From positions 1 through 37,379 of the IMG/VR virus record IMGVR_UViG_3300029936_000040: a stretch of 37,379 nt of DNA; one strand, written 5' to 3'. Both the position numbers and the translations under genes were made by a program. This DNA is from a virus. The notes beneath the pieces are model-generated. The model was not told the origin of the DNA. It ran no database searches and worked only from the letters and a program-made list of their open reading frames with translations. Positions 1 through 37,379 of this stretch are shown here, piece after piece. Every line of letters begins with the position of its first letter. Position 1 is the stretch's first letter.

Positions 1-200
1 GCCCGAAAACGGTCTATCTAAGCAGGCCCAAAAACGGACAGAAGAGGATGTAGAAGCAGGCCCGAAAACGGTACAGCTTGAAACGGAAGCAGGCCCGAAA
101 ACGGACATAAGCAGGCCCGAAAACGGACATGAAGCAGGCCCGAAAACGGGCTACGGAACCATCAGTGAACCATCAGGAACCGGTAAACCTAAAAACATTA
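1..200. repeat. Iteron array plus A/T-richer flank: second half of a candidate replication origin that continues from 37238-37379 across the circular junction
   Basis: The 17-mer AGCAGGCCCGAAAACGG occurs at 55-71, 88-104, 110-126 and 133-149. A variant, AGCAGGCCCAAAAACGG, is at 21-37, and nt 1-12 are the tail of the copy starting at 37352. GAACCATCAG follows twice (156-165, 167-176), then an A/T-richer stretch at 182-200. All of this lies inside the initiator ORF, as with lambda ori inside O. Confidence 0.7.
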
Positions 201-598
201 CGCCACGTCGCAAGCCGGAAGGGTTCGATTTCAACGGCCGGCTACTGGCCGAGGGTGTCGCAGAAACAGCCGCCCGGGATTGGGCAACCATCCGAAAAGT
301 GAAGAAGCTCCCGGCAACCCAAACGGCATTTGAAGGACTGCTGAGAGAGTCGGCAAAAGCGGGCGTCACCCTGCAGGCAGCAGTGACCGAATGCTGCGAA
401 CGCGGGTGGGGCGGATTCAAGGCCGAATGGCTGGCGAACAGCAAGGCGAGGGCGGGTCCATCGGCGACACCGGCAAAGATCAACGGCAGCACGCGGCAAT
501 CACGAATCGACAGCTACTGGAACCAGCGATATGGAAACGAACCGCATCAAAGCAGTGAGGAGCGAGACATCACCGGCGAGTCGGAGCGCGTTGCCTGA
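2..598 (+). CDS. Replication initiator (lambda O-like), C-terminal part; the ORF is open from the window edge and continues from 36983-37379
   Basis: Frame 2 is open from nt 2 to the TGA at 596-598. The iterons are translated in frame as EAGPKT / SRPENG peptide repeats. It sits directly upstream of a lambda-P-like gene. Confidence 0.75.
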   Translation, partial: PENGLSKQAQKRTEEDVEAGPKTVQLETEAGPKTDISRPENGHEAGPKTGYGTISEPSGTGKPKNITPRRKPEGFDFNGRLLAEGVAETAARDWATIRKVKKLPATQTAFEGLLRESAKAGVTLQAAVTECCERGWGGFKAEWLANSKARAGPSATPAKINGSTRQSRIDSYWNQRYGNEPHQSSEERDITGESERVA

Positions 599-1136
599 CG
601 CCTGGGTGCGACGGATTTTTGAGCGCATGGAGGATCGCTACGGCGACCAGTGGGCGCAGAAATTCGGGTCTGTGCCGACGCATCGAATGGCGGCAACGTG
701 GGCGGCAGACCTAGCGGACATGAGCGGACCGGAGATTGCGCGCGGTCTAGACGCCTGCAAAGACTCGCGGTTTCCGCCAGGAGTCGCCGACTTCCGGGAG
801 ATGTGCCGGCCGCAACTCGATCACTCGGCGGCGCTTCTTGAGGCAATCGAGCAGATGCAGCGCAGGGCCAGCGACAACGACGCATGGAGTCACCCGGCGA
901 TCTATTGGGCAGCGGCAAGCATTGGGTCTTACGAGCTGCTGAACCGTTCGACGAAAGAGCTTGAGCCGCTATGGCGCCGGGCGTTTGTTGCGCAGATGGC
1001 CAAAGGCGAATGGCCGGCGATACCGAAGCGGGCGCCCGCACTGCCTGCTCCTGGGCAACAGCACACCGAGGCGCACGCAAGGAAGGTGATGGCGGAAATG
1101 ATGGAGAAGCTGCGCGGAAGAGAGGCGGCGGAGTGA
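531..1136 (+). CDS. Replication protein P-like (helicase loader)
   Basis: The layout SRFPPGVADFREMC ... W.HPAIYWAAASIG ... GEWPAIPKRAPALP parallels lambda P (RPFLPSPGQFVAWC ... HYW ... GEAIPEP..LP). It follows the initiator gene. ATG 531 overlaps the upstream ORF by 68 nt; in-frame alternatives are GTG 606 and ATG 627. Confidence 0.7.
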   Translation: METNRIKAVRSETSPASRSALPDAWVRRIFERMEDRYGDQWAQKFGSVPTHRMAATWAADLADMSGPEIARGLDACKDSRFPPGVADFREMCRPQLDHSAALLEAIEQMQRRASDNDAWSHPAIYWAAASIGSYELLNRSTKELEPLWRRAFVAQMAKGEWPAIPKRAPALPAPGQQHTEAHARKVMAEMMEKLRGREAAE

Positions 1137-1387
1137 GCGGCCAGATCGGAAACAACGAGAGCCTCGACCCGCTGCTTTGGGCAAGGCAACCGCAGTCTCA
1201 GAACGCTTGGGATTTGATCGTCAAGGAATCAAAGATCGATCCGCGCTTCCGGGAAATCGTCGAGAAGCACGTCGCAGACGGAGTTTGCTCGGCGGATTTG
1301 CAGCTCGAATACGTGTGGTCATTCGCGGCGCAGAAGTTCGTTCGGCCTGCTTGGTATTCGCGGGTTAATTCGGAGAGGGCGGCATGA
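1133..1387 (+). CDS. Hypothetical protein (84 aa), nin-like region
   Basis: GTG 1133 overlaps the upstream TGA (GTGA coupling). There is no internal ATG in this frame. It is same-strand and tightly packed with its neighbours. Confidence 0.55.
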   Translation: MSGQIGNNESLDPLLWARQPQSQNAWDLIVKESKIDPRFREIVEKHVADGVCSADLQLEYVWSFAAQKFVRPAWYSRVNSERAA

Positions 1388-1620
1388 AAAAAACCGACAC
1401 GGAAACGCTTGTCAAGGCGCTCCGAATTCTGGCCGTCGAGATTCAAAGCGGCGACGGAATCGCAAAAGCGGCGATTGCTGAGGCTGCAGACCGGCTGGAC
1501 GAACTCGCAGCAATCGCGCTGGAGTTGCTCAAGAGCACGCGATGCGAGCAGTCGCTGCCGGAAGGCTGCCAGCGGTGCGCCATTAGTGCCCGGCTTGCGG
1601 CGATTGGGGTGATGTCTTGA
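1384..1620 (+). CDS. Hypothetical protein (78 aa)
   Basis: ATGA overlap with the upstream gene; helical, Ala-rich ORF from the track. Confidence 0.6.
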   Translation: MKKTDTETLVKALRILAVEIQSGDGIAKAAIAEAADRLDELAAIALELLKSTRCEQSLPEGCQRCAISARLAAIGVMS

Positions 1621-1666
1621 TTTCAAAAACGGCCACGCGATCGTGGAATTAAACGGAGCATAAAAA

Positions 1667-1894
1667 ATGGAAACTTTCATACAACCAAAAATCACAGGCT
1701 ATCGCCAGCTGAACGAAGCGGAGGCTGCGCTTATGAACGAAATCAAAGCGCGTGGCGTTGAGCTTGGCGAACTCGTCAACAAGCTGCGCAACACAGCGGG
1801 AATTGACAGCCGGTGGGCAAGCATTGGAGCGACCGACTTGCAGACTGGTCTTATGGCGCTAACGCGCGCAGTCGCCAAGCCGACGACGTTCTAA
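1667..1894 (+). CDS. Acb2/Tad1-like helical-hairpin protein (candidate cyclic-oligonucleotide sponge, anti-CBASS)
   Basis: The 75-aa protein reads ..KITGYRQLNEAEAALMNEIKARGVELGELVNKLR..DSRWASIGATDLQTGLMALTRAVAKPTTF. That is a short N-terminal segment plus two long helices, with a Tyr and a Lys about where I recall Acb2 contacting cGAMP. The call is from memory of the family, not a search. Confidence 0.5.
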   Translation: METFIQPKITGYRQLNEAEAALMNEIKARGVELGELVNKLRNTAGIDSRWASIGATDLQTGLMALTRAVAKPTTF

Positions 1895-1899
1895 GCGCG

Positions 1900-2112
1900 A
1901 TGTGCGGCGCCGCCCCATGCGACAACCCGGACTGTACGCATAGCGAGCAGCATAGAGCGGCGTGCGAGGCGCGAACGGTGATGCGCTGGCATCGGGCGGC
2001 GAGGAAGGATTACTACGCCAGGGTGAGCCGGGCGAGGGGCGAGAAAGCGGCGCGAGAACTGGCGGCGGCCGTATCAGAGCAATGGAAAATCGGCGCGGCG
2101 ATCCCGCGATAA
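1900..2112 (+). CDS. Hypothetical Cys/His-rich protein (70 aa)
   Basis: ATG 1900 lies 6 nt after the upstream stop, in frame with track ORF 1813-2112. N-terminus is MCGAAPCDNPDCTHSEQHRAACEAR. Confidence 0.55.
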   Translation: MCGAAPCDNPDCTHSEQHRAACEARTVMRWHRAARKDYYARVSRARGEKAARELAAAVSEQWKIGAAIPR

Positions 2113-2133
2113 CAGCAAAAAGGAGCATTGAAA

Positions 2134-2430
2134 ATGGCGACATATCATGAACTGGTAGCACAGAAAAAAGAGATTGACGCGAAGATCGAAGAGGCGCGTA
2201 AGGCGGAAGTGTCGGCGGCTGTCGCTGAGGTCAAGCGGATGGTCGGCGAGTACGGGCTGTCGGCTGTCGATTGCGGATTCGGCGCCCCGGCAAAGAATAC
2301 GAAGTACAAAGTGCCGGTCAAGTACCGCGGGCCGAACGGTGAAGCCTGGACAGGGCGCGGGAAAACGCCGGCTTGGGTCATCGCGCAAGAAGCGGCCGGA
2401 CGCACGCGAGAATCGCTCCTGGCAAACTGA
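2134..2430 (+). CDS. H-NS family nucleoid-associated DNA-binding protein
   Basis: The N-terminus is a coiled coil and the C-terminus reads KYRGPNGEAWTGRGKTPAWV, the H-NS DNA-binding motif (W-T/S-G-R/Q-G-R/K-x-P). AGGAG at 2121-2125 sits 8 nt upstream of ATG 2134. The track start at 2128 is a TTG. Confidence 0.8.
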   Translation: MATYHELVAQKKEIDAKIEEARKAEVSAAVAEVKRMVGEYGLSAVDCGFGAPAKNTKYKVPVKYRGPNGEAWTGRGKTPAWVIAQEAAGRTRESLLAN

Positions 2431-2431
2431 C

Positions 2432-2776
2432 ATGACGACCCGGGCGCATGCGGCGATCGCTGAAAAACTCGACCAAGTGGCGGACGAGATGCGCGCGGCG
2501 TCCGACGTCATCCGGGCTCGATCGTCTCGCACGCCAGAAAAGCCGCACCTCGTGGCGCTGTCAAGAAGCGCCCGGGTCGCCGCTCTCATGTTGCGCGCCA
2601 ACATGGCCGAGTCAGACAGGGCGATGCACCTGGCTGGCGAGCTGATTGGCGTCGGATGCGGGCTGCTCGAGTGGGCCGATTACGCGCCATGCGCATCGGT
2701 CGACATGATGAGGGCAGAGAATTTGAGGGCGGTTGCCGGGTTCGTTGCGGCGAGAGCGCAGGAGATTAGGACATGA
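2432..2776 (+). CDS. Hypothetical protein (114 aa)
   Basis: ATG 2432 lies 2 nt after the H-NS stop, in frame with track ORF 2174-2776. Confidence 0.6.
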   Translation: MTTRAHAAIAEKLDQVADEMRAASDVIRARSSRTPEKPHLVALSRSARVAALMLRANMAESDRAMHLAGELIGVGCGLLEWADYAPCASVDMMRAENLRAVAGFVAARAQEIRT

Positions 2777-2940
2777 CGCCAGATAGAGTCGAGGAATTCG
2801 AGGAGCGCGCCGCAATCATCGAATTCGAGTCCGGCGAGCACATCTCGCGGCAGGTGTCCGAGAAATTGGCGGCCGAGTATTTGCAGCTCACGGAAGACGA
2901 AATCGAGTTTTTGCAGGGGAGCGGTGTTGCGCGATTTTGA
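2773..2940 (+). CDS. Hypothetical acidic protein (55 aa)
   Basis: ATGA overlap with the upstream gene. My own translation is MTPDRVEEFEERAAIIEFESGEHISRQVSEKLAAEYLQLTEDEIEFLQGSGVARF. It is below the ORF-track size cutoff. Confidence 0.5.
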   Translation: MTPDRVEEFEERAAIIEFESGEHISRQVSEKLAAEYLQLTEDEIEFLQGSGVARF

Positions 2941-3145
2941 GCGGCGGGAATACGGCGACCCGGAAGCGGTTGCCATCAGGCGAGAGGAACAGACATGCAA
3001 GGGATGCCAGTCAATCGAGACGATAATGGCCTTTGGTGCGGAGCACGAAATCTGCGACGACGGAAGGCCGAAAGCGCGGCGGTGTCGGAAGTACAAGGCC
3101 AAGGATTTGACGACGCGAAGCGGGATCGGGTCGACAAGGTTGTGA
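2924..3145 (+). CDS. Hypothetical small Cys-containing protein (73 aa)
   Basis: GTG start. The sequence contains CKGC...C....C, and third-position GC is higher than in the competing frame (2995 ORF N-terminus). It ends in a GTGA overlap with the Q-like gene start. Confidence 0.45.
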   Translation: MLRDFERREYGDPEAVAIRREEQTCKGCQSIETIMAFGAEHEICDDGRPKARRCRKYKAKDLTTRSGIGSTRL

Positions 3146-3465
3146 GCATTCTGGAAGATTGGGCCAGGTGGCAGCAGGCTTATTCTGTATTCCTCGGAGC
3201 GCCTCGCCGGTCGTTGGGGTTCGACCTTGGCGGATCGGCGGTTACTGCGGAATCAGGAGAGCAGAACAAGGAAGCGGATGACCGGGAGCGGTGCAGAATC
3301 GTGGATGCGTGCATAGACAGTTTGAAGGTGCCTGCACAGAGGGCGGCTATCCATAGACGGTATCTGTCGGCGGTCTATCGCATGCGCGATTACGATCAGG
3401 CGCTGTGCGCGGCTCACGAGGCGCTGCTGGTGGCGTTTCTGGATAAGCGGCTGCTGGTGTCGTGA
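3142..3465 (+). CDS. Antitermination protein Q-like late-gene activator
   Basis: SILEDWARWQQ ... DDRERCRIVDACIDSLKVPAQRAAIHRRYL... parallels lambdoid Q proteins (VLERWGAWAA ... CDDDAMIICGCMARLKK...LLVDYYV). It lies immediately upstream of a promoter-plus-terminator unit. The start is uncertain: GTG 3142 (GTGA coupling), GTG 3082 or ATG 2995, all in frame. Confidence 0.6.
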   Translation: MSILEDWARWQQAYSVFLGAPRRSLGFDLGGSAVTAESGEQNKEADDRERCRIVDACIDSLKVPAQRAAIHRRYLSAVYRMRDYDQALCAAHEALLVAFLDKRLLVS

Positions 3466-3507
3466 ACGGAAAAGCCGTCAAGAAGAATTTTGACAACCAT
3501 CAGGCGC

Positions 3508-3536
3508 TTGACAATGGCCCGAGGCTGTCGCAGAAT
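3508..3536 (+). promoter_or_regulatory. Late promoter (PR'-like), sigma70 type
   Basis: TTGACA at 3508-3513, a 17-nt spacer, then CAGAAT at 3531-3536. A second TTGACA lies at 3490-3495, 18 nt upstream. The unit sits directly downstream of the Q-like gene. Confidence 0.6.
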
Positions 3537-3568
3537 CCGCACGTCGGGGCAGAGGTGCGCCCAAAGAG

Positions 3569-3593
3569 AGCCAGCAGAGATGCTGGCTTTTTT
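3569..3593 (+). terminator. Intrinsic terminator (tR'-like) about 50 nt downstream of the late promoter
   Basis: The stem GCCAGCA (3570-3576) pairs with TGCTGGC (3581-3587) across a GAGA loop. A T6 run follows at 3588-3593. Confidence 0.7.
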
Positions 3594-3631
3594 CGTTCAC
3601 GGATGGTTTTTGCTGTCTAGAAAAGGCTGGA

Positions 3632-4882
3632 ATGCGAGACGTCGTTGTTGGCATGCGTAGCGTTGATTCGCTGATCCCGTACGCAAGGAACGCCCGCACC
3701 CACAGCGATGCGCAAGTGGCGCAGATCGCCGCCAGCATCCGTGAATTCGGATGGACAAATCCGATTCTTGTCGACGGCGAGAGCGGCATCATCGCCGGGC
3801 ATGGCCGACTGCTTGCCGCTCGCAAGTTAAACATGACAGAAGTTCCGTGCATTGAGCTTTCCAGCCTGTCTGAAATTCAGAAGCGCGCCTATATCCTGGC
3901 GGACAACAAGCTTGCGATGAATGCCGGATGGGACGGCGAAATGCTGCGCCTTGAGCTTGGCGAGCTTGCCGCGATGGGCTTCGACACGCTGCTGACCGGG
4001 TTCTCCGACGAGGAATTGCTTGGCCTGAATGATGGAGGAATTCAGCCTGGCCTGACGGACGAGGATGAGGTTTCAGAGCCTCCTGTTGATCCCGTGACAA
4101 GGCTTGGCGACGTGTGGTTGATGGGAAAGCACCGCATTGTTTGCGGCGACTCTACTGACCCGCTCGTTGTCGAAAAGGCTTTGAATGGAGTCGTTCCGCA
4201 TTTGATGGTCACGGACCCGCCGTATGGCGTGGAGTACGACGCTGACTGGAGGAACAAAGCATTCCGAGCCGACGGCTCTCCCATTGGTGGGAGAGCCGTC
4301 GGCAAAGTCATGAATGACAATAATGCCGATTGGCGCGAGGCGTGGGCGCTGTTTCCTGGAGATGTCGCCTATGTGTGGCACGCCCCTGGGGCGCTTTCTG
4401 CAGTTGTATGCGAGTCTCTACAGGCGTCCGGTTTTGATATTCGAGCGCAGATTATTTGGGCCAAGAGTAATTTTGTAATCAGCCGCGGGCATTACCACCG
4501 TGGCCATGAGCCGTGCTGGTATGCCGTCCGAAAAAAAGCGGGGGCGACCGGTCATTGGAACGGCGACAGAACGCAATCGACACTCTGGAAAATCGACAAT
4601 CCAGTCAAAAGCGAGACGGGCCACAGCACGCAGAAGCCAGTCGAGTGCATGCGCCGACCAATCGAAAACAATAGCAGCGTAGGCCAGGCGGTCTATGAGC
4701 CTTTCTCTGGATATGGAACGACGATCATCGCCGCAGAAACAACAGGGCGATGCTGTCATGCCATTGAGCTTAATCCGGCATACGTCGACATGGCCGTGAA
4801 GCGCTGGCAAGACTTCACCGGGAAGCCGGCAACGCTTGAGTCTGACGGGCGAACTTTCGACGAGTGCGCGCAGTGCCAGTAG
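3632..4882 (+). CDS. ParB-like nuclease domain fused to an N6/N4 DNA methyltransferase
   Basis: The N-terminus reads IPYARNARTHSDAQVAQIAASIREFGWTNPILVD..IIAGHGRLLAARKL (ParB/Srx-type). The C-terminal half carries MVTDPPYGVEY (DPPY, motif IV) and VYEPFSGYGTT (FxGxG-like). Confidence 0.85.
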   Translation: MRDVVVGMRSVDSLIPYARNARTHSDAQVAQIAASIREFGWTNPILVDGESGIIAGHGRLLAARKLNMTEVPCIELSSLSEIQKRAYILADNKLAMNAGWDGEMLRLELGELAAMGFDTLLTGFSDEELLGLNDGGIQPGLTDEDEVSEPPVDPVTRLGDVWLMGKHRIVCGDSTDPLVVEKALNGVVPHLMVTDPPYGVEYDADWRNKAFRADGSPIGGRAVGKVMNDNNADWREAWALFPGDVAYVWHAPGALSAVVCESLQASGFDIRAQIIWAKSNFVISRGHYHRGHEPCWYAVRKKAGATGHWNGDRTQSTLWKIDNPVKSETGHSTQKPVECMRRPIENNSSVGQAVYEPFSGYGTTIIAAETTGRCCHAIELNPAYVDMAVKRWQDFTGKPATLESDGRTFDECAQCQ

Positions 4883-4923
4883 GACGCCTCCCGACGCCGA
4901 CTCGTTTGCTCTGGTACTGAAAT

Positions 4924-5307
4924 ATGGCAAGGCCAACATTCAAGCCGACAGACCAAAACCGCCTCTACGTTGAGCAGCTATCGGCGTTTGGGATTCCAGC
5001 GGCGCAGATTGTCGGGCTGATACCTGGAAGCAACGGAAAGCCAATTTCAGAGGGCACGCTGCGAAAGTATTTCTCAGCGGAACTTGAAACTGGAACGACG
5101 AAAGCCAACGCCAGAGTAGCAAATACGCTCTTCAATAAGGCGATAAAGGGCGACACGACGTCATGCATATTCTGGCTTAAGACGCGCGCCGGATGGCGAG
5201 AGACGAGCGTCGTTAAGATGGAAATCGAGCAAGTGCCGGACGAGGAGCTTGATGGGCGCATCGCTGAGCTTGCACGAAAAGCGGGAACTGCTCGCGCTAC
5301 TGACTGA
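4924..5307 (+). CDS. Terminase small subunit
   Basis: 127 aa immediately upstream of the large terminase. It contains TLRKYFSAELETG...ANTLFNKAIKGD..SCIFWLKTRAGWRE, a pattern typical of small-terminase families. Confidence 0.7.
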   Translation: MARPTFKPTDQNRLYVEQLSAFGIPAAQIVGLIPGSNGKPISEGTLRKYFSAELETGTTKANARVANTLFNKAIKGDTTSCIFWLKTRAGWRETSVVKMEIEQVPDEELDGRIAELARKAGTARATD

Positions 5308-6694
5308 GCAGGAGCGGCGCCGGTCCCTGCTCAAGTGGTTGAGCTTCTACCCGGAAGACGGGCCTTTGCGGCGCGAGCTTTACCAGAAGCACCTTGCTTT
5401 TTTCGCTGCCGGCGCGCGATACCCGCAGCGGATGATGATGGCCGCGAACCGAGTCGGAAAAACCGAGGGAGTCGGCGCTTACGAGGTCTCGCTGCACCTC
5501 ACCGGCAATTATCCGGGCTGGTGGCCTGGCAAGCGATTCACGCGCCAAACGCGCGGATGGGCGGCAGGCGACACGCGTCAGACGGTTCGCGACATCCTCG
5601 TAGAAAAGCTGCTCGGGCCGAAGTCTGCGCGCGGCACTGGCATGATTCCAGGGCGCCAGATTGTGCGCATCGTGCCGCAGCCTGGCGTGCCTGATGGCGT
5701 CGAGCTGGTCGAGGTCAAGCACGCGAGCGGAAAGATTTCTCGCCTCGGGTTCAAGAGTTTTGACCAGGGTCGAGTCTCTTTTCAGGGCACGGAACAGGAT
5801 TTTGTTTGGTTGGACGAAGAGCCTCCGCCTGACGTCTATGAGGAGTGCCTGACTAGGACGATGACGACTGGAGGCCTGCTTCTGCTGACCTTCACTCCGC
5901 TGTCGGGGCTGTCGGACGTGGTGATGATGTTCCTGCCGGGAGGAGACATCCGAGAGCAGGCGGACGAGAAAAGCGGCCGATTCGTGGTCATGGCGACGTG
6001 GGATGATGTGCCGCACCTCGACGAACGCACCAAAGAAATGCTGTTTGCTTCATACATGCCGTTTCAGCGCGACGCCCGCACCAGGGGCGTTCCGGCGCTC
6101 GGTAGCGGGGCGATTTACCCGGTGCCAGAGTCCGACATCGTGGTTCCGGATTTCGCGCTTGCGGAGCACTGGCCGCGATGCTACGGGCTCGATGTGGGGT
6201 GGAATCGCACCGCGGCAATTTGGGGCGCTGTCGATCGAGAGACGGGCACGACGTACCTCTACTCGCAGCACTACCGCGGCGAGGCAGAGCCGATCGTGCA
6301 TGCGCAGGCGATCAAAAACCGCGGCGAGTGGATTCCAGGCGCGATTGATCCCGCGAGCCGCGGCCGATCGCAGAACGACGGCCAGCAGCTCATGGATTTG
6401 TACTGCGGCATGGGGCTTGATCTGGCTCCAGCGGATAACGCGGTCGAGTCAGGCATCTACGACACGTGGACGCTTCTCTCTGCCGGAAAACTCAAGGTGT
6501 TTGCGAGCTGCCAGGACTGGATCAACGAGTACCGGATTTATAGGCGAGACGACAAGGGGCGCGTGGTGAAAAAGCACGATCACTTGATGGACGCCTCTCG
6601 GTATCTCGTGCGAACCGGGCGCGACCTGGCGCGCTGCAAGCCAACCGACAAGCAAGACGAGCAAAGCTACGGGGGCGGCGGATGGATGGGCTAA
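5252..6694 (+). CDS. Terminase large subunit
   Basis: Walker-A-like ANRVGKTEG and Walker-B-like FVWLDEEPP, with a C-terminal nuclease-type half. ATG 5252; the track begins at TTG 5249. Confidence 0.85.
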   Translation: MGASLSLHEKRELLALLTEQERRRSLLKWLSFYPEDGPLRRELYQKHLAFFAAGARYPQRMMMAANRVGKTEGVGAYEVSLHLTGNYPGWWPGKRFTRQTRGWAAGDTRQTVRDILVEKLLGPKSARGTGMIPGRQIVRIVPQPGVPDGVELVEVKHASGKISRLGFKSFDQGRVSFQGTEQDFVWLDEEPPPDVYEECLTRTMTTGGLLLLTFTPLSGLSDVVMMFLPGGDIREQADEKSGRFVVMATWDDVPHLDERTKEMLFASYMPFQRDARTRGVPALGSGAIYPVPESDIVVPDFALAEHWPRCYGLDVGWNRTAAIWGAVDRETGTTYLYSQHYRGEAEPIVHAQAIKNRGEWIPGAIDPASRGRSQNDGQQLMDLYCGMGLDLAPADNAVESGIYDTWTLLSAGKLKVFASCQDWINEYRIYRRDDKGRVVKKHDHLMDASRYLVRTGRDLARCKPTDKQDEQSYGGGGWMG

Positions 6695-7026
6695 ACGTGA
6701 GAGAGGTTCGATCAGGCTCGGCAAGTGCGATCGTCGCCGAGAGCCTGGCCATGCCGCCGCGCATCCGGTCAAAGGTGCTCGAAGTGCGCAGCGTCTACGT
6801 GCCCGAGAACAACCGCAAAGCTGGCCTCGGAAATGCGTTGCTGCGCAAGCTGTGCGCTGATGCTGACATCGCAGGAAATGCGCTGTTCCTGATGCCTGAC
6901 GGCAGCGACGAGGCCGAAACGGCGCGCCTTGAGCGTTGGTACGCAACACACGGATTCGAGCGCATCCAGGGCGATCCGGTTGTGGTCATGCTCCGCAAGC
7001 CGCAACATCCGCTGATCAAACACTGA
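6682..7026 (+). CDS. Small GNAT-family N-acetyltransferase-like protein
   Basis: VYVPENNRKAGLGNALLRKL matches GNAT motif A (R/Q-x-x-G-x-G/A), followed by LERWYATHGFE. The protein is only 114 aa. GTG 6697 is an alternative start. Confidence 0.55.
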   Translation: MDGLNVREVRSGSASAIVAESLAMPPRIRSKVLEVRSVYVPENNRKAGLGNALLRKLCADADIAGNALFLMPDGSDEAETARLERWYATHGFERIQGDPVVVMLRKPQHPLIKH

Positions 7027-7032
7027 GGCAGC

Positions 7033-9144
7033 ATGAAGCAGAAAAGCAAAGCCGACGACGACATCATCGCCGAGGCCAACGCTCGGTACGCCCGCTGCTT
7101 GGCGTTCGAGGCGGACAATCTCAAGGAGGCGCGAGACGATTTTCAGAAGCTGGCGGGCAATCACTGGCCCGCAGACGCTGCGCAGCAGCGCGCAATCGAG
7201 CGCCGTCCGTGCATCACGATCAACAAATTGCCCGCGTTTTTGCACACGGTAACGAACGACCAGCGACAGAACAAGCTCGGCATCAAGGTTCATCCGGTCG
7301 ATGATGGCGCGGACATCAAGACGGCCGACGTGCTGCAGGGGTTGATTCGGCACGTCGAGTATGAGAGTGGCGCGGATGCCTGCTACGACACGGCTGGATT
7401 TCATGCGGCCGCCTGCGGTTTCGGGTATTTCCGTATTCGCACGGAGTACGACCGAGAAGATTCGTTTGACCAGGTGCCGCGGTTCGAGCGGTTCCGGTCT
7501 CCGTTCTCGGTGCATCCAGACCCAGACGCAAAAGAGCCTGACGGAAGCGATCAGGATTTTTGTTTTGTGGACGGCACGATCGCGCGATCCGAAGTCAAGC
7601 GCGACCATCCCGGCGCGTCGGCGGCAGTCTCGAACGAGAGCGACGGCACGGACGACGTAATGCTGCTCTGCTCGGAGTATTACCGGATCGAGCAGTCGCC
7701 GGCCGCGCTGGTGCGCCTGAGCAATGGCGAAACGGGCTGGAAAGATGACCTGATCGAACTGCCGTTCGGCGTCACGATTGTCGATGAGCGCAAGAGCAGG
7801 CGCCGAAAAGTCATGTGGTACAAGCTCTCGTCTTCTGAGTCTGTCGAGCGCGGCGCGGTCGGCATGCCAGGCAGCTCAACGACGTTCACGGATGTGCTTG
7901 AGCGCGCCGAGATTCCCTGCCGATGGATCCCGGTTTTCCCGGTCTATGGCGAGGAACTGGAGATCGACTCGAAAGTCGTTCGCTCCGGGCTGATTCGGCA
8001 CGCCAAAGGCCCGTCAGTGATGTACGACTACTGGATGACCGCGGCGACAGAGGAAGTCACACTGCGCCCGAAGACGCCATTCATCGGCGCCGAGGGGCAG
8101 TTCGAGGGACACGAAAAGAAATGGCGCGCGGCGAATGTGCAGACATTCTCCTATCTCGAATACAAGCCGAAGACGATCGGCGGACAGCTTGCTCCTGCGC
8201 CACAGCGGCAGCCGATGGCTGATATCCCGTCTGGAGTCCTGGCAATGGCCATGCACGCGGCGGACGAAATCAAAGCGACGACCGGCATTTTCGATTCGTC
8301 TCTCGGCGCCCGCGGTACGGCCACAAGCGGCATTCAGGAGCGCGAACAGAAGAGGCAAGGAAACGTCGCCAACTTCCACTTCAGCGACAACCTGACGCGC
8401 GCTGTTCGGCACGCCGGGCGCTGCCTCGTGGACATGATCCCGCGGATTTACGACACGGAGCGCGTCGTCCGCATTCTCGGCGATGACGAGAAGGTTTCGC
8501 ATACGACGATCAATCAACCGCTTGAACAACCGGAAATCGACGAGAAGACGGGCGCGATTCGCACGGTGCTGAACGATCTGACGGTCGGCAAATACGACGT
8601 GACCGTATCCGCAGGCGCCAGCTACTCGACACGCAGGCAGGAAGCTTCTGATGCGATGGTTTCGTTTGGCCAGTCCTGGCCGAAGCTCATGGACGTTGCC
8701 GGCGACAAGGTTGTCACGGCGATGGACTGGCCAGGTGCCGACGAAATCGCGGAGCGCATCAAGCGCACGATTCCGCCCGAATTGCTCGGCGACGAAGACG
8801 GCGAGGACGGCGAACAGTCGCCGCAGATTCCGCCGCAAGTGCTGCAGATCGTCCAGCAGGCACAGCAGCACATCCAACAGCTCGAAGCCGAATTGCAGGA
8901 CGCCAAGACCGGCATCGAGAAGGCGCGCATCAGCGCCGAGTCGTCCGAGCGAGTCGCACAGATCAACGCCAACGGCCGGCAGGACGTGGAAGAGCTGAAA
9001 GGCTGGATTGCGATGCTCATGCAGAGCATGCAACCGCCGCCAGCGCTCAACGCAGCAGCGATGCAGACCCAAGAACAGCAGCAAGAACCAATCGCGCAGG
9101 GGCCGGGCCAGCCTCCTGATTTCGCGCCCGGCCAAGAGTTTTGA
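7033..9144 (+). CDS. Portal protein
   Basis: 703 aa after the terminase. The N-terminal segment RRPCITINKLPAFLHTVTNDQRQNKLGIKVHP looks portal-like. The C-terminus is Gln-rich and helical (QIPPQVLQIVQQAQQHIQQLEAELQ), like P22-type portal barrels. Confidence 0.85.
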   Translation: MKQKSKADDDIIAEANARYARCLAFEADNLKEARDDFQKLAGNHWPADAAQQRAIERRPCITINKLPAFLHTVTNDQRQNKLGIKVHPVDDGADIKTADVLQGLIRHVEYESGADACYDTAGFHAAACGFGYFRIRTEYDREDSFDQVPRFERFRSPFSVHPDPDAKEPDGSDQDFCFVDGTIARSEVKRDHPGASAAVSNESDGTDDVMLLCSEYYRIEQSPAALVRLSNGETGWKDDLIELPFGVTIVDERKSRRRKVMWYKLSSSESVERGAVGMPGSSTTFTDVLERAEIPCRWIPVFPVYGEELEIDSKVVRSGLIRHAKGPSVMYDYWMTAATEEVTLRPKTPFIGAEGQFEGHEKKWRAANVQTFSYLEYKPKTIGGQLAPAPQRQPMADIPSGVLAMAMHAADEIKATTGIFDSSLGARGTATSGIQEREQKRQGNVANFHFSDNLTRAVRHAGRCLVDMIPRIYDTERVVRILGDDEKVSHTTINQPLEQPEIDEKTGAIRTVLNDLTVGKYDVTVSAGASYSTRRQEASDAMVSFGQSWPKLMDVAGDKVVTAMDWPGADEIAERIKRTIPPELLGDEDGEDGEQSPQIPPQVLQIVQQAQQHIQQLEAELQDAKTGIEKARISAESSERVAQINANGRQDVEELKGWIAMLMQSMQPPPALNAAAMQTQEQQQEPIAQGPGQPPDFAPGQEF

Positions 9145-9158
9145 TCGTGGAGCCATCC

Positions 9159-9992
9159 ATGCAGGAAGCACAAGAGCAGGACCAATCGTCGCCGGCAGAC
9201 GCAAGCAGTGAATCGCCGGAAGCCGTGACCGAGGAACTACAGCAGTCCGAGCAGCAGGAAGCCGCAGAGAAGCCCGAAGAGGGCGACGAAGGCGACGACC
9301 AAGGCGGCGAGGAAAAGCCGCAGGAGAAGCCAAAGCGCAGCGCTCGTGAGCGTATCAACGAGTTGACGAAGCGTGCGCACGAGGCAGAGCGTGAAGTGCA
9401 GAGACTGCGCGAAGCGTCCGATCGAAAGCCGGCCGAGTCCGCCGAGAAGCCAATCCCTGACAGGTTCGGTTCGTATGACGAATACGTCGAGGCGTTGGCG
9501 GACTGGAAAGCGGACCAGCGAGTCGCCGATTCGTTCAAGAAGCGCGATGCCGAGCGGGCGCAAGCGGCAGAGGCGCGGGCAGCAGAAGCCAAGGCGCAAG
9601 CCTGGCACGAGCGTCAGATCGCCTTCCGCGAAGACACGCCGGACTATGACGCGGTTATTGGCAAATCGGCCGTGCAGGTAGCGCCGCACGTCGTCGACAC
9701 GCTGCTCGACAGCGACTCTGGGCCGGAGCTTGCCTATCACCTCGCCAAACACCCGGAAACGGTCAAGCGTATCAACTCCCTTTCGCCGCTCGCCGCGGCG
9801 CGGGAAATCGGCAGGATCGAGGCAACGCTATCGAATCCGGCCGCGCCACAAATCAAACCGGCCAGCAAAGCGCCTGCGCCGATTACGCCCGTCCGATCGT
9901 CCGCTTCTGCGGCCGTCGACTTGGCATCTGCAAACATGGACCAGTACATCGCCGCACGTCGCAAACAAGGCGCGACATTCAGGCGGCGGTAA
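9159..9992 (+). CDS. Scaffolding protein
   Basis: Acidic, Glu/Gln/Ala-rich helical protein between portal and coat. GGAG at 9148-9151 sits 7 nt upstream of ATG 9159. The track start at 9141 is a TTG. Confidence 0.7.
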   Translation: MQEAQEQDQSSPADASSESPEAVTEELQQSEQQEAAEKPEEGDEGDDQGGEEKPQEKPKRSARERINELTKRAHEAEREVQRLREASDRKPAESAEKPIPDRFGSYDEYVEALADWKADQRVADSFKKRDAERAQAAEARAAEAKAQAWHERQIAFREDTPDYDAVIGKSAVQVAPHVVDTLLDSDSGPELAYHLAKHPETVKRINSLSPLAAAREIGRIEATLSNPAAPQIKPASKAPAPITPVRSSASAAVDLASANMDQYIAARRKQGATFRRR

Positions 9993-10018
9993 TCCACATC
10001 GAAACGGAGTAATAAATC

Positions 10019-11233
10019 ATGAGTAACACTTTGCTTACCAGCAGCATCCTGGCCAAAGAAACTTTGGCCGTCATTGAAAATAACTGCGCTTTCGGCGGCA
10101 TGGTCAATCGCGACTACGAAACCGTACATAGCGCGTCGATGCGGGACGGCTACGAGCCTGGAGCGACGATCAACATCCGCAAGCCGTCGCGCTATACGTA
10201 TCGGTCCGGGCGCGTCTCTGTGCCGCAGGCATCCGTCGACAACTCTGTTCCGCTGACGCTTTCGCAGGGCGGCGCGGATTTGAACTTCAACCTGTTCGAG
10301 CGCTCGCTGCAGATCACCGATCGGCGCATCCAGAAGAAGATCAACGCCGCCGCGGCGACCATCGTCAACGAGATCGACAGGGTTGGCCTGCTGCTCGCCA
10401 AGACGGCGGTCTACAACTGCTTGAACCCGTCCGGCGCTCTGCCGACGACGCAGGCGCTTTCGCTGGCGGCCATCACCGGCATCAATCAGCGCCTCGACGA
10501 AATGGGCGCGCCTCGCGACAACATGCGCGGCCTGATCATGAACCCGGCCATGAACGCGGCGACGGTTGGTGGTTTCGCCGGGCTGTTCAACGGCCAGGCA
10601 AAGCTCGGGCGGCAGTTCGACTCGGGGCTGATGGTCGATAGCCTGGGCCTGTCGTATGCGATGGACCAGAATGTCGCGGTGCATACCAACGGCGCAGCCA
10701 CTGCCACGAACATCAACGGCGCCGGCCAAACGGGGGCGGCGATTACGGTCGTTGCAGTCGCTGGCGGCACGCTGGCGGCCGGTACGGTCATCACCCTACC
10801 GGGCGTCTATGCGGTCAATCCGCAGTCGCGCGTGAGCACTGGCGTTCTGGCCGATTTCGTGGTGACTGCGGACGTTTCCGCCGCGGCCACGTCGATCCCG
10901 ATCAGTCCGGCAATCGTCACCAGTGGGCCATATCAGAACGTCACGGCTTCGCCGACGACTGGCCAGCCGTATGTGATCAAGGGCGCGGCTTCGACGTCCT
11001 ACGGCTGCAATGTGGGATTCCACGAGGACGCGTTTACCCTCGCCATGGTTCCGATGGCAACGCCTCCGGACGGCACCGGCGCGCGCGTTGAGCAAATCTC
11101 GCACAACGGTTACACGATCAAGATTACGGACTTCTACGACGGCACGAACGACAACGTAGTCACTCGTCTCGATGTGCTGTTCGGGTGGGCCGCGACGTAT
11201 CCCGAGCTGGCCTGCAAGTACTACACGGCCTAA
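10019..11233 (+). CDS. Major capsid protein (P22 gp5-like coat family)
   Basis: 404 aa. The N-terminal SSILAKETLAVIENNCAFGGMVNRDYE and C-terminal GFHEDAFTLAMVPM...RLDVLFGWA patterns are typical of P22-type coat proteins. Position after the scaffold gene also fits. Confidence 0.85.
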   Translation: MSNTLLTSSILAKETLAVIENNCAFGGMVNRDYETVHSASMRDGYEPGATINIRKPSRYTYRSGRVSVPQASVDNSVPLTLSQGGADLNFNLFERSLQITDRRIQKKINAAAATIVNEIDRVGLLLAKTAVYNCLNPSGALPTTQALSLAAITGINQRLDEMGAPRDNMRGLIMNPAMNAATVGGFAGLFNGQAKLGRQFDSGLMVDSLGLSYAMDQNVAVHTNGAATATNINGAGQTGAAITVVAVAGGTLAAGTVITLPGVYAVNPQSRVSTGVLADFVVTADVSAAATSIPISPAIVTSGPYQNVTASPTTGQPYVIKGAASTSYGCNVGFHEDAFTLAMVPMATPPDGTGARVEQISHNGYTIKITDFYDGTNDNVVTRLDVLFGWAATYPELACKYYTA

Positions 11234-11245
11234 ACGACAGCCTTT

Positions 11246-11265
11246 AACCACGGAGCGCCGTGGTT
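11246..11265 (+). other. Stem-loop just downstream of the capsid gene (possible attenuator or RNA-stability element)
   Basis: AACCACGG (11246-11253) pairs with CCGTGGTT (11258-11265) across an AGCG loop. No U-tract follows. Confidence 0.35.
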
Positions 11266-11292
11266 CTCCCCGGCGCATTTGGAGCATAGAGA

Positions 11293-12840
11293 ATGGCTAA
11301 TGTTGCTGTTACTTGCATAAAAAACGGCAGATCAGACTCTTTCGGCCGGCCGCTTGTTTCTGGAACGTATTACCCGTCTGTCGAGATTGAGACGGCAAAA
11401 GCTCTGTGGAATTCCGGGTATGTTTCCGTGGCAGATGCGTCCGTGTTCGACCAAGACCCGCTGGCCGGAACGAGTCCGCTTGACGATTTCAATATCGCCA
11501 GGGCGCTGTCTCTTTCAAGACAGCCAGAACAAACAAGCGCCAACCTCGCAGCGGAGCTTGCTGCGCTTGGTGCATATGTACAGCTTTCCCCAAAAGCAGG
11601 GTTGGCCGGTAACTATGGGTATGGCGTCGGCCCGTGTCCGTTTCGGCTGCCAGAAGGCTTTGTCCCGATGTCAGGCGTGTCGGACCCATTGTCGGATGGC
11701 TACGGAGGGTATCTGACACAGGACGGCAGTGTTATGCGTTGGCGTCCTGCCGAGTATAGGAAATGGGGAACTGGAACAAATGGGCTGGCGCTTAACTCTC
11801 TGGCCGTCCTTCCTGCAACATCAATGTCTATCGTTGAAGCTAATAATCAAGGGTTTATGCTTCCGCGCGAGTTTTACAATGCGGGAGTTGCGCAGCCTGG
11901 GTTCTTCATCGACCAATACGTTTGCTCGAAAGCACTATACCAGGGGAGGTGGATTGCAGTGTCGGTTAAGAATGCCGTATTCCTAAGCTCAAACGCTGCG
12001 AATAACCCAATATCCGCCCTTGATGGATCTCCATCCAACACGCATGCAGGATTTTTTGCAGCAGCAAAGACGCGTGGCAGCGCTTATTTCCCTGCAATTC
12101 GTGAAATGTACGCGAACTGTGCATTCTCTGCACTTGCCCACGCACAAGCAAGCCAAGGAACGGCTGCCTGTGCATGGTTTGATGGTGCAGGGACTACGAA
12201 CTTTCCAAAGGGCTGCAACTCCGTTCTAAACGACATAAATGATGGAGGTGTCACGTACACAGCATCTGGATATTCCAATGCCGGACTTACAGGGTCTGGC
12301 ACTCCATTCGCAAAGACGACACACAACGGCCAAAACTGCGGGATTTGCGACCTGGCTGGGCCTATTTGGGCGTTTAGTCCGGGCATCACTGCGCTAAGTG
12401 GTAACTATTACGCATTAAAACTATCTGTTGATATCGCCAGCCTTACGGGAGGCTCGACATTAGCCACTGATGCGTTTGGCGCTACGGGGATTGCCGCGAA
12501 TTATGATCTTATTGGCCCTACGTTCGGGGCATACCTTGGGGGGACAAGCGTATATACTTACGGGTCAGCATCTCAGGTATTCTCTGAGCAGATGTCTGGC
12601 AATGCGTGGCGGATGACAAGCCTCGGAATCCCGCTTGCGACAGGCGTTGGAGGAACAAATGCCTACGGGCAAGATGCGTTCTATGATAATCGCACTGACA
12701 ATATGGCGGTTCTGTCTGGGGGTCGCTTTAGTGCTGGTACATTGACAGGAGTTTGGGGATGTGGCAACCATTTAAATTCCACCTCTGACGCCGGGGTTGG
12801 CTTTAGATGCGCGCGCTATCTTGACGCCGGGAGCTTCTAA
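11293..12840 (+). CDS. C-type-lectin/FGE-fold protein (Mtd-like candidate receptor-binding or decoration protein) with a DGR-VR-like C-terminus
   Basis: From about 11899 the sequence reads GFFIDQYVCSK ... HNGQNCGICDLAGPIWAF ... VLSGGRFSAGTLTGVWGCGNHLNSTSDAGVGFRCARYL, which is the FGE/CLec layout ending in GFRCA. GC is visibly lower than in the flanks. Confidence 0.6.
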   Translation: MANVAVTCIKNGRSDSFGRPLVSGTYYPSVEIETAKALWNSGYVSVADASVFDQDPLAGTSPLDDFNIARALSLSRQPEQTSANLAAELAALGAYVQLSPKAGLAGNYGYGVGPCPFRLPEGFVPMSGVSDPLSDGYGGYLTQDGSVMRWRPAEYRKWGTGTNGLALNSLAVLPATSMSIVEANNQGFMLPREFYNAGVAQPGFFIDQYVCSKALYQGRWIAVSVKNAVFLSSNAANNPISALDGSPSNTHAGFFAAAKTRGSAYFPAIREMYANCAFSALAHAQASQGTAACAWFDGAGTTNFPKGCNSVLNDINDGGVTYTASGYSNAGLTGSGTPFAKTTHNGQNCGICDLAGPIWAFSPGITALSGNYYALKLSVDIASLTGGSTLATDAFGATGIAANYDLIGPTFGAYLGGTSVYTYGSASQVFSEQMSGNAWRMTSLGIPLATGVGGTNAYGQDAFYDNRTDNMAVLSGGRFSAGTLTGVWGCGNHLNSTSDAGVGFRCARYLDAGSF

Positions 12841-13286
12841 TGCTTATTAAATATCAAAAGTTTATTACCCCTGGGCCTAACGGGACGACCGTAACTGTTA
12901 ATGTTGTTGGCACAGAGCTATGCACCATCGACGGCTGGACCTACTTCTGCCCAAGCTCTGGAGTCGCTCCAACAGATCAGGATTCACGCATTCAGACGTC
13001 CATTTCTGTTGTAAACCCTGATGCTGCTCTGAAGGATGAGATCAAGAAAGCCAGCCCCCATTGTGCGCTAATCAAAAATCGCCGACAGGAGGCAATTCTT
13101 TCTGCGGGGTATGACGAGAAGGACCAACAAGCGTTTCTGCATTTTGGGGTACGGGCAGCTATTGGTCCTGCTATCGGGATGCCTTTGCTGTCTGACGGAC
13201 AGGCTGCCGCTCTTACTGCCTATGCCGCAGTCTGCCTTACTGCGGATACAGCGGCAGGAGAGGCGTACGCGGCGCTTGGGCTGTAA
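12840..13286 (+). CDS. Hypothetical protein (148 aa), part of the low-GC insert
   Basis: TAATG overlap with the upstream gene. It ends in a one-base TAATG overlap (A at 13286) with the adaptor gene start. Confidence 0.6.
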   Translation: MLIKYQKFITPGPNGTTVTVNVVGTELCTIDGWTYFCPSSGVAPTDQDSRIQTSISVVNPDAALKDEIKKASPHCALIKNRRQEAILSAGYDEKDQQAFLHFGVRAAIGPAIGMPLLSDGQAAALTAYAAVCLTADTAAGEAYAALGL

Positions 13287-13996
13287 TGACAACCGCACTT
13301 CAGCTTGTAACCTCTGCGCTGCGCAAGATAGGAGCAGTCGCGGCCGGAGAGGCGCCAGACGCGAGCGAGCAGTCGGATGCGCTGGCCGCTTTGAATCAGC
13401 TTATCGAAAGCTGGAATCTTCAAGGGCTAGCGCTATACCGGCGCGAGAATGTCGCATACTCGCTTGTTCCGAGCCAGCAGACATACACCATTGGCAACGG
13501 CGCCGACTTCGACGGCGCGCGGCCGATTACGCTGAATGGCGCCTTCGTGACGCGGGGCGGAATCGACTATCCAGTTGTTCCGCTGACACAGCAGCAGTGG
13601 AACGACATTTTGCAGAAGTCGACGGAATCGCAACTTCCGGAAGCCGTCTATTACGAGCCGACGTTTCCTGACGGAACGCTGCGGTTCTGGCCGGCTCCGC
13701 TGGAATCGCTGACGGTCACGCTGGCCATTAATATGCAACTCGGCGCGATTGCCGACATCAACGACGACATGGAATTTCCGCCAGGGTACGAGCGCGCGCT
13801 GCTCTATGCGCTCGCCGTCGATCTTGCGCCCGAATACCCGGCCGTGACTCTGAGCCAGCGAGTGATCGACGCGGCAGACGAGGCGCTGGCGGACATCAAG
13901 CGGGCGAACAACACGCAAACCCAGCCGGCCGTCTTTGACTCGGCGCTGGCCGGCGGGAGCTGCCGGTCATTGGCCGCGTTCATGGCTGGATGCTGA
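13286..13996 (+). CDS. Head-to-tail adaptor (P22 gp4-like family)
   Basis: The N-terminus LQLVTSALRKIGAVAAGEAPDASEQSDALAALNQLIESWNLQG is the pattern I associate with gp4-type adaptor proteins. Its position after the coat gene fits. Confidence 0.55.
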   Translation: MTTALQLVTSALRKIGAVAAGEAPDASEQSDALAALNQLIESWNLQGLALYRRENVAYSLVPSQQTYTIGNGADFDGARPITLNGAFVTRGGIDYPVVPLTQQQWNDILQKSTESQLPEAVYYEPTFPDGTLRFWPAPLESLTVTLAINMQLGAIADINDDMEFPPGYERALLYALAVDLAPEYPAVTLSQRVIDAADEALADIKRANNTQTQPAVFDSALAGGSCRSLAAFMAGC

Positions 13997-13999
13997 TCC

Positions 14000-14377
14000 G
14001 TGCGAATCCCGCTCGCTTCCGACATCGAAAGCCGTGACGGATCGCTGACGGCCGGCGCCATGCTCGTTAATGCGGCGGTACAGGTCGAGAGCGAGGGCGA
14101 GACGACTGCTTTCAAGCGGGCTGGCTGCATTTCGCGCGGGTCGGTCACGGCCGGCGATGCGCAGTGCTTTACGGGGGTCGCCGGGAAAGCCGTTGCAGTC
14201 GTTGGTGATCGCGCATTCACGCTTGCCGTTGGCGAGCCGATAACCGAGGATGCTGACGACGACATGGCTCCGATCTTCGCTGGCCTGCAAGTGTCCGCGC
14301 GCGAGTCCGGGCAGGCAAGCAACGCGCGCTCGCTGATGCTCAAGACCGGCCGCGAAGCATGGATTCTGACGCCATGA
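14000..14377 (+). CDS. Virion/tail accessory protein (125 aa)
   Basis: GTG start. It begins MRIPLASDI, paralogous to the start of the next gene, and sits in the tail-hub gene block. Confidence 0.55.
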   Translation: MRIPLASDIESRDGSLTAGAMLVNAAVQVESEGETTAFKRAGCISRGSVTAGDAQCFTGVAGKAVAVVGDRAFTLAVGEPITEDADDDMAPIFAGLQVSARESGQASNARSLMLKTGREAWILTP

Positions 14378-15390
14378 GACTGCCGCTCGCTACCGACCTG
14401 AAAACGGCCATCAACGACCCCGCGATAGGGGAGCGGATTTTCAACGCTCACACGGAAACGCGCGGAGGAGTCACGAGGGTCAAGAAGCGTCCAGGAGCGC
14501 TGGCTACCGGGTGGGATTTCACGACGCCCATACAGAGCGGGTTCGGCGGAACGCTGCTTTATCTGATCTACGGCGACGAATTCAGCGTGATTGACGTCAG
14601 CAGCCCTCCTCCTGCGTCAGTGGCGATAGGCGATCTTGTCGGCGGCTATTATGCGATGATCGACAACCCGCCAACGTCGCCTGGTGGCGGCGACGCGTAT
14701 TGGAGCGCATCGCCTCCTGGAAGCTCCAGGTATGTGGCGACGTTCAAGCCCGGCTATGGAATGGGCAACATCTATGGCGGCGCGAATATGTACCTGCCGC
14801 CAAGCTCTCCTGGCCCGTGGTCTGGCGAACTGCGCGGGGCTGTCGCGGCGAGTACTGCAGCAACCGTCAAGAGCTTTGACGAAACGATTACCGCGCTTGG
14901 TGGAGTTATCTGCTGGGGATCTTCTGGAGGAATACCGCCGAACGGGTCCGGGCCAACGGCGCGATATCTTCCGACGGGAATGTATGAGTCTGGCGGGGTA
15001 ATCTTGGCGGCAGACAGTCGAGTGTCGAACGCAACTGTCAACTGGACGGCTGGCTATGTCCCTTCAGCAATCCCGGCTGTCGGCTCTCCGCTCGGCTATG
15101 ATATTTTCTCTGGGCCGGCAGCGATCTTAACAAGGAAAACGAAGACGGCGGCTACGATAACATCTTCTGGAACGGTCGCAACCATTGGCGTTGGGGTTTT
15201 GAGCCCGGCAGCGATCAGCAGGCGAATCGAGGTTTCTGGCGCAAACGAGCCCGAATACAACGGGGTTTTCGACGTCTACCTGAACGCCAACCCTCTGGCC
15301 AGCACAGCCACTGGCGAGCTCTATTACGACATGACTGGAACGCCAGCGGCAAGCCCTGCGACCGGGTCTGTCACAGTCAAATACTTCTGA
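14374..15390 (+). CDS. Virion/tail protein with a C-terminal repeat module
   Basis: ATGA coupling at 14374 gives an N-terminus MRLPLATDL; the track start ATG 14359 is an alternative. The C-terminal ~75 aa (nt ~15148-15378) carry the EYNG...ATG.VT module also present twice in the next gene. Confidence 0.6.
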   Translation: MRLPLATDLKTAINDPAIGERIFNAHTETRGGVTRVKKRPGALATGWDFTTPIQSGFGGTLLYLIYGDEFSVIDVSSPPPASVAIGDLVGGYYAMIDNPPTSPGGGDAYWSASPPGSSRYVATFKPGYGMGNIYGGANMYLPPSSPGPWSGELRGAVAASTAATVKSFDETITALGGVICWGSSGGIPPNGSGPTARYLPTGMYESGGVILAADSRVSNATVNWTAGYVPSAIPAVGSPLGYDIFSGPAAILTRKTKTAATITSSGTVATIGVGVLSPAAISRRIEVSGANEPEYNGVFDVYLNANPLASTATGELYYDMTGTPAASPATGSVTVKYF

Positions 15391-15400
15391 GCAGACAACG

Positions 15401-16975
15401 ATGCCAGCCCTCGCCGTGACCGTTGCTGGACAGCCGTTCGACATGATGGGGTATGTCGCCGAGCAGTCAGTTTTCGGCCTGTTCTTCAAATCTGCATACG
15501 ATGCATTCAATTTCGAGAATAACGTGCTGACAAAAATCACCGACGCAGATTATCCAGGATGGAGCACGGTCACGCCGACAAGCATAACGCGAACTGGGTC
15601 GACTGCGACGGTCACGCTGCCTGCGCCAGTCAACTGGCAATCTGGATCGACCGTGACAATCGCTGGCGCTGCACAAGCTGAATACAACGGAAGCGTTCTG
15701 ATTACCGTCGCTGATGCGACGCACTTCACTTACGCAGTAACCGGGACTCCGACGACGCCGGCAACGGGCACGATAACCGCGAAGGGTGGGCGAACGACGG
15801 TGCCGGGCGTTGCCTACCTGGACGGATACTTCTTCGTCATGGACCAGAACGCCGTTATCTATAACAGCGGGCTGAATGACCCGACAGCATGGGGAGCGCT
15901 GGACTTCATAACGGCTGCGATCGAGCCTGGCGGCGGGGTGGCGCTGGCCAAGACGCAGAACTACATCGTCGCGTTCAAGGACTGGAGCACGGAATTTTTC
16001 TACGACGTCGGCAACCCAACGGGGTCCCCGCTGTCGCCGGTGCTGTCCGCGTTCACGCTGGTGGGTTGCGCTGTTGGCGAGTCGGTCGCGGAACTCGATG
16101 AGACGGTCTATTGGGTGTCGAAAGCTCGGCAGAAGGGCAGGGCGGTGCACAAGATGGTCGGCCTTCAACAGCAGCTTGTCAGCACGCCGGACATTGACCG
16201 CATCCTGGCAACGTCGGACCTATCGAGCGTCTACGCCTATGGCGTCAAGCTGTCCGGGCATTCGTTCTACATCTTGGGCCTGCGCGACATTGACGTGACG
16301 CTGGCCTATGACGCGACGGCTGGAACCTGGGCGCAATGGTCGAGCTTGACGGCGCAAACGCCGAAGTCATGCACGCTCACGCAGTCGGGCGGCGTGGCGA
16401 CCGCGGCATGCACGGCGCACGGCTACGCAGACGGGGCGGCGGTCACGATCGCGGGGGCAACGCCAAGCGACTACAACGGCTTGAAACAGATTCGCGTCAC
16501 ATCCGCAGACGCCTTCACATTCAGCATCGCCAGCGGCGCCGCAAGCCCGGCGACGGGCACGATTACGGCGACCGGGTACGATGAGGGATACTTCCGGTAT
16601 ACGCACTACGTGGCTGCGGCCGGGCGTGATCTGGTGCTGCACGAGACGACCGGCGCGCTTGTCGAAATCACGCCCGATGCCTATACCGACGACGGGGCGC
16701 CGATCGCGTTGAAGCTCCGCACAGGCAAGCTCGACAGCGGCAACGAGAATTACAAGGGCCTCGGCCAGATTCGCGTCATCGGCGAGAAGCAGGGCGGCGA
16801 GGCGATGCTGCGATGGTCGGACGACGACTACGCGACGAACTCGGCCTGCCGTCCTGTTGATCTGTCGTCGGTGCAGGCGCGCATTCGGCGGTGCGGGGCG
16901 TATCGGCGCAGAAGTTTTGAACTGCTACACGTCGCTGCGCTGCCGGTGCAGCTTGAAGCGCTCGAATTGGACTGA
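15401..16975 (+). CDS. Tail hub / DNA stabilisation protein (P22 gp10-like) with two inserted repeat modules
   Basis: YLDGYFFVMDQNAVIYNSGLNDPTAWGALDF...IVAFKDWSTEFFYDVGN, and a C-terminus RIRRCGAYRRRSFELLHVAALPVQLEALELD that parallels the P22 gp10 terminus (WKRVGRIRRLIGFKLRV...QIRLE). Confidence 0.65.
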   Translation: MPALAVTVAGQPFDMMGYVAEQSVFGLFFKSAYDAFNFENNVLTKITDADYPGWSTVTPTSITRTGSTATVTLPAPVNWQSGSTVTIAGAAQAEYNGSVLITVADATHFTYAVTGTPTTPATGTITAKGGRTTVPGVAYLDGYFFVMDQNAVIYNSGLNDPTAWGALDFITAAIEPGGGVALAKTQNYIVAFKDWSTEFFYDVGNPTGSPLSPVLSAFTLVGCAVGESVAELDETVYWVSKARQKGRAVHKMVGLQQQLVSTPDIDRILATSDLSSVYAYGVKLSGHSFYILGLRDIDVTLAYDATAGTWAQWSSLTAQTPKSCTLTQSGGVATAACTAHGYADGAAVTIAGATPSDYNGLKQIRVTSADAFTFSIASGAASPATGTITATGYDEGYFRYTHYVAAAGRDLVLHETTGALVEITPDAYTDDGAPIALKLRTGKLDSGNENYKGLGQIRVIGEKQGGEAMLRWSDDDYATNSACRPVDLSSVQARIRRCGAYRRRSFELLHVAALPVQLEALELD

Positions 16976-16984
16976 GAGGAAAAC

Positions 16985-17725
16985 ATGCAATCAGCGATGG
17001 ATTTTCACGGGCTCGGGGCGAAATACCCTGGCAGCGGCGGCGGGCTCGACGAAGCGGCGCAGGCGGCCGGCTATCGCGCGCTCGGCAACGGCAACTACAT
17101 CAACCAATCGCGATGGTGGGAAGCGCCGATAAGCGGCCAGGAGTTGCAAGGCAAGCTCGACGCGCAAGGCTTTGCGAAGCAGCAATCGAACCCGGCAAAC
17201 CTGATCGGCGGCACGGATTACCTCGCGCAGATTCAGCAGTACCTGAACCCGCAGGCATCGTCGGCAGCAGGTGGCGCGGCAAGCGGCACGCAAACGTCAA
17301 ACCCGTACGAACAGCGCCTGCAGCAGCTAGTCAATGACCCGAACTCGATCAGCGACAGCAATGCGTACAAGTTCCGCTTCAACCAGGGCCAGCAGGCGCT
17401 GGAGCGCGGCGCGGCAGCCAAGGGCATGCTTGGCAGCGGAAACACGCTGGCGGCGCTCGCGCAGTACGGGCAGGGGCTGGCATCGGACGAGTACGGGAAC
17501 GAGGTCAGCCGCCTGGGCGCGCTTTCCGGGCAGCGCGACCAGTACAACCTTGGCCTGAAGGGCCTTGCGAACAGCGAATACGGGCTGCGCGCAGGAACAG
17601 ACCAGAATCGAGGATCGCTTGCGCTTTCGGCGCTGACGACGGCGAATGACCAGAGACTGAAGGCGAACCAATTGGCTTCCAGCACGGCGACGTCAACCGG
17701 GCTCGTTCGCCCGAATATCTGGTAA
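16985..17725 (+). CDS. Ejection / DNA-transfer (internal virion) protein
   Basis: Gly/Gln/Ser-rich. It contains YKFRFNQGQQALERGAAAKGMLGSGNTLAALAQYGQGLASDEY, a motif common in podovirus internal proteins. It lies after the hub gene, like P22 genes 7/20/16. Confidence 0.55.
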   Translation: MQSAMDFHGLGAKYPGSGGGLDEAAQAAGYRALGNGNYINQSRWWEAPISGQELQGKLDAQGFAKQQSNPANLIGGTDYLAQIQQYLNPQASSAAGGAASGTQTSNPYEQRLQQLVNDPNSISDSNAYKFRFNQGQQALERGAAAKGMLGSGNTLAALAQYGQGLASDEYGNEVSRLGALSGQRDQYNLGLKGLANSEYGLRAGTDQNRGSLALSALTTANDQRLKANQLASSTATSTGLVRPNIW

Positions 17726-17734
17726 GGGGCGGCC

Positions 17735-18838
17735 ATGTACGACCAAGGTTCCATGGACAGAATCGGCCGACTGATGAGCTTGCGCGACCTCGTGACGGCC
17801 GGCCAGATGGCGCCCGACGCCGCTCCTTTGCCAATGAATACGCTGCGCAACAACACGACTGGCGCAGAGTATCAGTTCGAGTCCTCTCCGCAGGGCGGCG
17901 CGGGCCGGCAAAGCCCGCAGCTCGACTACTCGCAGCCGATCGAGATTTTCGGCCAAGGAAAGGGCTACGCGATCAAGGGCCAGCCGTTGTCGGCGATGAT
18001 CAACGGTCGGCGCGTTGATTACGGAGTAGATGACGCCGCCAGCAAGCTCGCGACGCAGCGCGCGCAGGACCTGGCCATGAAGCGCGCCGAGCAGCAGCAA
18101 GGTTTGGACTCTGGCGCGCTCGACATCGACAAGAAGCGGGTGGAACTTGCCGCGCTGAAATCGACGGGCGGCGCCAAGCCACTTACGGAGTCGCAAGGAA
18201 AGGCGGCCGGGTTTTCGCTTCGCGCAGAAGACGCCGACAACATTCTCCGCGGCCTTGGTAAAGAAGGGGGGGGGACCGGCACCGCTGCCGCCCTCCGCGA
18301 AGTTCCTGTGGTTGGCGGAGCGCTCGGCGACCTTGCGGAGTGGGGCGGCGACGTTTTGGGCGTGTCGGACACGCCGATGCCAGGGTCAATCAAGCGCGCA
18401 GCAGAGGCGGTTCCGTTTGTCGGGGACGGTCTTGGAACGCTCACGAACTGGACGCAAAGCGGCGCGCAGCAGCGAGCAGAACAGGCGCAGCGCAACTTCA
18501 TCAACGCTGTTTTGCGCCGAGAGTCTGGCGCCACAATTCAGCCTCCGGAATGGGACAACGCAAGAAAGCAGTATTTCCAGCAGCCTGACGACGCTCCGGA
18601 AACTGTGGCGCAAAAAGAAATGAATCGCCAAGCAACTATTGCGGCTATGAAAACAGAGTCCGGCCACGGCTACGAGCAGGCGCGCGCGGAATTCGAGGCG
18701 CGCAAGGCGGCCATTGCGGGCGGCAGGAAAGCCACGGCCGGCGCTGGCGGCAACACAGTAGCGCTGCCTGATGGTCAAGTGATGACCTTCCCGAGCGCGG
18801 CGCATGCGGACGGATTTCGGAAGGCGGCTGGTCTATGA
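17735..18838 (+). CDS. Ejection / internal virion protein
   Basis: 367 aa, called by position in the ejection-protein block. ATGA overlap with the next gene. Confidence 0.5.
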   Translation: MYDQGSMDRIGRLMSLRDLVTAGQMAPDAAPLPMNTLRNNTTGAEYQFESSPQGGAGRQSPQLDYSQPIEIFGQGKGYAIKGQPLSAMINGRRVDYGVDDAASKLATQRAQDLAMKRAEQQQGLDSGALDIDKKRVELAALKSTGGAKPLTESQGKAAGFSLRAEDADNILRGLGKEGGGTGTAAALREVPVVGGALGDLAEWGGDVLGVSDTPMPGSIKRAAEAVPFVGDGLGTLTNWTQSGAQQRAEQAQRNFINAVLRRESGATIQPPEWDNARKQYFQQPDDAPETVAQKEMNRQATIAAMKTESGHGYEQARAEFEARKAAIAGGRKATAGAGGNTVALPDGQVMTFPSAAHADGFRKAAGL

Positions 18839-20907
18839 GCGGATACGGAGACGTGGCAAAGCAGTTCGGCGGGCAGCCGGTAGCGCCTTCCGCGGCGCCG
18901 GAGCCAGACTACAGCGGACTGGCGGCAAAGTTCGGCGGCAAGGCCGACACGGCAAAGCAAGCAGCCACCGATGCCTATCAAGGGGCGGCCGACTGGTTCG
19001 CCGAGACGTTTGGCCCGAGCGGAAACCTCCGCGGCTCGGCAATCGGCGGCGTGATGCAAGGCATGGCTGACCCTGTTGTTGGAGCGGTGCAGTTCGCTGC
19101 AAATCTGCCAGGCATCCGGTCGTTGGCCGGCGATAGCGTGAATTCTGGAATCAAATCCAAAGAGGCAGAGTACGAAGCTGCTCGGGCCAGCGCTGGCCGC
19201 GACGGGTTCGACGCTGCGCGATTCGCCGGAAACCTCGCAGCGCCGAGTAATGTAGCGCTCGCTTCGCGCATCCCGGCCGCGGCTGGATTCATTGGTCGGG
19301 CCGGAACAGGCGCAGCGGCCGGCGCAGTCGGCGCGGCAATGACACCCGAAACCGACACGGAAAACTATTGGAGCAAGACGGCCGGGAAGGCTGCCGTTGG
19401 CGGCGCCGCTGGGGCTGTGCTGGCGCCCGTTGCCGGCGCAGTAGGGGATAGGATCGGGCGCATGTTTCAAGGCTCTGGCGCCCCTCCTGCGGGAGGCCTT
19501 CCGCCGATTGCCGGAGCGCCAGGCACGCACGCTGCAGACGAGGCCATCGCACGCGCTGCCGCGGAGGCAGGCCAGACGATTGACGACATCCCGCAGTCGG
19601 TCTTGTACCAGCTCCGCGCACAGGCGCAACATGCGCTGTCGCAGAATCAGGTGCTCGACACGGCTGCCGCGCTGCGGAAGGCAGATTTTGAGGCGCTTGG
19701 GCAACAGCCGTTGCTCGGGCAGATCACGCGCGATCCGATGCAGTTCGCCCGCGAGAAGAATCTGCGCGGCATTGCTGGCGCAGGGGAGCCGATCGCGGCG
19801 CGCCTTGCGGGGCAGACCGAGGGCTTGAGCCGCACGCTTGGCGGTTTCGCGCAGGGGGCGGATGAGGCTTTCGCAGGTGGGCAGAAGATTGCCAGCGGCT
19901 TGGGCTCGATTGATGCGCGCGCTCGCAGCGCGGTCGATGATGCCTACAACGCGGCGCGCGACTCTGCCGGTCGCCATGTCGAATTGGACAATGTGGGGTT
20001 CGTGAAATCGGCGAATGATGCGCTTGATGAGGGAATGCTTGGTCATTACCTTCCGGATCAGGTGCGCAACATGCTCAACGACGTGTCGACGGGGAAAATC
20101 CCGCTGAACGTGAATACGGCGGTGCAGATGGATTCGGTTCTGTCGGCAGCGCAGCGCGGCGCACTGCCGGCAGAGCGAAAGGCGCTCGGCGCTGTCCGTG
20201 ATGCGCTCAATAACGCAACCCCGGCAAACAACACTGGCGCCGATGCGCTGGCAGCATTCCAAGGCGCGCGCAAACTAGCCGCGGAGCGCTTCAAGCTGCA
20301 CGAGGCGATCCCGGCATTGAAAGCAGCCGCCAACGGCGACGTGCCGGCAGACGACTTCGTGCGTAAATTCGTCATCAACGGCGACGCGCTCGAACTGCGT
20401 GGCATGGCCAAGCTGCTGAAAGAGCATGCACCGGAGGCGTATCAGCAGGCGCGCGCGCAGGTCGGCGCCGAGCTTCGCCGGGCTGGATTCGGCGAGAACA
20501 TCGCGGGAGACAAGCCGTTTTCTCAGGAGCGGTTCAACGCCAAGCTGCGGCAGATGGGAACGGCCAGGCTTCAGGCGTTTTTTTCTCCCGAGGAGATTGC
20601 GACACTGCGCGCAGCCGGAAGGGTCGGCGCGTACATGGAAAGCCCGCCAGCGGGATCGGCGGTGAACTTCAGCAACTCCGGGTCGGCGGTGGCCAACGTC
20701 GCGCAAGCGGCGGCGCCCGGCATCCTCGGGCAGATTGTCGGAGGGGCGAGATGGGCCGCAAGGGCCGCCGGAAATAACGCCGCGGTCGGAAAGGCCATGC
20801 GCGCGGATGTGCCGGGAGCCGCCAGCGGATCGCCGCGCAAGTCGCAGCGCCTGAACGAACTGTTGCTGCTTGGCAGCGCCGGGGCGGGGGCTGCCGCCGG
20901 GCGCTAG
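18835..20907 (+). CDS. Large ejection / DNA-transfer protein
   Basis: 690 aa with Gly/Ala-rich hydrophobic stretches (GAAAGAVGAAM, AAVGGAAGAVLAPVAGAVG). It is the last of three internal-protein genes before the tail fiber. Confidence 0.55.
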   Translation: MSGYGDVAKQFGGQPVAPSAAPEPDYSGLAAKFGGKADTAKQAATDAYQGAADWFAETFGPSGNLRGSAIGGVMQGMADPVVGAVQFAANLPGIRSLAGDSVNSGIKSKEAEYEAARASAGRDGFDAARFAGNLAAPSNVALASRIPAAAGFIGRAGTGAAAGAVGAAMTPETDTENYWSKTAGKAAVGGAAGAVLAPVAGAVGDRIGRMFQGSGAPPAGGLPPIAGAPGTHAADEAIARAAAEAGQTIDDIPQSVLYQLRAQAQHALSQNQVLDTAAALRKADFEALGQQPLLGQITRDPMQFAREKNLRGIAGAGEPIAARLAGQTEGLSRTLGGFAQGADEAFAGGQKIASGLGSIDARARSAVDDAYNAARDSAGRHVELDNVGFVKSANDALDEGMLGHYLPDQVRNMLNDVSTGKIPLNVNTAVQMDSVLSAAQRGALPAERKALGAVRDALNNATPANNTGADALAAFQGARKLAAERFKLHEAIPALKAAANGDVPADDFVRKFVINGDALELRGMAKLLKEHAPEAYQQARAQVGAELRRAGFGENIAGDKPFSQERFNAKLRQMGTARLQAFFSPEEIATLRAAGRVGAYMESPPAGSAVNFSNSGSAVANVAQAAAPGILGQIVGGARWAARAAGNNAAVGKAMRADVPGAASGSPRKSQRLNELLLLGSAGAGAAAGR

Positions 20908-21068
20908 GTTCCGTCCTTCTTCCTGCGGCGCTCCTCTCGTTTCTGCTCCTGATACCAGTGCGCGTCGTCGTTGAGCGAGTTGCCGGTCAAGATGCGATAC
21001 AGAGCGTGCACCACGACACCAAGAACGAAGACGATCGCCAGACGAATGAAAACATGCTCCCAGTTCAT
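20904..21068 (-). CDS. Small single-pass membrane protein (54 aa) antisense to the late operon
   Basis: My own translation is MNWEHVFIRLAIVFVLGVVVHALYRILTGNSLNDDAHWYQEQKREERRRKKDGT. It fills the only 184-nt gap in the virion block. Its stop shares the CTAG with the converging gene. A TACAAT -10-like hexamer lies at 21106-21101. The SD is weak. Confidence 0.45.
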   Translation of the reverse strand: MNWEHVFIRLAIVFVLGVVVHALYRILTGNSLNDDAHWYQEQKREERRRKKDGT

Positions 21069-21091
21069 GGGCTTGCCTGCGAGGTAGAAAA

Positions 21092-21997
21092 GTGACGGTC
21101 ATTGTATCCCCGCCAGTGCCGAAATCAGACCAGAGGTTTGACGACTGGATGTATTTGTTCTGGAAACGAGTATTCGAGGCGATTTCTAGCGCCGGAGTAG
21201 GGTCGGTGGACCTAACGGATTACGCGTACCTTCCTGGGCGAGTTGGCGGGCAGCTTCTTCGCGGCGGAGCAGATAATGACGATGCGCTAACCCTTCAAGG
21301 AACTGCGGGAACGAGCGAAGATACGGCAGATGCAATTCTGCTGAAAACTGGCACCGCAGGCGACCATACGGCCGTCAAGGTTCGCGGAGACGGAGCCGTT
21401 GCAATAAACGGCGACTACGATGGAGCGTATGGCATGCCTACATCGATAAGCGGCGGCGCGCTGTTCCGTGGCGGAGACGGAGAGATTGGAATGCTCAGCG
21501 TTACCACAGACACTGTGGCAGCCGGGTTTTTTAATCTCGGCGCGTATGTGGTTAATATAGGCCAGAACGCCACCCAAACAAGCAACATCGGCTCCGGGGC
21601 CTTGCTTTCTATCTATAAAAATCAAGACATGAACGGATACGACAATCTCGCAGGGATGATTGACCTTCATGACAGCCCGTCTGGAACAGGAGACAGAACC
21701 AACGTCACGGTAAACATAAAAATCGACAGCATAATAAGGGCGCGCTTGTACCCAAGAATTCCAGACGGGACGATAGGCGAGGCGTATATGTTTGACACGA
21801 AAACCGAAATCACGCAGACGGATACCAAGCTATTTGCAATCAAAAACTCAGGCGTCACAAGGTTTTCAGTGGACTGCAATGGCATGCTATTTTGTGACAG
21901 CATTCCAGAGTACGCCGACAACGCAGACGCGTTATCTGACGGCCTTGTTGTAGGAAATGTCTACCACACAGGCGGCACCATGAAGATCGTCATCTGA
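21092..21997 (+). CDS. Tail fiber / receptor-binding protein
   Basis: GTG start with GAGGT 6 nt upstream. GC is lower than the genome average. The middle is Gly/Thr/Asn-rich and beta-type. The C-terminus is EYADNADALSDGLVVGNVYHTGGTMKIVI. It occupies the terminal position in the virion block. Confidence 0.6.
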   Translation: MTVIVSPPVPKSDQRFDDWMYLFWKRVFEAISSAGVGSVDLTDYAYLPGRVGGQLLRGGADNDDALTLQGTAGTSEDTADAILLKTGTAGDHTAVKVRGDGAVAINGDYDGAYGMPTSISGGALFRGGDGEIGMLSVTTDTVAAGFFNLGAYVVNIGQNATQTSNIGSGALLSIYKNQDMNGYDNLAGMIDLHDSPSGTGDRTNVTVNIKIDSIIRARLYPRIPDGTIGEAYMFDTKTEITQTDTKLFAIKNSGVTRFSVDCNGMLFCDSIPEYADNADALSDGLVVGNVYHTGGTMKIVI

Positions 21998-22479
21998 TGA
22001 CAAACGAGCAGGAGGAAAAGCATCGCACATTGACGGCGCGCGTCAATGCTCTTTCTGACGACGTCGACAGGTTTCGGGCAGAGCTTTGCAAGGTCGCCGA
22101 CCGCGCAGAGCAGGCAGACCGAAAGCTCGCTGACGAAATGGCTGACGCTCTTGTAAAAGTTCACGACAAGCTCGACCAGACCATAGCGCAGCAGGCGGCC
22201 AGGCACGCCGATCAGGCAATCCAGATGTCACGGCTGCAGTCGTCTATTGACAAGCTCGACATGGACTTGAAAGAGCCGATGGAGGCATGGAAAACGGCCA
22301 AGTACGGTTCAAAAGCGGCCTCATTCTTGGCGTCCATTGCTCGGTCTATAGGTCCTATTGTAGTCGCCGTTGTTGTCGGAATCGGTGCGCTGCAGACGAA
22401 AATGCTGGTTGACATCAAGACTGAAATCAAGCCTGACGTAAAAACAACAAGCAGCGCAGCAAGGGCGGGCGGAGAATGA
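21997..22479 (+). CDS. Coiled-coil protein with a C-terminal transmembrane helix (holin-like candidate)
   Basis: ATGA coupling. The N-terminus is a coiled coil. The TM segment is AASFLASIARSIGPIVVAVVVGIGAL. Confidence 0.5.
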   Translation: MTNEQEEKHRTLTARVNALSDDVDRFRAELCKVADRAEQADRKLADEMADALVKVHDKLDQTIAQQAARHADQAIQMSRLQSSIDKLDMDLKEPMEAWKTAKYGSKAASFLASIARSIGPIVVAVVVGIGALQTKMLVDIKTEIKPDVKTTSSAARAGGE

Positions 22480-23111
22480 AGCCGCTCTTCTATGGGATAC
22501 TGATTGGCCTGTGCCTTGCCGTGCTTCCGATCATCGCATCGGCAGAAGGCGCCCCGCAAGGCTTGAATGCCGGCGCCTTGGCCGCTTCGGCGGCCTCGGC
22601 CGGAGCGTCGGCCGGGGTGTCAGTGAAAACGGCGCAGACGGCCGAGCAGCAGGTCGCAGTAATAGTGAATCAGCCGGCGCCCGCGGCATCTGGTGGCGGC
22701 GGCAAGACGACAACGCTGCGCACCGTGCCAGACGCCTACGCGCCGACGATGAACGCCACTGCCCCTTGCCGGATATCGGTATCGGCCGGCGTTGCGGTGA
22801 TCGGCATCGGGGTGTCGGGTGGCGGGAGCGTTGAGGACGATCCGTGCAACCTTCGCGAGACTGCGCGCCTGCTCGATGGGATCGGGCAGCGGGAAGCGGC
22901 GGCGCGATTGATGTGCAATGACGCGCGAGCAGCGGCGGCGCTTGGCGCTACCGTTTGTCCGTCGACCGGCGGCCAAAAGCGGTCCGGAATCTCTGCAGCG
23001 GTAGGCGCAGATAATCCATATACGGAAGCGGGAGCTGAGCCAATCTGCGATCAGGCGGCCCGGTTCGACGATCCTGTGTTAGCGGCTCGGAATGGGTGCC
23101 CTGGCTGGTAG
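22476..23111 (+). CDS. Secreted or periplasmic Cys-containing protein (211 aa)
   Basis: N-terminal signal peptide MKPLFYGILIGLCLAVLPIIASA/EG. An Ala/Gly-rich linker follows, then a C-terminal region with 6 Cys. Confidence 0.6.
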   Translation: MKPLFYGILIGLCLAVLPIIASAEGAPQGLNAGALAASAASAGASAGVSVKTAQTAEQQVAVIVNQPAPAASGGGGKTTTLRTVPDAYAPTMNATAPCRISVSAGVAVIGIGVSGGGSVEDDPCNLRETARLLDGIGQREAAARLMCNDARAAAALGATVCPSTGGQKRSGISAAVGADNPYTEAGAEPICDQAARFDDPVLAARNGCPGW

Positions 23112-23469
23112 CAGTGCAAGAAACGCTATGCCCGCACTTTTCGCACTTCATACAGCCCACCAGGTTCGCTCGTTCTGACGTCGATACAGTAACCACACTT
23201 CCGCCGATGAAGTCTGGCGATCCTGTCGTTGTGTTTTCGAGAGCGATGCCAGGAAACATCTTTCCGCCGCACTTGCGACAGGATCGAGTCGTGAAAAGAC
23301 CTGCCCCTCCGATGCTCTCTATCACGCCCTGCGCAAAGTCTGCGAGCAAATCCAGCCGGCGCCGCATGCTCTTGCTCTCATCTCCACCAGGAGGGGCGAT
23401 GGCAAGAAGCTTGCCAAGCATGCTCTTGTGCGCCAGTGCGCGGACTGTCTCTAGCCATTCGCTGGTCAT
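22948..23469 (-). CDS. Zinc-ribbon protein; the 3' ~160 nt overlap the converging gene
   Basis: ATG 23469 (MTSEWLETV...) is coupled (ATGA) to the upstream gene. It has CRKCGG ... CMKCEKCGH. No stop codon occurs until 22948, so the tail runs antisense through 22476-23111. Confidence 0.5.
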   Translation of the reverse strand: MTSEWLETVRALAHKSMLGKLLAIAPPGGDESKSMRRRLDLLADFAQGVIESIGGAGLFTTRSCRKCGGKMFPGIALENTTTGSPDFIGGSVVTVSTSERANLVGCMKCEKCGHSVSCTATSQGTHSEPLTQDRRTGPPDRRLAQLPLPYMDYLRLPLQRFRTAFGRRSTDKR

Positions 23470-23663
23470 CCCGTCACCTTCCTTCCGATCTGGTCGGCAA
23501 TCCTGCGGCGCTCTGCGGTCAGCGCCATAATTCGCTTGATGTCGCCAGCAAGTCGCAATCCATGACACGAGGCGCAAACCTTGTTGATCAGCCTGCCGAC
23601 GCACTCGCGGTCTGGCACCGTTGCCGGCTTTACTCCGCATATCTGACACATTTTTTTAGCCAT
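23466..23663 (-). CDS. Small Cys-rich protein (65 aa)
   Basis: MAKKMCQICGVKP...CASCHG. AAGGA sits 8 nt upstream of ATG 23663. Confidence 0.6.
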   Translation of the reverse strand: MAKKMCQICGVKPATVPDRECVGRLINKVCASCHGLRLAGDIKRIMALTAERRRIADQIGRKVTG

Positions 23664-23913
23664 TTTGCATTCCTTCGATGTTTTGTGTGGCGCCATTCTC
23701 GCGCAGGTCGCGCACAGAAATCTCAAAGCGCGGCTTTCCGCCCGCAAAAACGACAACAGGCTTTTTACTTGCCAAGGCGTGCTCTGCAACTGCGGCACAA
23801 GCGCTGCCGGTTACATCCTCTTTCCCTTCTCGCCAATAAAGACCATTTTTTGTTACCCGCCCTGCGAAAATGCGATTCGTTAGCGGGCTGACGCCTACGT
23901 GAAGCTTGTTCAT
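23656..23913 (-). CDS. Hypothetical protein (85 aa)
   Basis: Track ORF MNKLHVGVSPLTNRIFAGRVTKNG..., in the same-strand operon. Confidence 0.6.
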   Translation of the reverse strand: MNKLHVGVSPLTNRIFAGRVTKNGLYWREGKEDVTGSACAAVAEHALASKKPVVVFAGGKPRFEISVRDLRENGATQNIEGMQNG

Positions 23914-23936
23914 TTCATCACCTTTGCAATTTGCTG

Positions 23937-24173
23937 TTAGGATTCTGCTATCACAGGAACGTTGCTCAGAGCCACCCCCAGCGACACTCTAATCATCGTC
24001 GCTGAAGCCTCCATTCCTCTGGCTTCACAATTTATCCTATCTGCGTCTCGCGCGTGCGTGTCGGCCTCTCTGCGAAGCCTGGCCGCTTCGTTGTCCATAT
24101 CAACCAGGGTTGATGCTATCTGGCGAGCGTCGATATCAACGCGCGCCCTCATGCTAAGTTCGTCAAGCTTCAT
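23937..24173 (-). CDS. Hypothetical protein (78 aa)
   Basis: GAGAGG sits 6 nt upstream of ATG 24173. ATG 24179 is also in frame. Confidence 0.55.
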   Translation of the reverse strand: MKLDELSMRARVDIDARQIASTLVDMDNEAARLRREADTHARDADRINCEARGMEASATMIRVSLGVALSNVPVIAES

Positions 24174-24213
24174 TTCCATCCTCTCGTCATGTCCTGCAGT
24201 TAGGAATCCGACG

Positions 24214-24570
24214 TCACCAGTAATTCGCGCTGACCAGTATCTCGGCGCTGCAATTGTGCTTTTCGCACACCGCTTTTGCCCACTCATCTAACGCAACCTT
24301 TTGCGCCTCAAGGTCGCCCCACTTGATCGTTTCGCCGTATCCGTACGTCACCAGAGAGAAGACGTAGATCGTTCCTTCTGGCAGTCCGAGTTGATTGTCT
24401 TGGTCGTAGTCATCTTCCATGACTCCGTGCTGGTGGTAGTTTTTCCCGCCAATATTGAACGACCCGTCACTATCAATTTTGGCGTCTTCCAGGATCGCCC
24501 GGTACGTCTTTCTTGCTAGACCGTCCGGGGTTAGCGCCAAGATCAGCATTGCGTTTGGGTGACAACTCAT
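24214..24570 (-). CDS. Hypothetical protein (118 aa), att-proximal accessory gene
   Basis: GAGAGGA RBS lies upstream of ATG 24570. GC is lower than the genome average. Confidence 0.6.
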   Translation of the reverse strand: MSCHPNAMLILALTPDGLARKTYRAILEDAKIDSDGSFNIGGKNYHQHGVMEDDYDQDNQLGLPEGTIYVFSLVTYGYGETIKWGDLEAQKVALDEWAKAVCEKHNCSAEILVSANYW

Positions 24571-24592
24571 TTCAATCCTCTCATCATAAAAA

Positions 24593-24607
24593 CCTTTCAG
24601 TAACCTA
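24593..24607. repeat. Copy of the TTTCAGTAACC(TA) boundary motif
   Basis: CCTTTCAGTAACCTA. The 13 nt at 24595-24607 are identical to 24858-24870. Confidence 0.7.
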
Positions 24608-24706
24608 TTCCAGCAATCAAACAAAACAGGCACTTACAAGCGCCAAATTGGCAGCAATTACTTAGAAGAAAATCGCGCAAGTTATTGAAAACTCGCATTT
24701 GTACCG

Positions 24707-24768
<62 letters not shown>

Positions 24769-24835
24769 CAAATCCAGTGGTAGCAAGGCTTTCCGGCAAC
24801 TCGTGAATATGCGTCACGGATTGGTTATCCAATCG

Positions 24836-24870
24836 TTTCAGTAACTTTACTGAAAGGTTTCAGTAACCTA
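24836..24870. repeat. Triple alternating copy of the TTTCAGTAA motif
   Basis: TTTCAGTAA (24836-24844), its reverse complement TTACTGAAA (24847-24855), then GGTTTCAGTAACC (24856-24868). The last copy overlaps the stop codon of the 79-aa gene. A separate hairpin, GATTGG-TTAT-CCAATC, lies at 24819-24834. Confidence 0.7.
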
Positions 24871-25107
24871 GCCGCCCCTTGCTCTGATTTCTCGCTCGCA
24901 CTCTTCGGCGCCGCTTTGCATGAAGTCATACGCACCAGTGTTATTGCCGATTGCCTGAGTCGCGTATAGTTTCGCCTCTTGCTTGCAAACGTCGGCGCAC
25001 GCCTCGCGCTCGATCCTTGTTGCTGCGTCCCATCCGGCACGCATCATTTCTATATCGTATGCGCCGCCGTTTGGCCCGTGTTTCTGTTGCCATTCTTCAA
25101 AAGTCAT
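24868..25107 (-). CDS. Hypothetical protein (79 aa)
   Basis: Track ORF MTFEEWQQKHGPNGGAYD...CADVCKQEA...CEREIRARGG. It is bracketed by 15-bp direct repeats. Confidence 0.6.
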   Translation of the reverse strand: MTFEEWQQKHGPNGGAYDIEMMRAGWDAATRIEREACADVCKQEAKLYATQAIGNNTGAYDFMQSGAEECEREIRARGG

Positions 25108-25154
25108 CTCGTCCCTATCCCTTTCTTTGCTCGTTGGTTTCAGTCGGTTGGTGG

Positions 25155-25169
25155 AAGGTTTCAGTAACC
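25155..25169. repeat. Copy of the boundary motif
   Basis: AAGGTTTCAGTAACC is identical to 24854-24868. A partial copy, GGTTTCAGTC, lies at 25136-25145. Confidence 0.7.
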
Positions 25170-25192
25170 ATCTGCGTCAGCCTCTTCGCGGA

Positions 25193-25693
25193 TCAATAGT
25201 AACCGCCAGCTTTTGATCGTAAAGGCAGCGGCTCGTTTTTCTGCTTCTCTTGTGCAAGTAGACCCAACGCAATGTTGAGGTCCGCGCGATTGCGCGCAAT
25301 GCACTCGGCTGGCGTCTCGCCATCTTTCAGGTATGGCTGGCAGTCTTCCAGCGCCTTGTAGAGACGGCGGCGCATCTCAAAGCTTCCTTCGTTCCTTTTG
25401 GTGCGCTGAGCGACCAAAGCCCTTGCATACTCGTTCCAGAACTTCACAGCATCGGCAGCTCTGTGGCGGTGGAACTCATCGGGCGGCATAAAGAGCAAAC
25501 ACCCTTCGTTCATGAACCCTTCCTGCGGGCCGAATTTCTCGCCGTTCGTGCACGACATCAGCTTGTTGATTGGTCCGTTCTCAAAGTCATCGCTGAACAG
25601 CCAAAGCTCGGCCTTTGATCCGCATACCGGGCACGGCTCTATTGCGCACTTCGGAATTTCACCTTTTTTGTACTCTCCGTGTTCTGTTTTCAT
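25193..25693 (-). CDS. Lar-like zinc-ribbon protein with a C-terminal extension (restriction-alleviation family candidate)
   Basis: EPCPVCGSKAEL ... MSCTNGEKFGP ... AADAVKFWNEYA resembles the Lar family layout (CPFCG...C..C...A...WN.R). Confidence 0.45.
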   Translation of the reverse strand: MKTEHGEYKKGEIPKCAIEPCPVCGSKAELWLFSDDFENGPINKLMSCTNGEKFGPQEGFMNEGCLLFMPPDEFHRHRAADAVKFWNEYARALVAQRTKRNEGSFEMRRRLYKALEDCQPYLKDGETPAECIARNRADLNIALGLLAQEKQKNEPLPLRSKAGGYY

Positions 25694-25968
25694 TTCGTCG
25701 GCCTAACCATTTCTTTGTCCAAAGAGCATTTATTGCAAATCCGGCGCATAGCAACCACAAATCGACCTCGCCTGTCTATTAACTCGCTGGTGATGCTGGC
25801 GTCAGAAAGCTCCTGCGGCGTCTTCCACTTCCCGCATTCGCCGCACTGAACCTGCTTGATGCCGGCTTTCCGTTGGACTTCTGCCCACTCGTGCCAGGCT
25901 AGATAACCGTCTGGCGGCTGGTCGCCGGGCTTGTATTCGACTTGCATCAAAATGCAAACGTGGTTCAT
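25690..25968 (-). CDS. Hypothetical zinc-ribbon protein (92 aa)
   Basis: QCGECGKW ... CNKC. It ends ...VRPTK*, the same five residues as the integrase remnant. It is bracketed by a 16-bp direct repeat. Confidence 0.6.
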   Translation of the reverse strand: MNHVCILMQVEYKPGDQPPDGYLAWHEWAEVQRKAGIKQVQCGECGKWKTPQELSDASITSELIDRRGRFVVAMRRICNKCSLDKEMVRPTK

Positions 25969-26339
25969 TTCGTCGGCCTCACCTTCTCGCCAATCCGGCG
26001 ATAAACTGCTTTCGTCATCTGCTCCTTACTGTGCCCGAGCAGCCGTTGCGCATCTTCCAGCTTCATTTCTGATGCCGCCTTCGGTCGAGCGTCACGGAAC
26101 TGGAACTTGCGAATCTTTCCGGCCAGTTCCATGTCTCCGCGCTGCTCTGCCTGCTCCGCTGCCTTCGTCCGAGCCGCCACGAACCGAAGCCGCAGCATTC
26201 CGCTCGTCATCTTGCGCTTGCCGTTCTCGTCGCGCCCGTTGTAGTAGTAGCTTGTCCAGACCTTGCCGCTTTTGAGCGTGCGCGTGACCGGCTGAAGCCG
26301 TGGAGGAAGGCCGATGTTCTTTGACTTTGGGCGCATCAT
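25965..26339 (-). pseudogene. int: Internally deleted tyrosine integrase remnant
   Basis: The arm-binding-type N-terminus is MRPKSKNIGLPPRLQPVTRTLKSGKVWTSYYYNGRDENGKRK. After about 35 aa it joins the extreme C-terminus of a tyrosine recombinase, FQFRDARPKAASE..AQRLLGHSKEQMTKAVYRRIGEKVRP. The ORF is 124 aa where about 350-400 would be expected. Confidence 0.7.
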
Positions 26340-26629
26340 GTCAGGATAGACTGCTCTGCGATGTCGTGCTCGTTGGATGCAACAACCTCCCAATGCGCTG
26401 GAAAGCCTTTTCTTGCTCGTAAGTATTTCGTTCTTCCTGCTTTGCGCATGGCTTGCATTCTGCGGTCAATCAGGCGCCAGCACCGCTGGTCTATATGAGC
26501 AAGAGCAGCAGGAGTCGAAAGCGCATCGGCCGCCAAAAGAAGCAGCTTGTCGTTGATGCATGGAGAGCCTCGCATCCCGGCGGAAAAGAAATCGCATATC
26601 GCATCGTCGAGCAGTTGGTACTTATTCAT
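26336..26629 (-). CDS. Hypothetical protein (97 aa)
   Basis: Track ORF with coupled overlaps at both ends. Confidence 0.55.
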   Translation of the reverse strand: MNKYQLLDDAICDFFSAGMRGSPCINDKLLLLAADALSTPAALAHIDQRCWRLIDRRMQAMRKAGRTKYLRARKGFPAHWEVVASNEHDIAEQSILT

Positions 26630-26859
26630 CCCCGCATCCCCGTAAAATCAGGCGCCCAAGCTTCCGCAGTCGCCGCCTGTGGCGTTATCCCTGCGAGCCT
26701 CATTCGCGCATACCAGCGCCCGACAATCGGCGCCCCTGAGCGGTTCTTGTGGTGCTTCCATCCGTTTTCGTCGAGCCACGCGATTTGCTTCGCTGCCCAA
26801 GCGCTTCCGGTTATCTCGACAAGCTCTTCATGTGCGAGCGTTTCGGAGTGATAGGTCAC
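26626..26859 (-). CDS. DUF4224-like protein
   Basis: ETLAHEELVEITGSAWAAKQIAWLDENGWKHHKNRSGAPIVGRW matches my recollection of DUF4224, which is often next to phage integrases. The GTG 26859 start is a GTGA overlap with the Lar gene stop. The track start at 26892 is an alternative. Confidence 0.55.
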   Translation of the reverse strand: MTYHSETLAHEELVEITGSAWAAKQIAWLDENGWKHHKNRSGAPIVGRWYARMRLAGITPQAATAEAWAPDFTGMRG

Positions 26860-27089
26860 TCTGCGGCCTCGTTTCCGTCTCTCATGTTCCACCGCGCGAT
26901 AGCCTGCGCCTTATCACACCCAACACGCTCGATCATGCGCGACGGCCCTGGAAGCTCCGCGCACCAGTGTAGAACGCTCCACGACACTGGTGCGCTGTAC
27001 TTCATCCCGGTCCATGTCCTGCCGTTGGGCTCAATAGCGGTTGTTCCTGCTCCGCAAAAAGGGCAGGGAAGCAGGCTTGTAGTCATCAT
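26856..27089 (-). CDS. Lar family restriction-alleviation protein
   Basis: LLPCPFCGAGTTAIEPNG ... HWCAE ... VGCDKAQAIARWNMRDG follows the CPFCG ... C ... A..WN.R layout. Confidence 0.6.
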   Translation of the reverse strand: MMTTSLLPCPFCGAGTTAIEPNGRTWTGMKYSAPVSWSVLHWCAELPGPSRMIERVGCDKAQAIARWNMRDGNEAAE

Positions 27090-27289
27090 TAACCCCCTTC
27101 CTTCAGCGCCGCATCAGCAATCGCCCGGGCACGGTCGATGTTCGGCTCGTCAGCGGCAATGCGCAGCGCGGTTTCGAGTCTTTCGCACCGCCTATGACTT
27201 GCTACCAGAAATCCGCGCAAGCTGGCCAGCTCGACCTTTGCTGTCTCGCTTGTTGCTGCAACGTCATCCAGGTCCAAACTTCCCGCCAT
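27089..27289 (-). CDS. Hypothetical protein (66 aa)
   Basis: Track ORF. Its stop overlaps the Lar start (TAATG). Confidence 0.5.
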   Translation of the reverse strand: MAGSLDLDDVAATSETAKVELASLRGFLVASHRRCERLETALRIAADEPNIDRARAIADAALKEGG

Positions 27290-27307
27290 TACCTACCCCC
27301 CCAAAAA

Positions 27308-27829
27308 TCAGACCGACCACACAATCGTATGCGTTCTCGTGCTCGTTTTCGCGTTCCAATACTCAATCCCGCCAGCGAGCGTCCTGCGGTGAAAAACGCC
27401 GAATTTGCCCTCGGTCACGTCTTCCTTGGTGGCTTCCAGCTTTATAACGTCCGCCTTGTTGCGACCGGCGATAAGCTGCGCTCTCTTGGCGGCTTTGTCG
27501 CGCTTCAGTCCGAGGTAGCAAGCAAACGTCCGAAGATGGCCGCCTTCCATGTTCAGCCGCTCCGAAAGCTCCTTTGTGTCGCACGTTGCATATTCTTTCC
27601 GAATGATGTCCTTCTCGGCTTCAGTAAGAAAGCGCGGAGTCTTTCCCCTTTTCTGAAGCTCGCCGGATTTAATAAGACGCGAGATTTTGTGGTATGTGGT
27701 ATCAAGCGATACACCAATCTCTTGAGCAATTAGCTTGGTGTTTTTCCATGCATTATATCCCGCAATGACAATGTGTATTTTGTCCGTCCAGTCAATCGCC
27801 TGGCGATTTTGATTGGTTTTTGGTGTCAC
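27308..27829 (-). CDS. Helix-turn-helix DNA-binding protein (173 aa), function unknown
   Basis: HTH-like segment NTKLIAQEIGVSLDTTYHKISRLIKSG. GTG start. GC is clearly lower than in the neighbours. Confidence 0.55.
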   Translation of the reverse strand: MTPKTNQNRQAIDWTDKIHIVIAGYNAWKNTKLIAQEIGVSLDTTYHKISRLIKSGELQKRGKTPRFLTEAEKDIIRKEYATCDTKELSERLNMEGGHLRTFACYLGLKRDKAAKRAQLIAGRNKADVIKLEATKEDVTEGKFGVFHRRTLAGGIEYWNAKTSTRTHTIVWSV

Positions 27830-27840
27830 TGTCTTCGATC

Positions 27841-28299
27841 CTAGAACGGGATGTCGTCATCCATGTCTTCAAACGATGGTCGCTTCTTTGCCGAAGCCTG
27901 GCCGGTGCTGGCCTGTGCTGGCCGGCTTTCCTGCTTCCTTGGCGCGCTCTCGCCGCCGCTATCCTGCCGGCCGCCAAGCATCTTCATCTCGTTGCCGGTA
28001 ATTTCTGTCGTGTAGCGTTCGATGCCGTCTTTGTCGGCCCATTTGCGCGTCGTCAGCTTCACATCGACATATACAGACGATCCCTTCTTCAGATACTTGC
28101 CGGCAATCTCCGCAAGCTGGCGGAAGAAAACGACGCGATGCCACTCCGTTGCTTCCTTCTTCTCTCCGGTCGATTTGTCTTTCCACTGCTCCGACGTAGC
28201 CACCTTGATATTGCAAACCGCGTCGCCGTTCGGCAGGTAGCGCATTTCCGGGTCGGCGCCCATGTTTCCAATGAGTTGGACTTTATTCAAACTTGCCAT
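27841..28299 (-). CDS. ssb: Single-stranded DNA-binding protein
   Basis: [39 protein letters not shown]...[11 protein letters not shown] (OB fold). The tail is acidic, [16 protein letters not shown] precedes ATG 28299. Confidence 0.9.
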
Positions 28300-28410
28300 T
28301 CTGTTTTTCCTTTGTTGTTGGTGTTTGGTGGGGCGGCCGGTGCTGATCCCCGGCATGGCCAGCCGCTTGCAACGGCTGCGCATCAGCCTGCGCATTCGCC
28401 CCGTTGATCG

Positions 28411-28602
28411 TTACCGGCAGCGCATCCGATGCGCCTTGCGCCGCTTCGCCTTGAGTGCCTGGCGCTTGGCCTGATTAACGCCGCCGCGCTGGCCGTTTGT
28501 AATGTTTGCAAAATTCGACCGATCGATAGCCATTGGCCTGATTGCCGACGTTGCCGCAGAAAACATAATCCGCAACCAGCTTGAAATAAATGCGCCGCTC
28601 AT
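28411..28602 (-). CDS. Hypothetical small basic protein (63 aa)
   Basis: ATGA coupling to the upstream gene. The C-terminus is Lys/Arg-rich. Confidence 0.4.
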   Translation of the reverse strand: MSGAFISSWLRIMFSAATSAIRPMAIDRSNFANITNGQRGGVNQAKRQALKAKRRKAHRMRCR

Positions 28603-29741
28603 GCCGCCTCCTTGGTTTCGTCGTTGACGATCGCGACGACTGCCGCGTAAATGTCGGCGAGCATTTGCAAATCTTCTACCTGCTCGACCTCGAAAATAAT
28701 CTGCTCGCGCCGGTTCGTGATGTCGCGGCTTCTGGCCGTTTCCTTCTCGTGCTTCTTGCGCTTCGCCGCTTCAAGCTTGTCGAGCTCAGCGCGCGCCTCG
28801 GCGTCTTTGGCCTCCTGCTCGGCGCGCTCCTGGGCTTCGCGCTCCTTGCGGGCCGCTTCCTCGACGGCTCGCGCTGCCGCCTGCTCGGCCTCGAATCTGG
28901 CGCGCTGCTCTTCCAGCGCTTTGCGCTCGGCAGCCAACTTCTCGGCCTCGATACGGCGCAGTTCGTCGGCTTTGTCCTGTTCGACCTTGCGGGCGGCAGC
29001 CTCGACGCGCTCACGCTCGGCACGCTCGGCAGCCTCGGCATCTGCCTTTGCCTTGGCCGCTGCCGCCTCTTCCTTGCGGACCTGTTCGGCGACGCGGGCG
29101 GCCTCTTCTGCAGCAATCTTCGCCAGGATTCGTTCGTTCTGGGCCTTCGCTGCAGCAGCCTCTGATGCATGCTTGGCCTCAACGGTCGCGCGAATCTCGG
29201 CAACCGCTGCGGCATGAGTCTCTTTCGCCTCCCCGAAAAACTCGGCGAACGAGGAGTCAATCTCGATTTCTTCGACAGCGGAAAGTATCCCGGCCGCGCC
29301 TTCGCTCGATACGCTGAAGTGCGCCGCGTTGGATGCCGCAAGCTTCATTAGCGCTATACGCTGCGTGATTTCCAGTACGCGCAGCCGTTCCGCTTCAGCC
29401 TTCGCTGCTTTCTCGGCCTTCTCTTTTTCGTCCCATGAGTCGCGCAGCTCCTTCAGGCGGGATTCCTCCGGCTGGATGATTGCGACCAAGCGGGCCTCTT
29501 CGGCGATGACCGCTTTGCTGAACCTGGTTGCGTCGTCGCGCGCGGCCTTGCCGGCCTGCACGATTCCGGTGCGCGCCTTCGTTGCCGCCATTGCCGCAGA
29601 GTGGCACTCATCCCTGCCGGCGCGGTTGGTAATCGCCGTGATGCCCTTCGACGACTCGGCAAGGGCCTGAAGTTCGGCCGCCGCCTTGCTGGACTCCAGC
29701 GCAACCGCTGCGCGCTGCTGTACTGTCAATTCTGTTCCCAT
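28599..29741 (-). CDS. Coiled-coil protein, DUF1351-like partner of the recombination module
   Basis: 380 aa. The middle is a long E/A/K/R-rich coiled coil. It lies immediately downstream of the exonuclease/RecT pair, where DUF1351-type proteins are usually found. Confidence 0.5.
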   Translation of the reverse strand: MGTELTVQQRAAVALESSKAAAELQALAESSKGITAITNRAGRDECHSAAMAATKARTGIVQAGKAARDDATRFSKAVIAEEARLVAIIQPEESRLKELRDSWDEKEKAEKAAKAEAERLRVLEITQRIALMKLAASNAAHFSVSSEGAAGILSAVEEIEIDSSFAEFFGEAKETHAAAVAEIRATVEAKHASEAAAAKAQNERILAKIAAEEAARVAEQVRKEEAAAAKAKADAEAAERAERERVEAAARKVEQDKADELRRIEAEKLAAERKALEEQRARFEAEQAAARAVEEAARKEREAQERAEQEAKDAEARAELDKLEAAKRKKHEKETARSRDITNRREQIIFEVEQVEDLQMLADIYAAVVAIVNDETKEAA

Positions 29742-30361
29742 TACGCCACCATCCTTTCAAGTCGTTGTTGTAGTTCGGCCGCCTCGGATTCGGCGGCCAG
29801 GACTGCGGATTCAATCCGCGCAATCATCGCCTCGTCGCGCAGAACCGGGATAATCAGTAGCTGGTGACTCTTCGGCATGCGCGGGTCGAAGCTCGCAAAA
29901 TTCCAGCGCTTGAACCCCGTCACCCACATTCCGCCCTGAATCTGCGGGATGTACTCGGCCGGAACGCCAGACAGGAAGCGCGCCAGATGCACGGCGGGGT
30001 CTTTCGGGCACTTCAGTTCGAGCCCTTCGCTTTCTCCGATCAGGCCATCCGGCGACGCCCCGGCAAATGGGTATTGAGGATGCTCAAGGAATCCGACTTG
30101 CTCGACGGCTTTCCCGGTTTCAAGCTCGAAAGCTTCGCGGGCGAACCCTTCAACGTCGTGCCCCCACTGCAGAGAAAAGCTGCTAGGTCCTTCTTTCGGC
30201 TGGCCAGTCATGCGCTCTACAACCACATCCCAAATCGCTTTTGACAGAGCGGCCTGTGGCTTGCCGGTCTTTTTGTCGCGCGCCAGGACGTCGACAAACC
30301 GGCTTGCCGTCCACTTGCCTCCTCTCTCTGCCAACCACTCGGCAGACCCTTGCTCACTCAT
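29741..30361 (-). CDS. YqaJ-like viral recombinase exonuclease
   Basis: MSEQGSAEWLAERGGKWTASRF ... GASPDGLIGESEGLELKCP ... YIPQIQGGMWVTG matches YqaJ/lambda-Exo-type motifs. ATG 30361. Confidence 0.8.
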   Translation of the reverse strand: MSEQGSAEWLAERGGKWTASRFVDVLARDKKTGKPQAALSKAIWDVVVERMTGQPKEGPSSFSLQWGHDVEGFAREAFELETGKAVEQVGFLEHPQYPFAGASPDGLIGESEGLELKCPKDPAVHLARFLSGVPAEYIPQIQGGMWVTGFKRWNFASFDPRMPKSHQLLIIPVLRDEAMIARIESAVLAAESEAAELQQRLERMVA

Positions 30362-31334
30362 CGCCGCCACCTTCTTGAGCCTCTTCGGCGACCAGCTTGG
30401 CGTCAAGCTCGCGTATCGCCCGCGTCGTCTCGGCGGCGATCGCCTTCAGGCGCTTGTGCTCGTCTGCTCCGACCGTCAGCCGGCCCTCTTTTCCAAGATC
30501 GGCGAAAGCGTCGGCGTATGCGACCTCGCCCTCTTCCTCGGCGATCTTCTGCAGCTTGGCGACCAACTCGGCGCGCGCATCTGCGTCGACCTCGGCGTCG
30601 GCTTGCTGCTTTGCCGCCTCGGCCGCTTGCTTGCCCGTCTGGCGCCTGGCCGGCGCCGGCATCGGGTTGATTTCCTTTTCGCCAACATCATCCGCCGACA
30701 TTTCCTCGTCCGTATAGACGCCAAGGATTGCGCCAGGGGAGTACCGGCGCGCGAACTTGCGCACGGCCAGGTATGTGATTTGCTGCTGCGGATCGGTCGC
30801 CCACTGTGTCGAGAAGCGCGGCCACGCCTGGGCCAAAAGCACTTCAATCTCGCGCGGCTCGGATTCCCCCTTGAGGCGCGCTATGCACTTCACGCCAAGC
30901 CCTGCTTCGGCGCTTCTGTCCCACGTCGACACGTAGTATTTGCCGCCGCTTTTCTCGCTCGTCTTTTCGGCGACCTTCCCGAGAATCTTCGACCAGTCGC
31001 CGAAAAACTCGAATTCTGGCTGGCCGACGATTGCGCCGCAGGACACGATCACAGCGTTGACCAACTGCGCCTCGTACCCGAGCGTGCCGCCTTGCGTCAG
31101 GTGCGTCTTCTGCGCAACGGCAAAAGGGTTCATCTTCCACTGCGCCGCCTGCATGATCACCGCCAGGCAGTCGCCGATAGATCCCTGCAAGTGCTTTGGA
31201 ATGGTGACGCGCGCTGAAGCCATGAGCTTCGCGGCCGTCATCATGCTCTCCATTGCGCCATCGTCCATTACCAACGACATGGCGCTGCCGGTGCCGTCAT
31301 GAGCGACTGCGGGTAGATTTTCGTGCTGGTCCAT
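30354..31334 (-). CDS. recT: RecT family single-strand annealing protein
   Basis: GDCLAVIMQAAQWKMNPFAVAQKTHLTQGGTLGYEAQLVNAVI ... QITYLAVRKFARRYSPGAILGVYTDEEM. It is paired with the YqaJ exonuclease. ATG 31334. Confidence 0.8.
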   Translation of the reverse strand: MDQHENLPAVAHDGTGSAMSLVMDDGAMESMMTAAKLMASARVTIPKHLQGSIGDCLAVIMQAAQWKMNPFAVAQKTHLTQGGTLGYEAQLVNAVIVSCGAIVGQPEFEFFGDWSKILGKVAEKTSEKSGGKYYVSTWDRSAEAGLGVKCIARLKGESEPREIEVLLAQAWPRFSTQWATDPQQQITYLAVRKFARRYSPGAILGVYTDEEMSADDVGEKEINPMPAPARRQTGKQAAEAAKQQADAEVDADARAELVAKLQKIAEEEGEVAYADAFADLGKEGRLTVGADEHKRLKAIAAETTRAIRELDAKLVAEEAQEGGGDE

Positions 31335-31380
31335 CTTCGTTCCTTTCTGCCGAGACTCTGCCGGCAATTGGTTGTGGCGC

Positions 31381-31617
31381 TCAGTCGTGGTAATCGAGCG
31401 CTTGCTGTATTTCGCCGACCAGAAGGCGCAGGTACGTCTTGCATCCGGCCTCGTTTTTCGCGGCCATTGCGTCGTTCGCCTTGGCGATCAGGCGATTGAC
31501 CTCGTGCAGCAGGCCGGCCGTGGTGTATGCGTCGTCGTCCGGGCCGCCGCGATAATCTGCCGGGTCACGGACGAACGGCCCGAACGTTGCTGCGTCGCCG
31601 AACCCTGGGCTATTCAT
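31381..31617 (-). CDS. Hypothetical protein (78 aa)
   Basis: Track ORF with a coupled overlap to the upstream gene. Confidence 0.55.
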   Translation of the reverse strand: MNSPGFGDAATFGPFVRDPADYRGGPDDDAYTTAGLLHEVNRLIAKANDAMAAKNEAGCKTYLRLLVGEIQQALDYHD

Positions 31618-31880
31618 TGCAGGAACCCGCGCAGAACGTCGCCAACTGCCAGAAGCAACACCAGAATGACGCTGACGAAAAACACCCTCTCTCCAAGCGG
31701 TGTGTCATCGCGAGGAGCGACAAGATCGCGCTGCTCTTCGGGCGTCAGCTCGCACGCCTCGATTGTCTCTGCGGCGATTGACGCCCACGCGGCAGCGGCC
31801 CGCATGTCGCCGTCGTCGAGCGTAGAAAGCGCGCGGTTTAGCGCTTCGCGAGCGCCTTCTTGGTTGGTCGCGGCGCTCAT
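31614..31880 (-). CDS. Hypothetical protein (88 aa) with a C-terminal hydrophobic helix
   Basis: Track ORF. The C-terminus is VFFVSVILVLLLAVGDVL. Confidence 0.55.
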   Translation of the reverse strand: MSAATNQEGAREALNRALSTLDDGDMRAAAAWASIAAETIEACELTPEEQRDLVAPRDDTPLGERVFFVSVILVLLLAVGDVLRGFLQ

Positions 31881-32650
31881 TCCGACTTCTTCGTTTCGTT
31901 TGCCAATTCGAGGAATTTCGCTTCTTGTGCGTCCAGTGCTGCGCTCCAGGCTGAGCTCCAGGCTGCGCCCCCGGCTTCGGCCCTGGCTGCGGCCCCGGCT
32001 GCGGCCCCGGCTGCGGACCCTGATGCGGCCCAGGCTGCGGCCCTGGCTGCGTCCCCGGCTGCGGCCCCGGCTGCGGCCCCGGCTGCGGACCCTGATGCGG
32101 CCCTGGCTGCGTCCCCGGCTGCGGCCCCGGCTTCGGCCCAGGCTGCGGCCCTGGCTGCGTCCCTGGCTGCGGCCCAGGCTGCGGCCCCGGCTTCGGCCCT
32201 GGCTGCGGCCCCGGCTGCGGCCCCGGCTGCGGACCCTGATGCGGCCCCGGCTGCGTCCTCGGCTGCGGCCCAGGCTGCGGCCCAGGCTGCGGCCCTGGCT
32301 GCGTACCCTGATGCGTCCCAGGCTGCGGCCCAGGCTGCGTCAAGTTCTTCTTTTGTTGCGTCTCCGTTGGCAAATCGCTCGGCGATATCCATGGCAGCGA
32401 TTGATCGCGGGTCGGTCATCAGGTGCTGAACTTGCCTTGCGCACCAAACTGCGAACAAACGAATTTCCTTGCCGTAGCCTGACACGGCCCGCAGGCACCA
32501 CAGAGCGTCGTCCAGGCCGTTACTGTCGATGATCGTAATCAGGCTAAGAGGATCGTCGTCTGCGGCAGTCTTGCCGAGATTTGCGAGCAATTTTTTCCAG
32601 CCATCGGCGCATGGATGATGGTCGCGGATTGCGTTTAGAGTTGTCTTCAT
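31877..32650 (-). CDS. Ala/Trp/Arg/Gly tetrapeptide-repeat protein with a globular N-terminal domain
   Basis: The N-terminus reads LNAIRDHHPCADGWKKLL...SNGLDDALWCLRAV...RLFAVWCARQVQHLMTDPRS. About 33 A-A-[G/R/W]-[A/D/S] units follow. ATG 32650 is ATGA-coupled to the upstream gene. This frame is the one continuous with a non-repetitive N-terminal domain and with the leftward operon. Confidence 0.65.
   Translation of the reverse strand: MKTTLNAIRDHHPCADGWKKLLANLGKTAADDDPLSLITIIDSNGLDDALWCLRAVSGYGKEIRLFAVWCARQVQHLMTDPRSIAAMDIAERFANGDATKEELDAAWAAAWDASGYAARAAAWAAAWAAAEDAAGAASGSAAGAAAGAAARAEAGAAAWAAARDAARAAAWAEAGAAAGDAARAASGSAAGAAAGAAAGDAARAAAWAASGSAAGAAAGAAARAEAGGAAWSSAWSAALDAQEAKFLELANETKKSE
31949..32344. 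repeat. 33-unit tandem array of a 12-bp repeat (GGCTGCGGCCCN)
   Basis: Units are phased at 31949+12k. The variable last base (C/A/T) gives Gly/Trp/Arg on the minus strand. GGCTGCGGACCC-TGATGCGGCCC pairs recur at a 72/144-bp higher order. Four frames (two per strand) carry long ORFs across the array. Confidence 0.9.
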
Positions 32651-33069
32651 GCTGCCCACCCGATGCGGTCAGCGCGCGCCTGCTCGGCGTTTTCGATCAG
32701 GCGAGAGCGAAGCTCTGCAATCTGCCGGTCACGGTCGCGGATTTGGCCGGTCAGCACGTCGTTTGCTGCGCACAATTGCAGCAAGCTCTTGTCGCCCCTT
32801 GCGACCGTAGCCATCTCCACGTTGAACGCCTCGCGCATCGCCTCTTCTCGCGCCATCGACTCGTCAAGAGCGGCGACCATAGCCAACTTCGATTCGCGCT
32901 CTTGATCGAGCAGCCGGCGAAGTTCGCCCACCTGGACGCGTGCCGTGTCGCTGATGTCCATCTGCTTGCGCCACTGCCGGCGCAGTGCGTCGACACGGGC
33001 GTTCAAGCGGTCGATGTGCGCCGCGGACTCTGAGGCGCGCTGTTCTGCGCAAAGGCATCTTGTGTTCAT
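32647..33069 (-). CDS. Coiled-coil protein (140 aa), first gene of the leftward early operon
   Basis: GGAGGG RBS lies upstream of ATG 33069. The sequence is heptad-rich (RLNARVDALRRQWRKQ ... IAELRSRLIENAEQ). Confidence 0.6.
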   Translation of the reverse strand: MNTRCLCAEQRASESAAHIDRLNARVDALRRQWRKQMDISDTARVQVGELRRLLDQERESKLAMVAALDESMAREEAMREAFNVEMATVARGDKSLLQLCAANDVLTGQIRDRDRQIAELRSRLIENAEQARADRIGWAA

Positions 33070-33245
33070 CACTTCACCCTCCTGCAATCGCTGTGTGAAA
33101 AGATTGCCCTGGCGGCAGCCACCCGGCACAGCTCGCGGAATGGCTTTGGATCAGCACGAGGGGAGAACTTCTCCGTGCCTAGCGCTTTCGCGCCGCACCG
33201 CCAGGGCGGTTGATCGGTGCCGCGTTTGGTTGCGGCATGGGTTTA

Positions 33246-33274
33246 ACTATACGGATGCCCTAACTGCGCGTCAA
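33246..33274 (-). promoter_or_regulatory. Leftward early promoter (PL-like)
   Basis: On the minus strand: TTGACG (33274-33269), a 17-nt spacer, then TATAGT (33251-33246). This predicts a leader of about 170 nt before ATG 33069. Confidence 0.65.
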
Positions 33275-33317
33275 CAACTTTATTCGGGAAGGAGAACTAA
33301 ATACAAACAGAAAACGC

Positions 33318-33346
33318 TTGACAAGAAATTGTGCAATCCGTACATT
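33318..33346 (+). promoter_or_regulatory. Rightward early promoter (PR-like)
   Basis: TTGACA (33318-33323), a 17-nt spacer, then TACATT (33341-33346). The cro-like ATG begins 8 nt after the -10, so the mRNA would be leaderless or nearly so. Confidence 0.65.
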
Positions 33347-33353
33347 ACCCGTC

Positions 33354-33596
33354 ATGAAAAAACATCAAGTGATCGAGGCATTCGGGACTCAAGCAGAAGC
33401 GGCCAGGGCGCTGGGGTGCTATCCGTCGACGATCCAAGAGTGGGATGAGGTGCCGGATGGCCGTCAATACCAGATCGAGATTGCGACGCTAGGCCGGCTC
33501 AAGGCAGACCTGCCAGCAGACCGGCGGGCGCTGCTAAAAGTCAAAAAATCGGAGCGTTCCGTTAAGTCGGTCAAGTCGCGCGCCGGCCTTCGCTAG
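33354..33596 (+). CDS. Cro/YdaS-like helix-turn-helix regulator
   Basis: MKKHQVIEAFGTQAEAARALGCYPSTIQEWDEVPDGRQYQIEIATLGRLKAD. It is the first gene downstream of the PR-like promoter. Confidence 0.7.
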   Translation: MKKHQVIEAFGTQAEAARALGCYPSTIQEWDEVPDGRQYQIEIATLGRLKADLPADRRALLKVKKSERSVKSVKSRAGLR

Positions 33597-33620
33597 CCCT
33601 TCGGGGCTGGCTTTTTTTTT
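33592..33620 (+). terminator. Strong intrinsic terminator immediately after the cro-like gene
   Basis: GCTAGCCC (33592-33599) pairs with GGGCTGGC (33604-33611) across a TTCG loop. A T9 run follows at 33612-33620. The stem includes the TAG stop codon. Confidence 0.8.
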
Positions 33621-33638
33621 CGTTTTTTGGTGTGGCAA

Positions 33639-33845
33639 ATGAGCAACGTCATGCACCAACACCCACGCCGGCAAGCCGCTTACCGGGCCGACACGGACGG
33701 ATTAACGATGGTCGGTGTCGTCCATTGCGGCTGGCGTTGTCGCGTCTGCGGCGGTCAGCAAACATGGACGTCGGGTCGGAAAAAGATGCCCGGCGAGGGC
33801 TGGAAATGCGCCGAGTGCGCGAAATCAGGAAAGGGGAAATCATGA
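33639..33845 (+). CDS. Small zinc-finger protein (68 aa)
   Basis: HCGWRCRVCGG ... WKCAECAKSG. ATG 33639; the track starts at TTG 33627. Confidence 0.55.
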   Translation: MSNVMHQHPRRQAAYRADTDGLTMVGVVHCGWRCRVCGGQQTWTSGRKKMPGEGWKCAECAKSGKGKS

Positions 33846-34105
33846 GCTGCAGTCTTGAGAGGTTAGAAGCTCCGAAATCGGCAGCGATCAATGCCGGACG
33901 GCCGTACTGCGTTGCGCAGGAGACAAGCGAATCAGGCGCGACAGTTCGAGAATTCAGCAGCACGTTGGCGAACGTCCACCTCGCGTCCGAGAACGAGCGC
34001 GTACGCGCCGAGAATGCAAAGCTTCGTGCCGAGAATGCGGCCATGCGGTCGGCGATCGACGTGATCGGCCTGACGCTGATGACTGTTCGGATGTCGCAGT
34101 CATGA
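33842..34105 (+). CDS. Hypothetical protein (87 aa)
   Basis: ATGA coupling at 33842, in frame with track ORF 33632-34105. It contains a short coiled coil (ENERVRAENAKLRAENAAMR). Confidence 0.55.
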   Translation: MSCSLERLEAPKSAAINAGRPYCVAQETSESGATVREFSSTLANVHLASENERVRAENAKLRAENAAMRSAIDVIGLTLMTVRMSQS

Positions 34106-34218
34106 CCCCTCAGCAGAAGCGCCTAATCCGCCCGCTGACGCGCCAGCACCAGGCAGCTCAAGCGGTGCTGACAACCGGAGCGCTGGCCATCGGCCCACTG
34201 CTGTTCGTGTGCTCCTAG
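34102..34218 (+). CDS. Possible small membrane peptide (38 aa)
   Basis: ATGA coupling. My own translation is MTPQQKRLIRPLTRQHQAAQAVLTTGALAIGPLLFVCS. It is below the ORF-track cutoff. Confidence 0.35.
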   Translation: MTPQQKRLIRPLTRQHQAAQAVLTTGALAIGPLLFVCS

Positions 34219-34274
34219 CTGCGAACCTACAGCGAGACGTTCGCCGAGGTGATGCGGCCAGCTGGGAGATCGCT

Positions 34275-35651
34275 ATGAGTTACGAGCAATTTGTCTCTCG
34301 CAAGCTCGGAATTGTCGAGTCGGTCGGAATTGATGCGCCGATGCGCGAATACGGACTGTTCCCTTTGCAGAAGATGCTGACACCATGGGCGCTTCGTCGC
34401 GGGCGTGCTGCCATCTTTGCGGATACTGGACTCGGCAAAAGCCGGATGCAGCTTGCTTGGGCCGATACCGTTCATGCAGAAACCGGACTCGACGTGCTCA
34501 TCCTGGCTCCTCTGGCAGTCGCACAACAGACGGTCGAAGAGGGTGCGCGGATAGGCGTGTCGGTGAATCACGCGCGCGAAGCGGACCAGATCCGGCCTGG
34601 CGTGAATATCACGAACTATGACAGGGTCCACAAATTCGACGCGTCTCGTTTCGGGGCGATTGTGCTCGACGAGAGCAGCATCATCAAGCACCACGCGGCG
34701 AAGACGCTGCAGACGCTGCTCGATATGTTCCGCAGCACGCCATACCGTCTTGCCTGCACTGCAACCCCATCGCCAAACGACTGGACCGAACTAGGCAACC
34801 ACGCCGAATTCCTTGGCGTCTGCTCTCGCGCTGAAATGCTCGCTGAATTCTTCGTCCATGACGGCGGCGATACGCAGACGTGGCGCCTAAAGGGACACGC
34901 TCGCAAACTGTTCTGGTCTTGGGTTGCGTCGTGGGGCGCGATGGTGCGCAGTCCAGAGGATCTCGGGATCGACGCAAGCGCATACAAGCTGCCTCCGCTG
35001 AACGTCCATCAGCACACCGTAGAGATTGCGCATAACCCGGATCACGGCCTATTCGCACTAGAAGCTCAGACGCTCTCAGAGCGTCGTGGAGCGCGCAAAG
35101 AAAGCCTTGTAGATCGTGTCCGAGCGTGCGCTGAAATCGTCAATGCGTCGTCCGGTACGTGGCTTGTCTGGTGCGACCTGAACGCCGAGGGCGATGCTTT
35201 GGAGTCAGCAATACCGGGATCTGTCCAAGTTGCCGGGTGCGATACCGAGGAATTCAAGGAGAGAACGTTGCTTGATTTTGCGCATGGAAAGCTGCGCGTC
35301 CTGGTCAGCAAGCCGAGCATTTGCGGATTCGGTTTGAACTTCCAGGCAGCAACAAACCAAGCATTCGTTGGCGTGACGGACAGTTTCGAGGCGTATTACC
35401 AGGCTGTCCGTAGGTCGTGGCGATTTGGCCAAAAGTCCGAGGTCAACGTGCATGTTTTCGCCAGCAACCAGGAGGGCGCGGTAGTCGCAAACCTTCGCAG
35501 AAAAGAGGCGATTGCAAATGCGATGGCCGACGCAATGGCTGCAGAGACGCTTGAATCCGTGCGGTCGCAGGCAATCGGCGCGAAGAAAAACACAAACATC
35601 TATCAACCATCTCGGCAGATCGTTTTGCCGTCATTTCTGGAGGCGGTATGA
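34275..35651 (+). CDS. SNF2/DEAD-like superfamily 2 helicase
   Basis: AIFADTGLGKSRMQL (Walker A), IVLDESSIIK (DExx), CTATPSPND, and C-terminal helicase motifs (WRFGQK). GGGAGA lies upstream of ATG 34275. The track begins at GTG 34209. Confidence 0.8.
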   Translation: MSYEQFVSRKLGIVESVGIDAPMREYGLFPLQKMLTPWALRRGRAAIFADTGLGKSRMQLAWADTVHAETGLDVLILAPLAVAQQTVEEGARIGVSVNHAREADQIRPGVNITNYDRVHKFDASRFGAIVLDESSIIKHHAAKTLQTLLDMFRSTPYRLACTATPSPNDWTELGNHAEFLGVCSRAEMLAEFFVHDGGDTQTWRLKGHARKLFWSWVASWGAMVRSPEDLGIDASAYKLPPLNVHQHTVEIAHNPDHGLFALEAQTLSERRGARKESLVDRVRACAEIVNASSGTWLVWCDLNAEGDALESAIPGSVQVAGCDTEEFKERTLLDFAHGKLRVLVSKPSICGFGLNFQAATNQAFVGVTDSFEAYYQAVRRSWRFGQKSEVNVHVFASNQEGAVVANLRRKEAIANAMADAMAAETLESVRSQAIGAKKNTNIYQPSRQIVLPSFLEAV

Positions 35652-36580
35652 ACTGCATCGAACAAACAACCGGCGAGGGCTTTGTCCTCTATCACGGAGA
35701 TTGCGTCGACGTTCTGCGCGGCCTTCCAGACCAATCTATCCACTACAGCATTTTCTCGCCGCCGTTTGCGAGCCTCTACACCTACAGCAACAGCCCTCGC
35801 GATATGGGCAACTGCCGCACGAATGAGGAGTTTTTTGAGCACTTCGCATTCCTCGTTGAAGAATTGAAGCGTGTCATGCGGCCTGGGAGAAACGTGTCTT
35901 TTCACTGCATGCTATTTCCAGCCAGCAATGAGCGCGATGGGTTCATCGGCCTGAAAGACTTTCGCGGTGATCTGATTCGGGCATTCCAGGCGCAAGGGTT
36001 CATTTTTCATGCCGAAACGGTGATCTGGAAAGATCCGGTCACGCAGATGCAGCGGACAAAGGCGCTTGGATTGCTCCACAAGTCTGTGCGCGAGAACTCC
36101 GCAATGTGTCGGATGGGTATACCTGATTATCTCGTGACGATGCGTGCGCCTGGCGATCAGTTGGACCGCGTACAGCACCACAAAGACGACGACTCATGCC
36201 TTGACTACTGCGAAAAAAACAATCTCGACTATGCCGATGAATTGCGAAAAGTTTACCCGGTAAGCCAATGGCAAAAGGTAGCCAGCCCGGTCTGGATGGA
36301 CATCAACCCTTCGGACACCCTGCAATACCAGTCGGCGCGCGAACACGACGACGAGCGCCACATTTGCCCGCTTCAGCTTGAAGTCATTCGCCGCGGCGTC
36401 GAACTTTGGACCAATCCCGGCGACGTGGTTCTTTCCCCTTTTGCTGGCATCGGTAGCGAGGGATTCGTCAGTGTGCAGATGGGGCGGAAGTTCGTAGGAG
36501 TCGAACTGAAAGATTCGTACTACAGGCAGGCGAGCCAGAACTTGGGCGCAGCGCTGCGCACGACTGGCGAGCTTTTCTGA
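35648..36580 (+). CDS. DNA methyltransferase (N4-cytosine/N6-adenine family, SPPF motif)
   Basis: IFSPPFASLYTY (motif IV, S-P-P-F) and LSPFAGIGSEG (AdoMet-binding FxGxG). ATGA coupling to the helicase gene. Confidence 0.8.
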   Translation: MNCIEQTTGEGFVLYHGDCVDVLRGLPDQSIHYSIFSPPFASLYTYSNSPRDMGNCRTNEEFFEHFAFLVEELKRVMRPGRNVSFHCMLFPASNERDGFIGLKDFRGDLIRAFQAQGFIFHAETVIWKDPVTQMQRTKALGLLHKSVRENSAMCRMGIPDYLVTMRAPGDQLDRVQHHKDDDSCLDYCEKNNLDYADELRKVYPVSQWQKVASPVWMDINPSDTLQYQSAREHDDERHICPLQLEVIRRGVELWTNPGDVVLSPFAGIGSEGFVSVQMGRKFVGVELKDSYYRQASQNLGAALRTTGELF

Positions 36581-36581
36581 C

Positions 36582-36986
36582 ATGGCCGGCCGCACAAGCA
36601 GAGACAAAGGCGCCGCCGGCGAGCGAGAGCTTTTCGGCCTGCTATCCGATCAGCTCGGATTCGTCGTGCGGCGCGAACTTTCCGCGTCTCGCGATGGCGG
36701 ATGCGACGGGCTCGACGTGCCAGGGTGGGCAATCGAGGTAAAGCGCACCGAGCAGATGCTGGCGGCGCACTGGTATCAGGCGGTAGATCAGGCAGAGAAG
36801 GCCGGCAGGAAGCCGGTTCTGTTCTGGCGCAGGAATCGCGCTGAGTGGCGCGCTTTTGTTTCTCCGCACGACGTGGCGCCCGAGCTATTTCAAGAGGGCG
36901 GTGACGCGCTGTCGATGTCATTGCCGCGATGGTGCGAACTTGCCAGAAGCCAGATGGCGAAGCCTGCCGCCGAGGGCTGCGAGTGA
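36582..36986 (+). CDS. PD-(D/E)XK nuclease-like protein (putative Holliday-junction resolvase)
   Basis: KGAAGERELFGLL...GGCDGLDVPGWAIEVKRTE...W.QAVDQA...PVLFWRRNRAEW gives a D...E-x-K arrangement. Confidence 0.55.
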   Translation: MAGRTSRDKGAAGERELFGLLSDQLGFVVRRELSASRDGGCDGLDVPGWAIEVKRTEQMLAAHWYQAVDQAEKAGRKPVLFWRRNRAEWRAFVSPHDVAPELFQEGGDALSMSLPRWCELARSQMAKPAAEGCE

Positions 36987-37379
36987 GCGTTGAGGCGATC
37001 AATTGGGCGCTTTCTCAGGACATAGAACGATCGTCCGAGAAGTTCGTTTTGGTCGTCATGGCAAACCGCTGTAATGACCAATGGTTATGCTGGCCGTCTA
37101 TTTCGTCCATTGTTGAGGACACCAGCCAGAACCGCAAAACGGTGCAGGAAAACCTCGCAAGGCTCAAGAATTCTGGCCTTATTTGTGCCAACGGCATGAG
37201 AAAAGGGGCAACAGGATCGGTCGTTGTGTATGCCCTAAGCAGGCCCGAAAACGGTCTATCTAAGCAGGCCCAAAAACGGACAGAAGAGGATGTAGAAGCA
37301 GGCCCGAAAACGGTACAGCTTGAAACGGAAGCAGGCCCGAAAACGGACATAAGCAGGCCCGAAAACGGTCTATCTAAGC
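36983..37379 (+). CDS. Replication initiator (lambda O-like), N-terminal winged-HTH part; the ORF runs off the window end and continues at nt 2
   Basis: GTG 36983 (GTGA coupling). INWALSQDIERSSEKFVLVVMANRCNDQWLCWPSISSIVEDTSQNRKTVQENLARLKNSGLI is a typical HTH replication-protein N-terminus. There is no stop before the window end, and the iterons begin at 37238. Confidence 0.75.
   Translation, partial: MSVEAINWALSQDIERSSEKFVLVVMANRCNDQWLCWPSISSIVEDTSQNRKTVQENLARLKNSGLICANGMRKGATGSVVVYALSRPENGLSKQAQKRTEEDVEAGPKTVQLETEAGPKTDISRPENGLSK
37238..37379. repeat. Iteron array, first half of the candidate origin
   Basis: AGCAGGCCCGAAAACGG at 37238-37254, 37297-37313, 37330-37346 and 37352-37368, with the variant at 37263-37279. 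37243-37368 is identical to 1-126, and 37357-37379 to 1-23. Confidence 0.75.

Follow-up and report, generated by a model that had tools for sequence, protein, structure and literature searches.

A probable fossil variable region, left by loss of a diversity-generating retroelement, in a lectin-fold protein of a wastewater podovirus

How does a phage protein come to end like the target of a diversity-generating retroelement (DGR) in a genome that appears to carry neither a reverse transcriptase (RT) nor a template repeat (TR)? The protein in question is encoded in a podovirus sequence of 37,379 nucleotides, the whole of which is referred to here as the window. A sequence-only reading of this DNA had proposed two answers: the C-terminus is either a fossil variable region (VR) or a target diversified in trans by a DGR located elsewhere. 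Mtd of Bordetella phage BPP-1 is the prototype of DGR-diversified receptor-binding proteins, and the order of its cassette is usually written mtd-atd-TR-brt. We find that the window protein belongs to a large family in which DGRs are active, and that its own VR is probably a fossil left by deletion of the avd-TR-RT block.

Gene, genomic setting and fold

The window contains a complete genome of approximately 37.2 kb, bounded by a terminal direct repeat in which positions 1-126 recur at 37243-37368, which bears out its earlier description as apparently complete. No tRNA genes were found within the window. Around the locus of interest the genome resembles EBPR podovirus 1 (EPV1, JF412294), with 93% identity over the shared parts of a 6-kb query. 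A P22-type coat gene (10019-11233; PF11651, E = 4e-27) is located upstream of the target ORF, with scaffold and P22-type portal genes further upstream, while a 148-aa ORF (12840-13286) and a P22 gp4-like adaptor gene (13286-13996) follow downstream. Every peptide quoted in the sequence-only reading is present in the target ORF, including GFFIDQYVCSK (residues 203-213, nt 11899-11931), and the protein ends with VLSGGRFSAGTLTGVWGCGNHLNSTSDAGVGFRCARYLDAGSF directly before the stop codon. The proposed start at 11899 is internal to the ORF and the gene begins at 11293. An exact copy of the resulting 515-aa protein exists in public collections (P0001). The gene and its parts are as follows.

11293-12840, plus strand: complete gene for the lectin-fold protein, 515 aa, from the ORF list; stop codon TAA at 12838-12840
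11293-11570, plus strand: N-terminal putative virion-anchor domain and flexible linker, residues 1-93, native to the EBPR-podovirus backbone
11590-12837, plus strand: C-type-lectin (CLec)/FGE-fold domain, residues ~100-515, putatively ligand-binding, from Foldseek, the A1 family profile and BFVD
12334-12375, plus strand: core motif NCGICDLAGPIWAF, residues 348-361, the window version of the family motif HNGQxCGvADLnGNmWE, from the A1 consensus and its invariant columns
12704-12822, plus strand: probable fossil VR, residues ~471-510, MAVLSGGRFSAGTLTGVWGCGNHLNSTSDAGVGFRCAR, corresponding by homology to the VR/TR span in relatives with a DGR

An AlphaFold2 model of the protein, calculated from a 57-sequence alignment, has a mean pLDDT of 84 and is confident through the C-terminus. 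It begins with a small domain, continues through a disordered linker (pLDDT below 50 over residues 57-99) and enters a well-defined domain at about residue 100. Residues 1-94 share 95% amino acid identity with EPV1 gp34 and similarity stops beyond them, with the blastn breakpoint against EPV1 at position 11570. The protein P0121 carries the same lectin domain behind a different N-terminus. In a Foldseek comparison with the PDB the top match was TaqVP of Thermus aquaticus (5vf4, E = 1.8e-12, target-normalised TM 0.60), followed by five Mtd variants (1yu0-1yu4, E ~1e-3, TM ~0.36) and then by FGE (E 2e-3 to 5e-2), PvdO and TvpA. The family profile A1 matched 5vf4 as its sole PDB entry (E = 1.6e-6), in an alignment that spans the HNGQxCGvADLnGNlWE core and pairs the C-terminal VR of the family with that of TaqVP. 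The CLec/FGE fold, first suggested by sequence hallmarks, is confirmed by these model and profile comparisons; the domain comprises ~415 residues (~100-515), and the ~310 aa previously assigned to it were too few. A Pfam search of the 515-aa protein returned no family at E ≤ 0.1, FGE-sulfatase (PF03781) included, and single-protein sequence searches of the PDB and PHROGs gave no functional name. Its structural neighbours in BFVD are mostly annotated as tail (collar) fibre proteins.

At about 14% identity, TaqVP and the window protein have in common an HxG..G.ADL.GN.WE core, in which NCGICDLAGPIWAF aligns with TaqVP residues HDGTPAGIADLVGNVWEW, and a VR at the C-terminus that follows the pattern GG.W..G..AG..AL.L...R......G.R. 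The DGR of TaqVP, a cellular protein, is functional, whereas the window protein is part of a phage structural module, possesses an extra N-terminal anchor and is accompanied by no RT, TR or Avd. With Mtd, a weak structural match, it shares the C-type-lectin fold, a C-terminal VR and, most likely, a role as phage adhesin. The overall fold is also common to the FGE domain (PF03781), a similarity at the level of the fold only, and unlike FGE the window protein shows no sign of an enzymatic role. Judged by its fold, its homologues and the place of its VR, the window protein falls into the CLec-fold class of DGR variable proteins.

Diversification in the protein family

Homologues of the window protein number more than 640 (E ≤ 1e-3), with 45-65% identity over residues ~103-510 and varied N-termini. 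Among GenBank phages we found only distant relatives (at most 30% identity), in Campylobacter and Helicobacter phages. Family C-termini follow the pattern SGGxWxxxSxAGVWALxLxxxRxxSxxxVGFRAALYL, where x denotes hypervariable positions. In a survey of 80 IMG/VR viral loci of the family, most contain a second, Asn-rich copy approximately 550-650 nt downstream of the VR (GGNWNNGSNAGVWALNLNNARSNSNDNVGFR). In every locus, all VR/TR mismatches in the 45 nt that match best fall on template adenines (for example 6/6 in L016 and 7/7 in L070). Over 36 distinct VR/TR pairs, 544 of 965 template adenines (56%) are changed in the VR, compared with 50 of 3247 non-A positions (1.5%). The ORFs between and after the repeats of locus L038 encode bAvd (PF22296) and a reverse transcriptase (RVT_1, PF00078), and tblastn over the 80 loci detected RT in 53 and Avd in 57. 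A GC-rich hairpin, either of the GGCCCGAGCGATAGCGATGGGCC type or a GNRA-loop variant, is conserved right after the stop codon in DGR-bearing relatives. The resulting order of target, avd, TR and RT, with a hairpin just downstream of the VR, matches that of BPP-1. DGR diversification in these relatives is current, because near-identical phage pairs without a single difference over 1085 upstream and 1480 downstream positions nevertheless differ at 7-21 of 93 VR bases. The window terminus was therefore rightly called DGR-style, and in a strong sense, its homologues being associated with canonical bAvd-TR-RT cassettes and adenine-specific VR/TR mismatches.

A GG.W...GFRCA-like C-terminal motif is a general feature of FGE-type folds, and the motif alone is consequently no proof of past diversification. 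The window terminus can be aligned with a VR consensus as had been claimed, but not position for position, since a gap of one codon is required to align it with the consensus of the family's own VRs and TRs, GGNWNNGSNAGVWALNLNNARGNSNNNVGFRA. Similarly, the reported run of NNY codons at 12760-12792 does contain 10 of 11 such codons, but it lacks significance: NNY codons make up 55.7% of the ORF, which gives P(≥10/11) = 0.016 for each 11-codon segment, with 505 segments in the ORF. Over the whole VR, 20 of 30 codons are NNY. We thus rejected the NNY-codon argument for a DGR past as not beyond chance.

Retroelement absence and scaffold decay

The absence of RT, Avd and a second VR copy from the genome, noted in the sequence-only reading, was borne out by tblastn, an A-tolerant scan and a repeat search. 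With the family's own proteins from L038 as queries, tblastn against the window gave best E-values of 0.2 (RT) and 0.68 (bAvd). RVT_1 had no match in 10 scanned window ORFs of 260-690 aa, and a Pfam scan found none in the portal, coat or target ORFs; the downstream ORF at 12840-13286 did not match bAvd. Neither strand of the window contains an A-tolerant copy of 12690-12840, and no repeats within the window involve this region. The GC-rich hairpin and an IMH-like end after the VR are likewise absent from the window, where the 75 nt following GFR have a folding energy of -9.2 kcal/mol, compared with roughly -14 to -30 kcal/mol in DGR loci. As RT, TR, Avd and hairpin as well as hypervariability (see below) were all looked for and not found, the window gene is not part of a DGR. 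At the position of the missing elements the target gene runs directly into a second gene.

12838-12842, plus strand: TAATG stop/start overlap of the target and p148 genes, the junction at which relatives carry hairpin, bAvd, TR and RT
12840-13286, plus strand: p148, a conserved 148-aa partner gene, from tblastn synteny and conserved motifs

Homologues of p148 were detected by tblastn in at least 50 family loci, in each case directly following the target or RT gene, and contain the conserved motifs TELCTIDGWTY and SPHCALI. The AlphaFold2 model of p148 has a pLDDT of 92, and searches of it gave no informative fold, Pfam or PDB match. A DUF4376 protein occupying the same position in a Helicobacter prophage was considered as an equivalent of p148 and rejected, as the two do not align.

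The scaffold of the window VR is strongly altered. GG, GVW and GFR are retained, and changes of W to F, AL to G- and R to S together with a one-codon deletion affect positions with 90% or more conservation across the family. When the VR is compared with 36 TRs, allowing one codon gap, none of them comes closer than 38 mismatches at the ~90 non-A template positions, which a DGR would copy faithfully; active VRs show a median of 5 non-A mismatches, even to non-cognate TRs. The VR DNA retains no similarity to family TRs beyond that imposed by protein constraint. No part of the domain has diverged further from the sister cluster P0002 than the VR, with 33% identity compared with 58% for the rest of the domain and 90% for the last 10 residues.

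Loci of relatives differ in how much of the DGR they keep. Where a DGR is present the p148 homologue is found right after RT (in L038, RT at 11917-12903 and the p148 homologue at 12875-13240), while in DGR-less loci it adjoins the target gene. L026, L033 and L061 have kept Avd/RT fragments and lack the TR. In L003-5, L020, L071 and L080 the cassette is absent and the scaffold intact, the closest TR differing at 3-16 non-A positions. Strongly decayed scaffolds, with 38-50 mismatches, are found in the window, L002/L006 and L058. L003-5 represents a 42-kb SU10-like phage, and its exact target protein is present on at least 23 contigs.

The outgroup, a Helicobacter ganmani prophage (BK070120) whose target protein is 30% identical, carries target, bAvd, TR and RT in the same order as the family, with a TR 91% identical to its VR; because of this arrangement, an ancestral DGR is the parsimonious reading. 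In an outgroup-rooted neighbour-joining (NJ) tree the window and L002/L006 are sister to all other ingroup members. An NJ tree rooted on so distant an outgroup (30% identity) carries little weight and is easily affected by long-branch attraction, and with the window clade in this position the case for loss therefore rests on the outgroup state and not on nesting. The basal position would suit a lineage that never had a DGR, namely an ancestral non-diversified lectin-fold adhesin whose VR-like end is the fold's conserved C-terminal strand pair. Such an origin would also agree with the generality of the GG.W...GFRCA-like ending among FGE-type domains, with the non-significant NNY run and with VR DNA that resembles TRs only as far as the protein dictates. 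We nevertheless consider it quite unlikely. The outgroup bears the full cassette in the same order, partial-deletion intermediates exist among the relatives, and p148 borders the cassette where a DGR is present and the target gene itself where it is not, as clean excision would leave it. Moreover, in the comparison with P0002 conservation within the domain is lowest in the former VR, while the last 10 residues are 90% identical.

We thus regard it as probable that the window VR is a fossil left by deletion of avd, TR and RT. In most of the family, bAvd, TR and RT are located between the target gene and the conserved ~150-aa partner, and this cassette rewrites the VR by adenine-specific mutagenic retrohoming. 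Deletion of the bAvd-TR-RT block and of the target-recognition hairpin in the lineage of the window cassette would then have locked in one VR variant. From this point the VR could have changed by ordinary point mutation only, its scaffold drifting through the W to F and AL to G- changes and the loss of one codon to a state that no family-type template could match any longer.

Remnants of DGR targets have been described before. In Treponema denticola isolates, target genes found in the absence of RT and TR are regarded as remnants (PMC4891356), and for cyanobacteria (Nostoc/Anabaena all3226) loss of the diversifier after fixation of a favourable variant has been discussed (PMC7517822). These systems and the window have in common that VR-bearing targets outlast the core DGR components. 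The Treponema and Nostoc remnants are cellular genes, whereas the window gene belongs to a phage structural cassette with a decay series among its relatives and later transfer between backbones.

Invariance, transfer and virion location

The P0001 cluster (90% identity) has six members from different samples that differ at ~10 positions outside the VR. Inside the VR they differ only by S480G (P0124) and by a frameshifting 17-nt duplication in L209. At the nucleotide level, and on the basis of a handful of assembled contigs, the VR is identical in the window and in three other metagenome contigs (L206, L207/L211 and L210), the last of which comes from an unrelated SU10-like phage, while the flanks differ by 1-1.5%. 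L206 shows 15 mismatches to the window in 4517 nt, and L207/L211 and L210 show 27 in 1757 nt, none of them located at 12535-13003. Hypervariability across related phages and contigs was thus not observed, with 0 nt differences in the VR of these contigs.

Compatible templates were searched for using exact-match patterns that allow the VR base or A at codon positions 1 and 2 and keep the third position fixed. A first pattern allowing the VR base or A at every position was discarded, as poly-A runs satisfy it. With both VR halves, and with patterns that miss diverged or differently phased templates, no template was found in IMG/VR or in the 185,579 species-representative genomes of GTDB. In JGI/ENA metagenome contigs the second VR half, the only one used there, retrieved just the VR itself, which served as positive control.

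Since the scans found no template and the VR is invariant, the second proposal of the sequence-only reading, diversification in trans, is unsupported in viral, metagenome and genome collections alike. Continued rewriting of the VR by a DGR of the host chromosome or of a co-resident prophage is very improbable in our view. Remote DGR targets are documented elsewhere, for example in Treponema denticola (PMC4891356), the genomes inspected directly include no host of the window phage, and the VR is the segment most diverged from the nearest clade. These points are opposed by nucleotide identity of the VR across samples and two backbones with diverged flanks, by a VR that is followed by neither a GC-rich hairpin nor an IMH of the family type, by the outcome of the A-tolerant scans, and by the at least 38 non-A scaffold sites that differ from all 36 sampled TRs. 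The first proposal, a fossil VR, is the one that held: the VR is invariant across samples and two backbones, its scaffold has decayed, the hairpin and IMH-like end are missing, and intermediates are found in relatives.

When the window is compared with L210, dN/dS amounts to 0.33 for the lectin domain (few differences) and 0.06 for p148, values that point to purifying selection on both. It is accordingly very unlikely that the gene is decaying into a pseudogene, or is a passenger that the phage could do without, with a C-terminus that has lost its importance, given dN/dS below 1, an AlphaFold2 model confident to the C-terminus and an intact ORF in the other five cluster members and eleven sister-cluster members; the tandem duplication in the near-identical contig L209, which truncates the protein to 489 aa, occurs in a contig with 4 gaps in 7.5 kb, suggesting assembly or sequencing indels.

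The lectin domain and p148 together form a replacement module within the EPV1-like backbone.

11571-13284, plus strand: horizontally acquired, low-GC two-gene cassette of the lectin-fold domain and the p148 gene, replacing the C-terminus of EPV1 gp34 together with gp33

By blastn, EPV1 shows no homology between 11570 and 13285 and is 93-94% identical in the flanks. GC content falls to 0.51-0.55 across the cassette, and its GC3 is 0.49, compared with 0.80 for the coat gene and 0.73 for the adaptor gene. In EPV1 the same slot contains the gp34 C-terminus and gp33, the latter a polysaccharide deacetylase (PF01522, E = 2.8e-8), and judging from this gene content the slot looks like a host-surface interaction module. 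The window cassette is also present, with 98.5% nucleotide identity, in L210, a SU10-like podovirus with a PF24175 SU10_adaptor gene downstream and a different N-terminal anchor. The presence of the same VR on this other backbone means that the frozen VR has moved between unrelated phages, one P22-like and one SU10-like. Since the loss of the DGR, recombination within the linker has thus carried the two-gene module of lectin domain and p148 into two or more unrelated podovirus backbones, and in the window phage it took the place of a different module composed of a binding domain and a polysaccharide deacetylase.

The position of the gene varies among relatives. In siphoviruses it is found downstream of tape measure or distal-tail genes, and in podoviruses and Mu-like phages directly after the major capsid gene, between this gene and the adaptor gene in the case of podoviruses. 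The notion that the family always stands next to the major capsid gene was rejected, as a major capsid gene (of three types) is located just upstream in only 19 of the 74 loci with enough upstream sequence; the many siphovirus loci with the gene after tape measure or distal-tail genes also contradict it. In SU10 the occupant of the same slot is gp10, for which a resemblance to phi29 head-fibre and epsilon15 minor capsid proteins is predicted, but which did not appear in the virion map (PMC9509320).

We commit to the reading that the target protein acts as a virion adhesin with fixed specificity, a role assigned from sequence and gene context. The virion-displayed product would consist of a backbone-specific short anchor, a flexible linker and a CLec/FGE-fold binding domain whose C-terminal ~40 residues would be the remnant of the DGR VR, and a host-surface ligand would be bound via the former VR face. 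A location in a tail fibre seems more likely than one in a capsid fibre. That the adhesin of P22-like, SU10-like and Mu-like phages might instead be a capsid-anchored head fibre is an unlikely arrangement, suggested by analogy. Unlike BPP-1 Mtd, the window copy is accompanied by neither retroelement nor hairpin and tropism switching is therefore impossible.

The biology of the window phage itself would be ordinary, that of a wastewater podovirus with an adhesin of fixed specificity. Should the head-fibre location prove true, part of the family would consist of DGR-diversified, and here DGR-frozen, capsid-displayed lectins with p148 as dedicated partner. The analysis defines a large DGR-target family without a Pfam model and, linked to it, an uncharacterised partner gene. 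Non-A mismatch load, the hairpin and partner-gene synteny may serve as criteria to distinguish live, recently dead and long-dead VRs in metagenomes. Within this one family, graded DGR states can be followed from active through internally deleted and cleanly excised with an intact scaffold to an old, drifted fossil, and a binding module once locked in can be transferred between unrelated phages.

Fixed and partly deleted cassettes in related loci

Relatives of the window differ in how much of the diversity-generating retroelement (DGR) accompanies the lectin-fold target gene. Two kinds of reduced locus are found, the first in the cassette slot of an SU10-like backbone and the second as internally deleted DGR cassettes.

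L210 224-2079: cassette slot, SU10-like backbone
L003-L005 10001-11893: cassette slot, SU10-like backbone
L026 11239-11651: internally deleted DGR cassette
L033 3310-3546: internally deleted DGR cassette
L061 1495-1980: internally deleted DGR cassette

The SU10-like podovirus L210 bears the exact cassette of the window (lectin-fold domain plus p148 gene) at 98.5% nucleotide identity, while SU10-like L003-L005 carry a different family member with an intact scaffold (the VR positions normally copied faithfully) and no TR; their exact protein is found again on at least 23 contigs. L210 and L003-L005 are independent DGR-less lock-ins in one shared slot of the SU10-like backbone. The three internally deleted cassettes have lost the TR and retain Avd and RT as short fragments, and their VRs show only 1-3 non-A mismatches to a known TR. 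In the fold output, the GC-rich hairpin that follows the target stop codon in DGR-bearing relatives is kept in L033; L026 and L061 are not listed there.

A complete, unannotated DGR is present in a Helicobacter ganmani prophage.

L208 (BK070120) 4521-8127: complete DGR
L208 6894-7006 and 6111-6223: TR and VR, 91% identical
L209 ~4440-4475: 17-nt tandem duplication, TCGCTTTAGTGCTGGTA, within the fossil VR

The prophage DGR comprises a 570-aa target, bAvd, TR and RT, all labeled hypothetical in the record. L209, a JGI 3300003281 contig with 98.9% identity to window 8313-15702, carries the duplication TCGCTTTAGTGCTGGTA, which causes a frameshift that shortens its protein P0123 to 489 aa. This duplication could represent genuine sequence variation or an error introduced during assembly.

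The partner protein p148

Window 12840-13286: p148, homologues in at least 50 loci

Homologues of p148 are always the next gene downstream of either the DGR target or the RT. The protein has conserved TELCTIDGWTY and SPHCALI motifs, with two conserved cysteines and one conserved histidine. Its AF2 model is confident, and a fold search with this model returned no informative neighbor.

Repeats of the window

1-153 and 37237-37372: terminal direct repeat region (exact repeat, 1-126 = 37243-37368)
21468-21496 / 24741-24769: 29-nt inverted repeat, GAGGGTTCGAATCCCTCCCTCTCCGCCAC
31928-32339: 12-nt tandem array, ~34 copies, inside ORF 31877-32659 (minus strand)

The terminal repeat is composed of five 22-nt units (AAGCAGGCCCGAAAACGG...), which could be binding sites for a packaging or replication protein. 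One arm of the inverted repeat resembles a tRNA T-arm and 3' end, and ARAGORN detects no tRNA genes in the window; the repeat may therefore be an attP core. The 12-nt array encodes four-residue repeats (AAAW/AAAG/AARA). The protein that contains them, an early-region product of 260 aa without a Pfam match, begins with an N-terminal domain of ~110 aa, and the repeats follow it.

Regions differing from EBPR podovirus 1

L001 6622-7638: gp33 of EBPR podovirus 1 (EPV1), polysaccharide deacetylase (PF01522, E=2.8e-8)
Window ~21183-21905: patch without EPV1 homology, within ORF 21092-21997

In EPV1, gp33, which is annotated as hypothetical, fills the slot equivalent to the window cassette. The second patch, of low GC content (0.52), is found where the ejection-protein block ends, which is the position of the tailspike in P22. 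The 301-aa product of ORF 21092-21997 has no Pfam or PHROG match. This patch may be another swapped host-range module.
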